DNA of 60,251 bases from Candidatus Woesearchaeota archaeon (lineage in GTDB: Archaea; Nanobdellota; Nanobdellia; Woesearchaeales; JAGLGH01). The stretch lies in assembly GCA_030670545.1 (NCBI GenBank), contig DAOVBM010000004.1, positions 1 through 60,251 on the forward strand, in the 5' to 3' direction. The translations under genes and the position numbers were made by a program. Positions 1-60,251 of this stretch are shown here, in pieces; within the stretch, counting starts at the first letter, position 1; each line of letters starts with the position of its first letter. The notes under the pieces are model-generated. The model worked only from the letters and a program-made list of their open reading frames with translations, made no database searches and had not been told where the DNA came from.

Positions 1-55
1 ATCTTGTGCTGAGTTAAGGTATATTAACCTCAATAAAATACAAAGGAGATAAAAA

Positions 56-337
56 ATGGTAAGAGGAATGTTCAAGTCAAGGAGTTTAAGGAAAGTATTT
101 GTAAAGACTCCAGGATCAAAGACTGTAGTGCACTACAGGAAAAGGAAGCCGTCAAAAGCAAAATGTGGGAGCTGTGGGACTGATCTCAAGGGAGTTCCGA
201 GGGAAAGGCCATACAAGATGCAGAATATGCCAAAGACTGCAAAAAGGCCGGAACGGCCTTTTGGCGGAGTGCTATGCAGTGGGTGTATGCGCAAGCAGAT
301 AATCGCAAAAGTAAAACAAAATAAATCCCTCTCATAA
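56..337 (+). CDS. rpl34e: 50S ribosomal protein L34e
   Basis: 93 aa. Basic N-terminus (RSLRKVFVKTPG) and CxxC...CxxC zinc ribbon (KCGSCG ... CSGC) typical of L34e. GGAG Shine-Dalgarno shortly upstream of the ATG. Confidence 0.9.
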   Translation: MVRGMFKSRSLRKVFVKTPGSKTVVHYRKRKPSKAKCGSCGTDLKGVPRERPYKMQNMPKTAKRPERPFGGVLCSGCMRKQIIAKVKQNKSLS

Positions 338-389
338 GGCATTTGGCGACATTGCCTGCTAGATTCTAGGGAGAGGGGAGGAATAAAAA

Positions 390-770
390 ATGGAAGTAGG
401 AAGTGTATGTGTAAAGATTGCTGGAAGAGATGCTGGACTGGTATGCGTAATAGTGGAAAAGATTGACAGCATTTATGTTATGATAGACGGTCAGACAAGG
501 AGAAGAAAATGCAACATTGCACATCTTGAAATGACTGGCAAGACACTGCCAATCAAGAAAGGATCTCATGATGAAGTAAAAAAGCTTTTTGAGTCTGAAA
601 TGGATATAAAGATAACAGACACCAAACCAAAAGAGAAGAAAGAAAGACCTAGAAAGCAGAGAAAATCCAAGCAGGAGAAAGAAGAGACAAAAGATAAGAA
701 AAAGCCTGCAAAAGAGAAAATCACAAAAAAGCAAGAAAAGGCAAAGGAACCAGAAGAAAAATCAGAATAA
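390..770 (+). CDS. rpl14e: 50S ribosomal protein L14e with Lys/Glu-rich C-terminal tail
   Basis: The N-terminal KOW-like segment VGSVCVKIAGRDAG..CVIV and RRRKCNIAHLE match archaeal L14e. The last ~50 aa (KPKEKKERPRKQRKSKQEKEE...) are an extra low-complexity tail. Confidence 0.85.
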   Translation: MEVGSVCVKIAGRDAGLVCVIVEKIDSIYVMIDGQTRRRKCNIAHLEMTGKTLPIKKGSHDEVKKLFESEMDIKITDTKPKEKKERPRKQRKSKQEKEETKDKKKPAKEKITKKQEKAKEPEEKSE

Positions 771-774
771 TTTC

Positions 775-2118
775 TTAATAATAGCTTTCTTTTCTTTTTT
801 TAATAAATACAAAAACACCAATCACTATAATCAACATAATCACAATTCCTATAATAACAGGACCAGATATTGCCTTTTTCTCAGGAACTACGTGCGTGAT
901 TGGAGGGGATACAGGAGGGGTAATGACTGCAATATTATTCACTTCTGCAGCAGTATCATTCAATGATACATTCTCTATAAACGTAAGGTTATCTGAAACA
1001 TTGATAGATATATTTGTCAGATTTGAGATGTTGTCAATGCTCACATTAACTGGAATATCACCATAATAATCCACAGATATGGGTTCAGATAGAGACGTTT
1101 GTGTAAATACACCCCTTATTATATAATCTATTGTTGTATTTATCGAATGATTGCCTTCACTCATAACACTGCCCGAAAACCAGATGTCAAGAGTCTCACT
1201 CTTGTCGAGAATCCCTTTGAAAGATAAACCGTATGATTCTTCCCTAAATTTTGGATGATATTGCAGGATCATTATATTCTCAGGCACATTGACCCTCATC
1301 CTGTTAATACTCATATCCTGTTCCTCATCCAGATTTGTCATATTAATCTGATAGAATACTATGTCGCCTACCTTTAATGTATTATTGGATATATGTGGCT
1401 CCAATTTAAGCAGAGGAACTGAAAATGAAATGTTTGCTAAATTTGAGACTGCTGTCTTCTCAATATCATCAAGAATATAATTTGCTGTCGCTGCTGTTGA
1501 ATATGTAACATTTGTTATCGCTTCTATTGTATATGTACAGATATGGCTTACTCCAGAGTTTAAGTTGCCATACCACCTAATGTTGCGGCCAAAATATTCG
1601 CATCCGTCAGCATAAGTCACTCTGATTCCCTCAGGCAGTAAGTCCTTAAGGATTATACCTTTTGCTGCAGAGGTCGCATTATTAAAAAGCTTTAGTGTTA
1701 TGATAAAAGGATCCTGGATAAGAAGTGGTGGTTCATAATCATATAACTTCGTAATTATAATCCCTCTCTCCCCCATACTATATTTTGATATGTTAATATA
1801 AGCTTTCCAGTATTCCTTATCTATACTGTAATTAACCCAATCCAGTTCCTTTGTTCCATTATAGCAGACTATGAAACCATCCTTTGAATAACATCCTGTA
1901 CCTGATATTGATAGGATATTTCCTGTTGGAAGATTTACAACAAACTGCTCCAGATCTGACTGCCCGGAAATGAAAAAGATATCACCATTTGAAGAAAATT
2001 TCTCTCCATATGGAGCCAGGCCCTCATATAGAAGCTCTAACTCTTCAGCATAAGAAATACATGCTAACATGAGCAGTATTGACAAAAATAATAGTAATTT
2101 GCATATATTAGTTCCCAT
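775..2118 (-). CDS. secreted, C-terminally membrane-anchored surface protein (CARDB/DUF11-like repeats, many N-glycosylation sequons)
   Basis: The ORF-track start (2178) is a TTG. The ATG at 2118 gives the signal peptide MGTNICKLLLFLSILLMLACISYA. There are numerous N-x-S/T sequons and a C-terminal TM helix followed by KKRK. The segment NNATSAAKGIILKDLLPEG resembles archaeal surface beta-sandwich repeats. Confidence 0.6.
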   Translation of the reverse strand: MGTNICKLLLFLSILLMLACISYAEELELLYEGLAPYGEKFSSNGDIFFISGQSDLEQFVVNLPTGNILSISGTGCYSKDGFIVCYNGTKELDWVNYSIDKEYWKAYINISKYSMGERGIIITKLYDYEPPLLIQDPFIITLKLFNNATSAAKGIILKDLLPEGIRVTYADGCEYFGRNIRWYGNLNSGVSHICTYTIEAITNVTYSTAATANYILDDIEKTAVSNLANISFSVPLLKLEPHISNNTLKVGDIVFYQINMTNLDEEQDMSINRMRVNVPENIMILQYHPKFREESYGLSFKGILDKSETLDIWFSGSVMSEGNHSINTTIDYIIRGVFTQTSLSEPISVDYYGDIPVNVSIDNISNLTNISINVSDNLTFIENVSLNDTAAEVNNIAVITPPVSPPITHVVPEKKAISGPVIIGIVIMLIIVIGVFVFIKKRKESYY

Positions 2119-2200
2119 AATCACAAATACACTAAATGGAGTATATAATATTTTCGATTGCCTGATTAAAATAATCAAAATTAGAGGTTACTTTGCACTG

Positions 2201-2506
2201 CTATTCCTTGACCTTAAAATCAACATCAATCACTTCATCATCTGTTTTTGGCTTCTTTTTCCTGTTTCCTGCTCTAAATTTCTTAAATACGGATGGTTGC
2301 TTTCGCAGAATAAATAATGGAATTATTATCAAAAGCAGTATTATCAGGACAGCCAAAGCAAAAAACCCTAACACTATAAAAAGATAAGCTCCTGTAAGAA
2401 AACTTAACGCTTTCCATCCTTTATCCCTTGCAACAAGATAAATAAAATAGACAAGAATAAGTGTAAATACTGTCCCTGATATGCTGAATGTTTTTCTGTA
2501 TTTCAT
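2201..2506 (-). CDS. small membrane protein (about 3 TM), unknown function
   Basis: 101-aa ORF with an ATG start, three hydrophobic helices and a basic/acidic tail. It fills the gap between pheT and the surface protein gene. Confidence 0.5.
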   Translation of the reverse strand: MKYRKTFSISGTVFTLILVYFIYLVARDKGWKALSFLTGAYLFIVLGFFALAVLIILLLIIIPLFILRKQPSVFKKFRAGNRKKKPKTDDEVIDVDFKVKE

Positions 2507-2520
2507 TATAACGATTAAAA

Positions 2521-4200
2521 CTATCTGTTCACTGCTTTGTAAAGTTCAGTAAGATTCAATTCAAATGCAGCTACAGGATAATCTAATTTCCAATTCCCTA
2601 ACACTTGGGGGTGTATCTCTCCAATGTATGCTATTTTTTTTCCATTTACTTTTACTCTTCCACATCTACCAGGAATAAAAGAATTATGCTCTGCTTCAAT
2701 TATTTCATAAGATACTCCTAATGAACCCATTAAAAAGTCAAGAGCTTGTTTTGCTTTTGTAAAATCTGAATTTTTATCAATTATACCCCAGGCAATTCTT
2801 ATAGGGTTAATTGCTCTTGTTTCTGCTTTTTCATCAGGAATTACGACTTGTCCAATCTCAAATATCTGCTGAGGATATTCTCTATTGGTATTCTTTGAAA
2901 ATATTTCAAGAAGTTGAGGGATTATCCATGTTCTAAATACACACCAATTTTTTGAGACTGCATTATCTATCTCAATAATTTTTTGAGTTTCAGGGTCAAT
3001 ATCCATATTTTTAAATAAGTAATCTTTATTTGTCAGTACATATGACATGACTTCCTGACAGGATAATCCCACCATAATATCAGCAATGTCTCTTGCAAAT
3101 TGCTCTTCTCCAATCAAACTATGTTCTGTTATGATTTGGGGTGATTCCGGAACAATATTATTAAAACCATATCCAATCAATATATCTTCAACAATATCCA
3201 TTGGATGCATAATGTCCTGCCTGTAAGGTGCATAATATACTTTAAATGATTCTTTTTCTTCTTTTACATCAAATCTTGCTCCTTTTAGAAGTTGGATTAT
3301 CTTTTTATCTGTAATTGTTTCTCCTAATGTTTTAATTATTAATTCTTTGGAAACTATAATTTCTTTTAGGGAAAAATCAGGGGATATTATAGTTTTACCA
3401 TTGTCTTCAATTTCTACTGTTTCAAGTTTCCCCCCCCTATCAATTAAAGCTGAAACAACTACATTTAACGCTGGAACAATAAATTTCATATCATGGCCAC
3501 TGCACTCAATAAATAAATTGTGTGTATCTTTTGTGACTTTTCCTGTATGTTCTGAGTTGATAACTGGTGGCATTGATAAAACTTCTCCAACAGAATCAAT
3601 AAACAACGGATATTTGTCAAAACCTTCAAGAAGATCACCATATTCCTTACCTTTAGGGTGTTTTGATAGTATCTGGCGCAAGGTAATCTCTTGGGGGTAA
3701 TCGAGAGGTTGAAATTTGGTCTTGTCTGGATCAAATGCTTTATATGTTATTGGGCCTGTTATCTTATCATAATCATATATGCCTATTGCTGCCTGGTCTC
3801 GATTTCTTCCAAAAGTTTCACAGACTTTTTCCTGTAATTGGATTATCTGGAATAGTACTTCTTCAGTAATATTAATTTTCTTGATAACTGCGCAAACAGT
3901 CAATGGCCTTATTTTTTTAAGATTTCTATCAATTGTAAGTTTTAATCCTGATTTTTTTGATGTATAATTGATGGCTCCTGATTCAATATTATATTTTGTT
4001 TTGAGTTCTCTGGCAATTCCTTCAACAGACCAAAGGTCCGGCCTATTTGTATCAGCAATCTCAAGTTTTATGCGATCGCCATCTACTTCTTCAAATTCAC
4101 CCTTAACAAAAAGGATTCCTTCTTTTTCAAGTTCTTTTATTGGTATTTTTTTCCCAATAAGATTGCATAAATCCTTATATGATATTTCTATTGTTGGCAT
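2521..4200 (-). CDS. pheT: phenylalanine--tRNA ligase beta subunit
   Basis: 559 aa, archaeal-type PheRS beta (N-terminal MPTIEISYKDL...DRIKLEI..NRPDLWSVEGIAREL). It lies 3 nt downstream of pheS. Confidence 0.92.
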   Translation of the reverse strand: MPTIEISYKDLCNLIGKKIPIKELEKEGILFVKGEFEEVDGDRIKLEIADTNRPDLWSVEGIARELKTKYNIESGAINYTSKKSGLKLTIDRNLKKIRPLTVCAVIKKINITEEVLFQIIQLQEKVCETFGRNRDQAAIGIYDYDKITGPITYKAFDPDKTKFQPLDYPQEITLRQILSKHPKGKEYGDLLEGFDKYPLFIDSVGEVLSMPPVINSEHTGKVTKDTHNLFIECSGHDMKFIVPALNVVVSALIDRGGKLETVEIEDNGKTIISPDFSLKEIIVSKELIIKTLGETITDKKIIQLLKGARFDVKEEKESFKVYYAPYRQDIMHPMDIVEDILIGYGFNNIVPESPQIITEHSLIGEEQFARDIADIMVGLSCQEVMSYVLTNKDYLFKNMDIDPETQKIIEIDNAVSKNWCVFRTWIIPQLLEIFSKNTNREYPQQIFEIGQVVIPDEKAETRAINPIRIAWGIIDKNSDFTKAKQALDFLMGSLGVSYEIIEAEHNSFIPGRCGRVKVNGKKIAYIGEIHPQVLGNWKLDYPVAAFELNLTELYKAVNR

Positions 4201-4202
4201 TT

Positions 4203-5738
4203 TTATCGGTTATATTTTTTTTGTTTTTTTAAGTAATCTAAATCATGGCTAAATATGTCTCGGATGTCTTTTATTCCTAATTTTAACATTGCAAGCCGAT
4301 CAAGTCCAAAACCCCATGCTATCACTGGTTCTTTGATACCTAATGGGGTGCATAGTTCTGGTCTAAATATTCCTGCTCCTGCAAGTTCCAGCCATCCGAA
4401 TTTTGGATGTTTTACTGATATTTGTACTGAAGGTTCTGTGAAAGGGAAGTAATCTGGAAAAAATCTTGCTTCTGTTGCTCCTGTTAATTCAAATGCACAA
4501 TCTCTTAAAAGACCAAGGAGGTGTTTGAATGATAAATCTTTTCCAATAACAAAACCCCCCATTTGATTAAACTCAACACCATGTGTTGCATCAATTACAT
4601 CTGGACGAAAACATCTTACTAAACTGAAATATTTTCCAGGTGATTTGATTTCTTTTGCCATATATCTTGGAGATATAGCAGTATCATGTGCCCTGGGCAT
4701 AAGCTGCATTGCTATTTTTGGATCCCATTTATAACCCCACCCTGTTGAACCAGAGTCACCACCATTTTCATGTGTTTTACTGACAGCTTCAATAATCTTT
4801 TTATCAGGAAGATCACCATATTTTGGTTCTTTTATTTTATATGTCGCTGTCCAGGTTCTTGCTGGATGATTTTGTGGTTGGTATAATGCATCAAAATTAA
4901 AAAATTCAGTTTCAATTATTGGTCCTGTCATTTCAACAAAACCCATCCTTAAAAGAATGTGTTTAACTTCATTAATAAATTCATTATATTGGTGTTTTTT
5001 TCCTCCATAAATCTTAGGAACATTTATCTCTACATCATATCTCCTGAACTTCCTGCCCTTCCATGCACCATTCTTCAGCATATCTGGTGTCAGTCTGTCA
5101 ATAGCGCCAGAAGTTTTGATTTTCATCTTTGACAGCTTTTTTCCAAGTTCAGTAAGCTCTGCTGTCCTGTCCTTTACAAATGTTGTTTTTATTATTTCCT
5201 TTCTCTTCCTGAAAATATCATAAGCAAATCTCTCTTCATCACTTAGTCTGGAAAGCGCAACACTGCCTTTAGATAGTTTTTTAAGAAATTTATCTTCAAT
5301 ACTCTCTTTATCAATAATATTTTTCCCCTGCGCAGTCAGCTCAATCTTATTGTCCCTGAAATTGATTGCTGCTTTTCCTTTAAGTATTCCGATACAGGCG
5401 TTTAATTCAGATTTATCAAGCCCTGCCTTTACTGCTATTTTACCCATGTCCTGTGGCTTGTCTTTGATAGCTATAAGAAATCTTTTTTCAGGAAGCCCTT
5501 TTTCAAGATACTCTTTTCCATTGGCATCCAGGCTTATCTTTTCTTTGGGTTCAGTCTTTATCTTTGCAATATCTTTATTCTCTAGCCACTGCAAAGCCCT
5601 CATTACCTCAATCTGTGAAAGACCTGACACATCAACAAGTTCTGCCAGGCTGTTATGCTCAGCAATTAGAGGGAGCACTTTCTGCTCTAATGGGTGCAGT
5701 GTTTCTATTAGTTTTTGTGTATCTTTATCTGCTGCCAT
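4203..5738 (-). CDS. pheS: phenylalanine--tRNA ligase alpha subunit
   Basis: 511 aa. Class II aaRS motif 2 (FRPDVIDATHGVEFNQMGG) and motif 3 (GFGLDRLAM), plus the N-terminal wHTH region typical of the archaeal alpha subunit. Confidence 0.92.
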   Translation of the reverse strand: MAADKDTQKLIETLHPLEQKVLPLIAEHNSLAELVDVSGLSQIEVMRALQWLENKDIAKIKTEPKEKISLDANGKEYLEKGLPEKRFLIAIKDKPQDMGKIAVKAGLDKSELNACIGILKGKAAINFRDNKIELTAQGKNIIDKESIEDKFLKKLSKGSVALSRLSDEERFAYDIFRKRKEIIKTTFVKDRTAELTELGKKLSKMKIKTSGAIDRLTPDMLKNGAWKGRKFRRYDVEINVPKIYGGKKHQYNEFINEVKHILLRMGFVEMTGPIIETEFFNFDALYQPQNHPARTWTATYKIKEPKYGDLPDKKIIEAVSKTHENGGDSGSTGWGYKWDPKIAMQLMPRAHDTAISPRYMAKEIKSPGKYFSLVRCFRPDVIDATHGVEFNQMGGFVIGKDLSFKHLLGLLRDCAFELTGATEARFFPDYFPFTEPSVQISVKHPKFGWLELAGAGIFRPELCTPLGIKEPVIAWGFGLDRLAMLKLGIKDIRDIFSHDLDYLKKQKKYNR

Positions 5739-5763
5739 TTACGCCTTAAAAAACCCATCCTGT

Positions 5764-5771
5764 TATATAAA
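5764..5771 (-). promoter_or_regulatory. TATA box (TTTATATA on minus strand) for pheS
   Basis: TTTATATA is centred about 29 nt upstream of the pheS ATG. This is the same spacing seen at several other genes in the window and implies a leaderless or very short 5' UTR. Confidence 0.45.
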
Positions 5772-5783
5772 CTTTTCTTTAAG

Positions 5784-6109
5784 GTAAGTAAAAAGTCTGC
5801 TATTCAAGGAGCATCAGCATCATCAGTCAAAACTTAATCCTTTGCCTTATCCTGTTCGTCGCGGGGAACCTCTGAGGCAAAACCGAACGAGGTGCCAGAA
5901 ATTGTGAAACAATTTCTCAGCAGCCCCATTCGGGGACGCAGAACCTTCTGATAACCTATCCTAAGTACTTGGAGAGCAAAGCTCTCTAAGTTACTTGGAA
6001 GGCATAGCCTTCTAAGTTCTTAAGGAACTTTGTTCCTCAAGACTTAATGAGCTACGCTCATCAAGATTTGAAGATGCTTGTGCTCCGTTACATCTGACTT
6101 TTTACTTAC
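5784..6109 (+). mobile_element. MITE family A, copy A1 (expanded 326-bp variant)
   Basis: Perfect 14-bp terminal inverted repeat GTAAGTAAAAAGTC / GACTTTTTACTTAC. It is flanked by the perfect 8-bp direct repeat TCTTTAAG (5776-5783 and 6110-6117). It is homologous to copies at 27653, 38355 and 50553 and has two internal insertions. Confidence 0.8.
5962..6062 (+). repeat. tandem array of four ~25-nt units, each a TAAGTNCTT-like spacer plus a 6-7 bp/3-nt-loop hairpin
   Basis: Units: taagtactt-GGAGAGCaaaGCTCTC, taagttactt-GGAAGGCataGCCTTC, taagttctta-AGGAACtttGTTCCT, caagacttaa-TGAGCtacGCTCA. Stem sequences differ but complementarity is kept. Confidence 0.7.
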
Positions 6110-6732
6110 TCTTTAAGCTTTATTCTTTTTAGTGATTCTTTTGCTTCTCCGCCTTCCATGCCAAGAGACTGCATCAATGCCATCATGTCCCGTGGATAGC
6201 GCAGCTTATAAGGATTGTCTGCAAAGCTCGCTGTTATCATACTCACTTTATACTTCCTGCACAACTTTATATTCTGCATTATTCTTGACATTATTGCAGA
6301 CTTTTTCATACCTTTGCGCTTAAGAAGCATAGAAAATGAAAATGCTACTGAAATATTATTCCTGCGCGCAAGTTTTGCAAGGACCTGGTTCATTCCACTT
6401 GCCTTATGGTGAATATAATCCTTTTGTGATACCTCTTCAAGGCCATAAATGATGTTAATATCTTTTGATTCAAAGAATTGCCTGTTCTTTTCCCCTGCCT
6501 TGACAATTTTCAGGCCTTCTGTCTTGCGCGCATTGTTCAGGTTGCTATTTCCTATACTGAACACCCTAATTAATTTTACACTCTTGTCCTGCATTCCATC
6601 AAGATTATTCTCTACTTTCTGCTTTTTGGCCATAAAGGGATATACAAAAATAAGACTGCTGTATCCAAGCCTTTTTGCCATTTCTATGAAATCTGCTTCA
6701 TTTCCATTGGGTATTACAATATCACAGAACAT
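6106..6732 (-). CDS. rnp3: ribonuclease P protein component 3 (Rpp30-like)
   Basis: 208 aa. CDIVIPNGNE.DFIEMAKRLGY at the N-terminus and the overall pattern recall archaeal Rpp30 (PHP/TIM-barrel-like). This is a family call from memory. The stop codon lies inside the MITE A1 terminal repeat. Confidence 0.6.
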   Translation of the reverse strand: MFCDIVIPNGNEADFIEMAKRLGYSSLIFVYPFMAKKQKVENNLDGMQDKSVKLIRVFSIGNSNLNNARKTEGLKIVKAGEKNRQFFESKDINIIYGLEEVSQKDYIHHKASGMNQVLAKLARRNNISVAFSFSMLLKRKGMKKSAIMSRIMQNIKLCRKYKVSMITASFADNPYKLRYPRDMMALMQSLGMEGGEAKESLKRIKLKE

Positions 6733-6822
6733 AACTAACAGAGAAAGGAGTTTTTATATAAATGTTTTGTGAGCAAAATTTAATGCCTTAGGGTATATTG
6801 ACCACTAGATAGTAAGGAAAGA

Positions 6823-6830
6823 TTTAAATA
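6823..6830 (+). promoter_or_regulatory. TATA box (GATTTAAATACT context) for 6853 gene
   Basis: TTTAAATA is centred ~27 nt upstream of the ATG. The same AGATTTAAATACT motif recurs at 38539-38551, and a one-mismatch variant CGTTTAAATACT at 36093-36104. Confidence 0.45.
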
Positions 6831-6852
6831 CTCTGTCTGGTTTTTTAATGTT

Positions 6853-7461
6853 ATGATCAAAATAAACAGAAGAAATGTACGTAGAGCAATAATTAAAGCA
6901 AATTTATCAGGAAATAGTATAGTGAGGGGAAGGTTGTGTTTACCTGATGACTTTCATTATCATAAGAGTTTATGCCAATATCTTCAGAACCCTTATTTTA
7001 GTGGTAGAGGTAAAAAATATGATATAAAATATGTACACTTGAGAGATGTAGATATAATAAACACGAAAGATAAGAAAGGAAAGATTAAACATATCCCTAT
7101 ATTAAAATTCCCATTAGAAAGGATAATCCTCGCAGAACATGAAAATCAGCCAGCCATAATTACATTAAACAGGGGGAAAAACATATCTTCTCAATATACA
7201 ATAAAAATAGGCCAGGATTATATATTAGCTGAAATGACTGGAAATTTTATTGGAAAAGGACTAAAAAATAAAAAGGATATCCTTGACTATATGTTAAATG
7301 ATAAATGTTATAAGTTTCCTTTTATTGAGATTTGTGTTCAACACTATCTTATTCAGGGGGAAATACAGCGTCCTAAGGGAAATAATAAAAGGATACTCAA
7401 TTTAAATTATATAACGAATTTGAAACCCGCCCATCATGTTAAGAATTTAGTTCAAACATAA
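6853..7461 (+). CDS. hypothetical protein
   Basis: 202-aa uninterrupted ORF in a stop-rich AT-rich context, with an ATG start preceded by a TATA box at the leaderless distance. No family recognised. Confidence 0.5.
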   Translation: MIKINRRNVRRAIIKANLSGNSIVRGRLCLPDDFHYHKSLCQYLQNPYFSGRGKKYDIKYVHLRDVDIINTKDKKGKIKHIPILKFPLERIILAEHENQPAIITLNRGKNISSQYTIKIGQDYILAEMTGNFIGKGLKNKKDILDYMLNDKCYKFPFIEICVQHYLIQGEIQRPKGNNKRILNLNYITNLKPAHHVKNLVQT

Positions 7462-7464
7462 ATT

Positions 7465-8616
7465 TTAACTAAAACCTTCTGCCGTTTCTACAGCCATTGC
7501 AACCAAATCCAAAATATCAATTTTTTTCTCTTCTTTCTCTATTTTCTTGATCTTAGCTTTTGTTGCAGGATGTGCAGGCAAGAGCCCGCATTTTCCAGAT
7601 GTCTTTATTGAAGCCTCAAATGTTCCAATCTCTTTTGCTATGTCTATTATTTCCTGCTTATTCATTCCAATGAGCGGCCTGAGAACAGGAAGGTCACTTG
7701 CCTTGTTCTCGCAATAGATATTGTCAAGTGTCTGGGAAGCAACTTGCCCAATTGATTCTCCAGTAATTATTGCTTTTGCGCCCTCTTTTTGCGCAATCTG
7801 ATCTGCTATTCTGTACATAAATCTCTTGCAAACTATGCATCTCAACCTGGGATTTACTGAATCCTTTATCTTCTGTTGTATTACCCCAAAATTGACTGTA
7901 TACATTCTTGCTTGAGAGTCAAACCGCCTGAGAATCTGGAATAATCCATATGCATAATCCTTTTCTTGCTTGTCAGCAAATGGATAATTATAATTAAAGA
8001 CAAAGATTGTACTGCAGCCCCTTTTCATTGCCATCCATGCAGCAACAGGACTGTCTATGCCTGTAGAAAGAAGAGTGACAACTTTTCCGCTTGAGCCTAC
8101 AGGAAGACCACCATAGCCGTTTATCTTCTCAGAAAAGACATAAGCTTTTCCTTCTATTAACTCGATATAATATGTGAATTCTGGATTTTTTAGTTTTACT
8201 TTTGCGTTTGTCTTGTTCACAACAAATTCTCCAATTTCCCTTTCAATCTCGATAGATGTTTTGGGAAATGATTTATCAACTCTCTGGACGCGGATGCAGA
8301 AACTGTTTTCTTTATTTAATCCTGATTGCTCTACAAGACCATTGACTTCTTCGTGTATCTCTTTGATGCCCTGCGAGGTTTCTATTGCATGTGAGAATGA
8401 TGCAATCCCAAACACATCCTTAAGGCAATCACACCTTTCATTTGACTTGATGATTAGCCTGCCCCTGATCTTAATTATTGAAGAAAAATCTTTCTTATTG
8501 TACTGAAGGTTTGATTTTATGTTATCGACGAGTTTATTCTCAAACTCATGCCTGTTCTTGCCTTTCAATCCAATCTCAGCATATCTTATGATTATTGTAT
8601 CTGTTTTTGCTTTCAT
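7465..8616 (-). CDS. thiI: tRNA 4-thiouridine synthase ThiI (THUMP + PP-loop ATPase, no rhodanese domain)
   Basis: THUMP-like N-terminal half and PP-loop LLSTGIDSPVAAW (SGGxDS variant). The track start at 8649 is a TTG, so the ATG at 8616 (MKAKTDTIII) is preferred. Confidence 0.85.
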   Translation of the reverse strand: MKAKTDTIIIRYAEIGLKGKNRHEFENKLVDNIKSNLQYNKKDFSSIIKIRGRLIIKSNERCDCLKDVFGIASFSHAIETSQGIKEIHEEVNGLVEQSGLNKENSFCIRVQRVDKSFPKTSIEIEREIGEFVVNKTNAKVKLKNPEFTYYIELIEGKAYVFSEKINGYGGLPVGSSGKVVTLLSTGIDSPVAAWMAMKRGCSTIFVFNYNYPFADKQEKDYAYGLFQILRRFDSQARMYTVNFGVIQQKIKDSVNPRLRCIVCKRFMYRIADQIAQKEGAKAIITGESIGQVASQTLDNIYCENKASDLPVLRPLIGMNKQEIIDIAKEIGTFEASIKTSGKCGLLPAHPATKAKIKKIEKEEKKIDILDLVAMAVETAEGFS

Positions 8617-8957
8617 TTTTCTGTTATTTGGCCATAAGTATAAGAACAATTAAAAGCTTTTGGATTTACAAAAAATTTCGCAGAAAATTTTAAATTATGC
8701 GAAAAATATTTATAGTAGAAGAAATATTGCGTTATTTAACATGTTTAAAATCCCTGTAATTGGATTATGGAATCATTTTATTCTCTCTATTAGAGTGGAA
8801 ATTACAGACTCCATTACTGGGAAATACAAACTTGTGAAACCAGTGATGTGTTAAATTCCTAATAAAATCTTTGGGAACTGGCAAATCACTGGGGGTCTAA
8901 AATTCTATAAGGATTGAACTGGTGGTTTGCAAAGCCTAAAGGTTTTTGGATATCATG

Positions 8958-9098
8958 AAAATCCGCTGCAAGTGTCCTATTTCACACTAAAGTGTGGAGT
9001 TTGACAGGACACTTGCTTTGGAAGGCGGATTTTTAGGATGCAAAAAGACGAGGATGTATCCAGCACCTAAAGGTGCGAGTTTTTAGCCTCGTCTTTTT
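8958..9098 (+). other. two tandem nested stem-loop elements (76 nt and 57 nt), possible small RNA or structured spacer
   Basis: Element 1: 9-bp outer stem AAAATCCGC/GCGGATTTT enclosing the 11-bp stem GCAAGTGTCCT/AGGACACTTGC, which encloses CACAC-TAAA-GTGTG. Element 2: 12-bp stem AAAAAGACGAGG/CCTCGTCTTTTT enclosing GCACC-TAAA-GGTGC. Confidence 0.4.
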
Positions 9099-9143
9099 AG
9101 CATCAAAAACAAACGGGTGAGAAAATTGAAAGAAGCAAACCAG

Positions 9144-9449
9144 ATGTGTGTATTGTGCGACGAGGCTATAACAAACCCTATATGCCTTGACTGCCTGGGA
9201 AAGAGTATGGAACAATGGGCTGAAGCAATAAAGCCAACAATAGTAAAGGGACTTGCTGAGAAAGCATGGCTATTCAAATCTTATACTCATGAAGGGACCA
9301 AATGCGTGGTTTGCGGAAACAATATCAACATATGCGCTCATTGCTTCTGCAAGGAGGTATACGAATGGCTTCAGGAAGAACACTCTGAAACAACTGAAAG
9401 CTTTTTAGTGTGCTTCAACTATGAGATAAGAAGTCCCTGCAAATTTTAG
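9144..9449 (+). CDS. Cys-rich zinc-binding protein, unknown function
   Basis: CxxC..CxxC (CVLCDEAITNPICLDC) and CxxC...CxxCxC (CVVCGNNINICAHCFC). The track start at 9117 is a GTG, so the ATG at 9144 is preferred. Confidence 0.45.
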   Translation: MCVLCDEAITNPICLDCLGKSMEQWAEAIKPTIVKGLAEKAWLFKSYTHEGTKCVVCGNNINICAHCFCKEVYEWLQEEHSETTESFLVCFNYEIRSPCKF

Positions 9450-9455
9450 CGATTA

Positions 9456-9899
9456 TTATAGGCTCTTTATCTCAGCAAACGCTGTTTTAAAGACCTCTTT
9501 TTGATCGTCCCAGGTTAATTTATCCAGCGCGCTGCAGTATGTAGTCCATACGTAAGTATCATGTTCCTGGGATCTGTTGTACTTTGTACTAACAGGAATA
9601 TTCATACTAGTCTCAATAAGAAATACATCATATGAACCAATTGTTCCATCTTCTGACCTGAATTCATATTTCCTATCCAGTTTCTTATGGACCTTGAATT
9701 TTGACAATCCTGTTTCCTGCGCAATCTGTCTGACAATAGCTTCCTTTTCTGTCTCTCCTTCCTTAAAACTACCTTTAGGAAATTCCCAACCATTCCAGCC
9801 AACACTCCTATGCAGAATAAGAAAATAATAATCACCATTATTATCAAATATCACTGCTGATACTCCTCTCTTTATGTTGTTTTCTTCCATTTTTATCAT
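9456..9899 (-). CDS. NUDIX hydrolase
   Basis: Nudix box GWEFPKGSFKEGETEKEAIVRQIAQETGL (Gx5Ex7REUxEExGU). Confidence 0.85.
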   Translation of the reverse strand: MIKMEENNIKRGVSAVIFDNNGDYYFLILHRSVGWNGWEFPKGSFKEGETEKEAIVRQIAQETGLSKFKVHKKLDRKYEFRSEDGTIGSYDVFLIETSMNIPVSTKYNRSQEHDTYVWTTYCSALDKLTWDDQKEVFKTAFAEIKSL

Positions 9900-10263
9900 A
9901 ATCCTTTCATCAAAAACTAAAAGAATTAAACCGCATACGTTATTTAAAGGTTTTGATTCTGATCCAATAAAGAGTGACCAGGAGCTTATATTGGTTTATA
10001 TTTTGCTAAAAATAATCTAAATGCCCTGAAATGCAATAAAACAGAGATATTAACCCCATTTCCATAGGAAAAGAAGGGGGCATAATACATAGAAACTATA
10101 TTTTGAAAAGATTCTATTTATAAATAAAAGTATTTATAAAGGAAGGGGATTATTAGATTATTTAAGAACCATTTTTAAAATATAATTTGTCAAAAGTGGT
10201 TATTATTTTAAAGGGGTTTTCCCTTAAAAATATAAAACAAGAACATAGGGGTGTTTTATAAAA

Positions 10264-10869
10264 ATGGCTAAGAAAATACAAAGTAAAGGAAAAGTTGCTA
10301 AGAAAATAGAAGGAAAAGCGGCTAAGAAAAAACAAAATAAAGAAATAACTGTTGTAAATATAGTTGTTTCTACATCATTAGAGCACGATATACCTTTAGA
10401 AAAGATGGCTGCAACATTAAGCAACACAGAATATAACCCTGAGCAGTTTCCAGGGCTGGTTATAAGAATTAAAGACCCAAAAACATCTGCTTTGATATTC
10501 AGCAGTGGAAAAGTAGTATGTACTGGAGCAAGAAACATTGAAGATGTCAGACTGTCTCTTAAAAAGATAATTGAAAGCCTGAAGAAGATAAATATAAAGA
10601 TAACTGTAGAGCCTGAGATCAAGATACAGAATATTGTAGCAAGTGGAACAGTGGGTATGGATCTAAACCTCAATGTTCTTGCAATGAAGCTTAAGAATAC
10701 AGAATATGAACCTGAACAATTCCCTGGGCTTGTATACAAGCTTGCTGAAGCAAAAGCCACATTCCTCTTATTTAGTAATGGGAAAATTGTATGCACAGGA
10801 ACAAAGAGTGAAGAATCAGTTCATAAGGCTCTTGATATGCTGATAGTCAACCTTAAAAAAGTGTTATAA
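10264..10869 (+). CDS. tbp: TATA-box binding protein with Lys-rich N-terminal extension
   Basis: Two TBP repeats (EQFPGLVIRIKDPKTSALIFSSGKVVCTGA and EQFPGLVYKLAEAKATFLLFSNGKIVCTGT). The first ~27 aa are MAKKIQSKGKVAKKIEGKAAKKKQNKE. Confidence 0.93.
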   Translation: MAKKIQSKGKVAKKIEGKAAKKKQNKEITVVNIVVSTSLEHDIPLEKMAATLSNTEYNPEQFPGLVIRIKDPKTSALIFSSGKVVCTGARNIEDVRLSLKKIIESLKKINIKITVEPEIKIQNIVASGTVGMDLNLNVLAMKLKNTEYEPEQFPGLVYKLAEAKATFLLFSNGKIVCTGTKSEESVHKALDMLIVNLKKVL

Positions 10870-11022
10870 TTGGGCAGGTAGGCAGGAAAATATCAATAAA
10901 AATATTTCGTTTTTTAATTTTTTACATAAGAAAGGGGTGAATAATATAGACGTTGCAGATTAAATGCTATTTATAGTATTATATTTAATTTGCAAGACAG
11001 AGAAGATAGGATATGGCAAAAG

Positions 11023-13041
11023 ATGGACGCAACACAACAGATATCAAAATTTCAGGAATTTTTTGAAGATAATTATCATGCTGAGATACTTGAGCTTATA
11101 AGAAAAGGCAATAGTTTTATTATTGTTGATTTTGTAAAATTTCTGAAATATGACCCAGGTCTATCATCACTTCTTCTTGATTACCCTGAAGAGATTATCA
11201 AAGCTGCAGAAATAGCAATCGAAAAATTTGACCTGCCAAGCAATATGAAAAACTTCAAGGTGCGTTTCATAAACCTGCCCAAAAACCAGAAAATAATGAT
11301 AAAAAACATAAGGAGTGAACATATAGAAAAATTCCTTGTTGTGGAGGGTGTTGTGCGCCAGAAATCTGATGTAAGGCCTCAGGTGACAACAGCAAGATTT
11401 GAATGCCCAAGCTGTGGAAATGTCCTGTCTGTGATCCAGCTTGAAAAATCATTTAAAGAGCCTTCAAGATGTGGCTGTGGCAGGAAAGGTAAATTTAGGC
11501 TGCTTTCAAAAGAATTTGTTGATGCACAGGGGATTGTGCTTGAAGAAGCATCAGAAGACCTTGAAGGTGGAGAACAGCCAAAAAGAATGAATATATTCCT
11601 GTCCCAGGACCTTGTAAGCCCATTGAGTGAAAAAAAAACAAACCCTGGAAGCAAGATAATAATTACAGGCATATTAAAAGAGGTTCCTGTGGAATTAAGA
11701 AACGGAGCAAAATCAACGCGTTTCGAGCTGCTCATTGAAGCAAACTCAGTAGAATCAATACAGGAAGATTTCTATGAGGTAGATATATCAAAAGAAGAAG
11801 AAGAGAAAATATTGGAGCTTGCAAAAGACCCAAAATACCTCACAAAAATTATCAGTTCTATCGCGCCTTCAATATATGGCTATGATGAGATCAAAAAGGC
11901 AATCCTATTCCAGCTTGTCGGCGGCAACAGGAAGAAACGGGCAGATGGTATGATAACAAGGGGAGATATGCATGTGCTGCTCATAGGAGATCCTGGCGCA
12001 GCAAAATCCCAGATGCTAAAAAGAATGGCGATTATTGCGCCAAAAGCAAGATATGTAAGCGGCAAAGGTGTTACTGGTGCAGGACTTACTGCCTCTGTTG
12101 TAAAGGACGAGTTCATGGGTGGCTGGGCACTGGAAGCAGGAGCCCTAGTGCTCGCAAATAAGGGTTTTTGTATGATAGACGAGATGGACAAGATGAGTCC
12201 TGATGATAGGAGTGCCATGCATGAAGCGCTTGAACAGCAAACAGTATCCATATCAAAAGCAAATATACAAGCCACATTAAGGTGTGAGACTGCGGTTCTT
12301 GCTGCTGCAAACCCAAAATTTGGAAGGTTTGATCCATACGGCATCATTGCAGAACAGATAAACCTCCCCCCAGCGCTGATAAACCGATTTGATCTTATAT
12401 TTGCAATCAAAGATCTTCCTGAAGAAGAAAAGGACAACAAGATTGCAAAGCACATTCTTGAACTGCATCAGGATCCTAACATAATTCATCCTGATCTTAG
12501 CACAGAATTTCTCAGAAAATACATAGCTTATGTAAGACAGAAAATAAAGCCGCAGCTCACAAGCAGCGCAATTGAAGAACTCAAGAAGTTTTATGTTGAG
12601 ATGCGAAATTCAGGCAACGAAGAAGGTGGAATAAAAGCAGTCCCAATATCTCCCAGGCAGCTTGAAGCCCTTGTAAGACTTGCAGAAGCATCAGCAAAAA
12701 TAAGATTATCAGACAAGGTCTCAAGAAAAGACGCAAAAAGAGCGATTAAAATTCTGCATTTCTCACTCTCACAGATAGGGATTGACCCTGAAACTGGGAA
12801 GATTGACATAGACAGAATAACAACAGGGATATCATCCTCACAAAGAAGCAACATAATTAGGATTAGGGAAATGATAAATTCTCTTGAGAACAAAATAGGC
12901 AAGACAATACCTATAGATGATATAGTAAATGAAGCTGAAATAAAAGGCATATCAGAAGATGTTGTGGAAGAGGTCATAGAGAAACTGAAGAGGAGTGGAG
13001 ACATATTCGAACCAAAACGAGGGTTTGTGCAGAAGATATGA
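11023..13041 (+). CDS. mcm: MCM replicative helicase
   Basis: Zinc motif CPSCG...CGCG, Walker A GDPGAAKS, Walker B MIDEMDKM and the NRFDLIF arginine-finger region, with a C-terminal wH. No intein. The track start at 10990 is a TTG, so the ATG at 11023 is preferred. Confidence 0.93.
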   Translation: MDATQQISKFQEFFEDNYHAEILELIRKGNSFIIVDFVKFLKYDPGLSSLLLDYPEEIIKAAEIAIEKFDLPSNMKNFKVRFINLPKNQKIMIKNIRSEHIEKFLVVEGVVRQKSDVRPQVTTARFECPSCGNVLSVIQLEKSFKEPSRCGCGRKGKFRLLSKEFVDAQGIVLEEASEDLEGGEQPKRMNIFLSQDLVSPLSEKKTNPGSKIIITGILKEVPVELRNGAKSTRFELLIEANSVESIQEDFYEVDISKEEEEKILELAKDPKYLTKIISSIAPSIYGYDEIKKAILFQLVGGNRKKRADGMITRGDMHVLLIGDPGAAKSQMLKRMAIIAPKARYVSGKGVTGAGLTASVVKDEFMGGWALEAGALVLANKGFCMIDEMDKMSPDDRSAMHEALEQQTVSISKANIQATLRCETAVLAAANPKFGRFDPYGIIAEQINLPPALINRFDLIFAIKDLPEEEKDNKIAKHILELHQDPNIIHPDLSTEFLRKYIAYVRQKIKPQLTSSAIEELKKFYVEMRNSGNEEGGIKAVPISPRQLEALVRLAEASAKIRLSDKVSRKDAKRAIKILHFSLSQIGIDPETGKIDIDRITTGISSSQRSNIIRIREMINSLENKIGKTIPIDDIVNEAEIKGISEDVVEEVIEKLKRSGDIFEPKRGFVQKI

Positions 13042-13047
13042 TAAATC

Positions 13048-13170
13048 AAAAACCCAATCGCCGCAAGCGGCGAGGTATAATCTTACATTGGGTTTTGGGT
13101 CATAAAAATATACCATGCATATCATCATTGGCCACACCCAACCACTGCAAGTAGTGGGGTATATTTTTAT
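13048..13170 (+). terminator. two tandem hairpins with 3' T-runs just downstream of mcm (possible terminator or structured RNA)
   Basis: AAAAACCCAAT/ATTGGGTTTT encloses CGCCG-CAAG-CGGCG. ATAAAAATATACC/GGTATATTTTTAT encloses CCACTG-CAAG-TAGTGG. Both end in T-runs. Confidence 0.3.
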
Positions 13171-13211
13171 AAATTAAATTATGATTGGATTAAACTATAT
13201 ACATTAAAAAA

Positions 13212-13922
13212 ATGGCAAATCCACAGAAAAGGCAGACTGCATACAAAGCACAGATAAAAGATATTGTTTGTGGTGATTTTATAAGGGCAGAGGGATGGAA
13301 CCCTAATTATATAATTGACAAATATAATAGAAAAATATCCAGAATCAACCTAATAAGCGCAGTTGTTGATATTTCAGGAACAGAAAATACATTTAATTAC
13401 TGCAGCTTGGCGCTTGATGATGGCACAGGAAGAATTACTGCAAGGATTTTTGAGGAACATGAACGCCTAAAAGAGTTTAGTGTTGGAGACATTATACTTA
13501 TTATAGGCAGGATAAGGGAATATGGCAAAGAACGGTACATACTTCCAGAGATAATAAAAAAGATTCATAACCCTATATGGATTGATTTGAGAAAAAAAGA
13601 AATAGAAATACTGCAGAAGTCATTGAATAAAAAATTACCAGAATCTGAAAAAGTTAAAGAAAAGAAGAAACCAGAGAATAATAATGAAAATCATAAAGAT
13701 AAAAATGTTGAAGAAGAAGAGATTGTTGACAAGAAAGGAGTTTCAGGTTTATCTGAAAAGATAAATTCAATAATAAGAGAACTGGATTGTGGAGAAGGCG
13801 CAGATATTGATGAAGTTATAAATAAAAGCGGAGTTGAATCTTGTGAGGATATGATAAACTCGCTTCTTCTTGAGGGAGATATATTTGAGATAAAACCAGG
13901 GAGATTAAAGGTTCTTGACTAA
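13212..13922 (+). CDS. OB-fold + C-terminal winged-helix protein (RPA32/Stn1-like single-stranded DNA-binding candidate)
   Basis: OB-like core LALDDGTGRITARIF...VGDIILIIGRIREYGKERYI, an acidic/Lys-rich linker and a C-terminal wH-like INSIIREL..GADIDEVI...LLLEGDIFEIKPGRLKV. It sits directly after mcm. Confidence 0.5.
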   Translation: MANPQKRQTAYKAQIKDIVCGDFIRAEGWNPNYIIDKYNRKISRINLISAVVDISGTENTFNYCSLALDDGTGRITARIFEEHERLKEFSVGDIILIIGRIREYGKERYILPEIIKKIHNPIWIDLRKKEIEILQKSLNKKLPESEKVKEKKKPENNNENHKDKNVEEEEIVDKKGVSGLSEKINSIIRELDCGEGADIDEVINKSGVESCEDMINSLLLEGDIFEIKPGRLKVLD

Positions 13923-13924
13923 AA

Positions 13925-14093
13925 ATAGATAACAAAAATTTGACAATTTATTGATAGTAAATCCTATCCCCACCATAAATGAGGGGTATTATGGATTTGC
14001 ATTATAGATTATCAAATTTTTGGAATCCAAAATTTCGCACTGAAGTGAGGGGTATTAAACCCCAATAAAATTTCTTGCGAAATTTTCGATAAA
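13925..14093 (+). repeat. repeat family B, copy B1 (~170 bp, internally palindromic)
   Basis: Near-identical to 22290-22459, differing at roughly ten positions by eye. Contains the AAAATTTCGC/GCGAAATTTT stem around GGGGT-ATTAA-ACCCC. Confidence 0.75.
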
Positions 14094-14124
14094 TTAGATA
14101 AAAATAAAGGGGATTTCTATATAT

Positions 14125-14970
14125 TCACTTGAATATAATGGGAGTTATATATACCTCAAGTATTGCTGCAACAAATGTTATAAAAATGGCTATAAGTATC
14201 AGGTTTGACGCGTCCCATAGGGTTCTTGAAAACCCATCTGAAGAGTATCTCTTTTTTATAACTCCTACTGATATTATACTGCCGGCAAGGCCTGCTATGA
14301 AATAAGCCAGGATTTCAGGTATCCCATGAATTGTGTATTTCAAAAGGCCTATTGAAAATATTCCAAAATAATGGGCCATATACTGGAACCCAGTATATGC
14401 TGAGATGGCTGCAAGCTTTGTCCTAATATAATATCCTATTGCTACTCCTATCACAGAGGCGTTCCAGGTCAATATGAATACAGCGCCAGAACCATATATA
14501 AAAGAGAATATTATACAGAAGATGAGGACTTTTATATTATTAAAGAATATTGTTGCAAAAAGCCCGAATGACTGGGACACATGGCCAGTTATATTGATTC
14601 CCATTATTGTCTTTATCTGGGCGTTGAACAGGCTCTGGACAATATGTGTGGGAGCAAATACATACCATAAGGCAGAAGCCACAACCAAGCCTCCAAAAAA
14701 ATACATGGTGAACGAAAAATATTTGAAATGCCCGAATAATATTCTTGAGTATACCTCTGGTCTTGCGCTTTCCTCTTCTTCAAGCTGGATTGCATTATAT
14801 ATGATGGGGATGACTGCAACTATTGTTAAAAGAAGTGTGACTATGGTTGCATAATCTTTGAATACCCAAAGGCTCAAAATGCACGCTACAGAGTAGTACA
14901 ATATAGCTATAAAAAACATCTCCCATGGCTTTCTTTTTGCCTTGAATGGATTCATCAATGATTCAAGCAT
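14125..14970 (-). CDS. polytopic membrane protein (SpoIIM/DUF95-like, tentative)
   Basis: 281 aa with about 6-7 TM helices. The overall pattern is reminiscent of archaeal stage II sporulation protein M homologues. Weak call. Confidence 0.4.
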   Translation of the reverse strand: MLESLMNPFKAKRKPWEMFFIAILYYSVACILSLWVFKDYATIVTLLLTIVAVIPIIYNAIQLEEEESARPEVYSRILFGHFKYFSFTMYFFGGLVVASALWYVFAPTHIVQSLFNAQIKTIMGINITGHVSQSFGLFATIFFNNIKVLIFCIIFSFIYGSGAVFILTWNASVIGVAIGYYIRTKLAAISAYTGFQYMAHYFGIFSIGLLKYTIHGIPEILAYFIAGLAGSIISVGVIKKRYSSDGFSRTLWDASNLILIAIFITFVAAILEVYITPIIFK

Positions 14971-14999
14971 TTTAGTTCCCTTTTGATTTATCTTAAGGT

Positions 15000-15182
15000 T
15001 TATATCGTCCTCATTACAATTATTATTAAAACTATGACTGCTATCAGCACAAGGTGGCTTATCAGGTTTTTTCTAAACAATCCATATTCCTTTGGCAGCA
15101 CTTTATGAAAATAGTAGAAATACCGCGCAAGGAAAAAACCATATATCAAGGCTACAACTATAATTAACCAGTTTATTCTCAT
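15000..15182 (-). CDS. small membrane protein (2 TM)
   Basis: 60-aa ORF with an ATG start and two hydrophobic helices, co-directional with and close to the upstream membrane protein gene. Confidence 0.35.
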   Translation of the reverse strand: MRINWLIIVVALIYGFFLARYFYYFHKVLPKEYGLFRKNLISHLVLIAVIVLIIIVMRTI

Positions 15183-15250
15183 AACATAAAAATAAGATAT
15201 AGTGTATATAAAGCTATCGAATTTGCTTAGAAAATCAAAATATAAAAACC

Positions 15251-15258
15251 TTTATAAA
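15251..15258 (+). promoter_or_regulatory. TATA box for aIF2-beta gene
   Basis: TTTATAAA is centred ~27 nt upstream of the ATG at 15282. Confidence 0.45.
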
Positions 15259-15281
15259 CAACATCCTACTCTTCTCTCATA

Positions 15282-15689
15282 ATGAAATATGAAGATATGC
15301 TGAAAAAGGCAAGGGATGAACTTCCTGATGTTGTTTTTGAAAAGGAAAGGTTTGAGATTCCTAAAGTAATAGGGCATATACAAGGCAATAAGACAATCAT
15401 CAGCAACTTTAGTGTAATAGCAAACACCTTAAGAAGGACAATGGAACATCTCCTTAAATATGTGCTAAGGGGGCTTGCAACACCTGGTGAGAGAAGGGGT
15501 AATTCAGTCATTTTCGGCAGTAAAGTTCCTGCTTCAAGGATAAATGAAAAAATAAAGCAGTATGCGCATGAGTTTGTATTATGCAGAGAATGTGGAAAGC
15601 CAGATACAAAGATTATCAAAGATGGTGTATTCACTTACTTGAGATGTCAGGCATGCGGCGCAAAATATAATATAAAAGATATCAAGTAA
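15282..15689 (+). CDS. eif2b: translation initiation factor aIF-2 beta subunit
   Basis: 135 aa. The eIF2-beta/eIF5 core and C-terminal zinc ribbon CRECGKPDT...CQACGA. Confidence 0.9.
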   Translation: MKYEDMLKKARDELPDVVFEKERFEIPKVIGHIQGNKTIISNFSVIANTLRRTMEHLLKYVLRGLATPGERRGNSVIFGSKVPASRINEKIKQYAHEFVLCRECGKPDTKIIKDGVFTYLRCQACGAKYNIKDIK

Positions 15690-15692
15690 ATT

Positions 15693-18600
15693 TTAACCAA
15701 ACCATTTTCCTAAACCTTCTTGTCTTTCCTTATCTTTTCCAAATACACCGTCTATCCTTCTTTTGAGAAGCTCAAGCGATTGCTTGAGATAAGCAGGAAC
15801 ATTATATTTATTTGCCAGGTTCATTGACGATTCGAAATACTTTACTACCGAGCCCTCGCTTATTGTAAATATAATCCTCCCATCACACTTGGTGCATTTG
15901 CCTATCAACGGCGGCCTTCTATATATCTCATTGCACTTTACACACCTGAATTTCTGCATGGAAAATTTCCTGAGATTTCCTTTTGTATCCTTTATGAAAT
16001 GCTTTTCTATAACAAATGTTGCAACATCCCTTTCATCAACTGCCCTCAATCTCTCTGCAATTCTCATCTGACCATTGAGCTTTTCTTCCATGGACGGAAG
16101 AATCTTATAAGAAGAGCATATCACCCCACCATTTATATTCCCATTGTCATGAGTAAATCCATGACCTTCGTACTGCTTCTCTGACTTGAGAAAATCACCA
16201 AATTTCTCGACAACAGCTTCCCATGGTTTACTATATTTCTTGCATGCATTATAAAAATCAAGATCATATTTCCATGCAATGTCCATATCAAATATCATAT
16301 CATCTATCTCTGAAGGTATAACTTTTGATGTAAGGACTAAAGGGGCATCTTGTGTAGATCCCCTATGCGCAGGAAGAAATTTCCTTGAGAAATTTATCAG
16401 CACATCTAGGAGAAGGCATATGCTTGCTTCATCTCCATCACAATCACGTCTCGTCGCTGCATGTATCACTGGATGCGCTAAAAATCCTTGCGTCTTTGAA
16501 AAGCCTATGACTCGCGCTATTATTCCTGCTGACGTGTGCGGTGCCTGCGCAAGCACGAGATGACCAACTATATCCATTTCATTCTTCAGGTTATAGTATG
16601 ATTTAAGGCCATATAGATTTACAAGAAGGTCATCTATAAAATTGGCTATGTTAAGAAGTACTTTGTCAGCACCATCATTTGGAGAATCAGGACATGAAGG
16701 AAGCACAACATCTTGTGGCTTTATCTCTAGTATCTGTTCAGGGCTCTCAAGCTGTTTGCCATGTATATCATACTCATATCCCATCTCTCTAAGCTTCTCA
16801 ATAGATGTCCTAATCTCATTTGGCTTAAAATGAGTTAATGGAAGCTGAGTCATATCATATCTTGTTGTTCCGTCCTTATTTACATAAATATCATGCTTTG
16901 CCCTCAGTATGCCTTTTACAAGATTCTCTGGAGTATGGTCTTTATTGGATGTCCCCCTCACCCCCTTTATAAGATCAGGATAAAGCCTCATATTTAAGTT
17001 ATTGAGTGCTTGTGAAAAAATCTTTTTTATGTCTATCTTTTGTCTTTTATATGTCATTGATGTGTGTGTCTCTTCAGGATTGTTTTTCTTTTTAAGCTGG
17101 CATTCCTTATCACTTATCTTATTGCAATCCCTGCAATAATACATCTGCTTTGTCTGTTTTCCACAAGTATCGCATTTTCGGTATATTGTTATTGTATCGC
17201 ATTTTTTGCATTGATATATTGGAAATTCTCCAGTTACTTCACCTATTTTTAGCGCAGACTGGAAGCTTCTTAGCCTTCCGCCTTCCTCTCCAATTGGAAA
17301 CAATGTATGAGGGGATCCATTTAATTTCCTCATCTTTGCTTTCTCTGGCCTTCCCATCCTTGCGCCTATGAAGATGCCTGCTTTATCTTGTATTATAAAC
17401 TCTGAATTCTTTTTGATGACCTCAAGCACATCCTCATATTTATCCCTGTTTTTGATATCATCAGAATATTTCTGTAGATTTTCTATCTGTATATTTGATG
17501 AGAACCCTATTGCATGCTCTTTTTCAATAACAACAAACTCATCATTGATCAAAGTATGGGGAACTCCTAATACTTCCAGCGTCCTTTTGTTTTCATTGTT
17601 TGGTATAATTATCTTCTGCACAATGCCTGATTCTTTTTCAACTTTGGATTTTTTTAACCATTCTATCATTCCTGAAAACATGTTAAAGTCTATTGTTTTC
17701 CAATAATATATATACTCTGGATGAAGAGGTATATTGAGTTTTTCTGATATTATTCTTGCGCCATATGCTGATATTTTTGTATTTATTGGGTTTGATAACA
17801 GAATCTCAATCTCTTCTTCTTCAATGCCTATAAGTTCAGATAGTTTTGATATATCAAGCGACCCGAATACATCCACTGTAGCCTTCTCAAACTGCTGCAC
17901 CCACCACTCTTCACAATATCCAGGGGGTACTAGTTTATGGGCTCTGTTAAGGAAATCTCCAAAACATATCAATATATCTCCAAGAAATATTATTTCTTCT
18001 ATCTCTTTCCTGACATTTAATGCCTCTTTTTTTGAATCAAGCTTAACAATAGAGCCGTTCTTCAGTTTTACTATGGGACCGTCCATGCTGTCACAGCAAG
18101 TCATTGATGCTGCTTTCCCTGGCCTTTCCAGCTTGAGCTGCGTGCCTGTAGCAATAAAATCATCAAGAACAACCATTGTGGCTGGATGCATAGAAGCAGC
18201 AGAATAGCCTGATGTCCTGGATCTTCCATACCTTAACCTAAATCCACCCACCCTTAAGGGATGTGTAATCACTGGTCTTCCAGCTACAATATCTTTTATA
18301 AATGTGTAATCTGGTTGGATTTTATTCTTTTTGTCTTTTCCTTTTTCTTCTTTCCCTGCAGAACTTTTGGCTTTTATCTCTTTCTGGAGCTTAACAAAAT
18401 CTCCTATAAAATTCCAATGCTCAAGCCCAAAATCTTTTCCCCACTTTGAAAGCTGTTTCCATAATTTGGGGGCTTTCTGGCAAAGGCCCTCTCCTAAAAC
18501 AAGGCACACCCCATTTCTTATCCTGTTTGTCTTTATCCTATCAAGATCCTTATAATTTGAAACTTCAATCTTTTCTGAACCATCACCATTTATCTGCACA

Positions 18601-19289
18601 GGGAGGTGTCTTGTCATGAATTCTATCTCTTTTTCTGACGGAAGATACTGCAAATTTGTTATCCTGTCATGATAATCATATAATTCTGTAACTGTTCTTT
18701 TTATCTCCTCTTCTGATGGGTCATATGGCGAATATCCCATCTTCATTCTGACATAATCCACAATAAGGACAGAAACTGATGCTCCTGTGCCTCCTGCGCT
18801 TCTTATTGGCCCAGCATAATAAATATCAAAATATTCTTTTCCGTCTTTTGTCTTATTTATCTTAAATTCAACAAAACCCTCTATGGGTGAAGCAACAGAA
18901 CCCATTGTATGGTATGCAAATCCTACCCTTATGCCCACTTCCATAGCTTCTTTTTTATCCTTAAACTTGCAGAATTTCCCTTTTGCAATCTCTTCTGCGA
19001 TTATAAGTGATATGCGCCAGTCAAGAGAGCCGTAAATCTGTTCAAGTTCTTTTATTCTTTTAGGTATGCCTGAGCCTATTATCTCTGGCGCAACAACAGA
19101 GACAAGACCTTCAACACGCTCTGCCATGTTTTTGACCGAAGGAACTTCTACTTTATCTGATGGATCAAAACCCTTTTTTTTAGCTTCTTCAGCAATTTTA
19201 TATGCTTCTCTAATTAGTTTATCCATATCTTTAAAATATACTTCCATTCTTTCTGATTCCTGTATTTTGGCTTGTTTTTCCTTTTCCAT
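15693..19289 (-). CDS. polC: DNA polymerase II (PolD) large subunit DP2
   Basis: 1198 aa. Several Cys4 clusters (CKKCDT..CDTCG, CVKCN..CTKCDG) and the RRDCDGDE catalytic-barrel motif. No intein. It is 4 nt downstream of DP1. Confidence 0.93.
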   Translation of the reverse strand: MEKEKQAKIQESERMEVYFKDMDKLIREAYKIAEEAKKKGFDPSDKVEVPSVKNMAERVEGLVSVVAPEIIGSGIPKRIKELEQIYGSLDWRISLIIAEEIAKGKFCKFKDKKEAMEVGIRVGFAYHTMGSVASPIEGFVEFKINKTKDGKEYFDIYYAGPIRSAGGTGASVSVLIVDYVRMKMGYSPYDPSEEEIKRTVTELYDYHDRITNLQYLPSEKEIEFMTRHLPVQINGDGSEKIEVSNYKDLDRIKTNRIRNGVCLVLGEGLCQKAPKLWKQLSKWGKDFGLEHWNFIGDFVKLQKEIKAKSSAGKEEKGKDKKNKIQPDYTFIKDIVAGRPVITHPLRVGGFRLRYGRSRTSGYSAASMHPATMVVLDDFIATGTQLKLERPGKAASMTCCDSMDGPIVKLKNGSIVKLDSKKEALNVRKEIEEIIFLGDILICFGDFLNRAHKLVPPGYCEEWWVQQFEKATVDVFGSLDISKLSELIGIEEEEIEILLSNPINTKISAYGARIISEKLNIPLHPEYIYYWKTIDFNMFSGMIEWLKKSKVEKESGIVQKIIIPNNENKRTLEVLGVPHTLINDEFVVIEKEHAIGFSSNIQIENLQKYSDDIKNRDKYEDVLEVIKKNSEFIIQDKAGIFIGARMGRPEKAKMRKLNGSPHTLFPIGEEGGRLRSFQSALKIGEVTGEFPIYQCKKCDTITIYRKCDTCGKQTKQMYYCRDCNKISDKECQLKKKNNPEETHTSMTYKRQKIDIKKIFSQALNNLNMRLYPDLIKGVRGTSNKDHTPENLVKGILRAKHDIYVNKDGTTRYDMTQLPLTHFKPNEIRTSIEKLREMGYEYDIHGKQLESPEQILEIKPQDVVLPSCPDSPNDGADKVLLNIANFIDDLLVNLYGLKSYYNLKNEMDIVGHLVLAQAPHTSAGIIARVIGFSKTQGFLAHPVIHAATRRDCDGDEASICLLLDVLINFSRKFLPAHRGSTQDAPLVLTSKVIPSEIDDMIFDMDIAWKYDLDFYNACKKYSKPWEAVVEKFGDFLKSEKQYEGHGFTHDNGNINGGVICSSYKILPSMEEKLNGQMRIAERLRAVDERDVATFVIEKHFIKDTKGNLRKFSMQKFRCVKCNEIYRRPPLIGKCTKCDGRIIFTISEGSVVKYFESSMNLANKYNVPAYLKQSLELLKRRIDGVFGKDKERQEGLGKWFG

Positions 19290-19293
19290 TTTG

Positions 19294-20766
19294 TTAAAAT
19301 TTCAAAATCTTGACTTTCCTTGTCTGTGTATTCAAAATAGGCACTCTTGCAGGCTCTGGATGGTGCCCTACTTTTTCCTGGAATGGTGTAGTGCTCTGCC
19401 AGCATGACCCGCAGATTAAAGTAACATTCCTATATGATGAAACATAAGTCTTATGTATATGTCCTGTCACAAAAATATCTGGGACTTTTGAGATTACCAG
19501 ATTATCTTTGTCACGGGAAGGCACCAAAAGTGTAGATGAGTATGTTGGCGCAAGATGTCTTTTTTGCAGAAGAAATTTCATAATAAGGTCGGCGCGATCA
19601 TACCCCCCATTATTTCTTATGCTTTCTACATTCCTTATATAATAATCAAAACTATAGCCATGATAAAGAAGTATATCAAACCCTTCAAACCCTTCTCTTT
19701 TCCCTATATTCACTATAGATGGATTGGATACCAACACTGTATTTGACATCTTGTGTATACTTTCTGAAAAATCTTCATATAATGGTGGCTGGGGTTCTGC
19801 AATCCTCATGGCATCGTGATTTCCAGGACAGATTATAATATTGATTCTGTTAGGTATCATTAAAAGGTAACGTGCGCATTCTTCATATTGTTTATATATA
19901 TCTTTTATTGTAAGTTCTTCTTCCTGACCTGGATATATTCCAAGCCCATCAACAAGGTCACCTATAACAAATATATGTGAAACTTTTCGTGCCATTTCTT
20001 TCTGTACATCGCTGCCAACTTTTCCTGACAGCCAGTTTGTGAATTTAATAAATTTTTCCTCAAGAAAATACTCAGAACCAACATGAAGGTCTGACAAAAA
20101 AATTATATAAGATTCATCAGGAGATTTTTTTAACTCTTTGGTAAGGGGGATATCGGGAAAAATTATATTATTTGCAAAAATTATATTATCCCCATTTACA
20201 CCAGTCACACCTATAACTTCATCAAACACTATATCTTTAGTCATTTCAAAAAGTTCTGGTTTGCTCTTATTTACAATAACATTTATTGATGCAGTTTGGT
20301 CTTCAAGAGTAAGTATAAAATTACCATTTCTTGTTATTTTTTTATCACTTACTAGCCCTATAATGGATATATTTTCTCTCTCTCTTTTGTTTGTTATTCT
20401 ATTTATAGAAACAACATTCTGTAATTCAGATCTTCCCCTCATTATACTTTCTAATGATTTAAATCTTTCCCTAAAATATAAAATAAAATCCTCTACTTTT
20501 TTCTTTAATGGTTGGTCTTCATAACTGAATTTAACTAATATGTCATTATTATTTTTTTGCTGGCTTTCACCTATAGGGGATATCTGTAATAATTTTGTTG
20601 ATAATTTTTTTAAATCTATGTTATCTTCATCTTTTTTTATTATATCGTATATATTCTCAATTGTTTGATCATTTTTAAGAAAATCTAAAAAATCAGGAGG
20701 AATAAATATACCTTTATTAAGAAAACAGTTTACAATATACTTCCTTTTTGTTTCTATTAGTTCCAT
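19294..20766 (-). CDS. polB: DNA polymerase II (PolD) small subunit DP1
   Basis: Mre11/calcineurin-like phosphoesterase motifs (DLHVGS, GDLVDG, GNHD, GHIH) preceded by an OB-like region. Confidence 0.92.
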   Translation of the reverse strand: MELIETKRKYIVNCFLNKGIFIPPDFLDFLKNDQTIENIYDIIKKDEDNIDLKKLSTKLLQISPIGESQQKNNNDILVKFSYEDQPLKKKVEDFILYFRERFKSLESIMRGRSELQNVVSINRITNKRERENISIIGLVSDKKITRNGNFILTLEDQTASINVIVNKSKPELFEMTKDIVFDEVIGVTGVNGDNIIFANNIIFPDIPLTKELKKSPDESYIIFLSDLHVGSEYFLEEKFIKFTNWLSGKVGSDVQKEMARKVSHIFVIGDLVDGLGIYPGQEEELTIKDIYKQYEECARYLLMIPNRINIIICPGNHDAMRIAEPQPPLYEDFSESIHKMSNTVLVSNPSIVNIGKREGFEGFDILLYHGYSFDYYIRNVESIRNNGGYDRADLIMKFLLQKRHLAPTYSSTLLVPSRDKDNLVISKVPDIFVTGHIHKTYVSSYRNVTLICGSCWQSTTPFQEKVGHHPEPARVPILNTQTRKVKILKF

Positions 20767-20798
20767 TCTTATGGTATAGAAAGGTCATCTTGATATTC

Positions 20799-22010
20799 TC
20801 AAGCTAATCCCAACCCTTCTGCCAATATTTTGTTTATTTTATCTTTTATGTGGGAAGGTACAGACATGGATATTTCTCTTGTTCTCCCATATCTTCCTTT
20901 TGATGTTACTTTTGCAGTTATAATTCCTGACATGTCCAACTCTGCAATAACGTCACTTATCCTTCTCTGTGTTAATGGTCTTAATCCTACATTTGAGCAT
21001 ATTTTCTTATATATTTCATATACTTCCCCAGTTAATATGCTATCATTTCTTTCTTTATTTAATTTTAAAATTGCGTATAATGTGGCTTGGAATTGTTTGG
21101 GTTGAGAGCATACTATATCTTGTATTCTATCTCTTTCTATTTTTGCTTCTGCTTTATCGAGGTGTTTTATGACTACATTCTGTTTCCCTTCTCTTTCTGC
21201 TATCTCTCCTGCAACTCTTATAAGTTCAAGGGCCCTTCTGGCGTCACCGTGTTCTCTTGCAGCATAAGCTGCGCATTTTTCTATAAGCCCTTGCTCAATT
21301 ATATCTTCTTTAAATGCTTTCTTTATTCTTTCAGTGAGTATACTCTGGATCTGCAATGCATTATAGGGTGGAAATACAATTTCTTCCTCGCTTAAAGAAG
21401 ATTTTACTCTTGGATCAATATTATCCACAAATACAAGATCATTTGATATTCCAATTAATGTTATAATAGAGTTATCAAGATCTTCATTGATTCTTGTCAA
21501 ATTGTATAATATTTCATCCCCTGCTTTTTTTATTAACTGGTCTATCTCATCAAGTATTATTACAAGGAGCGTTTTTTCTTTATCAACAGAATTATAAAAT
21601 ATCTTATATACTTCTTCAGTCGGAAGGCCTGTTGCAGGTATACTTTTTCCTAATTTTCTTGCAAGTTCTGCTATTAGTCTGTATTCTGTATCAGCAACTT
21701 TTTTAAGCTTGCAATTAATATAAAATACCTTGATTGGGATTTTCTTGTCTTTTGCTACTTCCATTATCTTATTTGTAGTATATTTGACAGAAAGTGTCTT
21801 TCCTGTGCCAGTTTTTCCATATACAAAAAGATTTGATGGTTTATCTAATTTAAGTGCTGGTGCTATGATTTGGGCAATGTGGTTGATCTCATTCTCCCTA
21901 TGAGGTATATTATCTGGAGAATAATTAGACTGTAATACTCTCTTTTCTTTAAATATAGAATCTTTCTTGATAAATTTTTCAAAAAATCCAGTAATGTTAT
22001 TATCCTTCAT
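20799..22010 (-). CDS. cdc6: Orc1/Cdc6 replication initiator
   Basis: AAA+ Walker A GKTGTGKT, Walker B VIILDEID and a C-terminal winged helix. It sits next to the AT-rich spacer. Confidence 0.92.
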   Translation of the reverse strand: MKDNNITGFFEKFIKKDSIFKEKRVLQSNYSPDNIPHRENEINHIAQIIAPALKLDKPSNLFVYGKTGTGKTLSVKYTTNKIMEVAKDKKIPIKVFYINCKLKKVADTEYRLIAELARKLGKSIPATGLPTEEVYKIFYNSVDKEKTLLVIILDEIDQLIKKAGDEILYNLTRINEDLDNSIITLIGISNDLVFVDNIDPRVKSSLSEEEIVFPPYNALQIQSILTERIKKAFKEDIIEQGLIEKCAAYAAREHGDARRALELIRVAGEIAEREGKQNVVIKHLDKAEAKIERDRIQDIVCSQPKQFQATLYAILKLNKERNDSILTGEVYEIYKKICSNVGLRPLTQRRISDVIAELDMSGIITAKVTSKGRYGRTREISMSVPSHIKDKINKILAEGLGLA

Positions 22011-22212
22011 TTAATTTCCAAAAGAAGTAAAGGTATTTAAATTCTTTTATTTTCATATTTTATATTAATAAAATATATTAAAATCATGAAAATCTGATAC
22101 AAGTATCAAATTATACACTTTAATACTTGAATATGTAGTTTAATATGATATAAAAATATATTAATTATAATTTATATATGATAATAATTATACTTAAAAT
22201 AAGGTGATAGTG

Positions 22213-22235
22213 ACCCCTTTATTTCATATGGAAAA
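22213..22235 (-). promoter_or_regulatory. ORB-like element (G-string + dyad): ACCCC-TTTA-TTTCATATGGAAAA
   Basis: The reverse complement reads TTTTCCATATGAAA-TAAA-GGGGT. It resembles archaeal origin recognition boxes (TTCCA..GGAAA dyad followed by GGGGT), recalled from Pyrococcus/Sulfolobus origins. Confidence 0.35.
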
Positions 22236-22289
22236 TGTTATTTTATGTTTTAAGTTCTTATGCTTTATTTTGTTTAATATAAGTTTAAT

Positions 22290-22459
22290 ATAGATAACGA
22301 AAATTTGACAATTTATTGATAGCAAATCCTATCCCTACCATAAATGGTGGGGTATTACAGATTTGCATTATATATTATCAAATTTTTGGAATCCAAAATT
22401 TCGCACTGAAGTAAGGGGTATTAAACCCCAATAAAATTTCTTGCGAAATTTTCGATAAA
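22290..22459 (+). repeat. repeat family B, copy B2 (inside putative origin)
   Basis: Second copy of the ~170-bp element. Contains TTTCGCACTGAAGTAAGGGGT (22399-22419) and the inverted ACCCCAATAAAATTTCTTGCGAAA (22425-22448). Confidence 0.75.
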
Positions 22460-22472
22460 ATAAATTATTAAA

Positions 22473-22520
22473 ATATAATAATATAATAATATAATAATAT
22501 AATAATATAATAATATATAT
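22473..22520. repeat. tandem repeat (ATATAATA)x5 plus a partial unit
   Basis: Five perfect contiguous ATATAATA units at 22473-22512, followed by ATATATAT. This is a candidate DNA unwinding element. Confidence 0.8.
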
Positions 22521-22747
22521 ATTATATAATATATTTCAATATAGAAAATAATAAAAAATGACAAATAACAATTATCAATAATATTAAACTCTATACGAAA
22601 TAAGGGGGACAGAGAACAAAATAAACCATTTTTCATTACTATATAATCATTAAAAATAGAAACATTTATATACTTGTTGCGACTCACAAATGATAACACA
22701 TAAAAAAAGGGTGCGATTCAGCAATTAACGATTAAGAGGAATACAAA

Positions 22748-23539
22748 ATGATTATACAAGAAGAATTTTTGGGAAAAATAAAATACTTTGGATTAAATAG
22801 TTATGAAGCAAAACTCTGGACAGCACTTCTTTCAAGAGGAATATCAACCGCAGGAGAATTAAGTGATATTGCAAATGTACCAAGATCAAGAAGTTATGAT
22901 GTCCTTGAATCCCTTGAAAAAAAAGGATTTATTATTATGAAAATAGGAAAACCTATTAAATATATTGCAGTGCATCCAGAAGAGGTAATAGAAAGAGTAA
23001 AGAAAGGAATAAGAAAAAAAGCTGACGAAAAATCTAAAATACTAACAAACCTTAAAGAAAGTGAATTAATCAAAGAACTTAACACCCTTCATTCACAAGG
23101 AATAGAATTTATTGAATCATCTGACCTTTCAGGGTCTTTTAGAGGAAGGGACTCAATATACTGTCATATGGATAGCTTAATTAAAAAAGCAAATAAATCT
23201 GTAGACATCATGACAACATCAGAAGGAATAATAAGAAAAGCAAAAACTCTCAAAAATGCACTTAAGAAAGCGAATGAAAAAGGAGTAAAAATAAGAATAG
23301 CAGCACCGTTAACCAAAGAGAATAATGATGCTGTAAAATTACTATCTAAATTCGCTGAGATAAAAGACACAAAAGCCAATACAAGATTTTGTATAGTTGA
23401 CAATGAGGAGCTGGTTTTTATGATTCTTGATGATAAAGAAGTACATCCATCATATGACACTGGAGTATGGGTAAATACTAAATTTTTTTCAAATACCCTT
23501 AAAAACATGTTTGATAATGAATGGGAAAATACAATTTAG
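22748..23539 (+). CDS. TrmB-family transcriptional regulator (paralog 1)
   Basis: N-terminal TrmB wHTH (LNSYEAKLWTALLSRGISTAGELSDIANVPRSRSYDVLESLEKKGFI) and a C-terminal PLD-like TrmB effector domain. Close paralog of 54601-55419. Confidence 0.85.
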   Translation: MIIQEEFLGKIKYFGLNSYEAKLWTALLSRGISTAGELSDIANVPRSRSYDVLESLEKKGFIIMKIGKPIKYIAVHPEEVIERVKKGIRKKADEKSKILTNLKESELIKELNTLHSQGIEFIESSDLSGSFRGRDSIYCHMDSLIKKANKSVDIMTTSEGIIRKAKTLKNALKKANEKGVKIRIAAPLTKENNDAVKLLSKFAEIKDTKANTRFCIVDNEELVFMILDDKEVHPSYDTGVWVNTKFFSNTLKNMFDNEWENTI

Positions 23540-23736
23540 AAATAATTCTATTTTTTTCAAATTCTATTTTTTAATTATTTATAAAGTATGAAATACTTTA
23601 TTAATACCATAAATTTTCACAATCTTAATCATTTATGAAATTTTCTCGTTTTGTGGAAAATAAACGCAAGATTTAAATATATTAATTTTAATATAAATAA
23701 AATTATCATTTTATAAATAAGAAAAGAGGTGTTTTA

Positions 23737-23937
23737 ATGGGACTTGAAGATATAAGTATAGTTATTCTTTCTATAATTATAGGTACTTTGGCAGCTATAG
23801 TATACAGCTTAAGAGTATTAGTTCTTATGGAAAGAAGAGTTGCAAAAATAGAGAAACACATAGAAGTTCTTGCTCAGAGGATATTAAAAGAAGAACAGAA
23901 TATAGAAAAAAACATAAAGAAAAGAAAAAAGAAATAA
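23737..23937 (+). CDS. small membrane protein (1 TM + charged coiled tail)
   Basis: 66 aa. GAGGTG Shine-Dalgarno 6-7 nt upstream of the ATG, one TM helix and a Lys/Glu-rich tail. Confidence 0.45.
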   Translation: MGLEDISIVILSIIIGTLAAIVYSLRVLVLMERRVAKIEKHIEVLAQRILKEEQNIEKNIKKRKKK

Positions 23938-23995
23938 TATTTTAATTTTTATGTTTTTTTATTTATTATGTTTATTATTATAGGTGATTTATAGT

Positions 23996-24907
23996 ATGGA
24001 TTATTTTAATGCAACTCTTAGCAAAATAAGAAATTTAGAGATACAAGGAGCTGCAGATATAGCAAAGGAAGCATCAAAAGCATTCATATTTAAGATTTCT
24101 GAATCAAAATCAAAAGATAAGGACGAATTAATAAGAGAAATAAACACCATAAAGCAAAAAATATTCAATACAAGGCCAACAGAACCATTTATGAGAAATA
24201 TGATTAATCATATCATATCTTCTGCGCAGGATATGGATTTTAAATATATTATTCCTTCACTTCACATAAATCTTAATAAGACTCTTAGATGGACTACAAA
24301 AACAGAAAGGGAGTTAGCGAATATAGGAGCAAAGAAAATTAAAAAAGGGTATGTTGCTTATACTCATTGCCATTCTTCAACTGTTGTCAGCATATTCAAG
24401 AAAGCAAAGGATACAGGAATAGAATTTGAAGTCCACAATACCGAAACAAGACCCCTCTATCAGGGCAGGAAAACAGCAAAAGAACTCGTAGCATATGGGA
24501 TAAAAATAAGGCATTACGTGGATTCTGCAGCAAGATTGGCATTAAAAAAAGCAGATATAATGATGATAGGCGCTGACGCCATAACTTCAGAAGGACAAGT
24601 CATAAATAAGATCGGCTCAGAGCTAATTTCAGAGGCTGCAAACAGGCTTAATATACCAGTCTATGTATGTACCCATTCCTGGAAATTTAACTCTGAGACT
24701 ATTTTTGGGTTTGATGAAGTAATAGAGAAGAGGGTAGAAAAAGAGGTATGGCCTGGAAAGCCACGTAAGGTTATTATAGATAATTATGCCTTTGAGAAGA
24801 TTGATCCTTCCCTTATTACAGGAATAATCTCTGAAATGGGTATATACCGGCCCCAGAATTTTATAGAAGAAGTAAAAAGAAGATATAAGTGGATGTTTAC
24901 GATTTAA
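23996..24907 (+). CDS. eIF-2B alpha/beta/delta family protein (putative ribose-1,5-bisphosphate isomerase / aIF-2B)
   Basis: RPLYQGRKTAKELVAYGI...ADIMMIGADAITSEGQVINKIGS is typical of the family. The track start is a GTG, and the ATG at 23996 has a GGTGA SD upstream. Confidence 0.8.
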   Translation: MDYFNATLSKIRNLEIQGAADIAKEASKAFIFKISESKSKDKDELIREINTIKQKIFNTRPTEPFMRNMINHIISSAQDMDFKYIIPSLHINLNKTLRWTTKTERELANIGAKKIKKGYVAYTHCHSSTVVSIFKKAKDTGIEFEVHNTETRPLYQGRKTAKELVAYGIKIRHYVDSAARLALKKADIMMIGADAITSEGQVINKIGSELISEAANRLNIPVYVCTHSWKFNSETIFGFDEVIEKRVEKEVWPGKPRKVIIDNYAFEKIDPSLITGIISEMGIYRPQNFIEEVKRRYKWMFTI

Positions 24908-25409
24908 ACGTCTTCAACTCTTTTTCATTTTTTTTAATTTCTGCTTTTAAGGATTTTATTATTTCTTCATTATTTTGCTGATTCATCAACATGCCGCATT
25001 CAGGGCATTTGAAATCAAATCCTATTGCCTGCTCAAAATCCAATCTTATACATTTATCATCACAAAGAAAGAAATGTCCTCCATTCTCTCTTTCTAACCT
25101 TTCTTTGGCCATCTCAATCTTTTTCTTCTTAATTTCAATCGCAAGGCCTTTTACTCTCGTATGATTAAATGTCCAATAATATATATACCATCCCTTCAGT
25201 TTATCTTTCTTTCTTATAAAAGATACAAGATTTGCGCCATGAAGCCTATAAAGCATATTTCTTGTACGATTGACCTCAAGTTTAAGGGTTTCAGCTATTT
25301 TGAATTCAGAAATATTCTTCTTGTCCTTTAAGTAATTTATAATAGGTATTACATCAACCCCAACCACCTCACTTATGACATTTTCTATGAGTTTTTTCGT
25401 TATTTTCAT
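24897..25409 (-). CDS. tfe: transcription factor E (TFE alpha)
   Basis: N-terminal extended winged helix (..EFKIAETLKLEVNRTRNMLYRL...WYIYYW) and a zinc ribbon C..C...CPECG. Confidence 0.85.
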   Translation of the reverse strand: MKITKKLIENVISEVVGVDVIPIINYLKDKKNISEFKIAETLKLEVNRTRNMLYRLHGANLVSFIRKKDKLKGWYIYYWTFNHTRVKGLAIEIKKKKIEMAKERLERENGGHFFLCDDKCIRLDFEQAIGFDFKCPECGMLMNQQNNEEIIKSLKAEIKKNEKELKTFKS

Positions 25410-25554
25410 TTTATTATCATTTTTGAATACATATTAATATCTATTTTTTCCAGTTATAAACCTTTCGTTTTTTACAGACAAATATGGCTATATAGAGAAA
25501 AGAACAAACATACTCTTTTCTATACCTTTGAACCAAACCTATTGAGAATTCTTT

Positions 25555-25941
25555 TTATTTTATTAATTCTTCGAATAATAGCCCCTTTAATGTTATTATA
25601 TTCTTATCTATTGCAAAATTTATTCCACTTTGCCTTATATCTTCAATAGATACAAAAAACCATTCAGTTTTATAGAACCTGACCGCTATCCATGGTTCAG
25701 CGCCAAATAGACCTGAAAATGCCTTCAATTGGTCAATATCTTCTTTAGATAAGTATTTTATTGTATTTTTTGATGTTTTGCATTCTATGGCTAATTTTCT
25801 AAGTTTGTTCCCGGCTATCAAATCTACACAAGGATATTTCATAGAACCTGATCCTGCTGCCCTTAAGCATGCCCACCCTGCTGCCCAAAATTTGTGCAGT
25901 AAGTCCCTTTCAGCAGAGATCCCTTTTGATTTTCTTGACAT
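25555..25941 (-). CDS. hjc: Holliday junction resolvase Hjc
   Basis: PD-(D/E)xK pattern: KGISAERDL, VDLIAGN, LAIECKTSK. The ATG at 25941 abuts the rnz stop. The upstream part of the ORF call overlaps rnz and is unlikely to be translated. Confidence 0.85.
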   Translation of the reverse strand: MSRKSKGISAERDLLHKFWAAGWACLRAAGSGSMKYPCVDLIAGNKLRKLAIECKTSKNTIKYLSKEDIDQLKAFSGLFGAEPWIAVRFYKTEWFFVSIEDIRQSGINFAIDKNIITLKGLLFEELIK

Positions 25942-25943
25942 TT

Positions 25944-26846
25944 TTATAAGGAAACCCTCATAAAGTCTTCGGCGCATATTGTATTATCAAATACATCACG
26001 CGCATCTTCCTCTATATCTTGTATGTTTTTGTATCTTTGGCTAAAATGCGTAAGGATAAGTTTTTTTGCTCTGGATTGGCTTGCCAGCAATCCTGCCTGT
26101 TTTGCAGTCATGTGGTGATATTTTTCTGCTTTGTTTTGCAGCGATGACTCATATGCAGCTTCTGAAATAAGGATGTCTGCATTTTCTGCAAGAAGAACAG
26201 CACCCTTGCATGGAACAGTATCTGCAATATAAGTTATCTTTCTGCCATTTACAATGTATGTCGCTTCATCAGCATTGATTGATTTTCCCTTTATTTTTAT
26301 ATCCTTTCCCGACTGCAGATCTTTCATGTGCGGGCCCGTAGGGATATTATGCTTTGTGAGAAAAGCTTTGTTTATCCTTCGCTTGTCTTTTTCAATAAAT
26401 GAGTACCCTAAGCAAGGCACTTTATGGGACAATTCAGCAGAGTCTATATAAAAATCATCATCTTCATATACTTTTTTTATTTTTCCTTTTGGATCAATCT
26501 CTTTTATTTTAAGGTTAATCCTTTGGTCAAAAAGACAGGAATTAAGGAGATGATGCATCATTTTTTTTGTTCCTACAGGACCATATATCCTAATAGTTGG
26601 GGGATTTTCATCATTTCCTATGGTCTGAATAAGCCCTATAATTCCTGATATGTGATCGCCATGCCAATGGCTGATAAGTATTTTTGTCACTCTTGTTCTC
26701 CTTATTCCACAGATATTCATCTGCCTTTGTGTACCCTCGCCGCAATCAAACAATATCCCTTCTTTCTTATAACTCAAAAACATTCCAGAGACGTTCCTTT
26801 GCTTTGTTGGAACCATACAACTTGTGCCTAAAAATGTTAATTGCAT
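25944..26846 (-). CDS. rnz: ribonuclease Z
   Basis: Metallo-beta-lactamase fold with SHWHGDH and MQLTFLGTS...LFDCGEGTQRQ, typical of the short form of RNase Z. Confidence 0.9.
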   Translation of the reverse strand: MQLTFLGTSCMVPTKQRNVSGMFLSYKKEGILFDCGEGTQRQMNICGIRRTRVTKILISHWHGDHISGIIGLIQTIGNDENPPTIRIYGPVGTKKMMHHLLNSCLFDQRINLKIKEIDPKGKIKKVYEDDDFYIDSAELSHKVPCLGYSFIEKDKRRINKAFLTKHNIPTGPHMKDLQSGKDIKIKGKSINADEATYIVNGRKITYIADTVPCKGAVLLAENADILISEAAYESSLQNKAEKYHHMTAKQAGLLASQSRAKKLILTHFSQRYKNIQDIEEDARDVFDNTICAEDFMRVSL

Positions 26847-27006
26847 AATTGATTGTATTATCTTAATTTATATAAACTTTTGTTTATTTTAGGATTATCT
26901 TACAATATTGAAAATAAAAACAATATCAAGTTTATAATGGTTAAGTTTTTAAGTGATAAGCAATTAATTTAGATTATTCAGAGATATATAAAATTATGAA
27001 ATTAAA

Positions 27007-27624
27007 ATGAGAAAATCAAAATTATCAAAACAAAAAAAGAAAAAAACCTCAAAGAAAGAAGATAAAAAAGAGGAGATAGCGCAGAAAACTCACAAAAGAG
27101 AAGTAGTCAAAGCATTTTTTATAAAAGAAAGAGTAATTACCGAATTAAGTGATGCTGCAAGGGAATTATATAACCATAGCAGATATGGATCAATAATTGA
27201 AGGTGGCAATGTCCGGCTTTCGCTTCTTGAATCTTTTTTTCTGCTTGAGAAGGGGAAAATAACTATATTTGATGGAAGGAATAAAAAAATAAGCAATGAA
27301 CTTTTTATCAGAAAAGCAAAAAAGCTGGAACCCAAATTCTGGATAAGATATTGCGTGTTCAGGGATTTCAGGAACAGAGGGTATATAATAAAGACAGCGC
27401 TTAAATTTGGGGCAGACTTTAGAGTATATGAAAGAGGAGTAAAGCCTGGAGAAGACCATGCAAAGTGGATAATATATCCAGTACACGAAGCAAGCACGCT
27501 TACATGGCATGAATTTTCAGCAAAGAACAGAGTCGCACACAGCACAAAGAAAAGGCTTATGATAGGAGTTGTAGACGATGAAGGGGATGTCACATATTAT
27601 GAGATAAGATGGATGAGGCCGTAA
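27007..27624 (+). CDS. endA: tRNA-splicing endonuclease EndA with Lys-rich N-terminal extension
   Basis: Catalytic C-terminal domain GADFRVYERG....HAKWIIYPV. The first ~35 aa are MRKSKLSKQKKKKTSKKEDKKEE. Confidence 0.85.
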   Translation: MRKSKLSKQKKKKTSKKEDKKEEIAQKTHKREVVKAFFIKERVITELSDAARELYNHSRYGSIIEGGNVRLSLLESFFLLEKGKITIFDGRNKKISNELFIRKAKKLEPKFWIRYCVFRDFRNRGYIIKTALKFGADFRVYERGVKPGEDHAKWIIYPVHEASTLTWHEFSAKNRVAHSTKKRLMIGVVDDEGDVTYYEIRWMRP

Positions 27625-27652
27625 TTTCTTAATTGATTTTAATGATTTTCAA

Positions 27653-27826
27653 GTAAGTAAAAATTCTGCTATTCAAAGAGCACCAGCATCATCAGTCAAA
27701 ACTTAATCATTTTCCTTATCCTGCTCGTCGCGGGGGGAAATCCCATTCGGGGACGCAGAGCCTTCTAATAACACATCCTAAGTTTTGAAGATGCTTGTGC
27801 TCAGTGACGTCTGACATTTTACTTAC
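27653..27826 (+). mobile_element. MITE family A, copy A2 (174 bp)
   Basis: Termini GTAAGTAAAAATTC ... GACATTTTACTTAC. Perfect 8-bp direct repeat ATTTTCAA at 27645-27652 and 27827-27834. Confidence 0.8.
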
Positions 27827-27837
27827 ATTTTCAACAA

Positions 27838-27847
27838 ATTATATAAA
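27838..27847 (+). promoter_or_regulatory. TATA box for 27870 gene
   Basis: ATTATATAAA is centred ~27 nt upstream of the ATG and lies immediately after the MITE A2 target duplication. Confidence 0.4.
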
Positions 27848-27869
27848 CAAGAATAACTTCTGAAAACTT

Positions 27870-28835
27870 ATGGACATCAGAGATAGAATCCTCCAGCTCA
27901 TACAGGAAAAAGGCCCAGTGATTCCAGTACAGATAGCAAAAGAAATAAATTCAAGCATCCTGCTGACTTCTGCTTACCTCTCAGAACTTGTCTCCCAGAA
28001 GAAACTTAAGATGTCTGTATTAAAAATTGGAGGAGGAAGTTCACTTTATTATATTCCTGGTCAGGAGTCTAGGCTGCAGGAGTTCGCAAATAATCTTAAT
28101 GAGAAAAACATGCGTACATTTGAATACCTCAAAGAGAATAAGGTATTGAGGGACAGTGAATTAACTCCTCTTATGAGGGTGTCTGTAAGGGAAATCAGGG
28201 ATTTTGCAAAACCATTAGAAGTAATGTTTGACAATAAGAAAGAAATATTCTGGAAATGGCATACTATTGACAATAAAGAGGCAGAGCAGGTAATCAAGCA
28301 GAAGCTGAACACCTCACTACCAATAGCAGAAACAGAAAACCACAAAAAGGAAACAAAAGAAAATAAAGCAGAAAAAGTAGAGAAAAAAGAGAATGTGCAA
28401 AAAAAATCAGCAGAATCTCAAAAGCAACCAATAGAAAGGCAGGAAAAGCTTCCACAAGAAAAGAAAACAACAGTTGATGTACAACAGGATCAAAGCAGTA
28501 TCACTATGTGGCAGAACGCAGACAGTCCATTCATAAGAAAGATAAAGAATTATATTAATATAAAGAATATTAAGCTAAGTGAAGTGAATATAAACAGGAA
28601 AGATTCAGACATAGAATTAATAATGAATATTGAATCTTCAATAGGCGAAGTTACATATTTTTGCAGGGCTAAGAACAAGAAGAAGATAAATGAAGGTGAT
28701 TTAAGTTCTGTATTCATGCAAGGGCAGATGAAAAAACTTCCAGCCTTTATGATTATGACAGGAAACATGACAAAAAAGGCAAAAGAAATGCTTGCAACAG
28801 AACTCAAGGGTCTTTCTGTTGTCAGGATAGAATAA
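27870..28835 (+). CDS. winged-helix protein with Lys/Glu-rich linker and C-terminal Mrr-cat/PD-(D/E)xK-like domain (catalytic residues uncertain)
   Basis: N-terminal wH (ILQLIQEKGPVIPVQIAKEIN..YLSELV), a second wH-like segment and a low-complexity linker. The C-terminus DIELIMN...VTYFCRAKNKKKINEGDLSSVFMQ....AFMIMTGNMTKKAKEMLA...LSVV follows the Mrr catalytic-domain layout, but RAK replaces (E/Q)xK. Confidence 0.45.
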   Translation: MDIRDRILQLIQEKGPVIPVQIAKEINSSILLTSAYLSELVSQKKLKMSVLKIGGGSSLYYIPGQESRLQEFANNLNEKNMRTFEYLKENKVLRDSELTPLMRVSVREIRDFAKPLEVMFDNKKEIFWKWHTIDNKEAEQVIKQKLNTSLPIAETENHKKETKENKAEKVEKKENVQKKSAESQKQPIERQEKLPQEKKTTVDVQQDQSSITMWQNADSPFIRKIKNYINIKNIKLSEVNINRKDSDIELIMNIESSIGEVTYFCRAKNKKKINEGDLSSVFMQGQMKKLPAFMIMTGNMTKKAKEMLATELKGLSVVRIE

Positions 28836-28836
28836 T

Positions 28837-28878
28837 CCTAAGATGCTTGTACTCCATGACATCTGACTTTTTACTTAC
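28837..28878 (+). mobile_element. MITE family A, fragment A3 (3' arm only)
   Basis: CCTAAGATGCTTGTACTCCATGACATCTGACTTTTTACTTAC matches the last ~42 nt of A1/A2. No 5' arm is present. It starts 1 nt after the stop of the preceding gene. Confidence 0.7.
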
Positions 28879-28892
28879 TCATTATCTATAAT

Positions 28893-28900
28893 TTTATATA
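28893..28900 (+). promoter_or_regulatory. TATA box for fen
   Basis: TTTATATA is centred ~27 nt upstream of the ATG at 28924. Confidence 0.45.
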
Positions 28901-28923
28901 TCATTTAGTTCATACTGTAAAAA

Positions 28924-29958
28924 ATGGGAGTTTCAATAACAGGGTTGCTGCCTTCAAAGAACATAAGGCTTGATGATATCAATGGAAAGATCATAGCAGT
29001 AGATGCACCATTATTCCTGTACCAGTTCATTTCTACAATCAGGCAGAGAGATGGTACACCTCTTATGGATTCCAAAGGAAGGGTAACAAGCCATTTGATT
29101 GGATTGTTCAACAGGACAATAAAGATGCTTGAAAAGGGAATAAAGCCAATTTTTGTGTTTGATGGAAAAGCGCCTGAACTTAAGAAAAAAGAGCAGGAGA
29201 GGCGCGCGCTGCTGAAGGAAGAAGCTAAAATAAAATATACGAAGGCCATTTCAGAAGAAGATATACTGTCTATGAAAAAGTATGCTATGCGCACATCAAA
29301 ATTGACGCCAGAGATGATTAAAGAATCAAAAGAGCTCCTTGCTGCAATGGGTGTCCCCATAATCCAGGCACCATCAGAAGGAGAAGCACAGGCATCATAT
29401 CTTGTAAAGAAAGGAGATGCATATGCAATAGCATCATCTGACACTGATTCTTTATTGTTTGGAGCGCAAAGAGTCATAAAGAATCTTGCTATAACTGGAA
29501 GAAGGAAAAAGACAAAATCACTGAGTTATGAGACAGTAAAGCCAGAACTTATTGAGCTTGACAAGGTGTTGAATGCTTTAGGTATAGACCATGACCAATT
29601 TATTGTATTATGCATTCTTGTAGGCACAGATTACAATCCTGATGGGATAAAAGGAATAGGCCCTAAGAGGGCGCTTGATACAGTAAGAAAATACAAAACA
29701 GACTTTGATGCAATGTTCAGCGACATGGAATGGAAAAAACATTTTGATTTTCCATGGACTGATATATTTTATCTTATAAAAAAAATGCCTGTTACAGATG
29801 AATATAATATACAATTTGGAAAAATAAATAAAGGGGAAATAATCCATCTCCTTGTAGAAGAACATGATTTTTCAAGAGAGAGGGTCGAATCCCAACTCAA
29901 TGCACTTGAAAAGCAGGAATCAAAGGCAAAGCAAAAAGGGCTGGGTGAATTTTTCTGA
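28924..29958 (+). CDS. fen: flap endonuclease 1
   Basis: XPG-N/XPG-I motifs (MGV..L......L..L.GK.IAVDA, FVFDG..PELK, SEGEAQASYL, DTDSLLFG) and a C-terminal PIP box QKGLGEFF. Confidence 0.93.
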   Translation: MGVSITGLLPSKNIRLDDINGKIIAVDAPLFLYQFISTIRQRDGTPLMDSKGRVTSHLIGLFNRTIKMLEKGIKPIFVFDGKAPELKKKEQERRALLKEEAKIKYTKAISEEDILSMKKYAMRTSKLTPEMIKESKELLAAMGVPIIQAPSEGEAQASYLVKKGDAYAIASSDTDSLLFGAQRVIKNLAITGRRKKTKSLSYETVKPELIELDKVLNALGIDHDQFIVLCILVGTDYNPDGIKGIGPKRALDTVRKYKTDFDAMFSDMEWKKHFDFPWTDIFYLIKKMPVTDEYNIQFGKINKGEIIHLLVEEHDFSRERVESQLNALEKQESKAKQKGLGEFF

Positions 29959-30824
29959 TGGAATGGTACATATATGCACTGATATCTGCAGTTGCAATGG
30001 GGCTTTCAACAATTTTGTGCAAGAAAGCGCTGTTTGATATGCATGTGATGGAATTCAGGACAACATTCAAGACACTCCAGCTAATCCCCTTAATGATTAT
30101 TTTGCCATTTGTAAATTTTGATATCTTGGCATGGCAGTATCTATACATATTTCTTATAGCGTTTATTGCAGTAGTTGCAGGGCTTTTTTGGGCGAAGGCA
30201 GTGAAACACAGCGAGATAAGCTCTGTAAGTCCACTCCAGAACATAAGCCCATTTTTCTTGGTAATCATGTCTTTCATATTTCTTAAGGAAGTGCTGACAA
30301 TGCAGCAGGTAATAGGAATAGCAATCATGATTATTGGCACTTACGTTCTTGAAGTGGACCATAAGATTTCTGACTTGAAAGGACCAATAATAAAGATAAT
30401 CAAGACGAAAACCATACATTTTGTATTCATTGGGCTTGTGCTTTATTCCCTCACTGCAATTGGAGATAAATATATGGTATCAAATATAAGCAGATTTACC
30501 TACATGTTCCTGATATGGATGTTTATGGCAATAATATATAATCTATTTTCACTGATATTCCACAAAGGATTCAAGGACGTGATTTATTGCATAAAAACAT
30601 CAGGAGGGATAATATTTATTGCAGGAATCCTTTCTTTTATTTCAGCATTAGCTTATTTCCAGGCTCTCACAATGACAATGGTCAGCCTTGTTATTCCGGT
30701 AAAGAGGCTTTCCACTTTATTTACCACAATAATTGGAGGCGAGCTTTTCCATGATCATGGCCTGAAGATTAAGATATTTGCATGCGTTATTATTATCCTT
30801 GGCTCATTGCTTGTTATATTGTAA
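29958..30824 (+). CDS. EamA/DMT-family transporter
   Basis: 288 aa with ~10 TM helices in two repeated halves. The start overlaps the fen stop (TGATG). Confidence 0.7.
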   Translation: MEWYIYALISAVAMGLSTILCKKALFDMHVMEFRTTFKTLQLIPLMIILPFVNFDILAWQYLYIFLIAFIAVVAGLFWAKAVKHSEISSVSPLQNISPFFLVIMSFIFLKEVLTMQQVIGIAIMIIGTYVLEVDHKISDLKGPIIKIIKTKTIHFVFIGLVLYSLTAIGDKYMVSNISRFTYMFLIWMFMAIIYNLFSLIFHKGFKDVIYCIKTSGGIIFIAGILSFISALAYFQALTMTMVSLVIPVKRLSTLFTTIIGGELFHDHGLKIKIFACVIIILGSLLVIL

Positions 30825-30830
30825 CTAAAA

Positions 30831-32597
30831 ATGGCAAAAATAATCACATTAAAGGTTCCGTTGAAGGAAATCCAGAAAACAAAGAGGTTACTGGCGGCTA
30901 AAGACTTATTCCTTCGGCATTATGAGATGCTTAAAGACAAAAAGTATGCATATATTCCTATAAAAAATACAGAAGAGGTCATAAGGATATTTAAAGAACA
31001 TAAAATGGTTAAAAAAGACATCAAAAGAATATCCAAAGAAAAAGGCATGAAAGAAATATTAGAATCAAGATTAACCCAAAAAGAGATTGAAAGCCTGAAA
31101 ACAGCTTATGATATGGTTGGTTCAATCGCGATCATTGAAATTGATGAGATTCTAAAGCATAAAGAAAAATTTATTGCTAAGACTCTGTTAAAAACAAACA
31201 AATCAATCAAGACTGTATTGAAAAAAGCAGGTGTTCATGATGGTATGTTCAGGACACAGAAGCTTAGCTGGCTTGCAGGAAAAAAGACAAGAGAAACAAC
31301 ATATAAAGAAAATAATATCCTGCTTAAGCTGGATGTTGAGGAGGTCTATTTCTCACCCAGGCTTAGTACTGAAAGAAAAAGGATAATGGGACTGGTAAAA
31401 GAAAGAGAAGATATTCTGGTAATGTTTTCAGGTTGCGCCCCTTATCCCTGTGTGCTTGCTAAAAATACAAATGCAAGAAACATCTTTGGTATAGAAATCA
31501 ATCCTATAGGCCATAAGTATGGCCTGGAAAATCTTAAGCTCAATAATATCCATAATGTTGTTCTTATCAATGGAGATGTCAAAAAGGTTGTCCCACATAT
31601 ATTCCACTACATTATTGGCCTGAAGTCTTGCGACAAAGAAGATGAGATGGAAACAAGGCTAAAACACCACCCTGTTTTTATGGAACTGCACCTGTTTGAT
31701 TCAGACATATTCAAAGGAAAGCAGAAGCTGGAGAAAACCATCATGGAGTTGCAGGCTAAAGGTGTCCACGTTGGGTTGCATATGCCATTCAGCCATGATG
31801 GCAAAAGTTATTCCCTTGGCCAAAAAGACATAAAAGAGGAACTAAGGATGTTTAAAATCCTGGGGGAGTTATGCAGAAAATATCATATCCAGGCAGTTGT
31901 GCACCCAACACAACAGATAGGGATTGCTGAAGATGAGGATATGCTTATTGAGAACATAAAAAAGCTTAAGAGATATTATGATTATTTTTATTTTGAGAAT
32001 GTTACACATGGCTTGTTTTCAAATGCTAATAACATAGTAAGGATAGGCAAAAAAGCAGGTATCAGGAACATGTGCATTGACACATGCCATCTTTTTATAA
32101 CATACCAGGACAATGATAAGATTAAGAAGCATATAAAGAAGATAAGAAAGCATTTTAATACATATTTTCATCTTAATGACCATGATTACAAAACACATTC
32201 ATGTGAGATAGGAAAGGGGTATATTGATTTTTCAAAAATTCTTCCTTATGTTAACAAAGGGGTAACAGAAGTTTGCGGGAAAGATGAAAAACATCCTAAA
32301 GAGATGATAAGAAGCTATCTGAAAATAGACCATAGCCTGCGAAAGTTTGACAGGATAATTATGCCCCTGCCCAAAACTGCAGAGGAGTTCCTGCCCATAT
32401 CTCTTAAAGTTGCAAAAAAAGGAACTATAATACATTTCTATGATTTTCTCAGGAAAGATGAGTTTGATATTGCAAAGCAGAAGATAGATAAGGCATGCAA
32501 GGGTGCTGGCTTAAAATATAAGATATTGAAAATTGTGAAATGCGGTCAGCACGCTCCTTATGTGTTCAGGATATGCGTTGATTTTAAAATTCTGTAA
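30831..32597 (+). CDS. trm5: Trm5/Taw2-type (Met-10+ like) tRNA methyltransferase carrying a nested xylose-isomerase-like TIM-barrel (AP endonuclease 2 family) domain
   Basis: Trm5 segments: YDMVGSIAIIEI, LDVEEVYFSPRLSTER, SAM-binding ILVMFSGCAPY, IEINP, then ..GDVKKVVPHI // FDRIIMPLPKTAEEFL...GTIIHFYDF...ICVDFKIL. The ~248 aa between the two slashes carry FENVTHG, IDTCH and HLNDHD..H..IGKGYIDF. Confidence 0.75.
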   Translation: MAKIITLKVPLKEIQKTKRLLAAKDLFLRHYEMLKDKKYAYIPIKNTEEVIRIFKEHKMVKKDIKRISKEKGMKEILESRLTQKEIESLKTAYDMVGSIAIIEIDEILKHKEKFIAKTLLKTNKSIKTVLKKAGVHDGMFRTQKLSWLAGKKTRETTYKENNILLKLDVEEVYFSPRLSTERKRIMGLVKEREDILVMFSGCAPYPCVLAKNTNARNIFGIEINPIGHKYGLENLKLNNIHNVVLINGDVKKVVPHIFHYIIGLKSCDKEDEMETRLKHHPVFMELHLFDSDIFKGKQKLEKTIMELQAKGVHVGLHMPFSHDGKSYSLGQKDIKEELRMFKILGELCRKYHIQAVVHPTQQIGIAEDEDMLIENIKKLKRYYDYFYFENVTHGLFSNANNIVRIGKKAGIRNMCIDTCHLFITYQDNDKIKKHIKKIRKHFNTYFHLNDHDYKTHSCEIGKGYIDFSKILPYVNKGVTEVCGKDEKHPKEMIRSYLKIDHSLRKFDRIIMPLPKTAEEFLPISLKVAKKGTIIHFYDFLRKDEFDIAKQKIDKACKGAGLKYKILKIVKCGQHAPYVFRICVDFKIL

Positions 32598-32669
32598 TTT
32601 ACACGAAAAAAAACAGAAAGCCTTGTCCTTTAGGGCTTGGTAAGTCGGATTTTAGGATTTCCATGACAT

Positions 32670-33743
32670 TCATTTTGAATCAATTCCCACAGCTTCTTTG
32701 ATTGACCCTAACCCATCACGTTCTAATAACCTAACCAGCCCTTTATTTATTTTATTAATCATGCCCGGACCTTCATATATAAGTCCAGTATATACTTGGA
32801 TAATGGAAGCACCAGCCTTTATTTTTTCATAAGCATCTTCTGCAGAGAATATGCCTCCAACACCGATTATGAATGGATTATTCAGATTTTTGTATGCATA
32901 GGATATTAATCCTGTTGACATTTCTCTTATTGGCTTACCGCTTATTCCAAACTTTCCAGAAATAAGAGGGTCCCTTTTTAGACAATTGGTTTGCGAAGAA
33001 GTATTGCCTATAACATAACCTGTTATTCCTTTGCTTTCTCCTATATTTAATATATTGTCTAATGACTGGTAAGACACATCCGGCGATATTTTAACAAGAA
33101 TTGGCTTTTTGTTTTTAAAATCCTGTTGTTTCTCTTTTAAAGCTGAAAGGAGTTCATCAAGAGCTAATTTATCTTCAAATGATCTTGCATCCTCTGTATT
33201 TGGGCAGCTTATGTTTATTGTTATATAATCTGCTAAGGAGTATAATCTCCCAAAAGAATAACAAATATCTTTTATTGCTCTGTCCTGGAGAATTGTTGTA
33301 TAATTTGTTGGGGCAATATTTATTCCTAAAGGGATTTTGAAGTTTTTTTCTTTTAATCTATCATAAATTTCGTCTGCCCCGTTGTTATTAAGCCCCATTC
33401 TGTTTACTATTGCTTTTTCTTCTACTATTCTTTCTATTGTATTTTTATTGTCAGCCTTTTTTGGAAGCGCGGTTATTGACCCTATCTCAATGAATCCAAA
33501 ACCAAGACAGTCAAGAAAGTCAGTCAATTCACCATTCTTATCAAAACCAGCAGCAAGACCAACAGGATTGCGAAAATCAATACCTTTCACCCTTGCCATT
33601 AGCCCTTTATCCTGAAAATTATAAACTGCTTTAATTATCCTGCTTACTCTTAGCCTCTTTAGTTTTTTTCCTACCTCTATTGATTTTTTATGTATTTCTT
33701 GCGCATTATAACTAAAAAGCAGAGGCCTTATGAACTGATACAT
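32670..33743 (-). CDS. pyrD: dihydroorotate dehydrogenase (class 2-like)
   Basis: NPVGLAAGFDKNGE, GFGFIEIGSIT, ISCPNT and GVGGI motifs, plus an N-terminal extension as in quinone-type enzymes. Confidence 0.85.
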   Translation of the reverse strand: MYQFIRPLLFSYNAQEIHKKSIEVGKKLKRLRVSRIIKAVYNFQDKGLMARVKGIDFRNPVGLAAGFDKNGELTDFLDCLGFGFIEIGSITALPKKADNKNTIERIVEEKAIVNRMGLNNNGADEIYDRLKEKNFKIPLGINIAPTNYTTILQDRAIKDICYSFGRLYSLADYITINISCPNTEDARSFEDKLALDELLSALKEKQQDFKNKKPILVKISPDVSYQSLDNILNIGESKGITGYVIGNTSSQTNCLKRDPLISGKFGISGKPIREMSTGLISYAYKNLNNPFIIGVGGIFSAEDAYEKIKAGASIIQVYTGLIYEGPGMINKINKGLVRLLERDGLGSIKEAVGIDSK

Positions 33744-33851
33744 ATTTTGATGTAATCACTATGGATTTAAAAATATATTGACTAAAAGTTAGAAACCTAT
33801 ATATATCGCAATGCTATTCCCAATAGAAAGCAACATGCTTTAGAAGTGCAA

Positions 33852-33922
33852 CACTGCAATGATCGAGTGAACACCAGCTGATCCGAAAGGAGATGAAGAA
33901 CGGTAGTAACTGGTGAGCTGTG
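33852..33922 (+). ncRNA. candidate C/D box sRNA
   Basis: Terminal stem CACTGC/GCTGTG (5 of 6 bp). C box AUGAUCG (33859-65), a 12-nt spacer, D' CUGA (33878-81), an 8-nt linker, C' GAGAUGA (33890-96) and D box GUGA (33913-16). C-box position 6 (C) and D-box position 1 (G) are swapped together relative to the consensus G/C pair. Confidence 0.4.
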
Positions 33923-33948
33923 CATAGATTCTATTGATTAGAGGCCAA

Positions 33949-35103
33949 TTACCCAAACATACCCACATATTCTTTATCTTCAACAGATTTTTCTTTATTT
34001 ACCTTGTTTATAGCATTCAAGAAATCGTCCATAACCACTTTTTTCTTGTTCTTTCTTATTGCGAAATATCCTGCTTCTGTGCACATTGCAGCAATCTCTG
34101 CTCCAGAGTACCCAACAATCTTGCTTACTATTTTTTCGATATCTACAGATTTGTCCATAGGCATATTTCTTGTATGTATATTGAATATCTGTTCTACACC
34201 CTCTTTGCTGGGCAGGGGCACATGTATTATTCTATCAAGTCTCCCTGGTCTAAGTATTGCAGGATCAAGTATATCTTTTCTGTTTGTGCAGCCAATTATC
34301 TTGACATTTCCAAGGTTCTTGAATCCATCAATCTCTGCAAGAAGCTGCATAAATGTCCTCTGCACTTCCCTTTCTCCGCTAGTCCCTATCTCTATCCTTC
34401 TCGCAGCAAGGGCATCTATTTCATCTATAAATACTATTGAAGGAGCCTTTTCCCGTGCAAGCTCAAATATCTCTTTAATCAGCTTGGCGCCTTCTCCTAT
34501 GAATTTCTGCACTAACTCAGAAGCAACAATTTCTATGAATGTTGAATTTGTAGAAGATGCAACAGCCTTTGCAAGAAGAGTCTTTCCTGTTCCAGGTTCC
34601 CCATATAACAATGCACCTTTTGGTGGCTTTATACCAAGCTTTTTGAAAAGATCCGGTTTCTTCAATGGAAGCTCAACAATCTCATGAATCTCATTTATCT
34701 GTTCTGATATTCCACCAATATCTTTCCATGATGTTTTTGGCTTCTCTATTATCACAAATTTCTCAACATTGAATTTCTTTGATTTTGGTGATTTTTTGAT
34801 TATAGTAAGATTCTTCTGCTCTGAAAGAACAGAATCCCCTGGAGCCAGTTTCCCGCATTCTCCAGATATTTCGACAAGGAACTCATTTCCATTTTGGAGC
34901 CTGATAATTGCTTTGTCTTTTACCAGATCAATCACTTCACACATTATCAAGGGCGTTGACCTATACTTGTCAAGCTCTCTCTTGAGCTGGTCTATTGTCT
35001 CCTTAAGCAGCCGGTTCTCTAATTCCCACTGTGAATTGTCAGAATTATAATTATACATTACACTGTCAACGATATTGTGCTCTTTTGGGTTTGAGTTTTC
35101 CAT
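33949..35103 (-). CDS. pan: proteasome-activating nucleotidase PAN (AAA+ ATPase)
   Basis: N-terminal coiled coil, an OB region, Walker A GEPGTGKTLLAKA and Walker B IVFIDEIDA. The track start at 35163 is a GTG. The ATG at 35103 has a TATA box ~28 nt upstream. Confidence 0.9.
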   Translation of the reverse strand: MENSNPKEHNIVDSVMYNYNSDNSQWELENRLLKETIDQLKRELDKYRSTPLIMCEVIDLVKDKAIIRLQNGNEFLVEISGECGKLAPGDSVLSEQKNLTIIKKSPKSKKFNVEKFVIIEKPKTSWKDIGGISEQINEIHEIVELPLKKPDLFKKLGIKPPKGALLYGEPGTGKTLLAKAVASSTNSTFIEIVASELVQKFIGEGAKLIKEIFELAREKAPSIVFIDEIDALAARRIEIGTSGEREVQRTFMQLLAEIDGFKNLGNVKIIGCTNRKDILDPAILRPGRLDRIIHVPLPSKEGVEQIFNIHTRNMPMDKSVDIEKIVSKIVGYSGAEIAAMCTEAGYFAIRKNKKKVVMDDFLNAINKVNKEKSVEDKEYVGMFG

Positions 35104-35127
35104 ATAATTGTGATTAATAGAGTTTAT

Positions 35128-35135
35128 TATATAAA
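35128..35135 (-). promoter_or_regulatory. TATA box (TTTATATA on minus strand) for pan
   Basis: Centred ~28 nt upstream of the ATG at 35103. Confidence 0.45.
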
Positions 35136-35199
35136 GTTTTTGAAAAATAGTGGGTATCAGCACAAATTACAAAAGTATAAATACAATATAATTTATTTT

Positions 35200-36048
35200 A
35201 TGCATTACATGAAAAACACAGACTTGCATACACATAGCCTTTATTCAGATGGAGAATTGTCTCCATTAGACTTAGTAAGGCTTGCAAAAAAGAAAGGGAT
35301 AAGGAACCTGGCATTGACAGACCATAATTCTGTAAAAGGAATCAGTGAAGCTATAAAAGAAGGCAAAAAGAAAGGAATAAATATAATCCCAGCTGTTGAG
35401 GTGATTGTAAAAGATTGGGAAATATTAGGATATTTTATTGATTTTAAAGATAAGAACTTAAAGAAGAGCCTTAAAAGAGCATCTTATTATAACAATGAAA
35501 AGACCAGAAGGATGATAGATGCACTTAATAATCAGGGATATAATATATCCTATAAGAAAATCCTAAAAGAATATCCCTATTCTAAAGATAACCACAACAA
35601 AGCCCATCTTATCTATTATTTCTATAAACTTTTAGGGTATTCCCGGAAAAAGACTTTGGAAATTCTTAATAAAGTCAGGATCAGGGAACCAAAAATGAAA
35701 GATATATCTGCAATAGGTGGAATTCGGTTAATAAAAAAATATAATGGCGTGCCAGTACTTGCGCATCCCTGGCTGAATAAAAAGAATTTTACTAGGACTA
35801 ATATCAGGAGATTTGTCAGGGCAGGATTAAAAGGAATTGAGATTGAGAATGGTGAAGAATATAATTTTGGAAGGACAAAAGAATTTGTTGAAAAAATCAA
35901 AAGAATCGCTAAAAAATATGATTTGATTCTCACAAGCGGAAGCGATTACCATGGAAAAATAATGTCTGAACTCACAGGAACACATCACTTAGGGAAATAT
36001 AACTGTGACGTGAAAGTTGTTGGAAAACTTAAATCATCAAGAAAATAA
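35200..36048 (+). CDS. PHP-domain metal-dependent phosphoesterase
   Basis: DLHTHSLYSDG, ALTDHNSVKG, AHP and SGSDYHG motifs. The track start at 35110 is a GTG inside the pan promoter, so the ATG at 35200 is preferred. Confidence 0.8.
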   Translation: MHYMKNTDLHTHSLYSDGELSPLDLVRLAKKKGIRNLALTDHNSVKGISEAIKEGKKKGINIIPAVEVIVKDWEILGYFIDFKDKNLKKSLKRASYYNNEKTRRMIDALNNQGYNISYKKILKEYPYSKDNHNKAHLIYYFYKLLGYSRKKTLEILNKVRIREPKMKDISAIGGIRLIKKYNGVPVLAHPWLNKKNFTRTNIRRFVRAGLKGIEIENGEEYNFGRTKEFVEKIKRIAKKYDLILTSGSDYHGKIMSELTGTHHLGKYNCDVKVVGKLKSSRK

Positions 36049-36094
36049 CAGGGTTATTATTTCTTTCCTTGGCTGAAAACACAAAAAGCGAACG

Positions 36095-36102
36095 TTTAAA
36101 TA
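36095..36102 (+). promoter_or_regulatory. TATA box (CGTTTAAATACT context) for aminopeptidase gene
   Basis: Centred ~28 nt upstream of the ATG at 36127. Confidence 0.45.
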
Positions 36103-36126
36103 CTTATCATATTCTCAATTGACATC

Positions 36127-37200
36127 ATGATAAGTCCTAAAATAAAAAAGCTGGCAAACATACTTGTAAATTATTCAATAGAAGTCAGAAAAGGATATGT
36201 TATAAAGATTAACTGCGGTATCAAAGCGCAGGAGCTTGGCATCGAGGTATGCCGGTTAATTCTCAAGAAAGGCGCTATACCCCGCTTCAATCTTGTGCCA
36301 CAGAATTATGCTTATCTGTATTACAAAAACGCGAAAGAGCATCAGCTTAAATATTTCCCAAAGATTGCATTGTATGAGGCAAAGAATATTGATGGAACAA
36401 TATCAATTGGCGCAGAACACAATACAAGAGAACTCACAAATATCAACCCAAAAAAGATTGCAATAAGACAGAGAGTCACGCATAAGATATCACAGATAAT
36501 CCTGAAGCGAAACAACTGGGTCATCTGCGAGTATCCTACAAACGCGCTTGCGCAGGACGCAGATATGTCTCTTGAAGAGTTCAAAAAATTTGTATATGGT
36601 GCGACCAATATTGACTGGAAAAAAGCCTCACAGCAACAGGACAAGCTAAAAAAGATACTTGATAAGGGAAAGCAGGTAAGGATAGTTGCTAAAGATACTG
36701 ATATTACATTCAGCATAGAAGGCAGGGGAGGCATAAAGTGCGATGGCCACAGGAACATGCCTGATGGAGAGGTATTCATAGCCCCTGTTGAGAATTCCAC
36801 AGAAGGATACATAAAATACACATATCCTGCAATCAAGGGTGGAAGGGAAGTTAGGGGAGTTTCTCTGGAATTCAGGAAAGGAAAAGTTGTAAAGGCAACA
36901 GCAACCAAGAATGAGAAATTTCTTAAGGAGATGCTTAACACAGATAAGGGTTCTAGATATATTGGCGAATTTGGAATAGGTGTGAATTATGGCATAAAGA
37001 AGTTCATAAAGCAGATACTTTTTGATGAGAAAATTGGCGGTACAATACATCTTGCCCTTGGAATGGCGTATAAGGAAGGCGGCGGAAGAAACGAGTCTGC
37101 CATACACTGGGATATGATAAAAGACCTAAGGAAAGGCGGAGCTGTTTATATCGACGGCAAGTGTATACAGAAGAATGGTAAGTTTACGTTTAAGTTATAA
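36127..37200 (+). CDS. M29-family aminopeptidase (AmpS/PepS-like)
   Basis: 357 aa. LANILVNYS..V.KG, NMPDGEVF.AP, GEFGIG.N and GGTIHLALG are typical of thermophilic metalloprotease M29. Confidence 0.8.
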   Translation: MISPKIKKLANILVNYSIEVRKGYVIKINCGIKAQELGIEVCRLILKKGAIPRFNLVPQNYAYLYYKNAKEHQLKYFPKIALYEAKNIDGTISIGAEHNTRELTNINPKKIAIRQRVTHKISQIILKRNNWVICEYPTNALAQDADMSLEEFKKFVYGATNIDWKKASQQQDKLKKILDKGKQVRIVAKDTDITFSIEGRGGIKCDGHRNMPDGEVFIAPVENSTEGYIKYTYPAIKGGREVRGVSLEFRKGKVVKATATKNEKFLKEMLNTDKGSRYIGEFGIGVNYGIKKFIKQILFDEKIGGTIHLALGMAYKEGGGRNESAIHWDMIKDLRKGGAVYIDGKCIQKNGKFTFKL

Positions 37201-37216
37201 TTCTTTAATATTTATA

Positions 37217-38272
37217 CTATTTAACTATACATATTAGATTCTTTGGAAATCTTGTAAGATATTGCGCGTCATCATCTGTAACCAGAATATCATCTTCAAT
37301 CCTTATGCCCAGCTTGCCTTTTATGTATATGCCTGGCTCTATAGCCATAGTGCTGCCTTCTTTTATTTTACCTTTTGCTGAACTTCTTATAAAAGGTATT
37401 TCATGTATATCTATGCCTATACCATGGCCTATGTTGTGTATGAAATACTTTGAATATCTTCCAAGCAGATTTCTTGCTTTTTTATCTATATCTTTTGTTT
37501 TAATGCCTGATTTAATTTGTGATACGATATCCTGCTGCGTCTGGAGAACAAGTCCGTACATCCTAATATCTTCTGTTGACGGTCTGCCCAGATAGATTGT
37601 CCTGGTCATATCTGAATTGTATCCTTTATACACAACCCCAAAATCGATTATGCAAAACCCACTTCTCAATTTTCCTTTTGGATTGTGGTGAGGAATTGCA
37701 GCACCAGTCCCTGACGCAACCAGCGGTTCCCAGGACATTGCGCAGCCTGCTTTTCTTGCTTCGTTTTTTAGGAACATTACAACATCTTCTTCAGTTGCGA
37801 ATTTTTTGAAATTGCTTATACATTTCTGCATTATCTTGTCTGTAATCATGCATGCTTTTTTTATCATATTGATTTCTTCTTTTGTTTTTGTCTCCCTCAA
37901 CTCCTTACAGGTGCTGGATATATCCACAAAACAAGCTCCTTTGAAAGCTTTTTTAATTGATTTAATTTCATTAAGTGTCATTACATCCTTATTTATGGCT
38001 ATTCTCTTGATATTTTTGAATCTTGATTTTAATTCTTCACTAACCCTTTTCTTAATCTGGACAACTTTCACGTCTGCTTTTATCTCACCAAATTCAAGGC
38101 TGGACACAAATAACAGAGGTTTAGATTTAGCTGGAATAACAAGACAGCCAGATTCAGGCTGCGACTGCGAGAAATAATTGACATTAAGGTCTTTCTTATC
38201 TCTTTTTGTAATAAAAAAAGCAAAATCTATTCTTTTCTCTTTCATAAATTGCTGTAGATTCTTTACTTTCAT
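37217..38272 (-). CDS. M24B Xaa-Pro peptidase
   Basis: Pita-bread fold motifs DFG..Y.GY.SD.TRT, HNIGHGIGIDIHE and EPGIY...GIRIED. Confidence 0.88.
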   Translation of the reverse strand: MKVKNLQQFMKEKRIDFAFFITKRDKKDLNVNYFSQSQPESGCLVIPAKSKPLLFVSSLEFGEIKADVKVVQIKKRVSEELKSRFKNIKRIAINKDVMTLNEIKSIKKAFKGACFVDISSTCKELRETKTKEEINMIKKACMITDKIMQKCISNFKKFATEEDVVMFLKNEARKAGCAMSWEPLVASGTGAAIPHHNPKGKLRSGFCIIDFGVVYKGYNSDMTRTIYLGRPSTEDIRMYGLVLQTQQDIVSQIKSGIKTKDIDKKARNLLGRYSKYFIHNIGHGIGIDIHEIPFIRSSAKGKIKEGSTMAIEPGIYIKGKLGIRIEDDILVTDDDAQYLTRFPKNLICIVK

Positions 38273-38354
38273 TCTGTATTTAGAGTATGAACCAATAGTT
38301 AATAAATGTTATCATTATTGGTATCTGCTTCTCCCTATCCTAATGTCAGAATAA

Positions 38355-38527
38355 GTAAGTAAAAAGTCAGATATAACGGAGCACAAGCATCTTCAAAACT
38401 TAGGATAGGTTATTAGAAGGCTCTGCGTCCCCGTAAGGGACAACCCCCGCGACGAGCAGGATAAGGAAAAGGATTAAGTTTTGACTGATGATGCTGATGC
38501 TCCTTGAGTAGCAGACTTTTTACTTAT
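38355..38527 (-). mobile_element. MITE family A, copy A4 (173 bp, inverted orientation)
   Basis: Termini GTAAGTAAAAAGTC ... GACTTTTTACTTAT. Perfect 8-bp direct repeat CAGAATAA at 38347-38354 and 38528-38535. Confidence 0.8.
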
Positions 38528-38541
38528 CAGAATAAGCAAGA

Positions 38542-38549
38542 TTTAAATA
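38542..38549 (+). promoter_or_regulatory. TATA box (AGATTTAAATACT context) for M16 peptidase gene
   Basis: Centred ~29 nt upstream of the ATG at 38574, a few nt after the MITE A4 target duplication. Confidence 0.45.
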
Positions 38550-38573
38550 CTAACTCACTTGTGAAACTGTTCT

Positions 38574-39782
38574 ATGAAAAAGATAAAACTAAGCAATGGC
38601 ATGACTGTAGTTCTCCATGCTAAGAAATCAGATTCTATAGCTGTCCATATTCTGGTCAAGACAGGGTCTATAAATGAAGATGATAACAACAGGGGAGTTT
38701 CCCATTTTATCGAACATATGCTGTTTGAAGGGACAAAGAAAAGGACAGCATTGCAGATTGCTAATGAGATTGAGAGTCTTGGCGGCACGATTGGAGCATA
38801 TACTTCTTCAGAAAGGACCTGCTATCATGTGAAAGTGCTCAGGAAGCATGTTGATAAAGCATTGGATGTGCTTTCAGACATTATAAAAAACCCTTTATTT
38901 GACGAAAAAGCTATTGAAAAGGAGAGAAGTGTAATCTTAAGTGAGATTAAGCTCAAGAAGGATGAGCCACGATTTTATCAATGGTCACTTTTCAGCAGGA
39001 ATTTATTAAAGGATTCTCAATTAAAACATCCAGTGATTGGTTACCAAAAAACAGTAAAGTCAATAAATAAGGGAGACATAGAGGATTATTTTAAAAATCA
39101 TTATACTGGATTGAATATGATAATTTCAGTTGTTGGTGAATTAAATGGAATTGAAAATAAAATAAGACTTAAATTTGGGACAATTCTCAGAAAATCTGTT
39201 CCATCAGCTAAACTAAAAAAAGTGAAAATAAAGAATTCAGTAATCAAAATAAAGGAGAAAAAAGTAATAACACAGACATATCTTATCCTGGGATACATTG
39301 CGGCTGACAGGCGCAGCAGGGAAAGTTATGTCTTTGATGTAATACAGGCAATACTCGGAAGGGGGCTGTCAGGACGGATTTTTGATGAGCTTAGGATAAA
39401 AAGGGGTTTGGGTTATGATGTAGGAAGTCATTATGAAGATAATAAAAATTATGGATTCTTTGCAGCATATGCAACAGTTGATAAGAAGAACTTAAACCTG
39501 GCAAAAAGCATAATACTTAAGCAGATACAGGATGTGGATAAGCTGACTGAAAAAGAGCTTAAGGAAGCAAAAAGATATATTGAAGGCGAATTCATTATAA
39601 ATAATGAGGACAACCAGACGCTTGCAGATACATTAGGATTCTTTGAGGATGTAAAGGATGCAGCAATAATCAAAGAATATATAAAAAATATAAAAAAAGT
39701 CACAATCAGTGACATAAGAAGGGTAAAGAGAAAATACCTTAAAAAAAATAATTATACTATGGTTGTGTTGGAGCAGAAATAA
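38574..39782 (+). CDS. M16-family (insulinase/pitrilysin-like) zinc peptidase
   Basis: Inverted zinc motif HFIEHMLFEGT (HxxEH) followed by the downstream Glu region. Confidence 0.88.
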   Translation: MKKIKLSNGMTVVLHAKKSDSIAVHILVKTGSINEDDNNRGVSHFIEHMLFEGTKKRTALQIANEIESLGGTIGAYTSSERTCYHVKVLRKHVDKALDVLSDIIKNPLFDEKAIEKERSVILSEIKLKKDEPRFYQWSLFSRNLLKDSQLKHPVIGYQKTVKSINKGDIEDYFKNHYTGLNMIISVVGELNGIENKIRLKFGTILRKSVPSAKLKKVKIKNSVIKIKEKKVITQTYLILGYIAADRRSRESYVFDVIQAILGRGLSGRIFDELRIKRGLGYDVGSHYEDNKNYGFFAAYATVDKKNLNLAKSIILKQIQDVDKLTEKELKEAKRYIEGEFIINNEDNQTLADTLGFFEDVKDAAIIKEYIKNIKKVTISDIRRVKRKYLKKNNYTMVVLEQK

Positions 39783-39801
39783 ATTATGAATTTTTGTCTG
39801 C

Positions 39802-40881
39802 TTATCGTGTAACAGTATAACTCTCCATTTTCTCCATCAGTTCTTTTGCTTCTTTGTTTTTTTCAAAATATATTCTTACTGGCTCAATCATCTTATTGAT
39901 GTATGATGCCATTGCCTGTTTCAGGTCCATAGGGTGCAGATCTCCCTTACTGTATATATCAGCAAGTTCATCATAGCTATTCAACACCAAATCCCCCCCA
40001 AATTTCTCAGACCTTGCTATCTTAAATTCATCGAATTTCTCAAAGATTAGGTATTTTGCATATTCCATGATTGGATTTTCTTCTGTCTGTTTTTCAGGGC
40101 AGTAAGCTTTCTTTATCTTCCTCTTGATATCCTCTTCACTATCTGTCATGAATATTGCAGAATCTGGCTTTGATTTTGACATTTTCATATCAATTGCCCG
40201 TTCTACAGCATCTTCATATTCCCCATCTTTAGGAGGCAGCAGCCCCATAAGCATATGGTGGCTTACAACAACTGGTTTCCACCAGTCCAGTTTTGGGCCA
40301 ATTTCTCTTGCAAGCATATTTACTTTCCTTTGGTCTACTCCAAGCTGGCAGATGTCTGCGCCAAGATGGAATATGTCTGCGCACTGCATGCAGGGATAAA
40401 GTATCTGTGATGCCTGCAGCGCTTCGCTCTCGCCCCTTCCCATTATCTGTGAGCACCGGACTATCCTCTTTAGTGTGCTGTTAATAGCAACCTTCATCAC
40501 TTTCATCCAGTATTGATCATCTTTTACAAGATCGCTTGCCCATATGAATTCTACATTATTAAGGTCCATCCCGCATGCTTTCCATACTTCTATCTGGTAT
40601 TTTCCTACTATCTGTATCTTTTCAAGGTCTCCACCCATCTTATTGTTTGCCCATGCATGCCAGTCAGCGATGAACATCTTGAATCTGCATCCTGCCTTTA
40701 TCATCTTATTGACATTTATTGTACGAAGAATTCCCTGCGCAATATGAAGATTCCCAGACGGCTCAAACCCATCATAAGCTATAAGCTGCTCTTTTTCTGC
40801 CAGCAGTTCTTTCAGTTCTTCTTCGGTGGTAATCTCTTCTCCCACTTCTTTTATAATGTTAATTCTTTCTTCAACATTCAT
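39802..40881 (-). CDS. tyrS: tyrosine--tRNA ligase (archaeal type)
   Basis: YDGFEPSGNLHIAQ (HIGH region), KMSKSKP, and GNPIMEYAKY...KFGGDL..NSYDEL......LHPMDLK closely parallel the Methanocaldococcus TyrRS sequence as I recall it. Confidence 0.9.
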   Translation of the reverse strand: MNVEERINIIKEVGEEITTEEELKELLAEKEQLIAYDGFEPSGNLHIAQGILRTINVNKMIKAGCRFKMFIADWHAWANNKMGGDLEKIQIVGKYQIEVWKACGMDLNNVEFIWASDLVKDDQYWMKVMKVAINSTLKRIVRCSQIMGRGESEALQASQILYPCMQCADIFHLGADICQLGVDQRKVNMLAREIGPKLDWWKPVVVSHHMLMGLLPPKDGEYEDAVERAIDMKMSKSKPDSAIFMTDSEEDIKRKIKKAYCPEKQTEENPIMEYAKYLIFEKFDEFKIARSEKFGGDLVLNSYDELADIYSKGDLHPMDLKQAMASYINKMIEPVRIYFEKNKEAKELMEKMESYTVTR

Positions 40882-41038
40882 TAATACTCACCCAAAACAA
40901 GGAATAACTTGAAATTATTAAATCTTTTCCAAAACATTTAAATACTATATCTTTAATTCAAATACTACACATTTAATTAAATTAGAAAGATAATTATTTA
41001 ACCTATCTGATAATATTCATTGATGAGGGGATATTCAA

Positions 41039-41305
41039 ATGGACGAAGACGAAGAAAAAAAGTTCTCAAAACAGATAATCGGAAAGACTGTGGTGAGCAA
41101 GACTGGAAAAAGATTTGGAGAAGTAGGGGATATTGTATTTGAGACCAGAAGCGGGGAGCTTATCCATATTGTTCTCGCGAATCCTACAGCATATACAGAA
41201 AAGCTCGAGCTTGAAAAGGACAAATCTAATAGCATCCTCATACCTTTCAGCGCAGTCATGGCCATAGGAGATTTCATGGTTATTGCTGAAGAGGATATTG
41301 TTTGA
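41039..41305 (+). CDS. PRC-barrel domain protein
   Basis: 88 aa. IIGKTVVSKTGKRFGEVGDIVFETRSGELIHIVL is typical of archaeal PRC-barrel proteins. Confidence 0.7.
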   Translation: MDEDEEKKFSKQIIGKTVVSKTGKRFGEVGDIVFETRSGELIHIVLANPTAYTEKLELEKDKSNSILIPFSAVMAIGDFMVIAEEDIV

Positions 41306-41362
41306 TTTGCTTTCTTATTTTTTAACACAAATTATTTAAACTAAGCTTCTTTTCCTCTATAC

Positions 41363-42328
41363 ATGAATCATTCTATATGGACTGAGAAGTACAGGCCAAA
41401 TAATTTCTCAGAAATAAAGGGCCAGAAGGAGATAGTCAGGAGAATAAAGGCTTTTGTTGAGCAGAAGAATATGCCTCATCTTCTTTTTTCAGGTCCTGCA
41501 GGAACAGGAAAGACTACTCTTGCGCTTGTGGTCGCAAGGCAGCTATTCGGTGAATCATGGAGAAACAATTTTCTTGAGCTCAATGCAAGCGATGAAAGAG
41601 GGATAGACGTAATCAGGAACAAAGTAAAGGATTTTGCAAGAACCAGAGCAATAGGGGATGTCCCTTTCAAAGTCATATACCTTGATGAATGCGATGCATT
41701 GACAAAAGAAGCGCAGCAGGCATTGAGGAGGACAATGGAGAATTATACCCAGACAACAAGGTTCATTCTTGCATGCAATTATTCAAGCAAGATCATAGAC
41801 CCAATACAAAGCAGGTGCGCGGTTTTCAGGTTTAAGCTTCTTGCAAAAGCTGATACATTATTGATTATTGATAATATAGCCAAGCATGAAAGCCTGAAGA
41901 TTGATGAAAAAGCAAAAGAGGCGCTATATCAAATAAGCGAAGGGGATTGCAGGAGATTGGCAAACATACTCCAGAGCACTTCAGCTGTAGATAAGCACAT
42001 CACTGAAGACCTTATATACTCTCTGGCTTCTGCAGCAAGACCAAAAGAGATAAATGAGGTACTTTCCCTTGCGGTGCAGAATAAGTTCATAGAAGCAAGA
42101 AAAAAGCTGCTTGACGTCATGCTCAATTATGGGCTTTCAGGGATTGATGTTCTAAAGCAAATACAGAAAGAGATTATAAACCTTGATATTGATAACAGAA
42201 GCAAGATGGAGCTTATCTCAAGATGCGGTGACACAGAGTTCAGGATGACAGAAGGAAGTGATGAATATCTCCAGCTTGAGGCTTTCCTCAGCATTGTCTG
42301 CCTTTCTGGAACCAGGAAGATATCATGA
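41363..42328 (+). CDS. rfcS: replication factor C small subunit
   Basis: WTEKYRP, Walker A GPAGTGKTT, Walker B YLDECDAL and the SRC motif (QSRCAVFRF). No intein. Confidence 0.92.
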   Translation: MNHSIWTEKYRPNNFSEIKGQKEIVRRIKAFVEQKNMPHLLFSGPAGTGKTTLALVVARQLFGESWRNNFLELNASDERGIDVIRNKVKDFARTRAIGDVPFKVIYLDECDALTKEAQQALRRTMENYTQTTRFILACNYSSKIIDPIQSRCAVFRFKLLAKADTLLIIDNIAKHESLKIDEKAKEALYQISEGDCRRLANILQSTSAVDKHITEDLIYSLASAARPKEINEVLSLAVQNKFIEARKKLLDVMLNYGLSGIDVLKQIQKEIINLDIDNRSKMELISRCGDTEFRMTEGSDEYLQLEAFLSIVCLSGTRKIS

Positions 42329-42341
42329 TTGAGCAATAAAA

Positions 42342-43559
42342 ATGCCACCTAAAAAAGCAGCAAAAAGAGCAGCACGCAAATCTTTAGCAAAGAAGCATAC
42401 AAGAAAATCCAGAAAACATTCTGTGCCAAAGCAAAAAAAACCATTAGTGAAGACAGCGAAAGCTTTATCCACACCAGAAGAAATAATAAGTGAAGTAAGA
42501 AACGAGAAGATATTTTTAGCTGGTCATAAGTCAAGAGCTGAAGATGAGAATATAATTCTTATAAAGAAAAGGGACATACTGCAAGAAAGGGTCCAGGAAC
42601 TAAAATCAGGTATGAACGAGGCAAATGAGCGGATAATTACTCTTGCAGAAGAAATTGCCAAGAGAAACAGTAATCTTAAGCTGCTTTCAGATGCATATAT
42701 TGAGGTAAAAGAGAATTATGATTCAATGAAGGCGAATATAAGCAAGTTTAAGTCAGACATAGCATCAAGAGATTCTACTATCCAAAGCCTGAAGTCAGTT
42801 ATTGAAAAATACAAAAAACAGATTATGAGAACCAACCCCCATATTGAAACCCTGTACAAAAGGTTGACACAATCCCAGATCAAGGAAAGGCAAATAGCTA
42901 TAATCAATAATAAGTTGAATAAGCAGTGCGACATCCTTATTGAAGACACTAAGAAAAAAGATATGGAATTAACGCAGAAAGACGAAGAAGCAAAAAATCT
43001 GGTTGAGAAAGAGCGCAGCAGGATTACGCTGGATGCAGAAAAACAGATTACAGATTATTTGCAGAAAGAAATGTTTCTAAAGAAAAAAATCGCGCATATA
43101 AATAAGCAGCTTATGGAAAAAGACAGTATAATCACTCAGAAGGACAAAAAGATATCAATGCTCAATGGAATATACAGGAAGATTAAGGATTTTATTGAAA
43201 CCGGAAACATAGTCACAGGAAAAGCAGCAACTGCAAAGAAGCGAATCTTCCCTTCTTTTGTACGGAAAACAGTCCCTGAGAAGCCTATTCAGTTGTTTCC
43301 TGAAGAGGAACAAGAAAAGGGCCAGCTCCAAGGGATAGAGGAAAAGGGATTTGAGACTGAACCAATTGTAATTGAGAAAACTGCTCCAGCTGAAGAAACA
43401 CTTCCCTATACTGCTGATGAAATAGTTCCTATAGTAATTGTTGCCTTGCAGCATGGAGATTCCCATGCAACTATAAAGAATTCTTTAATAAGCTCTGGTT
43501 ATAATCCTGTTGAAGTGAATAAGGCTGTAGAAAAAGTAAAAGAAAAATCTGCAGCATAA
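42342..43559 (+). CDS. Lys-rich N-terminus + long coiled-coil protein, unknown function
   Basis: 405 aa. MPPKKAAKRAARK... basic head, ~250 aa of heptad-like coiled coil and a small C-terminal globular segment. It starts 13 nt after rfcS. It is not an RFC large subunit, having no Walker motifs. Confidence 0.55.
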   Translation: MPPKKAAKRAARKSLAKKHTRKSRKHSVPKQKKPLVKTAKALSTPEEIISEVRNEKIFLAGHKSRAEDENIILIKKRDILQERVQELKSGMNEANERIITLAEEIAKRNSNLKLLSDAYIEVKENYDSMKANISKFKSDIASRDSTIQSLKSVIEKYKKQIMRTNPHIETLYKRLTQSQIKERQIAIINNKLNKQCDILIEDTKKKDMELTQKDEEAKNLVEKERSRITLDAEKQITDYLQKEMFLKKKIAHINKQLMEKDSIITQKDKKISMLNGIYRKIKDFIETGNIVTGKAATAKKRIFPSFVRKTVPEKPIQLFPEEEQEKGQLQGIEEKGFETEPIVIEKTAPAEETLPYTADEIVPIVIVALQHGDSHATIKNSLISSGYNPVEVNKAVEKVKEKSAA

Positions 43560-43597
43560 ATTGCTGCTTTAACAAAAGTTTCCACAGATCATTTGGT

Positions 43598-44524
43598 TTA
43601 TTCTTTCTTTATCCTTACAGATTCCTGTATCAGATACCTGTATTTGTATTTGATTGTCAGGCCAAGGTCTTCTGTATAAAGTGTTCCTTTTGGCATAGCA
43701 TCTTTAAGTTTACAGGTTATCTTTGCTTTCCCTGCAGAGTCAAATCTTCCTTCATTTAGCTTGCCTGCTGCCCTACACTCCCATTTGTTATCATCTGATG
43801 ATTCAAATGCGAATTTATTGTACCTTCTATCAAAATCCTGTCCCTGAATCGCAACATCCCCTCCGCCTGCATTATCTATTTCAATCTCAACAGCAATCTT
43901 TGAGCTTCCTGCTGTAGCTTCTTTTGCGGATTTTACCTGGATAGGTGCTCCTGAAGAAAATACTTCTTTTGGTTCACTTACATCGCATATTGATTCATCC
44001 TGGAGATCTTCTTTAAAGCATACTTTCTTCACTGTAGTTTCAGTCCTGTAATCAAATACAACCTCAGCGAATATATCAAGATCAACTGATGAGCCACTGA
44101 ATTTTGTTACATATTTTGCATCATCAGTGCCAGGGGTGAAATCAAGAATCTCTTCTCCTCCTAGATCATTTGTCTCTGATATCTTCTCAATTGTTTCTTT
44201 ATTTGATAATAGGCCTCCTTGTGCAATGCCTGAAAATGACCCAAGATATATACCTTTTAGTGTTACTGTAACTTCTCCCTGATTTACTTCTGTTTCACCT
44301 TTATTCTGGAGAATAATCTCTATCGGAAATGTCTCATCTTCATATATTTCATTTATTTTTGTATCATCATTAAATATTCCCAGATCCATGAATTCTGCGG
44401 AAATTCCTCTTGTTCCACCAACATAAGGCGATTCCGCAATCTCGACAGTTGTATCCTTGTTACAGCCTGCAAACATAAATACTAATAATATAATTGAAAC
44501 CAATGCAATCCATTTATTATCCAT
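43598..44524 (-). CDS. secreted lipobox protein, paralog 1 of surface-module family
   Basis: Signal peptide ending ...VFMFAGC. Shares ordered motifs with 44572-45516 and 45587-46558. Confidence 0.7.
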   Translation of the reverse strand: MDNKWIALVSIILLVFMFAGCNKDTTVEIAESPYVGGTRGISAEFMDLGIFNDDTKINEIYEDETFPIEIILQNKGETEVNQGEVTVTLKGIYLGSFSGIAQGGLLSNKETIEKISETNDLGGEEILDFTPGTDDAKYVTKFSGSSVDLDIFAEVVFDYRTETTVKKVCFKEDLQDESICDVSEPKEVFSSGAPIQVKSAKEATAGSSKIAVEIEIDNAGGGDVAIQGQDFDRRYNKFAFESSDDNKWECRAAGKLNEGRFDSAGKAKITCKLKDAMPKGTLYTEDLGLTIKYKYRYLIQESVRIKKE

Positions 44525-44571
44525 TTTGATACCTCCTCTTATAGATATAATTTTTAATACTTTATAAATTT

Positions 44572-45516
44572 TTATACTTTAATTATCTCTACTCTTTTTT
44601 CAATTGATGATGAATAAACATAATCCAGTTCTATGTGGAGAGAGGTAATGAAAGTTGTTCCTGTCTCAGGCTTTCTGAATTTGCATGTTATGAATCCAGT
44701 TCCCCCATCTCTTAACATGACTGGCTCAGATCCACTGCCTCTTGGGGTGCACTGAGGATTTGAATCAAAAGGAAGCTTTGCATTGACCCTTACCCTATTG
44801 ACATCCTTAAGCTCAAGCTCAAAAGGACAGTAGTCATATGATGTCCAGTCAATTACTTTCCCATTGCCTACATTGCTTATATAGATATCAAATATTATAT
44901 GATCTGAACTTACCCTCTCTTCAATTCTTGTGATTGCTACAGGCGCGCCCTGGCCGCCTCCAGTGCTTATAGCATCATCAAAGCGGCATACTTTTTTCTC
45001 AGTTATGACTTTATAAGGTTCAGGGTCTATGCATACTTTAGGGTCAGTGATTGTCTTATATTTGTAGCATGCAGTTACCAGAAATGTTGCATCATATTTT
45101 GGCCCCCCAAATGGAACCTTGACTCCTCTCTTGTCGCTGTAAGTCATTATATCATATCCTCCGTCAGGATATTCCCTTGACCTCCCTCTCAAACTTACTG
45201 GAATTTCATTTCCACCTTCCCATGTACCCCTTATTGCATTAGGGTCAAATCCTGATATTTCCAGTTTGCCCTGGAATGTGTCAGATTCAGGGTAAGACCC
45301 CCTGTTCCTGAGCTCAATCATTATATCAAGGCTGTCGCCGTCATAAACCTTTGATGGTGGAGCATTTGGCACAAAATACATCTCCAGCCCCATTGTGCCA
45401 GTATGATAACTAGTTTCATCAACCCTTATCTCTCCGTCTTGTTCACATCCTGACAGCAGCAGAGCTGCAATCATTATAATGATTATGCAGTAGATTCCTT
45501 GTTTCATTTTTAGCAT
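44572..45516 (-). CDS. secreted lipobox protein, paralog 2 of surface-module family
   Basis: Signal peptide ending ...ALLLSGC. Motifs IELRNRGS, VTACYKYKT..VCIDP, QGAPVAITRIEE, ISNVGNG, ITCKF and IELDYVYSSS..VEIIKV. Confidence 0.7.
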   Translation of the reverse strand: MLKMKQGIYCIIIIMIAALLLSGCEQDGEIRVDETSYHTGTMGLEMYFVPNAPPSKVYDGDSLDIMIELRNRGSYPESDTFQGKLEISGFDPNAIRGTWEGGNEIPVSLRGRSREYPDGGYDIMTYSDKRGVKVPFGGPKYDATFLVTACYKYKTITDPKVCIDPEPYKVITEKKVCRFDDAISTGGGQGAPVAITRIEERVSSDHIIFDIYISNVGNGKVIDWTSYDYCPFELELKDVNRVRVNAKLPFDSNPQCTPRGSGSEPVMLRDGGTGFITCKFRKPETGTTFITSLHIELDYVYSSSIEKRVEIIKV

Positions 45517-45586
45517 TAAACTGATTTTGTCTGGTTTATATTGTTATTCTATCTCCACCTTTTTAAAATTTTCTAAACAAATCAGA

Positions 45587-46558
45587 TTATATACCTATTT
45601 TCCTTATTGATATCCCTTTTGAGATTGTTTGCATATAGCCATAATCTGCAGTTATAGTAAGTGGAGTATAGTAGCTTGAGATTGTTTCATCTATTCCTTC
45701 TTCAAGAGTACATATGGTATAGTCTGAATCTTTTCTTAGTTTCAATAATTCTGGCTTACATGAAAGGGGCAAGTCAGATAATACTGCACTAACCTTTAAT
45801 ACATTGATATCATCAGTTGAAAGAGGTTGTGCAGAGCACGCAATGTCAGCCCTGCCATGAGCTATAATAGTTCCATCTCCAACATTCTCAAAATGGATTA
45901 TAAATTGAGGTCTAACAACTCCCCCTTCTTTTGAGACAATCATTCTTGATTCTATACGCTTTATAGCGACTGGCGCTCCCTGGTCACTAAGGCTTACATC
46001 TGCAGCATTGCATGCCTTTTCGCGCGGTTTCAGATTATATACATCAGTATCGACGCATACGTTTGAATGTCCCTTTGTGTGATAATCATAACATACTGTG
46101 ACATAGATTGTGGTATCGGCTTTTTCTCTCTGCGGGCCTATATCCATTATTTCAAGGTTAACAATATCCACATCTTCCATACCCTCGGGCAAAGCAAGGG
46201 ATTTCCCTTGAATATCTATAGTTATCCTGTCATCTATACCTTTTCCCTGCCAGCTTGAAAGTTTAATATACTCCTTTTCATATCCCAGAAGAAGGTAACC
46301 TCTTTTCACGTCTGATGTTCCTTTATTTTCCATAATGATTCCTGCCTGGATCAATGAGCCTTCAATGACATCTGGAGGCGGAGCGCCTTCAATGAATTCA
46401 ATTATCAGCCCGTCAGAGCCTTGTTCTATATCTTCAAGTGAAGGCCTTTCAGGCTTGTATACCCTATCGCATCCTGATGTAAGGATAATCAAAATACATA
46501 GCAGAAGGAACAGGCAAAATGCATTGCTTCTCTTTTTTCCTGCCTTATTTCCTTTCAT
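45587..46558 (-). CDS. secreted lipobox protein, paralog 3 of surface-module family
   Basis: Signal peptide ending ...ILTSGC. Motifs IMENKGTS, VTVCYDYHT..VCVDT, QGAPVAIKRIES, FENVGDG, TICTL and ITADYGYMQT..ISIRKIGI. The ATG at 46558 overlaps the upstream stop (TGATG), and the track start at 46561 is a TTG. Confidence 0.7.
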   Translation of the reverse strand: MKGNKAGKKRSNAFCLFLLLCILIILTSGCDRVYKPERPSLEDIEQGSDGLIIEFIEGAPPPDVIEGSLIQAGIIMENKGTSDVKRGYLLLGYEKEYIKLSSWQGKGIDDRITIDIQGKSLALPEGMEDVDIVNLEIMDIGPQREKADTTIYVTVCYDYHTKGHSNVCVDTDVYNLKPREKACNAADVSLSDQGAPVAIKRIESRMIVSKEGGVVRPQFIIHFENVGDGTIIAHGRADIACSAQPLSTDDINVLKVSAVLSDLPLSCKPELLKLRKDSDYTICTLEEGIDETISSYYTPLTITADYGYMQTISKGISIRKIGI

Positions 46559-49107
46559 CAACTTACTACCCCATTCTTAAGTTCTATATTGGGATTGAAT
46601 AATAATCCCTCCCAGGCTGCAGGCTCTTGCGCAGGTCTTTGTATCATAACTTTGTATGATCCAGAATGAAGGTTCCTGTAATAATTAAATGTTTCAATTT
46701 TCATTTGGTCTAATAACGTGTTTTTACTGTCGCTCAGCAGGTATACCCAGATTCCATCAATATTCTTTTTAAAGCCTTTTATAAAATAATACTGGTCTGC
46801 GTCAGTCCATTTTCCATCATTATTCTTATCTTCTCCAACAAGATCATTCTTCTTGAAAAGAGTTGCTATTGGCACAGCTTCTTCTTCTTCAATTGCTGCA
46901 TCTGCTTCTCCTTTGCACAGGCGGTTTTTCCATAGGGTGTAGTATTTTAGAGCATTATCTGTACTAAATGTATCAATTTTTGTTTCAGTTTTATATGAAT
47001 CCAATGCTAATTTTATATCCTTTTCTGAGTTAATTTTGGTTTTAAGGAATTTGGCAGCCATTTCTATCTCTTTTATAGGATTGTCAAGGAATGTTGCAGG
47101 ATATCTTATACCATATCCAGTCAGATAGTCTGGTATCTTGTTATCATTTTTGTCTATATTTCCTATTCCGCTTGCTTCACTCATAATCGCAGCAATAAGC
47201 GCTTCAGCTTTGAGGTAATCAAGCCCTTGCGGCTTATTCACTTTTACAATATTTCTGACTGTGCTCTGATAGTTCTTGTACCTCTCAATGTGATCATCTG
47301 GAGGCAGGTTATTTTTGTCAGGAGAATAGTCTTTGCATTCTGTTTCTTCTATTCCTATATCTTCCTGTATCTTCTCACAACCACCACCATATTCTGTCTT
47401 TTTTATATTGACTGTAAGGCTTCTCTGGAGTTCATATTCATAGTCAGCAATTAGCTTAAAGTTCTTGATTGATATAGGAGCATTTCCAAGGAACTTATCA
47501 TAATCACTCTTATCTATCCCTATTCTGCATATCAAACTCTTGTAAAGGCTGATTCCTGGCTGGCCTGCAGGTATTATCCTCTGATTTTTTCCTGTCTGGT
47601 TTAGGACATATATATTGCTTGCATCATCATCACACCATTCATTTTCTTCTCCGAAAACAGCTGCGCAGGTTTTAGCTTCAAAATTATAGCCCCCACAATA
47701 ACTCCCTTCTGCTTTTCCATCAAGTTCAAGGTGCATCTCTTTTGGCAGTATTATTGTAAGGTTCTTCACATCCTTGATATTACCTTCCCAGACATTCTCA
47801 AGGGTTATGCCAAGCCTGAATGATTCTATGTCTCTTTTTCTGTCTATGGCAATAGGCTGGCTTTTTTCAAGCTCTACTCCTATCTTTATCGGTCCGTTTG
47901 TCGAGAGAGCAATAGGGTTTGAGTCATATACTCCTATGTTTCTCAGGATGTCCTCTGGGGTGTTTATGTTAGGATCTTGCCTTATCATACTCTGCATCCT
48001 TTCCCTGTCAATAAAGTAATTCCTCAGGTATGATAGTGTCTGAAACCCGAATGCATGATTAAAATAGATTGTTTTAGATCCTGGAGAAAACCTGCACCTG
48101 TCAAACATGCAGTCTACAGTGATTTCATCATATTGCGATACCTTTTCTGTATCTGGCTTGATTGAATCCGGAAGCACAGACTCTGCATGGCAGAAGTTCT
48201 TTATTGTTATCTCCTCTTTTAATGTCCTAATTGTCAGCCTTGAGTAAACTATTAATGGCTCATCCTCATATACCTCAGGGTCAGTTGATTTGACTTCGGT
48301 TATGCTTACCCCTAATGGCTGCCGCACATTCTGATCGACCTGGGAAGTGTAATAGTCCCCAAATACCATGGCTTGCGTAATGTTTTTTTGCCTTTTATAG
48401 CCCGTGACTGTAGAGGTCCATAGACTTTCACCAAACTCTTTTGTATTTTTCCATGAAGTCGAAGCAAAATCTTTAAAATCAGTAATGTCTTTTCCGTTTA
48501 ACATCTGCTGTGTTCCACCAAACATAACAATGCTTCCAACTGAATGGAATGCATAGAACAATACTATGAACAAGATTAACCATGACCTTTTTCTTGAAGG
48601 TTTTGTGAAAAAAAGTGGCAATAGGAACCAGATTGGGAAAATTAGCTTATTAATACTAAATAATGAGAAAGCAAAAAAGTCAAGAAATAATGCGCCAAGG
48701 ATTATCATGTTTGCCTGGCTTTTTTCCATTATCTTGTACAGCCCAGCAAAAAGGAAAGAGAACGCAAATACTAAATGAATTGTAGCCCCTAAATATCCAA
48801 TACCCCCCATTGAGATAATTATTGAAAGAAACATAACCAATGCTGCAAAGGATAGCATATCTTTGGGATTTCTTTCTTCTTTGTTTATGAAAAGATAATA
48901 TAATGCTACCAAGAGTAGAGTCAAACCATTGATATAAATTCTCCAGTCAGTTAATGCAATACTCCTAAAATAACTAAAATCTATTCCTTTAAAACGTGTA
49001 AAGAAGTCAAGCGCAAAAACCGCTAATCCCAACAATATCCACTCAAAACCAGGCCCGCTATAACTGGGTGTATATCTGGTCTGAGAATCTGGGTTGTTAT
49101 CTGCCAT
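46558..49107 (-). CDS. polytopic membrane protein (~7 N-terminal TM) with large ectodomain containing the same surface module and an SLT-like segment
   Basis: 849 aa. Residues ~20-200 are hydrophobic helices. The ectodomain contains NGPIKIGVE, ITLENVWEGN, LICRIG and LIADYEYELQRSLTVNIKK, which parallel the paralog motifs. Downstream lies the EALIAAIMSEASG segment. Confidence 0.7.
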   Translation of the reverse strand: MADNNPDSQTRYTPSYSGPGFEWILLGLAVFALDFFTRFKGIDFSYFRSIALTDWRIYINGLTLLLVALYYLFINKEERNPKDMLSFAALVMFLSIIISMGGIGYLGATIHLVFAFSFLFAGLYKIMEKSQANMIILGALFLDFFAFSLFSINKLIFPIWFLLPLFFTKPSRKRSWLILFIVLFYAFHSVGSIVMFGGTQQMLNGKDITDFKDFASTSWKNTKEFGESLWTSTVTGYKRQKNITQAMVFGDYYTSQVDQNVRQPLGVSITEVKSTDPEVYEDEPLIVYSRLTIRTLKEEITIKNFCHAESVLPDSIKPDTEKVSQYDEITVDCMFDRCRFSPGSKTIYFNHAFGFQTLSYLRNYFIDRERMQSMIRQDPNINTPEDILRNIGVYDSNPIALSTNGPIKIGVELEKSQPIAIDRKRDIESFRLGITLENVWEGNIKDVKNLTIILPKEMHLELDGKAEGSYCGGYNFEAKTCAAVFGEENEWCDDDASNIYVLNQTGKNQRIIPAGQPGISLYKSLICRIGIDKSDYDKFLGNAPISIKNFKLIADYEYELQRSLTVNIKKTEYGGGCEKIQEDIGIEETECKDYSPDKNNLPPDDHIERYKNYQSTVRNIVKVNKPQGLDYLKAEALIAAIMSEASGIGNIDKNDNKIPDYLTGYGIRYPATFLDNPIKEIEMAAKFLKTKINSEKDIKLALDSYKTETKIDTFSTDNALKYYTLWKNRLCKGEADAAIEEEEAVPIATLFKKNDLVGEDKNNDGKWTDADQYYFIKGFKKNIDGIWVYLLSDSKNTLLDQMKIETFNYYRNLHSGSYKVMIQRPAQEPAAWEGLLFNPNIELKNGVVS

Positions 49108-49228
49108 CTACTGCCTCTTTTTTTAATGCGTATATAAAGTATAGCTCTTAGGATTTACAGGCTTATTCATTTTCTCGGATGCAATTATATGGGGATCACA
49201 AAAATTTTCACAGAAAATTCTTGTAAAA

Positions 49229-50416
49229 TCAAACAAGCTCAACCCTTATGTAATCTATGGTGAGTTCAGTCTTTGGTTCAATTGTGATTGTGTTTGAATC
49301 CTCTTCAATCCACCTGCTTATGTCCTGCTCAAAAGAGTACTCATCTTCCTCAAGGTCAAAGTTGTCCCTGCGGTCATTGATCATGAAGTCGCCTCTTTTT
49401 TCATCATATCCTTTGAACTTTATCTTGAGCTTTACGTCAACATCGCCGTCTATGATATTATCATATATATCATCGCTAACATCAAAACCATACTTCCATC
49501 TCTGCGACTCTTTGTAATCAAGTTCTATTCTTATATTCTGTATTGTATAAGTTCCTTTTGTTGTCTGGAATATGACATAATTCTCACCTTCTTCAAGCAG
49601 GCCGACAGGCATTGGCTGCCTGTATATATCATTGCATTCAGGCACTGCAGAGAATATTTCCCTATTATTTACCAGTATATCAAGCACTCCTACCTTCCCT
49701 CCCTCGCATGAAGGGACAAAATTAAGCTTTGCGCTCTCAAGATTATCATATTCAGAATCGCTTAGAGTAAAGATGTTTCTGCTTTTCTGCTTTGATATAT
49801 CAGTTATGTCTGCAGTGATCTTTGCCCTTTCTATCTTGTATTCATTTGTTCTCCAGAACCTGGATCCGACTCCATCAACGCTGAATTCAAGGTGATTGAT
49901 GTCCTGCAGGTATTTCTTGTCAATCTTGATTGGTTCTATATCACCAATCTTTGCAGGATATTCATACAACACGATTCCATTAAGCTTTATTGTCAATGTG
50001 CCTCTTGCTTCAGTCACCCGCATTGACAGAAGGATATTCTCTGTTTTCTCCATATCCTCTATTGTGAATGTAAGGTTATTGAATTCCTTGTCAAACCAAC
50101 CGTTCTTTATGATAAATGGATTGAATGTGGCAACTTCTTTTGCGTTTATTATCTCAAACAGGTATACATTAGGAAGTTCTTTCTGTTCAGCTTCCTCAAA
50201 AGGGGAGAGATATATGTCTGTCTCTTCCATCAGCACGTCTTCCTGAAGTACAGTTGTACTGTCACTTGTTGTAGTTGTCGTCTTTCCTTCTTTCTCATCA
50301 AGAAGCTCTTCCCTTACATCTGGTGGGAGGAATAGTATATAGAATATAATCAACAGTAAGATTATCAATACAAGTGTGGCTGCTTGGGATCCGCCAGCCT
50401 GTGCCTTTCTTCTCAT
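49229..50416 (-). CDS. N-terminally membrane-anchored extracellular protein, first gene of surface cluster
   Basis: 395 aa. MRRKAQAGGSQAATLVLIILLLIIFYILF anchor, a Thr-rich linker (TTTTSDSTT), then beta-rich domains ending in ..IRIELDYKES.. and ..TIDYIRVELV. Confidence 0.65.
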   Translation of the reverse strand: MRRKAQAGGSQAATLVLIILLLIIFYILFLPPDVREELLDEKEGKTTTTTSDSTTVLQEDVLMEETDIYLSPFEEAEQKELPNVYLFEIINAKEVATFNPFIIKNGWFDKEFNNLTFTIEDMEKTENILLSMRVTEARGTLTIKLNGIVLYEYPAKIGDIEPIKIDKKYLQDINHLEFSVDGVGSRFWRTNEYKIERAKITADITDISKQKSRNIFTLSDSEYDNLESAKLNFVPSCEGGKVGVLDILVNNREIFSAVPECNDIYRQPMPVGLLEEGENYVIFQTTKGTYTIQNIRIELDYKESQRWKYGFDVSDDIYDNIIDGDVDVKLKIKFKGYDEKRGDFMINDRRDNFDLEEDEYSFEQDISRWIEEDSNTITIEPKTELTIDYIRVELV

Positions 50417-50552
50417 TAGATATCACCTGCAAGAGTTTTATAATAATTATTGCCTAATTTGAATAATTAAGCAAAAGTTTTTTAACAAGCTTTGATTATT
50501 TGTTATTGGAGTATGCACAAGTGGTGAAGATATATAAATGTATCGATAATTA

Positions 50553-50726
50553 GTAAGTAATAAATAGCTTATAAGGAATAGTAGCATCATCAGGTACAAA
50601 ACCCTTTCCAAGATTTAATCTTGTGCGTCGCAAGGGGTTGCCCCCTTCGGGGACGCAGCACTTTCGGCTACACAACAGGGGTTTTGAAGATGCTACTACC
50701 CCTTAGGCGGCAGACTCATGACATAT
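50553..50726 (+). mobile_element. MITE family A, copy A5 (174 bp, diverged termini)
   Basis: The internal core is homologous to A1/A2/A4 (..AGCATCATCAGG.., ..GCGTCGCAAGGGGTTGCCCCCTTCGGGGACGCAG.., ..TTTTGAAGATGCTAC..). Perfect 8-bp direct repeat GATAATTA at 50545-50552 and 50727-50734. The right terminus is degenerate. Confidence 0.7.
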
Positions 50727-50746
50727 GATAATTACAGGAGAATACA

Positions 50747-51802
50747 ATGAGAATATTGCATAAAGATATAAAAAAGGGAGAAGTCAAGCTGGCAGTCGAG
50801 AACAAGAATGACCTCTGGTATCTGAGCACAATAATTGATAAGGGAGATGCAGTCTGCGGAAAGACTGTAAGGAAGATTAAGATTGGAGAAAGCTCAGACA
50901 GGAACGCAAAGATAGTAAAAAAGGCCATATATCTTAAGATAGATGTGGACAAGATAGAATATTCCCCAGAACTTCTGAGGATTGGCGGCAATATTATTGA
51001 AGGCCCTGAAGATGTTGCAAGAGGCAGCCACCATTCTTTTAATATTGCAGAAAGAACAACAATAACAATAATAAAGGACAAATGGCTGAAATTCCAGCTT
51101 GAAAAGCTTGAAGAATCATGCGAAGAGCCAACATCACCAATAATAATGTGTGTTTTTGACAGGGAAGAGGCTTATTTTGCAAAACTCATGAAAGGAGGAT
51201 ATGATATTCTTTCAAAAATAAAGGGAGATGTCACAAAAAAAGCAGATGAATCAATAAAAGGCGTAAATTTCTATAGCCAGATAATAAGCCAGCTTAATCA
51301 GTATGCAGAGCGTTATGCAAGCAGCCATATCATTGTTGCAAGCCCATCATTCTGGAAAGACGAGCTTATGAAAGAGCTGAAAGACGAATCACTGAAAAAG
51401 AAGATGATACTGGCTACCTGTTCTTCTGTTGGCGCTACAGCTTTCAATGAGATCATGAAAAGGGATGAGGTCAAGTCAGCGCTAAAGAGCGAGAGGTTTG
51501 CTAAAGAGATAAATATAGTTGAAGACCTTCTCAAGCAGATAGCAAAAGGAGAGCTTGCTGCTTATGGGATAAAGGAAGTAAAGAAAGCTGTTGATGCAGG
51601 AGCAGCCTCTGCGCTGTTGATAACAGACAGCCTGATAAAGAAGTCAAGGGAAGAAGAAAGCTATGATGTTATTGAAAAAATGCTTAAAAATGTAGAAGCA
51701 ATGAAAGGTGAAATTTTCATAATCTCAGGCGAGCATGAAGGCGGTCAGAAACTGGACGGCCTGGGTGGAATCGGAGCATTGTTGAGATATCAGATTGGCT
51801 AA
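50747..51802 (+). CDS. pelA: mRNA surveillance protein Pelota (Dom34 homologue)
   Basis: 351 aa. N-terminal MRILHKD..KGEVKL..EN.DDLW.L..II..GD and eRF1-like domains 2-3. CAGGAG SD upstream. Confidence 0.9.
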   Translation: MRILHKDIKKGEVKLAVENKNDLWYLSTIIDKGDAVCGKTVRKIKIGESSDRNAKIVKKAIYLKIDVDKIEYSPELLRIGGNIIEGPEDVARGSHHSFNIAERTTITIIKDKWLKFQLEKLEESCEEPTSPIIMCVFDREEAYFAKLMKGGYDILSKIKGDVTKKADESIKGVNFYSQIISQLNQYAERYASSHIIVASPSFWKDELMKELKDESLKKKMILATCSSVGATAFNEIMKRDEVKSALKSERFAKEINIVEDLLKQIAKGELAAYGIKEVKKAVDAGAASALLITDSLIKKSREEESYDVIEKMLKNVEAMKGEIFIISGEHEGGQKLDGLGGIGALLRYQIG

Positions 51803-51826
51803 ATTATTCTTCCATCTGATACTTTA

Positions 51827-52237
51827 TCATATTTTTGTAAGGACCCTCTCTGGTGGAATCACTTTACCCCCAACATTGATATTTTCCTCTTCTTCTGTAT
51901 CAGCATCAGTCTCTTGTTTGAATTCCTTTGTCTCTCCTGGCATGATAACCTGTGTTGATACAAAAGTCTTGGAAGTCCCATTTGATAATGTGAATGTATG
52001 TTCAACAGTGAATTGCCCTTCTTGAGAATCTAAATTCCTGACATTGACTACAGACCCTACCACTATACCTGAATCATTCCTGTCTGTATACTTATATGTA
52101 CTGACTATTTCATATCTTAGAGGTCCTTCCAGATATTCTTCAATCTCCTGATCTGGTACATCATTCATTGCGTATTCAGGCTGGCAGCCTGTCAGAATAA
52201 ACACAATAACAAATATTGAAAATATCACTCTTTTCAT
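51827..52237 (-). CDS. small secreted lipobox protein
   Basis: 136 aa. Signal peptide ending ...FILTGC. The start overlaps the stop of the acetyl-CoA synthetase alpha gene. Confidence 0.55.
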   Translation of the reverse strand: MKRVIFSIFVIVFILTGCQPEYAMNDVPDQEIEEYLEGPLRYEIVSTYKYTDRNDSGIVVGSVVNVRNLDSQEGQFTVEHTFTLSNGTSKTFVSTQVIMPGETKEFKQETDADTEEEENINVGGKVIPPERVLTKI

Positions 52238-53655
52238 TTAAGGCCCCTCTTTCCTTTATCTATCAACGCTTTCATAGCTCTTGCTGCTTTCTTAGGGTCA
52301 TTATAATCAGGAATCCCATTCTTCTCAAGCAGTTCCCAGCCTTCCCTGCTGAACATGCCTCCCATGTAAGTGCATATGATAGGCTTGTCTTTGAATCTTT
52401 TTTTTGCCCTTATGATTATCTTTGCATCCTCTACAGGGTCTGTCATTGTCTGCAGTGTCTGTATCACAATCAGGCCGCTTATATAATCCTCAGACAATAG
52501 TATGTTTATTGCAGCTTCATATCGTTCTGGAAGCGCATCACCTACAATATCAAGGGGATTGTGCCTTGAATATGCTGGATGCATCTTTCCACTCTTATCA
52601 AGTTTTCTAATTGTTGAATCTTTCAGTTCAGCAAGATTAACTCCCATGCTTTCGCAGAAATCAGCGCACAGCACTCCAGGCCCTCCTGCATTTGTAACAA
52701 TGGCAACAGAGTTTTTCTTGCATGGAGGCTGGTTTGCAAGGGCCTTTGCAAGATCAAACAGCTCTTCAACATTATCAGCTATCTCAACACCTGACTGGCT
52801 GAAAGCTGTTTCATATATCTTATACGAGCCAGCGATGCTTCCTGTATGGGAGCTTATCGCTTTCTGCCCTTTTTCTGTCCTTCCAGCCTTGAGCACAATG
52901 ATTGGCTTTTTCCTTGAAATTCTGCTTGTCACTTCCATGAACCTTCTGCCATCTTTAATTCCCTCTATGTATAATGCGATTGCTTTTGTTTCTTTATCTT
53001 CCCCCAGCCATTCGATAAAGTCAGAGATGTCAAGATCTGCCTGATTTCCTATGCTTATTATTGCGCTGAATCCATATACTGATTCAATTGCCCAGTCAAT
53101 TATGCTGTCTGCAAGGGCTCCAGACTGGCTTATGAAAGCGACATCTCCTCTTGGAGGCACACTTGGCGCAAAACTTGCATTCATGCCTGCAGAAGGCCTT
53201 ATGATTCCAAGGCAGTTTGGCCCCACTATTGGGATCCCTGATTTAGACGCAATTGATACAATCCTTTCCTGTAAATTTTTGCCTTCTTCTCCTATTTCTG
53301 CAAATCCAGCAGATATAATTATTATCCCTCCAACTTTCAGCTTTGCGCATTCCCTGACAATAGTTTCTACTATTGCTGCAGGAACAGCAATGATTACCAG
53401 ATCTATCTGTTCTTTTATCGAAGAAATATCATGATAGCATTTCTTTGCAAGAATCATACCAGCTTTTGGATTTACAAGATATATTTTCCCTTTAAAAGGC
53501 ATGCAATATCTGCATTTGAAAACGCATCCTTCTATCAGATTTTTTGCAATTCCATAACCAACACTTTTTTCATCTCTTGATGCTCCCACAACTGCTATAG
53601 AATTAGGAGAAAAGAGTTTGTCCAGTCTGTTTTTGCTTTTTGTCCTGTTTATCAT
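52234..53655 (-). CDS. acdA: ADP-forming acetyl-CoA synthetase, alpha subunit (CoA-binding + succinyl-CoA-synthetase-like domains)
   Basis: 473 aa. LFSPNSIAVVGAS, GPNCLGI, FISQSGAL and the phospho-His loop SHTGSIAGS. Confidence 0.88.
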   Translation of the reverse strand: MINRTKSKNRLDKLFSPNSIAVVGASRDEKSVGYGIAKNLIEGCVFKCRYCMPFKGKIYLVNPKAGMILAKKCYHDISSIKEQIDLVIIAVPAAIVETIVRECAKLKVGGIIIISAGFAEIGEEGKNLQERIVSIASKSGIPIVGPNCLGIIRPSAGMNASFAPSVPPRGDVAFISQSGALADSIIDWAIESVYGFSAIISIGNQADLDISDFIEWLGEDKETKAIALYIEGIKDGRRFMEVTSRISRKKPIIVLKAGRTEKGQKAISSHTGSIAGSYKIYETAFSQSGVEIADNVEELFDLAKALANQPPCKKNSVAIVTNAGGPGVLCADFCESMGVNLAELKDSTIRKLDKSGKMHPAYSRHNPLDIVGDALPERYEAAINILLSEDYISGLIVIQTLQTMTDPVEDAKIIIRAKKRFKDKPIICTYMGGMFSREGWELLEKNGIPDYNDPKKAARAMKALIDKGKRGLK

Positions 53656-54323
53656 TTTTCAGCAACTATCCTTACATCAACAATATTTATATCATTTCCA
53701 TCCACAATTACTGGATTGAGATCTATCTCTTTTATTTGTATTTCTTTCATGCTTAATCTGGATACTTTGACTATAATGTCTGCTATTTTCGTTAGATTTG
53801 CTGGTTTTGTCCCCCTTGCTCCAGTAAGAAGAGAGATTGCCCTTATCTTTTTTATCATTCCTATTGCCTGGCTTTGGTTTACGGGAGCTATCTGCATTGA
53901 GACATCTTTCATGACCTCAACAAATATTCCTCCAAGCCCAAAAAGCAGCACTGGGCCGAATTGAGGGTCCCTCTTCATCCCTATGATTATCTCTATGCCT
54001 GAAAACATCTTCTGCGCAAGCACCCCTCGTATATCTGCAGAAGGTATATTCTTTTTTATGGCTGTTAATATTCTCTCATATGCTTCAGCAGCCTCTTTCT
54101 CATCCCTGATGCTTGTCTCCACTCCTCCTGCATCACTCTTGTGGATAACATCTCCAGAAATAATCTTCATTGCCAGAGGATAGCCAATCTTATTTGAGTA
54201 TTTTTGAATCTCTGATTTTGATTTTATAATCGCACTATCTGGAAGCTGTATTGAATATTTTTTAAGTATATTTACAGATTCATTAAAGCTAAGCTGGAAC
54301 TTGCCTTTTTCTTTTGATTTCAT
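53652..54323 (-). CDS. acdB: ADP-forming acetyl-CoA synthetase, beta subunit (ATP-grasp)
   Basis: 223 aa. ATP-grasp_5-like pattern (..YPLAMKIISGDVIHKSDAGGV....EIDLNPV). The stop overlaps the acdA start. Confidence 0.85.
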   Translation of the reverse strand: MKSKEKGKFQLSFNESVNILKKYSIQLPDSAIIKSKSEIQKYSNKIGYPLAMKIISGDVIHKSDAGGVETSIRDEKEAAEAYERILTAIKKNIPSADIRGVLAQKMFSGIEIIIGMKRDPQFGPVLLFGLGGIFVEVMKDVSMQIAPVNQSQAIGMIKKIRAISLLTGARGTKPANLTKIADIIVKVSRLSMKEIQIKEIDLNPVIVDGNDINIVDVRIVAEK

Positions 54324-54558
54324 ATATCATGCTTAGTTAAGATTATATATAAACTTTCTTATTTTCTGCCAGTTTTATGTCAATCACCAAACTTTCCTCA
54401 GAAAACTTATATATGCAAATATTTATATACTAGTTAGATTTATCACAACATGAAGGGATTACTACGCAGTAAAAAATAGAGAGGATGATTGCGCAGTGAA
54501 CTACTATGTTGTGGGAAAAACCGTAACATATTAATAGTAGTAGTTTTAATTCACCCTA

Positions 54559-54580
54559 TTGACATAACAAATTTTGTCAA
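54559..54580. promoter_or_regulatory. inverted repeat TTGACA-N10-TGTCAA upstream of TrmB paralog 2 (possible operator)
   Basis: TTGACATAACAAATTTTGTCAA lies ~20 nt upstream of the ATG at 54601, just before the GGGGGGAG SD. Confidence 0.3.
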
Positions 54581-54600
54581 AAAAAAGGGGGGAGTATTAA

Positions 54601-55419
54601 ATGATAGTTAAAGAAGAATTTTTAAGCAAACTGAGGAGATATTTCTCATTAAATCTTTATGAAGTAAAGATATGGGCAGCGCTTCTTTCAAGAGGAGTGT
54701 CAACAGCAGGGGAATTAAGTGACATTGCAAATGTACCAAGGTCCAGAAGCTATGATGTTCTTGAATCTCTTGAGAAGAAGGGTTTTATTATCATGAAACT
54801 TGGCAAGCCTATCAAGTATATTGCTGTAAACCCTACTGAGGTGCTAGAGAGAGTAAAGAAGAATATGAGGGAAGATGCAGAAGAGAAAGTGGACAGGCTA
54901 GAGAAGCTGAAGAGCACAGAAGTCCTTACAGAGCTTACAACTCTTCATACACAGGGTGTAGAGCTTGTTGAACCTACAGACCTTTCAGGAAGCCTGAGGG
55001 GCAGGCACAACTTATATAACCATCTTGAACTTACAATAAGGAATGCTGAAGAGTCTGTTGTTATCATGACTACTTCCCAGGGTCTTATGAGAAAAGTGGA
55101 AGGCCTTAAGCAGACATTTGAAGAAATCAAGAAGAGGGGAGTAAGTATCAAGATTGCTGCGCCGATAACAAAAGAATCAATGGATGCGGCAAAAGACATC
55201 TCAACTGTTGCAGAAATAAGGGATACTGATGCAAAGGCAAGATTCTGCATAGTCGACGGAAAGGAACTGATATTTATGGTTCTTGACGATCAGGAAGTGC
55301 ACCCTACTTATGATATAGGCATCTGGGTGAATACGCCGTTCTTTGCAGGCGCATTGCAGTCATTGTTCGACCTTTCCTGGAAGGCAATGAAACCTTTCAC
55401 TGTTAAGATGAAAAAATAA
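54601..55419 (+). CDS. TrmB-family transcriptional regulator (paralog 2)
   Basis: The wHTH is almost identical to paralog 1 (AGELSDIANVPRSRSYDVLESLEKKGFIIMK.GKPIKYIAV) and the proteins are collinear over their whole length. Confidence 0.85.
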   Translation: MIVKEEFLSKLRRYFSLNLYEVKIWAALLSRGVSTAGELSDIANVPRSRSYDVLESLEKKGFIIMKLGKPIKYIAVNPTEVLERVKKNMREDAEEKVDRLEKLKSTEVLTELTTLHTQGVELVEPTDLSGSLRGRHNLYNHLELTIRNAEESVVIMTTSQGLMRKVEGLKQTFEEIKKRGVSIKIAAPITKESMDAAKDISTVAEIRDTDAKARFCIVDGKELIFMVLDDQEVHPTYDIGIWVNTPFFAGALQSLFDLSWKAMKPFTVKMKK

Positions 55420-55489
55420 TTTAATTCTTCTTTTTTATTTTTCTTTTTAATAAAATTAGATAAATATTGTATTTAATTGTGTTGACTTT

Positions 55490-56611
55490 TCATAGCGTTC
55501 TTATTAAGAGTATGATGCTCCCTCTGGCTAATAATGTTAACAATACACCAAAGAACATAAATGGAGCAAATGGGAGGCTTTGTTGTATTCGCAAATACTG
55601 AAAATTCGGATGCTTATCCCGCAGTATCCTAAGCTTTTTAATATCCTTCTCACTAAGGCCCTCAGTACAACAGCTAATTATACTTTTTTGATTCTTATTG
55701 GCAAGGTATTCAAAGAAGCTGAAAAAAAGCAGCTTTTTTTTCCTTAATCTATTGTCCTGGTTTTTGCCTGATTTATCTTTATCAGTTCCTGATTCATATA
55801 TGATTTCTGCAGGAATCATACCTTGTCTTAAATTTGATATTTTGATTTTCCTTGAAAAATGCTGGAAGCTTAAATCGAGGAATATAAGCCTGAAGATGAT
55901 AAATATTATGAATGTTACCAAGAGCATCTTAAGAAAATGCAGATTATAAACTTTGCGGCTTAATGCAAGAATTAATATAGAGCAAATTCCCATTATTTTC
56001 AAGAGATGCTTTTGACCTAATGTTGATTGAGAAAATAATGATATTGTAAATAATATTGGAATAATAATCAGATATGGTAATTGCATTCCCCATTTTTCAG
56101 AGATGAATGTCAAAAGCCAGATAAACACAAAGAATGAAATAAATTGGGGGGCTAGATCTCTTATCTTCAATACATTCATTATAGAATCTTTTTTTTGTTT
56201 CCAGTGTGTCATAAGAATCACATTAATGGCAAAAAATACAAATATCGGAATAAATGTGTTAATAAATAGGTTTAAGGAAGGGAAATAAGGGACAAAGCTT
56301 GACTGATTATAAATTAAAATAGGAATTAGCGCAGAATATGCTGTAAATAGCTTTCCATCGCCGGAACTCCATAGTTTCATATCCCAAAGGAAGAATCCTG
56401 CCAGTAAGGCAATAATAAAATTAGAAGTCATGTGGATTATGTAATCTTTATTTGTGCCTACTTCCAATACAAAAAGAAGAAAAATATGCATAAAAAGAGA
56501 ATAGATTATTGCTCCAAATATCGCAGTATTCTTTATTTTGCCATATCTTATATCAGTGTAAGAGGTGTAGATACCTAATGCAATTATCGCTGGCAAAAAA
56601 TATGCAATCAT
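55490..56611 (-). CDS. A24-family (prepilin/preflagellin peptidase-like) membrane aspartyl protease with long cytoplasmic insert
   Basis: First catalytic Asp in YTDIRYGKIKN, the second in SSGDGKLF (GxGD type), and C-terminal LPFAPFMFFG. A ~100-aa Lys-rich insert precedes the last helices. Confidence 0.7.
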   Translation of the reverse strand: MIAYFLPAIIALGIYTSYTDIRYGKIKNTAIFGAIIYSLFMHIFLLFVLEVGTNKDYIIHMTSNFIIALLAGFFLWDMKLWSSGDGKLFTAYSALIPILIYNQSSFVPYFPSLNLFINTFIPIFVFFAINVILMTHWKQKKDSIMNVLKIRDLAPQFISFFVFIWLLTFISEKWGMQLPYLIIIPILFTISLFSQSTLGQKHLLKIMGICSILILALSRKVYNLHFLKMLLVTFIIFIIFRLIFLDLSFQHFSRKIKISNLRQGMIPAEIIYESGTDKDKSGKNQDNRLRKKKLLFFSFFEYLANKNQKSIISCCTEGLSEKDIKKLRILRDKHPNFQYLRIQQSLPFAPFMFFGVLLTLLARGSIILLIRTL

Positions 56612-56702
56612 CTTTTATAATTATTTGATTGGTCTTTTTATATCTTTTTAGTTTTTTGCGCATTTTGGAAAATGTATCAACAAAACATCACATGCAGATG
56701 CT

Positions 56703-58130
56703 TTATAAGCTAGCTGTCTTATCTTCTCTTCCTGGCTGGGATATAACAGTCAGGTTTTCCATCCAGTTATCAAATAGTTTCTTATGCGGTCCGACTGAAT
56801 TCAATTTTGTGAATATGTAATCAAACATTCCTTTATATATAAGGCACCTTTGGTCTCTGGGCAGGATTGATACAAGGCTGCCTGAATCAGCATAATTGCA
56901 TACAGGGCATACCCCACAGAAAGGTTTATATGCGCAAGCATCGCAAAGAAGCGTATCATTTACAGAAGAAGCTATCATACTGCAACTTTGGTTAGATGTA
57001 AGAATTTCTTTGTAAGTGTTATCAAAAACATTCCCTAATCTGAACATCTCGTACTGCCTGCCTTCATCACAAGTATGGATATTGCCATTTTGGACATAAG
57101 CAAGCTGACCAATAACTGCGCCACAAGGGCTTTGAAAATCAGTATAATTGCACCACACCCCTTTAAGCTTTGCAAGTATATATTCAACCATTCTATCTCT
57201 TATTGGATGATTCTTATTGATTTTAACAAGATAATCCATTGATTTTGTCCAGAAATCCAAGTACTCTTTCGGAGAATAATTTATTTTATCTGCAGTCTTT
57301 GAAGCAAATCCTAGATTGCTAAGAAATCTCAATTTTATCCAATTGAGATTGTTATTGACATATTCATCAATTATTTCTTTATAATATGGAAGTGAATCTC
57401 TTGTAGTTACCATCAGCGCATTTATGTTATAATTATAATCTTCATTAATCTCCTTTATCCAATATACTACATCTTTATATGAATTCCCCCCCATATAAAT
57501 TCTGTTCTTGTTATGAAGCTTTTCAGGTCCGTCAAGCGAGGTGCATAATCCTACCTTATTTTTGATTAAGTATTTGAGAATGGTATCATCCATCTTTGAG
57601 AGATTGGTAACAAGATCAAAGCCCAATAATTTCTTATGCTTCTTATTTGTCTCTTTTGCATATTCTATTATGTATTCGATAATATCATAATTCAAAAGGG
57701 GTTCTCCACCCTGGAACTCTATCGTTATTGTATCTGATGGTGATTGGAAGATGAAGTCTACAGTTTTTTTTGCGGTTTCCATATCCATATCATAACCCTT
57801 TTTATGCTGAGCGACAACATTAGAATGGCAGTATACGCATCTATGATTACACCTTAGGGTTGGCACCACTATATGCAATGAGGTACCTTTAAAAAGGTAG
57901 TTAAACTTTGTTTTTGTCAAATCTGTTATTTCCTGAAGATTAGCATTATCAATGAGAAATCCTTTTTTCCGCAGCAAATTTTTCAATTCCAGGTCATTTT
58001 CCAGTTTTCCAAACCTAAACATATCAAATTTTGTTTTATCCAGAATACACCAATTTCCAGCATCATTAGTGATAAGGTGACTGTCACCAATCTTTCGTTC
58101 CCTATAATGATTATATATAGATTGACTCAT
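56703..58130 (-). CDS. radical SAM / SPASM-domain peptide maturase (HxsB/HxsC-like)
   Basis: 475 aa. CNHRCVYCH (Cx3Cx2C) near residue 95, a GGEPLL motif and a C-terminal Cys-rich SPASM region (CDEG..., CDACAYKPFCGVCPVCN, RCLIY). Confidence 0.85.
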   Translation of the reverse strand: MSQSIYNHYRERKIGDSHLITNDAGNWCILDKTKFDMFRFGKLENDLELKNLLRKKGFLIDNANLQEITDLTKTKFNYLFKGTSLHIVVPTLRCNHRCVYCHSNVVAQHKKGYDMDMETAKKTVDFIFQSPSDTITIEFQGGEPLLNYDIIEYIIEYAKETNKKHKKLLGFDLVTNLSKMDDTILKYLIKNKVGLCTSLDGPEKLHNKNRIYMGGNSYKDVVYWIKEINEDYNYNINALMVTTRDSLPYYKEIIDEYVNNNLNWIKLRFLSNLGFASKTADKINYSPKEYLDFWTKSMDYLVKINKNHPIRDRMVEYILAKLKGVWCNYTDFQSPCGAVIGQLAYVQNGNIHTCDEGRQYEMFRLGNVFDNTYKEILTSNQSCSMIASSVNDTLLCDACAYKPFCGVCPVCNYADSGSLVSILPRDQRCLIYKGMFDYIFTKLNSVGPHKKLFDNWMENLTVISQPGREDKTASL

Positions 58131-58132
58131 TT

Positions 58133-58390
58133 TTATAAATTGCCTTGATTATTGATCAAACCCAGCATGTAATTGCAGAACTCATATCCTATCAATTCAA
58201 TATCCTTTTGCTTTTTGGGTATGATTATTATATGGTCATTGTCTTTTTTAAATTCACATACACTTTCAAAATCTTTCATAGCTCTGTTTATTATGCTATC
58301 ATTATAAAGATGATTATTAAGTGAAATATTTATCTGGTTTTTATCTTTATCAATTTTGATCATCTTTCTGAGGAATATTTTTCTTCCCAT
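58133..58390 (-). CDS. small HxsD-like protein (second copy)
   Basis: Collinear with the 135-aa neighbour: ..INISLNNHLYNDSIINRAMKDF...IIIIPKK....ELIGYEFCNYMLG. The alternative ATG at 58363 overlaps the upstream stop as ATGA. The stop lies 2 nt before the radical SAM ATG. Confidence 0.55.
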   Translation of the reverse strand: MGRKIFLRKMIKIDKDKNQINISLNNHLYNDSIINRAMKDFESVCEFKKDNDHIIIIPKKQKDIELIGYEFCNYMLGLINNQGNL

Positions 58391-58767
58391 GGTATTGCAA
58401 TACCTTCTGGATCATCCAGGTCATCATCCATTTCGTCTTCTATATCAAAACCATTTGTCAGCAATGCCCTTTGTATTATTGCTTGCCTGATACCTGAATT
58501 TTTCTCAGACTGGCTTTTATAGACTGCATAATTTAAAAGTTCGTCATTGAGTTTATTTCCCAATTCTTCAAGATTTTCACTGCTTTTAGGTCTTATGTGT
58601 ACTTGCACTTCAGTTTTTGGGTCACCGTCAAGAAATACATATGCTTGGTCAAGGAGAGTATAAGCTGCAGCATATATTATATCGAGGCCGTATATCTTTG
58701 GGTTAATGGATACCAAGGCACAATCTGGATGTAATTCAATATTGCCAATTTTGTTTTTGTCTTTCAT
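58360..58767 (-). CDS. HxsD-like protein (first copy)
   Basis: ..IELHPDCALVSINPKIYGLDIIYAAAYTLLD....VHIRPKS...EELGNKLNDELLNYAVYKSQ. The ELLNY.VYK segment recalls the LLNDYxLRE signature of HxsD. GGGGTGA SD 5 nt upstream of the ATG at 58767. The track start is a GTG. Confidence 0.55.
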   Translation of the reverse strand: MKDKNKIGNIELHPDCALVSINPKIYGLDIIYAAAYTLLDQAYVFLDGDPKTEVQVHIRPKSSENLEELGNKLNDELLNYAVYKSQSEKNSGIRQAIIQRALLTNGFDIEDEMDDDLDDPEGIAIPWEEKYSSER

Positions 58768-58918
58768 AAAAATCACCCCATAATTTATTTTTGTAAGATA
58801 GAATTTAAAGCTTTCGAAAAATGAATGGCAGGAGTTGTTTATTTAAGGTAATCCTTTTTGATGTTTCTCGTCTAAACTACAATACAAATCGAAAAATTTA
58901 TATACTCTCTTAATTAGT

Positions 58919-59215
58919 ATGGATATAGTCTATAAAGCTAAACTTGTAAGAATGGAAAATGTCCCTAAACTAAAAAAAAAGATTTCAGCCTATCTTATGG
59001 GTGAGGATGGAAAAATTTCAAAACAGTCCTTGATTGCAATAGGCGCTTTTATTGGCAGCGCAGCGTTATCAAGCTTGTTATTGTCTGATTCTGTAAATGC
59101 TCACAGTTCACATACAAGCCATGGTACGAATAGCCTTTCCATTAGTTATAGCGCAGGAACAGCGACTGGTACGCACAACCATCATTCAAGCCATGGAAGC
59201 CATTCTAGTTATTGA
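58919..59215 (+). CDS. His-Xaa-Ser-rich precursor-like peptide (HxsA-like)
   Basis: 98 aa. A leader with a hydrophobic h-region ends ..LLLSDSVNA. The core is HSSHTSHGTNSLSISYSAGTATGTHNHHSSHGSHSSY. Transcribed divergently from the maturase operon, with TTTATATA upstream. Confidence 0.6.
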   Translation: MDIVYKAKLVRMENVPKLKKKISAYLMGEDGKISKQSLIAIGAFIGSAALSSLLLSDSVNAHSSHTSHGTNSLSISYSAGTATGTHNHHSSHGSHSSY

Positions 59216-59226
59216 TACTTAATAAG

Positions 59227-59787
59227 ATGAGATTAATAAAAGATTTTTTTGAGGAGAATGAAGAAGAGCTTGAAGATAAAATAAAAGAAGCCAAAGAAAT
59301 CATAGAAAAATCCCATAAAAAACTTGACATGTTGAAGAAAAGAAAGATAGAAAAAAAATCAAGCAAGAGATTAGGTTCTAAAAATATTTATTCAGGTAAA
59401 ATTTGGAGATACATTTTCCTTGTTCTTGCAATAAGTGCAGCCATCTGGACATATTCACAATTTAGTGAAGAAGATAGTTATGAATATTCATGCAAAGAAA
59501 AAAATCCCTGTCCAGATTGCAATGTAAGCATCAAGTGTGTGGAGCTTAGGGAAATTGACTATTTGCATCAAAAGTTTTATTTTACAATAGAAAATCTGCG
59601 CAATTATCCAGCAATGTGTTTTGTCACACTCCATCTATTTGATGAAAATAAGACTGAATTATTGAAAAAAAAATATGATGCAGGAGCATTAGAGTCTAAA
59701 GAAGCAAAAACATTAGTTATTCCTATTGAGTTTCCAGAAGGAGATACTGACTTCTCTCTAATACCAGAATGTGATTGGACATCGTAA
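59227..59787 (+). CDS. single-pass membrane protein with Cys-containing extracellular domain
   Basis: Acidic/Lys-rich coiled N-terminus, TM helix IWRYIFLVLAISAAIWTY and a C-terminal ~110-aa domain with CKEKNPCPDCNVSIKC. The track start at 59212 is a TTG overlapping the previous stop, so the ATG at 59227 is preferred. Confidence 0.5.
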   Translation: MRLIKDFFEENEEELEDKIKEAKEIIEKSHKKLDMLKKRKIEKKSSKRLGSKNIYSGKIWRYIFLVLAISAAIWTYSQFSEEDSYEYSCKEKNPCPDCNVSIKCVELREIDYLHQKFYFTIENLRNYPAMCFVTLHLFDENKTELLKKKYDAGALESKEAKTLVIPIEFPEGDTDFSLIPECDWTS

Positions 59788-59790
59788 TCA

Positions 59791-59928
59791 CTATTTAGTA
59801 TTTATTGAAGATAGTTTTTCCAACAGTTTTATAAACTCTTTTCTTGTTCTATATACTTCTATTGATCCGATGAGAATTGCTAAAGCTATCGGAATCTGTG
59901 TCCAAAAGATTGCACTTGTTGTATCCAT
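59791..59928 (-). CDS. unannotated 45-aa single-TM protein (below the ORF-track cutoff)
   Basis: Translated by hand as MDTTSAIFWTQIPIALAILIGSIEVYRTRKEFIKLLEKLSSINTK. A GGAGG SD lies 7 nt upstream of the ATG. It is antisense to the implausible 59771-59974 plus-strand ORF. Confidence 0.35.
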   Translation of the reverse strand: MDTTSAIFWTQIPIALAILIGSIEVYRTRKEFIKLLEKLSSINTK

Positions 59929-60251
59929 TATTGATCCTCCAATGATTTATTTATTTTTGTTATTGTCCTTCTAATCGTGATTAATTCAAATATAAAGTAT
60001 AAAGATATTACCAGATAGGGGAAATGTGTTAATATTAAGATTTTTGCTAGGGTCATTGCTCACACCAATAATCCCTTTTTTTCATGGATTTAAAAAGATT
60101 ACGGTAAATGGGCTGCGTAGAAATGCTCCGAAACATATATAACCCAGTAAGCCCAAGATAGGGCTTAGTGGGGGTGAACATTCGAGGTGTTCACCAAATG
60201 AAAAAGAAAAAGACGTTTTTAATAAAGTTTGCGGAAAAGATCCTCTCTGCA

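Follow-up and report, generated by a model that had tools for sequence, protein, structure and literature searches.

A MITE family in an uncultured DPANN archaeon has been mobile recently among DPANN archaea of marine sediments and cold seeps, most probably with a DDE transposase acting in trans and with integration directed to positions near TATA boxes. The probability attached to this reading is about 0.7. The near-universal spacing of 4–6 bases between TATA box and insertion suggests that the transposase targets archaeal promoters. This promoter-proximal targeting habit is probably new, and literature searches returned no report of a fixed spacing to archaeal TATA boxes.

The window (the whole stretch of 60,251 nt that was analysed) is core archaeal DNA from a Woesearchaeota/Nanoarchaeota MAG, an uncultured member of the DPANN, and originates from a marine-sediment metagenome. 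It has a G+C content of 35% and encodes both PheRS subunits, RNase P p30, ThiI, TBP, MCM, both PolD subunits, Orc1/Cdc6, aIF2B, TFE, Hjc, EndA, FEN1, Trm5, RFC and pelota, as well as an ADP-forming acetyl-CoA synthetase. The homologs of two window proteins are labelled Woesearchaeota or Nanoarchaeota by their sources. The intergenic spacers are ~30–120 nt long and consist mostly of promoter. Six consecutive genes at 42342–50416 (405, 308, 314, 324, 849 and 395 aa) have no Pfam match at E < 1e-5, and the gene order of this block is kept in the related Woesearchaeota contigs L062 and L063. Two direct copies of a ~175-bp sequence (13924–14098 and 22289–22465), ~95% identical and 8.4 kb apart, flank the PolD and Orc1/Cdc6 genes. 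Each contains inverted AAAATTTCGCA...GGGGT motifs similar to origin recognition boxes with a G-string, and a related motif is also found at 8664–8692. As the second copy falls in a 24% G+C spacer adjoining orc1/cdc6, these repeats and the spacer probably represent the replication origin region.

Four full copies of the MITE and a truncated 3′ end are present in the window (Table 1). The coordinates of the full copies in the initial annotation all hold, as does its claim that each copy is bounded by a perfect 8-bp target-site duplication (TSD) of its own. Since the four flanking 8-mers are mutually different, they are not part of the element. The 3′ fragment reported earlier is also real. Compared with the empty orthologous site of a related contig (L052), the window contains 56 extra nucleotides (28836–28891), of which the first ~43 nt are the 3′ end of the element and the following 13 nt are flank. 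This fragment is shared with a closer relative, L051.

Table 1. Positions of the MITE copies, their internal motifs and the associated TATA boxes in the window.
Feature	Position	Strand	Details
Copy c1	5784–6109	+	326 bp, long variant; TSD TCTTTAAG at 5776–5783 and 6110–6117
Copy c2	27653–27826	+	174 bp; TSD ATTTTCAA at 27645–27652 and 27827–27834
Copy c3	38355–38527	- (inverted)	173 bp; TSD CAGAATAA at 38347–38354 and 38528–38535
Copy c4	50553–50726	+	diverged subfamily; TSD GATAATTA at 50545–50552 and 50727–50734
3′-end fragment	28836–28878	+	truncated, 8-nt internal deletion; presumed TSD TCATTATC at 28879–28886
Subterminal motif AGCATCATCA	27685–27694	+	33–42 nt from left end
Inverted partner TGAAGATGCT of subterminal motif	27785–27794		
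Central G+C-rich hairpin CGTCGC...GGGGACGCAG	27726–27758	+	conserved across subfamilies; hot spot of secondary insertions
TATA box of PheRS-alpha gene	5764–5771	-	TTTATATA; 4 nt from c1 TSD, 25 nt before ATG
TATA box of conserved hypothetical gene (27870–28835)	27840–27847		TATATAAA; 5 nt from c2 TSD, 22 nt before ATG
TATA box of FEN1 gene	28893–28900	+	TTTATATA; 6 nt from presumed TSD of fragment, 23 nt before ATG
TATA box of M16 peptidase gene	38542–38549	+	TTTAAATA; 6 nt from c3 TSD, 24 nt before ATG
TATA box of pelota	50531–50538		TATATAAA; 6 nt from c4 TSD; 26 nt upstream of ATG before the insertion
Empty target TATTTTCT	54360–54367		6 nt from TATA box at 54346–54353; occupied in L056

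The 14-bp TIR proposed as the consensus terminus describes most copies, with 14 of 14 positions matching in c1, 13 in c3 and 12 in c2, but only eight in c4. The poor fit of c4 reflects its membership of a diverged subfamily with ~65% identity to c2 and c3; the latter two are 88.6% identical to each other over their 173–174-bp units. In the source run (SRR26080965, Logan), which served for the depth and contig comparisons, c4 is single-copy at a likeness of at least 85%. The 14-mer, exact or with one mismatch, is found at element ends only. The TIR itself extends further, to ~17 bp (GTAAGTAAAAAGTC[T/A]G[C/A]) common to the left and right ends. The insertion of c1 cost the RNase P p30 gene (6106–6732, minus strand) its last three codons, changing ...LKEKFI-stop to ...LKE-stop, and the new stop codon falls within the terminal repeat of the element.

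The elements had been described as rod-like hairpins that encode no protein, and both properties are borne out. The folds are far more stable than those of shuffled sequences (z = -4.4, -4.5 and -9.95), and the longest stop-free stretches, of 39–61 codons, are not common to the copies. Within the arms, the subterminal motif and its inverted partner show no change in any of the seven copies aligned, those of the c4 type among them, and the central hairpin is likewise invariant across both subfamilies, despite the drifted termini of c4. The subterminal pair is a putative second transposase-binding site. No Rfam family reached the gathering threshold, and the only other match, to a snoRNA (E = 0.5), is put down to chance. 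Double changes occur in 5 of 46 base pairs, all of them between the two subfamilies; selection on structure was rejected as a conclusion from this covariation, given too few lineages.

Copy c1 consists of the ~174-bp unit with two internal insertions, one of ~45 nt in the central G+C-rich hairpin and one of ~93 nt. The latter is composed of four tandem, perfect hairpin modules of ~25 nt (about 5967–6059). Loose ends in a cold-seep run match both inserts identically, and the long variant is therefore itself multi-copy. The modules of c1 (5967–6059) and those in L013 (1450–1500) share the layout ACTTRR-stem-loop-stem-YYAAGT. Their stems are all different yet fully complementary, and they have one common insertion point in the right arm; such modules also occur in cold-seep contigs.

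The central hairpin is occupied by nested elements in two other contigs, L056 and L005. In L005 (MAG014), positions 1–1763 form a 1763-bp IS4-type IS with 17-bp TIRs (CAATGTCRTTAAGTTAA) and a 432-aa DDE_Tnp_1 ORF, lying within the central hairpin of a family copy. In L056, the corresponding place of a family copy that the window lacks is taken by a 195-bp MITE derivative (4221–4415), which shares these TIRs and has a 10-bp TSD, GGGTCGCTCC. These two insertions indicate that the G+C-rich centre of the MITE is itself the target of a second transposon.

The boundaries and the abundance of the element were visible in the source run. Contigs leave the element exactly at 27653 (at least 12 different left flanks) and at 27826 (at least 15 right flanks), and several of the contigs that diverge at the termini have the depth of the window's genome. 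Depth is 11–14 in the flanks and 900–5200 within the element, which is 70–400 times the genome depth. Per genome-equivalent, the source sample thus contains the element in tens to hundreds of copy-equivalents. The density within the window was originally noted as high. A value of ~75 copies/Mb is indeed high, and a MITE is present at ~1 in 7 of the window's promoters, but the figure falls within the range already on record for DPANN, 105–146 MITEs/Mb (PMC11602168).

An exact scan with a 20-nt end retrieved true relatives, some with their own duplications, only from DPANN MAGs. A Nanoarchaeota contig (L012, MAG014) has a full copy that is 88% identical, with a TSD matching at 7 of 8 positions. 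The MAG RS_10_27 has a 206-bp copy (L013) which contains two of the small hairpin modules and is flanked by a 6-nt repeat (TTAAAC) that is out of register by 1 nt. Three contigs of this MAG terminate within the repeat; the assemblies of these MAGs are broken by the family, since contigs end in it. Element 31-mers were detected in 12 marine-sediment or cold-seep runs from four studies.

Empty sites, which were suggested as a check on the MITE reading, were found for c2, the fragment and c4. The syntenic loci for this comparison were reached through protein neighbours. In L052, where the neighbouring protein is 68% identical at the amino acid level, the genes for EndA, the conserved hypothetical protein and FEN1 lie together without c2 and without the fragment. 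In L062 and L063 (pelota 71% identical), the c4 target occurs once, as GATATTTAAAT-TTATC-GATAATTT. A nearer relative, L056, matches the window at 95.7% identity across 4.1 kb and shares c4 as an ortholog of 92.5% identity. It also has an extra family copy, starting at the equivalent of window position 54368, and both the window and the source run are empty there. The difference between occupied and empty sites in such close strains implies that the element moved recently. A 247-nt skip at c4 in run X4 was rejected as a clean excision, and a search for read-level empty-site joints in related runs gave nothing usable, the contigs being too short.

Two sites are occupied in more than one lineage. 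At the c2 site, L051 (neighbouring protein 94% identical at the amino acid level) has a copy whose TSD is shifted by 1 bp, GATTTTCA instead of ATTTTCAA. This counterpart is 13% diverged, which is compatible with neutral drift, and the two may be a single old insertion with junction indels. At the c4 site, the pair of GATAATTA repeats in L057 (pelota 81% identical) encloses a copy of the main type, which is inverted relative to c4. That main-type copy separates the TATA box from pelota (L057 1793–1842). The spacer after its TSD measures 42 nt, compared with 12 nt in the window. A new TATA-like sequence, AATAAATA, lies in this spacer 23 nt before the ATG and may compensate for the displaced pelota promoter.

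The c4 site allows two histories. The orientation, the conservation of the flanks and the perfect duplications argue for repeated hits on one target rather than an old shared insertion. The other history, in which c4 is a decayed ortholog of the main-type copy in L057 whose arms were kept complementary by conversion and whose centre was flipped by recombination between the arms, is judged unlikely. It would account for the identical TSD and position in the window, L056 and L057, and the lineages are distant enough (pelota 81% identical at the amino acid level) that neutral DNA could be about 30% diverged; the single-copy state of c4 at a likeness of at least 85% in the source run also agrees with it. 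Set against this, the window and L057 agree at 92% of the flanking 40 nt, whereas the elements are only ~70% identical and lie in opposite orientations, and a perfect 16-nt pair of TSDs would be improbable after 30% decay. A c4-like right end, ...GACTTATTACAT, is also found on three other contigs of the source run, so the c4 subfamily has other members.

The feature that sets the family apart is its position relative to promoters. An exact TATA consensus (TTTATATA or TTTAAATA, on either strand) lies 4–6 nt outside the duplicated 8-mer at eight of the ten independent sites that are informative. The gap is 4 nt at c1; 5 nt at c2 and in L004; and 6 nt at c3, at the site shared by c4 and L057, at the fragment, at the extra copy of L056 and in a second MITE family. 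In L013, a TATA box with one mismatch lies at a gap of 5 nt, and no TATA box was found near the TSD of the L012 copy. Three further sites, visible on one side only, were left out as uninformative. In 12 window genes the TATA 8-mer ends 22–25 nt ahead of the ATG, a distance expected where transcripts are leaderless, and it is therefore a real promoter element. It is present in empty sites, and so is not part of the MITE. No site has a box on both sides, and the box can be to the left or the right of the element; the element end next to it is the left one in four cases and the right one in another four, with no orientation bias.

When the elements are removed from the window, the same spacing is found at 2.0% of intergenic positions and at 0.34% of all positions. 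The probability is then 1.5e-7 for all four window copies and ~1e-12 for at least 8 of 10 sites; the rule itself was noticed post hoc on ~10 independent sites. Given an insertion within 32 nt of a box, a gap of 4–6 nt would be expected in 3 of 33 cases, and simple arithmetic gives ~5e-9 for eight out of eight. Most copies lie on the BRE side, just upstream of the BRE and TATA box of a leaderless gene; the promoter stays intact there, as the native upstream bases are retained through the duplication. In a minority (c4, L057, L004 and probably L009), the element falls between TATA box and ATG; the original distance of the pelota box from its ATG places c4 between that box and its gene. Copy c1 took up a position that conforms to the rule at the cost of the three p30 codons.

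A further element with this placement is found in L012. Positions 5237–6793 form an IS with perfect 26-nt TIRs starting GGCACTG, a 9-bp TSD (GTAAATGTC) and a 429-aa zinc-finger/DDE-like ORF without a Pfam match; it is read as IS6-like from its motifs and TIRs. Its TSD lies 6 nt upstream of an exact TTTAAATA box, which is itself 22 nt before an ATG. The same 6-nt gap in an unrelated element speaks against a property of a single transposase; a host-related or structural cause, or else selection, is favoured instead.

Selection is the main competitor to targeting. The MITE would be genuine but would land in any AT-rich DNA and survive only in the few free bases upstream of promoters of a tightly packed genome. 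With spacers of ~30–120 nt that are mostly promoter, purifying selection would enrich promoter-proximal survivors, insertions on the upstream side keep both BRE and TATA intact through the duplication, and the unrelated IS6-like element is placed likewise. Yet a gap only 3 nt wide is not predicted, as gaps of 0–3 nt would be equally harmless when the TSD preserves eight native bases, and larger gaps were free at c2 (33 nt) and c3 (about 50 nt). The places taken are also not the least harmful ones, as c1 truncates a gene and the copies at c4, L057 and L004 part the TATA box from its gene. Finally, two subfamilies, in opposite orientations, have inserted at one and the same 8-mer. Survival as the explanation for the spacing is accordingly considered improbable, at odds well below those of targeted integration.

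A quite different reading would make the repeat a structured RNA or regulatory DNA (REP-like, a terminator or insulator, or a small RNA gene) that was spread by recombination or kept for its function. The strong rod fold, internal blocks that are invariant across subfamilies, a few pairs changed on both sides, a T5 run at the far end on either strand and the closeness of the copies to promoters are all in keeping with such a module. It is nevertheless hardly credible, as different perfect 8-bp duplications and clean empty sites are the marks of integration at a staggered cut, not of recombination. In addition, there is no match in Rfam, the orientation relative to neighbouring genes is random and no RNA run was among the runs with the element, although this last point is weak evidence.

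The MITE reading of the initial annotation, a non-autonomous TIR/TSD transposon inserting into AT-rich 8-bp targets, is supported by the exact boundaries, the empty sites, the polymorphism and the relatives. The elements are 173–326 bp long without coding capacity, have TIRs and TSDs of constant length that differ in sequence, and occur as dispersed, polymorphic copies. Beyond the window, TSDs are seen in L051 (GATTTTCA), L057 (GATAATTA) and L012 (7 of 8 positions). The description of the family as new can be kept in part. The terminal sequence appeared in no searchable paper, but MITE-rich Woesearchaeota are already present in automated censuses (PMC11602168).

In IS and MITE biology, TIRs and an 8-bp staggered cut point to a DDE transposase acting in trans. 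None of the about 50 ORFs of the window has a transposase domain, in agreement with the earlier statement that the window lacks one. The ORF between c2 and the fragment (27870–28835) was rejected as a transposase, being a conserved hypothetical protein of Woesearchaeota with 599 homologs. The longer element with the same TIRs and a transposase gene, proposed as a further check, was not found in 63 loci or in scans of the collections. Exact scans for a parent IS, which required an exact 17–20-mer match, found none with GTAAGTAAAAAGTCWGMYRT in one scan each of genome and metagenome contigs and none with GTAAGTAAAAAGTCWGM in viral contigs. The matches other than the true DPANN relatives were rejected because they lie inside ORFs or have no partner end, and a 1.2-kb ‘pair’ of termini in L044 was rejected because it lies in a giant phage gene. 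A Pfam search of 20 ORFs from DPANN loci gave one IS4-type transposase. The IS4-like (L005) and IS6-like (L012) transposases were both rejected as parents, as their TIRs are unrelated.

A second, unrelated MITE family of 151 bp occurs in the Woesearchaeota contigs L008, L022 and L027, with a partial copy in L023. It carries the same 18-nt TIR, GTAAGTAAAAAGTCTGCC. The same ends in two unrelated families indicate that one type of transposase probably serves several non-autonomous families. Either of two groups of DDE transposases, IS66/ISBst12-like or Mutator-like (IS256/ISH6/ISLre2), would fit the termini and the duplication of 8 bp.

Known elements share some of these features. Prokaryotic MITEs are likewise ~150–330 bp long, with TIRs, TSDs, a hairpin fold and no ORF; they are also intergenic, present in many copies and dependent on a transposase in trans. 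The available text of an automated archaeal MITE census records one Woesearchaea genome with 105 MITEs/Mb (PMC11602168). The present family differs from the census MITEs in its fixed TATA spacing, of which that text describes no case.

IS66/ISBst12 elements have ends of the form GTAA(G...), with the consensus GTAAGCG, and 8-bp direct repeats (PMC11946415, PMC12898284). The duplications of the MITE are also 8 bp, but its end, GTAAGTAAAAAGTC, matches the first five bases only (GTAAGTA against GTAAGCG). No IS66-type transposase or accessory genes were found with this family among the window ORFs, and promoter targeting is not reported for IS66. Elements with Mutator-like p-MULT DDE transposases (IS256, ISH6, ISLre2, ISKra4) have 18–39-bp IRs with a terminal C and 8–9-bp duplications (PMC3942029). 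The MITE has comparable ends (5′-G...C-3′), with a shared TIR of 17–18 nt and duplications of 8 bp, possibly 9 bp at the c2 site.

The Mutator-like TnGBS/ISLre2/ISKra4 group is the nearest precedent for a fixed promoter offset. TnGBS-type elements insert 15–17 bp upstream of the -35 box of sigma-A promoters, and contact with the transcription initiation complex was proposed by analogy with Ty3 (PMC3942029). The duplications of 8–9 bp, the IRs with a terminal C and a fixed, short distance from a core promoter element are common to both. The TnGBS elements are bacterial and autonomous, target the -35 box and insert upstream only, with their orientation conserved, whereas the MITE is archaeal, has the TATA box as its landmark at a gap of 4–6 bp and is found on both sides in both orientations. 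It does not have the 15–17 bp distance from a sigma-A -35 box or the fixed orientation of that type; it works like the TnGBS type and is not a member.

ISH6, an archaeal Mutator-like family, duplicates the AT-rich motif AANATNTT itself (PMC3942029), and among the literature searched this comes closest to a report of the TATA spacing. Like the MITE, ISH6 has archaeal hosts, duplicates 8 bp and prefers AT-rich, TATA-like DNA. At the MITE sites, in contrast, the TATA box is not duplicated but stands at a fixed offset from the TSD, and the TSDs are without consensus. The LTR retrotransposon Ty3 of yeast integrates at Pol III start sites via TFIIIB, using an integrase. The likeness to this eukaryotic element is that position is set by an initiation complex containing TBP and not by the target sequence; for the MITE, the role of TBP/TFB is a proposal.

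In the mechanism proposed for the targeted MITE, a DDE transposase encoded elsewhere in the genome would act in trans to cut and paste the element, or to copy it, and would make the 8-bp staggered cuts. The enzyme would bind the shared end, GTAAGTAAAAAGTCTGC, which is also carried by the 151-bp family. Integration would be directed to an 8-bp target starting 4–6 bp from a TATA box, on either side and in either orientation; the preference is shown statistically, and its likeliest cause is that the transpososome recognises either the TATA sequence as such or the distortion that TBP/TFB impose on the DNA. A fixed offset on both sides and in both orientations is consistent with a captured target whose shape is set by the TATA sequence or by TBP/TFB bound to it. 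The more specific idea, that one or more archaeal DDE transposases read promoter architecture and integrate one helical turn from the TATA box via TBP/TFB-bent DNA, is offered tentatively and at rather less than even odds.

DPANN genomes are tiny and gene-dense, yet the transposon load in the window is heavy. If true, a TATA-offset rule which duplicates, and so preserves, the BRE side would explain how such a load (~75 or more insertions/Mb) is tolerated. The insertions would then also be a natural reporter of the positions of archaeal pre-initiation complexes. If TBP/TFB-bent DNA is recognised, this would be the first archaeal counterpart of the promoter targeting of Ty3/TFIIIB and TnGBS/sigma-A. 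The transposase, if found, could become an enzyme for integrating DNA beside archaeal promoters. The family itself is usable as a strain-level marker in cold-seep and marine-sediment metagenomes.

What the first reader, a model, noticed from the sequence alone, without database searches (positions are those of the whole stretch)
31602..32345. Complete TIM-barrel (xylose isomerase / AP endonuclease 2-like) domain nested inside the Trm5 methyltransferase fold
The 588-aa ORF is collinear with Trm5/Taw2 enzymes through the SAM-binding strand (ILVMFSGCAPY), IEINP and ..NGDVKKVVPHI. It resumes with FDRIIMPLPKTAEEFL...IHFYDF. In characterised Trm5, as I recall the M. jannaschii sequence, these two segments are only a few residues apart. 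Between them lie ~248 aa with the metal-ligand pattern of sugar-phosphate isomerase / endonuclease IV-type TIM barrels (LHMPFSH, VVHP, FENVTHG, IDTCH, HLNDHD..H..IGKGYIDF). There are no stops or frame changes and no intein signatures. A catalytic domain inserted into a loop of another catalytic domain in a tRNA G37 / wybutosine-pathway enzyme is unusual. It could couple a second modification or repair chemistry.
Basis: partly seen in the sequence, partly recalled or inferred. Interest (0 to 1): 0.65.

Follow-up and report, generated by a model that had tools for sequence, protein, structure and literature searches.

The report
TIM-barrel enzyme nested inside archaeal Trm5
A tRNA-methylating enzyme (Trm5) of uncultured Woesearchaeota really does carry a second, apparently active metal-dependent enzyme domain spliced into one of its surface loops; this conserved architecture was not found described in the papers searched, and what the extra domain does is unknown.

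Summary
ORF 30831..32597 (588 aa) is a complete archaeal Trm5 (D1-D2-D3). A loop of about 5 residues between helix αC and strand β4 of the methyltransferase domain is replaced by a complete (β/α)8 barrel of about 245 aa (residues ~256-505, nt ~31596-32345).

It is not an artefact. An independent assembly spans both junctions. More than 120 protein clusters and at least 37 GTDB species (Woesearchaeota/"Nanoarchaeota") share the architecture. AlphaFold models both parts at pLDDT ~95.

The barrel belongs to an uncharacterised family of the AP_endonuc_2 (xylose-isomerase-like) superfamily. The same family exists as standalone proteins of about 260 aa, for example in Lactobacillaceae. It keeps an endonuclease-IV-type multi-metal ligand set and is under purifying selection (dN/dS ≈ 0.11). 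All Trm5 catalytic residues are also retained.

Sister species have the same gene without the barrel, as a clean 756-nt indel. The module is therefore separable.

The best reading is a bifunctional protein: an m1G37 methyltransferase plus a tethered metallo-enzyme, most likely a phosphoesterase. The substrate is unknown and sugar chemistry is not excluded. I found no description in the literature. I rate it a new variant of a known kind, of moderate interest.

The parts
30831..32597 (+). Whole gene: Trm5 with a nested TIM barrel, 588 aa plus stop
   Evidence: ORF list. AF2 on a 120-sequence alignment gives pLDDT 95.3 and pTM 0.86. A Logan contig spans it with 0 differences.
30849..30971 (+). 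Trm5 domain D1 (Trm5_N, residues 7-47), the tRNA-elbow-binding domain in MjTrm5
   Evidence: Pfam PF18093, E=3.8e-7, 30.2 bits against a 22.7-bit cutoff.
31047..31289 (+). Trm5 domain D2 (TYW2_N_2, residues 73-153); contains R141, equivalent to MjTrm5 R145
   Evidence: Pfam PF25133, E=5.6e-18. R141 is invariant in 120/120 sequences. Residue mapping from PMC5113207.
31296..31595 (+). N-terminal half of methyltransferase domain D3 (residues 156-255): the YFSPRLSTER motif (Y173, E181 general base, R182), AdoMet motif I LVMFSGCAPY, motif II E222, motif III D249, and helix αC
   Evidence: Pfam PF02475 at residues 156-256. Alignment to 5yac and 5wt1. Residue conservation.
31596..32345 (+). Inserted (β/α)8 barrel (residues ~256-505) from an uncharacterised family of the AP_endonuc_2 / xylose-isomerase-like superfamily
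   Evidence: Pfam PF01261, 42.8-45.5 bits. AF2 insert-only model pLDDT 94.5. Foldseek TM up to 0.73. Boundaries from insert-less orthologues. hhalign to the standalone family: probability 100%, E=3.7e-58.
31779..32270 (+). Predicted metal-ligand constellation: H317 (31779), H358 (31902), E389 (31995), D417 (32079), H420 (32088), H447 (32169), H456 (32196), E480 (32268). The HxxD aspartate D450 (32178) also lies here. Further invariant residues K265 (31623) and E285 (31683) lie just upstream.
   Evidence: Invariant or nearly so in 120 fusion proteins and in 76 standalone relatives. They align with the HAPY, H, EN, CxDTCH and HxND motifs of Mtb endonuclease IV 5zhz and of MJ1311.
32346..32594 (+). 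C-terminal half of D3 (residues 506-588): β4 with the NPPY-type motif M511-P512-L513-P514 (32361-32372), and β5-β7
   Evidence: Aligns to 5yac residues 261-344. MPLP is invariant. P514 = MjTrm5 P267; P512 = MjTrm5 N265 / PaTrm5a P260.

Best explanation
The gene encodes a genuine two-enzyme protein.

The scaffold is an archaeal Trm5 (D1-D2-D3) that should still methylate N1 of G37 in tRNA.

The short αC-β4 connection of its Rossmann-fold domain has been replaced by a complete (β/α)8 barrel. This connection lies on the side of the sheet opposite the AdoMet/G37 pocket. The barrel comes from a previously uncharacterised family of the AP_endonuc_2 superfamily.

The barrel keeps a multi-metal His/His/Glu/Asp/His/His/(His/Asp/Glu)/Glu site of the endonuclease-IV type and evolves under purifying selection. 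It is therefore predicted to be an active metallo-enzyme. The most likely chemistry is that of a phosphoesterase (phosphodiesterase or phosphomonoesterase, as in EndoIV, UVDE and CbiR). It probably works as an independent module tethered to the tRNA-binding enzyme rather than sharing its active site.

The module is separable. It was inserted into a Woesearchaeota Trm5 lineage and has since been lost (or regained) cleanly in sister species, and it has decayed in at least one lineage.

Shown: the architecture, its conservation, the fold, the ligand conservation, the purifying selection and the clean indel. Inferred: that both domains are active, the phosphoesterase chemistry, and the independence of the two sites. 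Unknown: the substrate.
For: Architecture and reality.

Conservation:
- More than 120 clusters of 504-611 aa at 43-75% identity.
- At least 37 GTDB species carry the insert.
- All 120 homologues have an insert of 242-271 aa.

The Trm5 part looks intact. R141, Y173, E181, R182, E222 and P514 are invariant, and their roles are taken from PMC5113207. The full model superposes best on tRNA-bound MjTrm5 (2zzn_A, TMt 0.86).

The barrel looks active:
- K265, E285, H358, E389, D417, H420, H447, G477 and E480 are 120/120; H317 is 119/120; D450 is 109/120; position 456 is H, E or D in 108/120.
- The same set is conserved in 76 standalone relatives.
- dN/dS of the insert is 0.11 against 0.15 for the scaffold in the least saturated pair.

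Placement in the multi-metal, phosphoesterase-rich branch:
- The insert profile's only significant PDB sequence hits are EndoIV 5zhz (E=3.6e-6) and APN1.
- The wider family's profile hits MJ1311 (E=5.7e-18), then about ten EndoIV structures and MbnB, and no sugar epimerase below E=0.01.
- hhalign of the insert against MJ1311 gives probability 95%.
- MJ1311 is listed as the predicted EndoIV homologue of M. jannaschii. The equally divergent PF0258 is a proven AP endonuclease and 3'-phosphatase (PMC2770678).
- The NCBIfam families hit most often are CbiR phosphodiesterase and Nfo.

Separability: L008 (with insert) and L051 (without) are 81% identical in the scaffold, and their DNA is collinear apart from a clean 756-nt indel.

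Charge: inserted barrels are more basic (median pI 8.3) than standalone cousins (5.7). This is weak evidence.
Against: No biochemical data exist for any member of the family.

Foldseek ranks ketose 3-epimerases and UlaE (TM about 0.72) above the nucleases (UVDE 0.57-0.61), and EndoIV is not in the top 50.

The standalone proteins closest to the insert (P0146, P0160) lie in operons with DegT and class-III aminotransferases. A more distant relative is fused to NeuB. Both point to sugar metabolism.

The EndoIV third-metal ligands (D229/H231 equivalents) are not strictly conserved.

All curated NCBIfam cutoffs for Nfo and CbiR are missed by a wide margin.

The barrel is dispensable in close relatives and has degenerated in L064.

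I could not inspect model coordinates, so the claimed separation of the two active sites rests on fold topology alone.
Confidence: 0.55

Rival explanations
1. The barrel is a small-molecule enzyme, such as a sugar or sugar-phosphate isomerase, epimerase or dehydratase like most PF01261 members. It became fused into Trm5 by chance or for co-expression and has no nucleic-acid substrate.
For: The best structural matches are ketose 3-epimerases, UlaE, YcjR and AsbF. The nearest standalone relatives, P0146 and P0160, sit in DegT / epimerase / Aminotran_3 operons. P0262 is a NeuB-SAF-AP_endonuc_2 fusion. Standalone members also give weak NCBIfam hits to epimerase families. Standalone proteins are acidic, like cytosolic metabolic enzymes. 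Fold topology suggests the barrel's active face points away from the tRNA site (inference).
Against: Invariant H317 and H358 (plus H420 and an H/D/E at 456) extend the site beyond the four-ligand E-D-H-E centre of the sugar isomerases to the EndoIV/UVDE/MbnB-type multinuclear centre. No sugar isomerase or epimerase appears in profile-versus-PDB sequence searches, whereas EndoIV, MJ1311 and MbnB do. Bacterial gene contexts are inconsistent, with no conserved sugar operon.
Confidence: 0.2
2. The barrel is a multinuclear non-haem-iron oxidase of the MbnB/DUF692 (MNIO) kind, or another redox enzyme, acting on tRNA or on a small molecule.
For: MbnB structures are hit by the family profile (E about 8e-5) and by Foldseek (7tcw, TM 0.62). 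From my knowledge of the MbnB structures, MNIOs use nearly the same ligand positions as EndoIV. CbiR, the best NCBIfam match, is oxygen-sensitive (PMC7733943).
Against: Hits to EndoIV and MJ1311 are stronger and more numerous. MNIOs act on peptides together with partner proteins, and no such partner is conserved next to the gene.
Confidence: 0.08
3. The barrel is a catalytically inert structural or tRNA-binding appendage (a pseudo-enzyme).
For: L064 keeps an insert of about 200 aa whose ligand positions are all replaced. The insert can be lost without loss of the gene. Inserted barrels are more basic than standalone ones.
Against: Nine to eleven active-site-type residues are invariant across 120 fusion proteins whose inserts average only about 33% identity. 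The same residues are conserved in standalone homologues. dN/dS is 0.11.
Confidence: 0.07
4. The architecture is an artefact (a chimeric assembly or frameshift read-through) or a mobile intein-like element.
For: None found. Presence and absence of the insert are interleaved in the Trm5 tree, which might superficially suggest mobility.
Against: An independent contig spans both junctions with 0 differences. Hundreds of independent assemblies share the architecture. There are no intein termini and no HINT fold. The insert lies in frame in a single ORF.
Confidence: 0.01

Closest known systems
Archaeal Trm5 tRNA (m1G37) methyltransferases: P. abyssi Trm5b (5yac), P. abyssi Trm5a/Taw22 (5wt1, 5hji), M. 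jannaschii Trm5 (2yx1, 2zzm, 2zzn)
   Same: The same D1-D2-D3 organisation. The AdoMet motifs and catalytic residues are retained (R141, Y173, E181, R182, E222, P514). The model has TM 0.81-0.86 to these structures.
   Different: A barrel of about 245 aa replaces the 2-5-residue αC-β4 loop. The NPPY-type motif is M-P-L-P, with Pro at the MjTrm5 N265 position as in Trm5a/Taw22, although the overall best match is Trm5b and D1 is present. All NCBIfam equivalog cutoffs are missed (216.6 bits against 600).
Endonuclease IV (Nfo/APN1): a three-metal AP endonuclease and 3'-diesterase (5zhz, 1qtw, 10nh)
   Same: The same superfamily and fold. The motifs H-x-P-[FY], H, E-N, C-x-D-x-x-H, H-x-x-D and G-x-G-x-I-D align. 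Seven of the nine EndoIV ligands have invariant counterparts.
   Different: The barrel is shorter (about 245 aa against 285). Counterparts of D229/H231 are not strict. Scores are far below the Nfo cutoffs (11.7-13.9 bits against 244). The DNA-binding loops were not examined. EndoIV is not among the top 50 structural matches.
MJ1311 (PDB 3wqo), an uncharacterised M. jannaschii TIM-barrel protein listed as that organism's predicted EndoIV homologue (PMC2770678)
   Same: It is the best solved relative of the wider family (E=5.7e-18). hhalign against the insert gives probability 95%. The shared motifs are VVHAPF, VVHPGY, LEN, FDIGH and HxHDN..D.H..IGEGxIxF.
   Different: It is a separate branch at about 22% identity. 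Its function is not established in the sources I could read. It is not fused to anything.
Standalone 'TIM barrel protein' / 'sugar phosphate isomerase/epimerase family protein' of Lactobacillaceae, Paenibacillus, Saccharibacillus, Streptococcus and uncultured organisms (e.g. P0296, P0266, P0146, P0154)
   Same: It is the same family as the insert (hhalign probability 100%, E=3.7e-58 over the full length) with identical conserved residues.
   Different: These are free-standing proteins of 245-290 aa. They are acidic and occur in organisms that use TrmD rather than Trm5. They have no conserved gene context.
CbiR cobamide-remodelling phosphodiesterase (PMC7733943)
   Same: It is the most frequent NCBIfam match (8/41 inserts, best E=3e-10; 18/56 standalone). 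It is a metal-dependent phosphodiesterase of the same superfamily.
   Different: Scores are below the cutoff (21.6 bits against 105 for the window's insert). There are no cobamide genes nearby.
Ketose 3-epimerases and UlaE (2zvr, 3vnj, 3cqj)
   Same: They give the best overall structural superposition (TM 0.69-0.73). The E-D-H-E core ligands are shared.
   Different: They have no counterpart of the additional invariant His ligands H317 and H358 (my knowledge of those structures, not checked here). There is no detectable sequence-profile match in the PDB searches.

Membership tests
Archaeal Trm5 (tRNA m1G37 methyltransferase) | D1 + D2 + class-I methyltransferase D3 domain organisation | tested here: met
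   Pfam Trm5_N, TYW2_N_2 and TRM5-TYW2_MTfase are all above their gathering scores. Foldseek gives TMt 0.81-0.86 to 5yac, 5wt1 and 2zzn.
Archaeal Trm5 (tRNA m1G37 methyltransferase) | Catalytic and substrate-binding residues equivalent to MjTrm5 R145, Y177, E185, R186, D223 and P267 | tested here: met
   R141, Y173, R182, E222 and P514 are 120/120 and E181 is 118/120. Residue roles from PMC5113207.
Trm5b subfamily (NCBIfam NF047730 equivalog) | Score above the curated cutoff, and Asn/Asp at the first position of the NPPY-type motif | tested here: not met
   216.6 bits against a 600-bit cutoff. The position is Pro (P512, 120/120), which is the Trm5a/Taw22 state according to PMC5113207.
Archaeal Trm5 (tRNA m1G37 methyltransferase) | m1G37 (or imG2) methyltransferase activity on tRNA | not testable with these tools
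   Requires an enzyme assay.
AP_endonuc_2 / xylose-isomerase-like TIM-barrel superfamily (PF01261) | Pfam gathering score and a (β/α)8 fold | tested here: met
   42.8 bits (full protein) and 45.5 bits (insert) against a 31.1-bit cutoff; 36 of 41 inserts match. The AF2 model has pLDDT 94.5, and Foldseek probability is 1.00 with TM up to 0.73.
Endonuclease IV (Nfo) | Nine metal ligands (E. coli H69, H109, E145, D179, H182, H216, D229, H231, E261) | tested here: inconclusive
   H317, H358, E389, D417, H420, H447 and E480 are invariant counterparts. The H231 counterpart H456 is H in 87, E in 11 and D in 10 of 120. No strict D229 counterpart exists (D452 in 68/120). E. coli numbering is from my own knowledge and from PMC2770678.
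Endonuclease IV (Nfo) | Score above the curated family thresholds (TIGR00587, PRK01060) | tested here: not met
   11.7-13.9 bits against 244; the best E among members is 1e-3.
Endonuclease IV (Nfo) | AP-endonuclease / 3'-diesterase activity and DNA-kinking recognition loops | not testable with these tools
   No coordinates or assays were available.
CbiR cobamide-remodelling phosphodiesterase | Score above the cutoff, and a location among cobamide biosynthesis genes | tested here: not met
   21.6 bits against 105. The neighbours are FEN1, EamA, DHODH and PAN, with no cob/cbi genes.
Ketose 3-epimerase / sugar-phosphate isomerase group | A mononuclear E-D-H-E site, with sequence similarity to characterised members | tested here: inconclusive
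   The four core ligands are present and the fold match is the best. Extra invariant His ligands are also present, and no epimerase was recovered in the PDB profile searches.
Intein / self-splicing insertion | N-terminal C/S/T, C-terminal HN, a +1 C/S/T, and a HINT fold | tested here: not met
   The insert begins with H/I, ends with RK, the +1 residue is F, and the fold is a TIM barrel.
Uncharacterised standalone TIM-barrel family (P0146/P0154/P0296 type) | Full-length profile match and the shared signature K..E..HxP..H..EN..CxDxxH..YxHxxD..[DEH]..GxGxID..E | tested here: met
   hhalign probability 100%, E=3.7e-58, 246 columns. Residue table. An HMM of the standalone family scores the window ORF at E=3.6e-58.

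The most novel reading that the evidence does not exclude
The nested barrel is a tRNA-directed (or more generally RNA-directed) EndoIV-like phosphoesterase. It might cleave or repair abasic or damaged nucleotides, or process tRNA ends, and it would be delivered to its substrate by the Trm5 tRNA-binding platform. That would define a new tRNA repair or quality-control activity coupled to m1G37 formation. By the Rosetta-stone principle it would also assign a nucleic-acid function to a widespread uncharacterised family that includes proteins of Lactobacillaceae and other Firmicutes.
Probability: 0.12. Interest if true: 0.85.

Novelty: new variant of a known kind. Interest (0 to 1): 0.55.

Why it matters
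There are four reasons.

1. It is a clean natural example of a complete catalytic domain grafted into a loop of another catalytic domain. Matched "with" and "without" orthologues exist in sister species, which makes it useful for studying how domain insertions are tolerated.

2. It is the only non-trivial functional clue so far for an uncharacterised TIM-barrel family that also occurs in cultivable, genetically tractable Firmicutes. That family keeps an endonuclease-IV-type metal site.

3. If the barrel is an AP-endonuclease-like enzyme, it bears on how genome-reduced DPANN archaea organise nucleic-acid repair.

4. In practice, public annotations of these genes are inconsistent ("hypothetical protein", "TIM barrel protein", "tRNA G37 N-methylase Trm5"). 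Equivalog models also fail on them because of the insert.

Tried and rejected
- **Misassembly or chimera.** Rejected: an independent contig spans the junctions and many independent assemblies share the architecture.
- **Intein.** Rejected.
- **FEN1 adjacency as evidence for a DNA-repair role.** Rejected. FEN1-(EamA)-Trm5-PAN synteny is just as frequent around insert-less Trm5 (31/40 loci) as around insert-bearing Trm5 (27/37).
- **Standalone barrel encoded next to insert-less Trm5 (complementation in trans).** Not found within ±3 kb in 40 loci. The one exception is L071, where a more distant CbiR/MJ1311-like barrel lies two genes downstream.
- **Bacterial gene context of the standalone family.** Inconsistent. 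It lies next to UDG + Tag in L. kefiri and near SRAP for P0154, sits in a DegT/aminotransferase operon for P0146 and P0160, and shows nothing informative in Paenibacillus, Limosilactobacillus, Streptococcus or Lactiplantibacillus.
- **Single origin of the insert.** Crude NJ trees interleave insert-bearing and insert-less Trm5, and place most inserts (25 of 30), but not all, in one barrel clade. Identities in the scaffold and in the insert correlate only moderately (r=0.61). I could not resolve one insertion followed by many losses from recombinational exchange.
- **Genome scan with the insert-only alignment.** Failed because no stretch was conserved enough.
- **Literature.** Three searches found no paper describing the fusion.
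- **Redundant call.** One search repeated by mistake.
- **Model coordinates.** I could not obtain them, so inter-domain geometry and docking of tRNA from 2zzm/2zzn were not done.
Full report
**1. The observation**

The window contains one uninterrupted ORF at 30831..32597 (+), 588 aa. Pfam finds Trm5_N (residues 7-47) and TYW2_N_2 (73-153). It also finds a TRM5-TYW2 methyltransferase domain split into two stretches, with AP_endonuc_2 (PF01261; residues 300-472; 42.8 bits against a 31.1-bit cutoff) between them.

Solved Trm5b (5yac) aligns to residues 5-253 and 505-587 of the query. The two segments correspond to chain residues 258 and 261, which are nearly adjacent. Trm5a and MjTrm5 behave the same way.

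An independent Logan assembly of the source run (a marine-sediment metagenome) gives one 3806-nt contig covering 30700-32654 with no differences. G+C content is even across the junctions. The insert has no intein termini.

**2. It is a conserved architecture, not a one-off**

A search of 5.8 billion proteins returned more than 120 clusters of 504-611 aa at 43-75% identity with the same Pfam composition. Most come from Woesearchaeota/"Nanoarchaeota" MAGs, on contigs up to 1.8 Mb. All 120 carry an insert of 242-271 aa.

A scan of GTDB species representatives found 566 relatives. Among the best 80, about 37 species carry the insert, including the complete chromosome OY970338.1. About 40 closely related species have an orthologue of about 335 aa without it. 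No assembly appears in both groups.

**3. The insertion point**

Insert-less orthologues read "...GDVKKVVP-KLKKK-FDRILMPLPK...". Insert-bearing ones read "...GDVKKVVP-HIFHY-IIGLKS[~245 aa]...SY...-FDRIIMPLPK...". The barrel therefore replaces or extends a loop of about 5 residues between helix αC (after motif III, D249) and strand β4, which carries the NPPY-type motif.

In the window this is residues ~256-505, nt ~31596-32345.

**4. Both parts fold**

AF2 on the 120-sequence alignment gives mean pLDDT 95.3 and pTM 0.86, with no disordered segment. The insert alone gives pLDDT 94.5 and pTM 0.92, with regular β/α alternation.

The full model matches Trm5 structures best, especially tRNA-bound MjTrm5 (2zzn_A, TMt 0.86, rmsd 3.5 Å). 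The insert matches xylose-isomerase-like barrels with TM 0.6-0.73: ketose 3-epimerases, UlaE, UVDE, AsbF and MbnB.

**5. The Trm5 part looks functional**

The equivalents of MjTrm5 R145, Y177, E185 (the general base), R186, D223 and P267 are R141, Y173, E181, R182, E222 and P514. All are invariant or nearly so. Their roles are taken from PMC5113207.

The position of MjTrm5 N265 is Pro (P512, 120/120). According to that paper, Pro is the Trm5a/Taw22 state rather than the Asn/Asp of Trm5b/c. Yet the best overall NCBIfam match is Trm5b, and D1 is present. The insert-less Woesearchaeota orthologues share this MPLP motif.

**6. What the barrel is**

Within the insert, K265, E285, H358, E389, D417, H420, H447, G477 and E480 are invariant. 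H317 is 119/120, P319 is 118/120 and D450 is 109/120. Position 456 is H, E or D in 108/120.

The insert profile's only significant PDB sequence matches are M. tuberculosis endonuclease IV (5zhz, E=3.6e-6) and APN1. The alignment pairs the motifs as follows:

| Insert | EndoIV (5zhz) |
|---|---|
| HMPF | HAPY |
| H358 | the second His ligand |
| FEN | LEN |
| CIDTCH | CLDTCH |
| FHLND | HCND |
| IGKGYID | LGSGQID |

An exhaustive HMM search of 1.84 billion representatives found 456 relatives. These include about 76 complete standalone proteins of 240-300 aa that begin and end exactly where the insert does. They conserve the same residue set.

hhalign of the insert against the standalone alignment gives probability 100%, E=3.7e-58, over the full length. 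The insert is therefore a member of a coherent family.

Named members occur in Lactobacillaceae, Paenibacillus, Saccharibacillus and Streptococcus. They are annotated only as "TIM barrel protein" or "sugar phosphate isomerase/epimerase family protein".

The family profile hits MJ1311 (3wqo, E=5.7e-18) in the PDB, then about ten endonuclease IV structures and MbnB. No sugar epimerase scores below E=0.01. The insert profile aligns to MJ1311 at 95% probability.

Kiyonari et al. list MJ1311 as the predicted EndoIV homologue of M. jannaschii. They also show that the comparably divergent PF0258 is a real AP endonuclease with 3'-phosphatase and 3'-5' exonuclease activities (PMC2770678).

Per-member NCBIfam scans most often hit CbiR (a phosphodiesterase; PMC7733943) and Nfo, always below the curated cutoffs.

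In summary, the overall fold is closest to the sugar epimerases. The sequence and the ligand constellation place the family in the multi-metal branch (EndoIV, UVDE, MJ1311, CbiR, MbnB). Most characterised members of that branch are phosphodiesterases.

**7. Selection and modularity**

In the least saturated pair (L004/L005, dS 0.32-0.41), dN/dS is 0.11 for the insert and 0.15 for the scaffold. Between the window and L004, the insert's dN (0.10) is half that of the scaffold (0.20).

Across all insert-bearing species the insert averages 33% identity and the scaffold 56%, yet the ligand set never changes.

A crude NJ tree of the scaffold interleaves insert-bearing and insert-less genes. The clearest case is L008 (insert) against L051 (no insert). 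They are 81% identical in the scaffold, and their DNA is collinear through both flanks apart from a clean in-frame 756-nt indel.

One lineage (L064) keeps an insert of about 200 aa in which every ligand position is replaced. It is not detected by the family HMMs.

In the barrel tree, 25 of 30 sampled inserts form one clade. The rest sit next to two standalone groups, the P0146/P0160 type and the P0154 type. The barrel is therefore a separable module that is maintained by selection where present and dispensable for Trm5.

**8. How it most likely works**

What is shown:
- a stable two-domain-type protein;
- intact catalytic signatures in both parts;
- purifying selection.

What is inferred:
- Both parts are active.
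- The barrel is a metal-dependent phosphoesterase.
- Because the αC-β4 connection lies at the N-terminal edge of the Rossmann sheet, opposite the AdoMet/G37 pocket, and because a TIM barrel's two termini lie on the face opposite its catalytic face, the two active sites probably point away from each other and act independently. The barrel would then be tethered to a tRNA-binding platform.

I could not check this last point on coordinates.

Inserted barrels are more basic (median pI 8.3) than standalone relatives (5.7). This is weakly compatible with a nucleic-acid environment.

**9. Context gives no decisive clue**

FEN1-(EamA)-Trm5-PAN synteny is conserved. It is as common around insert-less loci (31/40) as around insert-bearing loci (27/37), so it says nothing about the barrel.

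Standalone genes are found in varied contexts:
- next to UDG and Tag glycosylases in L. kefiri;
- near an SRAP gene;
- inside DegT/aminotransferase operons;
- in uninformative contexts elsewhere.

A distant relative is fused to NeuB. Sugar chemistry therefore remains a live rival.

**10. Novelty**

Three full-text searches found no description of a Trm5 with a nested TIM barrel, or of this barrel family. Both parent superfamilies are well known.

I classify the finding as a new variant of a known kind: a known enzyme carrying a new domain insertion from an uncharacterised subfamily. Interest is moderate (0.55). The architecture is genuinely unusual and widespread in one archaeal lineage, and it offers a testable handle on an orphan family. 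Its function is still open, and the module is evidently dispensable.

Noticed in passing
window 28924-35163; loci L004-L083: The gene order FEN1 - (EamA transporter) - Trm5 - (PAN AAA ATPase, opposite strand) is conserved across Woesearchaeota whether or not Trm5 carries the insert. FEN1 lies within 3 kb in 27/37 insert-bearing and 31/40 insert-less loci.
   Followed up: yes
L064:3001-4542: A divergent Trm5 carries a shorter insert (about 200 aa) at the same site. All predicted metal ligands are replaced (IYLKPSF for LHMPF, LILPLQ for IIHP, LIFYSN for FYFEN, VFYGMK for YFHLND). It looks like a decayed pseudo-enzyme version of the barrel.
   Followed up: partly
window 32361-32372 (M511-P514): The NPPY-type motif is MPLP, with Pro at the MjTrm5 N265 position. 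This is the Trm5a/Taw22 (bifunctional m1G/imG2) state according to PMC5113207. Yet the protein has a D1 domain and scores best as Trm5b. The subfamily, and a possible role in wyosine synthesis, are unresolved.
   Followed up: partly
loci L007, L009, L017-L019, L023, L024, L026, L028-L030, L032, L034, L038; proteins P0005, P0009 and others: Many insert-bearing homologues are 513-555 aa long and match the query only from residue ~67-81. They appear to lack the D1 domain, or have a very divergent one, or have a miscalled start.
   Followed up: no
L071:5286-6044 (+): In one genome with an insert-less Trm5, a CbiR/MJ1311-like TIM barrel of 252 aa lies two genes downstream of Trm5 on the same strand, after a 273-aa methyltransferase. 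It scores NCBIfam CbiR E=8e-21 and family HMM E=2.4e-11. This is a single instance.
   Followed up: partly
L084:7001-10062 (Lentilactobacillus kefiri OZ061239.1); L093:2034-5170: The standalone family member in L. kefiri is followed on the same strand by YkuD, a UDG-family glycosylase and a 3-methyladenine glycosylase (Tag). The P0154 member lies 1.8 kb from an SRAP (abasic-site-binding) gene. These are anecdotal links to base-excision repair and are not conserved in other genomes.
   Followed up: partly
protein P0262 (503 aa): A distant relative of the barrel is fused C-terminally to NeuB (sialic-acid-synthase family) and SAF domains. This points to sugar chemistry for that branch.
   Followed up: no
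window 25944-27624: About 4 kb upstream lie an MBL-fold protein (Lactamase_B_2, minus strand) and the tRNA-splicing endonuclease EndA (plus strand). The same pair precedes FEN1-EamA-Trm5 in locus L001.
   Followed up: no
window 1-60251: ARAGORN finds no tRNA gene in the whole 60-kb window.
   Followed up: no
window 32597-32670: Immediately after the stop codon the Logan contig graph fragments into many short pieces with higher depth (81-139 against 14.5). This suggests a short repeated or strain-variable intergenic sequence. It does not affect the ORF.
   Followed up: no
window 27870-28835 (+): A 321-aa ORF between EndA and FEN1 has no Pfam match at E<=1e-5.
   Followed up: no

What the first reader, a model, noticed from the sequence alone, without database searches (positions are those of the whole stretch)
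43598..50416. Five-gene cluster built from one uncharacterised extracellular module: candidate novel cell-surface or host-contact apparatus
All five genes are on the minus strand with short gaps or overlap. In order they are a 395-aa N-anchored protein, an 849-aa protein (~7 TM plus a ~600-aa ectodomain) and three ~310-aa lipobox paralogs, with a TGATG overlap at 46558. The paralogs share an ordered motif series: G(T/S)xG(L/I)..(E/Y)F, I(E/M/L)..N(K/R)G, V(T/V).CY(K/D)Y(K/H)T...VC(I/V)D, QGAPVAI(T/K)RIE, (S/E)NVG(N/D)G, (I/T)(T/I)C(K/T), and a terminal (I/L).(L/A)DY.Y.....(I/V).I.K. The second half of the module recurs inside the 849-aa ectodomain (NGPIKIGVE, ITLENVWEGN, LICRIG, LIADYEYELQRSLTVNIKK), and the terminal strand recurs in the 395-aa protein (IRIELDYKES). 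Conserved Cys pairs suggest disulfide-stabilised beta-sandwiches. I recognise no characterised family beyond a generic likeness to CARDB/DUF11/COG1361 surface domains. A membrane platform plus multiple lipid-anchored paralogs, in what looks like a reduced and possibly symbiotic archaeon, would fit an attachment or envelope complex.
Basis: partly seen in the sequence, partly recalled or inferred. Interest (0 to 1): 0.78.

Follow-up and report, generated by a model that had tools for sequence, protein, structure and literature searches.

The report
Archaeal surface complex targeting bacterial walls
This is a five-gene operon kept in fixed order across more than 150 species of tiny, probably symbiotic Woese-/Pacearchaeota, and in about half of them its large membrane protein carries an enzyme that cuts bacterial cell wall, which gives a concrete candidate for how these uncultured archaea contact bacteria.

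Summary
The five minus-strand genes are real (43598-50416). They form an operon (E-D-L1-L2-L3) kept in the same order, between Pelota and RFC, in Woese-/Pace-/Nanoarchaeota MAGs: D followed E in all 54 species loci that had room.

The "one module in all five" idea is only partly right. The three ~310-aa lipobox proteins are true paralogs, each made of two beta-sandwiches (AF2 pLDDT 93). Each is an ancient, position-specific ortholog group (99%). Profile comparisons do not link them to the 849-aa or 395-aa proteins.

- **E395** is its own family, with a textbook class III (prepilin-like) signal and internal repeats.
- **D849** has 7 TM helices, two beta-sandwiches, a helical adaptor and a C-terminal "payload" slot.
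- **Payloads in orthologs:** that slot holds SLT/GH23 (27/54), GH73, M23, Amidase_2 or Amidase_3. These are five unrelated peptidoglycan-hydrolase families.
- **This window's D849:** the slot holds only an orphan beta-domain.

Best reading is a lipid-, pilin- and 7TM-anchored surface apparatus for engaging bacterial murein, present here in a hydrolase-less variant. No curated family or solved structure matches any subunit. SLT proteins of these archaea are in the literature, but the operon is not in the papers I read.

The parts
49229..50416 (-). Gene E (395 aa). A surface protein with a class III (prepilin-like) signal anchor, followed by about 340 aa of repeated beta-rich domains.
   Evidence: ORF. 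The family has more than 340 homologs at 40-77% identity, all in Woese-/Pace-/Nanoarchaeota. The N-terminus across 120 sequences reads [KR][KR][A/G/S]-Q(120/120)-GG-h-N-AA plus about 20 hydrophobic residues. Internal repeats: residues 205-300 vs 300-395 give hhalign prob 63%, E 7e-5. Weak CBM-like and sialidase-N lectin hits occur in 7/42 members, all below cut-off.
50324..50416 (-). E395 residues 1-31: MRRKA|QAGGSQAATLVLIILLLIIFYILFLPP, a putative prepilin-peptidase site followed by a hydrophobic helix.
   Evidence: Position-specific conservation and hydropathy. Cleavage itself is an inference.
46558..49107 (-). Gene D (849 aa). The polytopic platform: 7TM block, two beta-sandwiches, a helical adaptor and a C-terminal payload slot.
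   Evidence: ORF. The family has 1,096 representative clusters with a conserved core at profile positions 15-575. The AF2 model has pLDDT 55.6 overall and 70-88 for residues 265-570.
48508..49107 (-). D849 residues 1-200: the 7-TM block (N-in, C-out), with conserved D34, G41, H111, D143 and P158 in the outer third of the bilayer.
   Evidence: Helices. Conservation across 206 orthologs is 80-90%. Positive-inside count is 6 vs 2. The topology and residue placement are inferences, and AF2 confidence here is below 50.
48007..48315 (-). D849 residues 265-367: ectodomain beta-sandwich 1, preceded by the conserved juxtamembrane motif G-D/G-Y-Y-x-x-x-V-D-x-N (residues 250-260).
   Evidence: AF2 DSSP strands 266-367 with pLDDT 70-84. 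G266, C306 and C333 are 98-100% conserved.
47398..47910 (-). D849 residues 400-570: ectodomain beta-sandwich 2 (NGPxxIG, LGITxxNxWxG, terminal Y556-x-Y558 strand).
   Evidence: Fold-search hits are generic only: AglB C-terminal domain, RbmA, integrin alpha legs and NPC2, all with TM-score below 0.3.
46888..47340 (-). D849 residues 590-740: a helical adaptor. This is not the lytic transglycosylase.
   Evidence: It is homologous to the segment upstream of the SLT in P0258 (639-711; SLT at 838-947) and upstream of the M23 domain in P0271 (740-830; M23 at 925-1030). hhalign against an SLT profile gives prob 5%.
46561..46887 (-). D849 residues 741-849: the payload slot, occupied here by an orphan beta-rich domain with no recognisable hydrolase.
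   Evidence: The domain is conserved only in the close clade P0002-P0007. The only Pfam hint is SdrD_B at E 0.021. In orthologs the slot holds SLT, GH73, M23, Amidase_2 or Amidase_3.
45587..46561 (-). Gene L1 (C324). Lipobox lipoprotein with two beta-sandwiches; position-1 ortholog group. Its start overlaps the stop codon of D.
   Evidence: The best hit is position 1 in 32/32 other loci.
44572..45516 (-). Gene L2 (B314). Lipobox lipoprotein with two beta-sandwiches; position-2 ortholog group.
   Evidence: AF2 pLDDT 92.9, pTM 0.85. 105 homologs. Fold hits are generic tandem Ig-like matches only. Position 2 in 32/32 loci.
43598..44524 (-). Gene L3 (A308). Lipobox lipoprotein with two beta-sandwiches; position-3 ortholog group.
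55490..56611 (-). A24 prepilin peptidase gene, which lies outside the operon. It is a candidate processing enzyme for E395, acting in trans.
   Evidence: Pfam Peptidase_A24 (1.9e-5) plus Arc_PepC (9.4e-9). The link to E395 is an inference.

Best explanation
The operon encodes a multi-subunit apparatus on the outer face of the archaeal membrane, with three kinds of subunit.

1. **D** is a 7-TM platform (N-in, C-out). Its ectodomain is a leg of two beta-sandwiches, then a helical adaptor, then an exchangeable C-terminal payload.
2. **E** is exported with a prepilin-type signal and stays anchored by its N-terminal hydrophobic helix. It presents three repeated beta-rich, possibly glycan-binding, domains.
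3. **L1, L2 and L3** are three non-redundant lipid-anchored tandem beta-sandwich paralogs. They probably assemble in fixed stoichiometry around D and E.

Across the clade the payload is usually a peptidoglycan hydrolase with intact catalytic motifs. I therefore infer that the ancestral and most common job of the apparatus is to bind bacterial murein and open it locally. That could serve attachment to a bacterial host or prey, wall penetration, or harvesting of wall material.

In this window's lineage the hydrolase has been replaced by a small orphan beta-domain. This copy is most likely a docking or adhesion variant, or it works with an unrecognised enzyme or one supplied in trans.

What is shown: the gene set, its synteny, the anchoring signals, the folds of the L proteins, and the payload domains in orthologs. 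What is inferred: physical assembly of the subunits, the topology of D, cleavage of E, the identity of the target cell, and what the payload-less variant does.
For: **Operon conservation.** The order E-D-L-L-L between Pelota and RFC holds in close and distant MAGs. In 80 species-genome loci, D follows E in 54/54 with room. Three L genes follow in 34/42, four in 2 and two in 6.

**Non-redundant lipoproteins.** The three lipoproteins are position-specific ortholog groups at 99% across 33 loci.

**Anchoring signals.** A lipobox is present in 232/245 L proteins. E has a class III-type signal with invariant Gln+1, and an A24 peptidase gene lies 5 kb away. D has 7 TM helices with a positive-inside bias.

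**Payload.**
- SLT occurs in 19/49 long D-family members, M23 in 3, Amidase_2 in 2 and Amidase_3 in 1.
- GH73 glucosaminidase occurs in 4 of 30 members of a further set of D orthologs, 26 of them SLT-negative.
- SLT occurs in 27/54 operon-resident D orthologs.
- The domains all sit C-terminal to the core.
- The SLT catalytic Glu is 96% conserved and GxMQ 100%.

**Taxonomy and literature.** Named members are Woesearchaeota or Nanobdellota archaea. The literature already reads the SLT proteins of these lineages as tools for binding or degrading bacterial walls (PMC8204110, PMC9723730, PMC10936187), and archaeal peptidoglycan hydrolases can kill bacteria (PMC12352652).
Against: - The window's own D849 has no detectable hydrolase, and none is found elsewhere in the 60 kb.
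- 27 of the 54 operon-resident D orthologs lacked an SLT by my HMM. Among the 26 of these that were scanned against Pfam, only GH73 (4 members of the 30-sequence set) added a recognisable wall hydrolase. The conserved core function therefore need not be murein cleavage.
- The operon sits in a stable housekeeping neighbourhood and looks vertically inherited, which suits a core envelope function as much as a host-interaction device.
- No physical interaction between the subunits was tested.
- The TM block of D was modelled with pLDDT below 50.
- No host is known for these organisms.
Confidence: 0.55

Rival explanations
1. A housekeeping envelope structure of the archaeon itself. In this reading the lipid-anchored tandem Ig-like L proteins, together with E and D, form or anchor an S-layer-like canopy or envelope scaffold. 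The hydrolase domains on D would be secondary add-ons, or would act on a polymer of the cell's own wall.
For: The operon is present in every relative that could be examined, and always at the same locus between Pelota and RFC. 27/54 D orthologs lacked an SLT, and Pfam found a hydrolase (GH73) in only 4 of the 30 scanned, so at least about 40% have no recognisable hydrolase. Many archaeal S-layer proteins are built of Ig-like domains and are lipid- or TM-anchored (general knowledge; review PMC5744192). The three fixed paralogs would suit a lattice unit.
Against: There is no sequence or fold match to any known S-layer protein. Five different murein-specific hydrolase families were recruited to the same slot, which is hard to explain without murein as substrate. 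Archaea are not known to make murein, and these lineages are described as lacking it (PMC8204110, PMC10936187).
Confidence: 0.2
2. A scavenging and import machine. The payload releases muropeptides or amino sugars from bacterial wall debris. E and the L proteins bind the fragments. The 7-TM block of D, with its conserved Asp/His/Asp cluster, acts as the uptake channel or as an outer-leaflet enzyme.
For: D34, H111, D143 and P158 are 80-90% conserved within the membrane block, far more than a passive anchor needs. They all map to the outer third of the bilayer. There are weak CBM-like and lectin hints in E. These archaea have reduced metabolism and are thought to rely on scavenged compounds (PMC8204110, PMC11537232). 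Coupling of lytic transglycosylase activity to a muropeptide permease is reported in bacteria, from the abstract of PMC13507758 as listed.
Against: The TM block has no similarity to any transporter family. The AF2 model of the block is unreliable. The CBM hits are below threshold. No ATPase or energy-coupling gene lies in the operon.
Confidence: 0.12
3. One reading: all five proteins are built from one duplicated extracellular module, forming a homotypic attachment complex.
For: D849's ectodomain is also a pair of beta-sandwiches, each ending in a long strand. BLASTP of B314 242-303 against E395 247-305 gives 31% identity.
Against: All L-D and L-E profile comparisons give probabilities of at most 3%. 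Global scores are no better than the reversed controls. The BLASTP E-value of 7e-4 was computed in a six-sequence database. E has its own repeat family.
Confidence: 0.1
4. Chance adjacency of unrelated surface-protein genes, with no functional unit.
For: None beyond the lack of experimental data.
Against: The gene order is conserved in 54/54 loci across proteins only 40% identical. Start/stop overlaps occur between D and L1. Orthology is position-specific.
Confidence: 0.01

Closest known systems
[quoted passage not shown] 2021, PMC8204110; GH23 proteins in Vigneron et al. 2022, PMC9723730)
   Same: The same lineages are involved. D-family members are labelled 'transglycosylase SLT domain-containing protein [Ca. 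Woesearchaeota / Nanobdellota]' by NCBI, and half of the operon-resident D orthologs carry an SLT. The proposed role, binding or degrading bacterial walls, is also the same.
   Different: The papers I read describe single proteins identified by their SLT domain. They do not describe the conserved 7TM plus double-sandwich core, the exchangeable payload (GH73, M23, amidases or none), or the four partner genes. This window's copy has no SLT. I could not verify that fam00969 is the D family, because no sequences were at hand.
Membrane-anchored peptidoglycan hydrolases of envelope-spanning machines (VirB1-type SLT of type IV secretion; TM-anchored hydrolases of monoderm conjugation systems)
   Same: An SLT, M23 or amidase domain is held at the membrane as part of a multi-protein surface assembly so that it can open murein locally.
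   Different: Those enzymes cut the producer's own wall and work with ATPases and channel subunits. Here the producer is an archaeon without murein, the operon has no ATPase, and no subunit is homologous to a T4SS component. This comparison rests on my own knowledge and on PMC12102498, which appeared in the search list but which I did not read.
FtsEX-type control of extracellular hydrolases (FtsX with PcsB, EnvC or CwlO)
   Same: A polytopic membrane protein with an extracellular domain is coupled to a murein hydrolase.
   Different: There is no homology. FtsX has 4 TM helices and needs the FtsE ATPase. Here the hydrolase is fused to the membrane protein, not recruited. This is an analogy only, from my own knowledge.
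Archaeal surface proteins with class III signal peptides (type IV pilin-like proteins; Sulfolobus 'bindosome' sugar-binding proteins)
   Same: E has a short basic leader, a small residue at -1, an invariant Gln at +1 and a hydrophobic helix of about 20 residues. A prepilin peptidase gene is nearby.
   Different: There is no Pfam Class_IIIsignal or Pilin_N hit. Asn, not Glu, sits at +5. No assembly ATPase or platform gene is in the operon. The globular part of E is an unrelated repeat family.
CARDB / DUF11 / integrin-alpha-leg type tandem beta-sandwiches
   Same: The L proteins and the D leg are tandem Ig-like sandwiches with hxhxNxG strand motifs. The top fold hits are integrin alpha thigh/calf domains, DUF4466 and DUF11-containing giant-virus proteins.
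   Different: TM-scores are about 0.2. CARDB reaches E 0.04-0.06 in 4/56 members, below the gathering score. The resemblance is at the level of fold class only.
Archaeal peptidoglycan hydrolase toxins that kill bacteria (PMC12352652)
   Same: Archaea deploying murein hydrolases against bacteria. That study reports Nanoarchaeota as rich in such homologs.
   Different: Transmembrane anchoring and operon context are not mentioned in that paper (neither 'transmembrane' nor 'operon' occurs in its text). Here the hydrolase is the tip of a 7TM-anchored, multi-subunit, vertically inherited apparatus.

Membership tests
SLT / GH23 lytic transglycosylase (PF01464) | Pfam score above gathering threshold, with catalytic Glu-Ser, GLMQ and AYNxG motifs | tested here: not met
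   D849 has no Pfam hit, either whole or per domain, even at E<=10. hhalign of its C-terminus against an SLT profile gives prob 5%. The helical region maps upstream of the SLT in P0258. Orthologs do meet the test: 19/49 and 27/54, with Glu 96% and GxMQ 100% conserved.
D-family platform of Woese-/Pacearchaeota (this report; database label 'SLT domain-containing protein') | Homology over the 7TM block plus the double beta-sandwich core (profile positions 15-575) | tested here: met
   The profile built from D849 and its close homologs finds 1,096 representative clusters, 543 of them at E<=1e-30, all aligned over the core. Core residues G266, C306, G405, P406, G442 and Y556 are 100% conserved.
fam00969 of Castelle et al. 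2021 | Being the same protein cluster as the published SLT family | not testable with these tools
   Only the description is available (PMC8204110). No sequences of that family were at hand.
Prokaryotic lipoproteins (lipobox) | A hydrophobic region followed by [LIV][SAT][GAS]-Cys near the N-terminus | tested here: met
   The window proteins have FAGC, LSGC and TSGC. 232/245 family members match, and Cys24 is invariant.
Prokaryotic lipoproteins (lipobox) | Actual lipid modification and signal cleavage | not testable with these tools
   This needs mass spectrometry or labelling in a cultured organism.
Class III signal peptide / type IV pilin-like proteins | [KR][GA(S)] cleavage motif followed by a hydrophobic helix, with a prepilin peptidase in the genome | tested here: met
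   At -2, K/R in 103/120. At -1, A/G/S in 119/120. At +1, Q in 120/120. The A24 peptidase gene lies at 55490-56611.
Class III signal peptide / type IV pilin-like proteins | Pfam Class_IIIsignal or Pilin_N match; cleavage and assembly into a filament | tested here: inconclusive
   No Pfam hit at E<=1. Cleavage and assembly cannot be tested here.
CARDB (PF07705) / DUF11 (PF01345) | Pfam score above gathering threshold | tested here: not met
   CARDB scores 14.1 bits against a cut-off of 22.7 in A308. Only 4/56 members reach E<=0.1. There is no DUF11 hit.
Oligosaccharyltransferase AglB/STT3 | 13-TM GT-C domain, WWDYG motif, Pfam STT3 match | tested here: not met
   The only link is a Foldseek hit to the beta-rich C-terminal globular domain, with TM-score below 0.2. 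There is no STT3 Pfam hit, D849 has about 7 TM helices, and its motif is G-D-Y-Y, not WWDYG.
Known S-layer, solute-binding, pilus or archaellum components | Any profile or fold match | tested here: not met
   Pfam, NCBIfam, PDB sequence profiles and Foldseek (PDB and BFVD) give no such match.

The most novel reading that the evidence does not exclude
E, D and L1-L3 form a previously unrecognised, clade-defining archaeal cell-surface machine. In this reading it is a 7TM, pilin-like and tri-lipoprotein docking complex with a plug-in enzymatic tip, and it is the primary organelle by which Woese-/Pacearchaeota attach to and breach their hosts. The payload type (SLT, GH73, M23, amidase, or the non-catalytic domain seen here) would then report the envelope type of the host. 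The conserved outer-leaflet Asp/His/Asp site in D would carry a new membrane-embedded activity.
Probability: 0.3. Interest if true: 0.88.

Novelty: new variant of a known kind. Interest (0 to 1): 0.7.

Why it matters
Woesearchaeota and Pacearchaeota are among the most widespread uncultured archaea. Their hosts and their means of attachment are unknown.

The only molecular clue so far has been scattered reports of 'large SLT proteins'. This analysis places those proteins in context. They are one subunit of a five-gene, vertically inherited operon found in at least 154 species genomes, and the subunit has a modular tip that has independently recruited five kinds of murein hydrolase.

This turns a vague idea into testable predictions:
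- which proteins to look for at contact sites by cryo-ET and proteomics;
- which domains to assay on bacterial sacculi;
- whether payload type tracks host type.

It also defines three protein families (E, D-core, L) that currently have no Pfam, NCBIfam or PDB counterpart. Finally, it flags a conserved intramembrane Asp/His/Asp site of unknown function.

Tried and rejected
- **Curated families.** Pfam and NCBIfam scans of all five proteins, whole and split into domains, gave nothing above threshold.
- **PDB by sequence.** Profile searches for the L, D and E families gave nothing.
- **Fold searches.** Foldseek of the B314 model against PDB and BFVD, and of the D849 model against PDB, returned only generic Ig-like or tandem-sandwich hits with TM-scores of about 0.1-0.3. 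I considered the AglB/STT3 hit as a lead to a GT-C glycosyltransferase. I rejected it because there is no STT3 profile hit, the TM count is wrong and the motif is different.
- **Is D849 590-740 a degenerate SLT?** I suspected so from the sequence 'AIMSEASG...GYGI...'. I rejected it because the segment aligns to a region upstream of the true SLT or M23 domain in P0258 and P0271.
- **One module in all five.** Local and global hhalign runs with reversed-profile controls were not significant.
- **Rosetta-stone fusions of L paralogs.** The long L ORFs in L010 and L043 are position-2 proteins with C-terminal extensions, not fusions. The L010 extension shows only an FnIII-like match and the L043 extension shows nothing.
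- **D849 TM block.** The AF2 model was too weak (pLDDT below 50) to use for fold inference.
- **Literature.** The first search, using generic terms, was uninformative.
- **SLT elsewhere.** A six-frame search of the window with the SLT HMM found none.

Full report
**1. What is in the window**

Five ORFs lie on the minus strand:
- A308 at 43598-44524
- B314 at 44572-45516
- C324 at 45587-46561
- D849 at 46558-49107
- E395 at 49229-50416

The gaps are 47, 70, -4 and 121 nt. The D stop and the C start overlap in TGATG. The flanking genes are housekeeping genes:
- On one side, the RFC small subunit and a Lys-rich coiled-coil ORF.
- On the other side, Pelota, a small lipobox protein and an ADP-forming acetyl-CoA synthetase.

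The rest of the window carries PheRS, ThiI, MCM, PolD, Cdc6, FEN1, a proteasome-type AAA ATPase and an A24 prepilin peptidase. GC content is 24-40%. Homologs are labelled Nanoarchaeota, Woesearchaeota or Pacearchaeota. The organism is therefore a DPANN archaeon of the Woese-/Pacearchaeal radiation.

**2. The three lipoproteins**

- A308, B314 and C324 are paralogs at 23-32% identity, each with a lipobox.
- The family has 105 detectable homologs, all hypothetical proteins of the same lineages.
- Nearly all of them have a lipobox: 232/245.
- AF2 on this alignment gives a very confident model, with pLDDT 92.9 and pTM 0.85. It shows an N-terminal signal helix and two beta-sandwich domains.
- Foldseek finds only generic tandem Ig-like proteins at TM-scores of about 0.2: integrin alpha legs, DUF4466, Vps26, Fabs and DUF11-containing giant-virus proteins.
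- Pfam, NCBIfam and PDB sequence searches are empty, and CARDB is sub-threshold.

**3. The 'one module' claim**

Profile-profile comparison gives no support for the module recurring in D or E. Probabilities are 0.4% (L vs D), 2.7% (L vs E) and at most 3% for all domain pairs. Global alignment scores are within the range of the reversed-profile controls.

The AF2 model of D849 is weak overall, at pLDDT 55.6. For residues 265-570 it is 70-88. There it shows two beta-sandwiches, each ending in a long strand, which resembles the layout of the L module. A very remote relationship cannot be excluded, but it is not demonstrated.

E is a separate family with its own internal repeats. Residues 205-300 against 300-395 give prob 63% and E 7e-5.

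**4. Synteny**

The order Pelota<- | E D L L L -> | <-RFC is found in close relatives. It is also found in Woesearchaeota whose proteins are only about 40% identical. Two further contigs, one of them Pacearchaeota, show E and D but end before the lipoprotein genes.

A scan of one genome per GTDB species found 154 genomes that encode E. I classified the ORFs of 80 retrieved loci with HMMs built here:
- D follows E in 54 of the 54 loci that have at least 3.5 kb downstream.
- Where enough sequence remains, three L genes follow in 34 loci, four in 2 and two in 6.

Each L position is its own ortholog group. The best hit in another locus is at the same position in 99% of comparisons. The window's C324, B314 and A308 are positions 1, 2 and 3 in 32/32 loci. 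The triplication is therefore ancient and the copies are non-redundant, which fits a fixed heteromeric assembly. That last step is an inference.

**5. The key result: what D carries in other species**

An exhaustive HMMER search with the D profile finds 1,096 representative clusters. The conserved core is the TM block plus the two sandwiches, and the ends are variable.

| Set scanned against Pfam | SLT | M23 | Amidase_2 | Amidase_3 | GH73 |
|---|---|---|---|---|---|
| 49 long D-family members | 19 (best 5e-24) | 3 | 2 | 1 | 0 |
| 30 D orthologs from loci (26 SLT-negative by my HMM plus 4 SLT-positive controls) | 3 | 0 | 0 | 0 | 4 |

By a family-derived SLT HMM, 27/54 operon-resident D orthologs carry an SLT.

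All mapped domains lie C-terminal to the core:
- P0258: SLT at 838-947
- P0271: M23 at 925-1030
- P0255: M23 at 823-922
- P0250: Amidase_2 at 674-817

The SLT active site is intact, with Glu 96% and GxMQ 100% conserved. Five unrelated enzyme families with the same substrate have been recruited to the same slot. I take this as strong evidence that the apparatus works on peptidoglycan.

**6. This window's D849**

D849 has no hydrolase. Its helical segment at 590-740 aligns with the segment that lies between the core and the enzyme in P0258 and P0271. I therefore read it as an adaptor or stalk.

The payload slot at 741-849 holds a beta-rich domain found only in the closest clade. Its single weak hit is to SdrD_B, at E 0.021. 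No SLT is encoded elsewhere in the 60 kb.

**7. Anchors and membrane block**

*E.* Across 120 sequences the N-terminus reads [KR][KR][A/G/S]-Q-G-G-h-N-A-A followed by about 20 hydrophobic residues. Gln is invariant, and a small residue occupies -1 in 119/120. This is the pattern of class III, prepilin-type signals. An A24 prepilin peptidase gene lies 5 kb away. Cleavage is inferred, not shown.

*D.* The membrane block has about 7 helices. The positive-inside rule gives 6 K+R inside and 2 outside for an N-in, C-out topology. D34, G41, H111, D143 and P158 are 80-90% conserved across 206 orthologs. All of them map to the outer third of the bilayer. The block therefore looks like more than an anchor, but I cannot say what it does.

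**8. Comparison with the literature**

- Castelle et al. 2021 (PMC8204110) report that small-genome Pace- and Woesearchaeota encode large extracellular SLT-domain proteins (fam00969). They suggest attachment to bacterial walls. They also list a module of 51 mostly unknown families specific to these lineages.
- Vigneron et al. 2022 (PMC9723730) and an oxygen-deficient-zone study (PMC10936187) make similar points.
- A 2025 study shows that archaeal peptidoglycan hydrolases can kill bacteria, and it finds Nanoarchaeota rich in such homologs (PMC12352652).
- None of the passages I read describes the operon, the platform architecture, the exchangeable payload or the partner proteins.

**9. Verdict**

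The interpretation as a surface or host-contact apparatus is partly supported and made more specific.

My best explanation, at confidence of about 0.55, is a multi-subunit, membrane-anchored apparatus for engaging bacterial murein, present here in a variant without a hydrolase. The main rival, at about 0.2, is a housekeeping envelope scaffold.

I rate novelty as a new variant of a known kind. The 'known kind' is the SLT surface proteins of these archaea. The five-gene system and its three protein families are undescribed as far as I could find.

Noticed in passing
window 50566-50712 (between the E395 start and the Pelota start): A GC-rich, strongly structured element of about 135-160 nt in an AT-rich spacer. 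It has a 17-bp closing stem. The MFE is -61.7 kcal/mol, with z = -5.2 on the minus strand and -4.7 on the plus strand. It has no Rfam match and is not a tRNA. Relatives have a much shorter E-Pelota spacer (99-155 bp) without it.
   Followed up: partly
window 27718-27795, 38423-38462 and 5923-5948 (all intergenic): The core of that element (CTGCGTCCCCGAAnGGG...CCCCGCGACG) recurs in three other intergenic spots. This makes a small family of GC-rich hairpin elements, possibly MITE/REP-like or an sRNA family.
   Followed up: partly
window ~22000-23900, next to Cdc6/Orc1 (20799-22010, minus strand): A very AT-rich stretch (GC 0.24) sits beside the Cdc6/Orc1 gene and downstream of PolD DP1/DP2. It is probably the replication origin.
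   Followed up: no
window 1-60251: ARAGORN finds no tRNA, and Rfam at gathering thresholds finds no RNA family, anywhere in 60 kb.
   Followed up: no
window 775-2178 (minus strand): A 467-aa protein with a genuine DUF11 domain (E 9.7e-8), which is another surface beta-sandwich protein outside the operon.
   Followed up: no
window 51827-52237 (minus strand): A 136-aa protein with a lipobox (LTGC; LPAM_1 E 4.9e-4) lies between Pelota and the acetyl-CoA synthetase. It is unrelated to the L family and is not conserved at this position in relatives.
   Followed up: partly
window 42342-43559 (plus strand): A 405-aa Lys-rich, coiled-coil-like ORF with no Pfam match lies between RFC and A308. Relatives have a different ORF, or none, at this position.
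   Followed up: no
L010:14526-16994 and L043:15478-18564: In two species the position-2 lipoprotein has a C-terminal extension of 470-600 aa. The L010 extension shows an FnIII-like match to chitinase A1 at E 1e-3, and the L043 extension shows nothing. The L2 subunit can therefore also carry add-on domains.
   Followed up: partly
loci L013, L015, L017, L018 and many others (records from 'binchicken' co-assemblies): Many genomes that carry this Woese-/Nanoarchaeal operon are titled 'uncultured Methanosarcinales archaeon' in their records. This looks like a default or erroneous taxonomic label.
   Followed up: no
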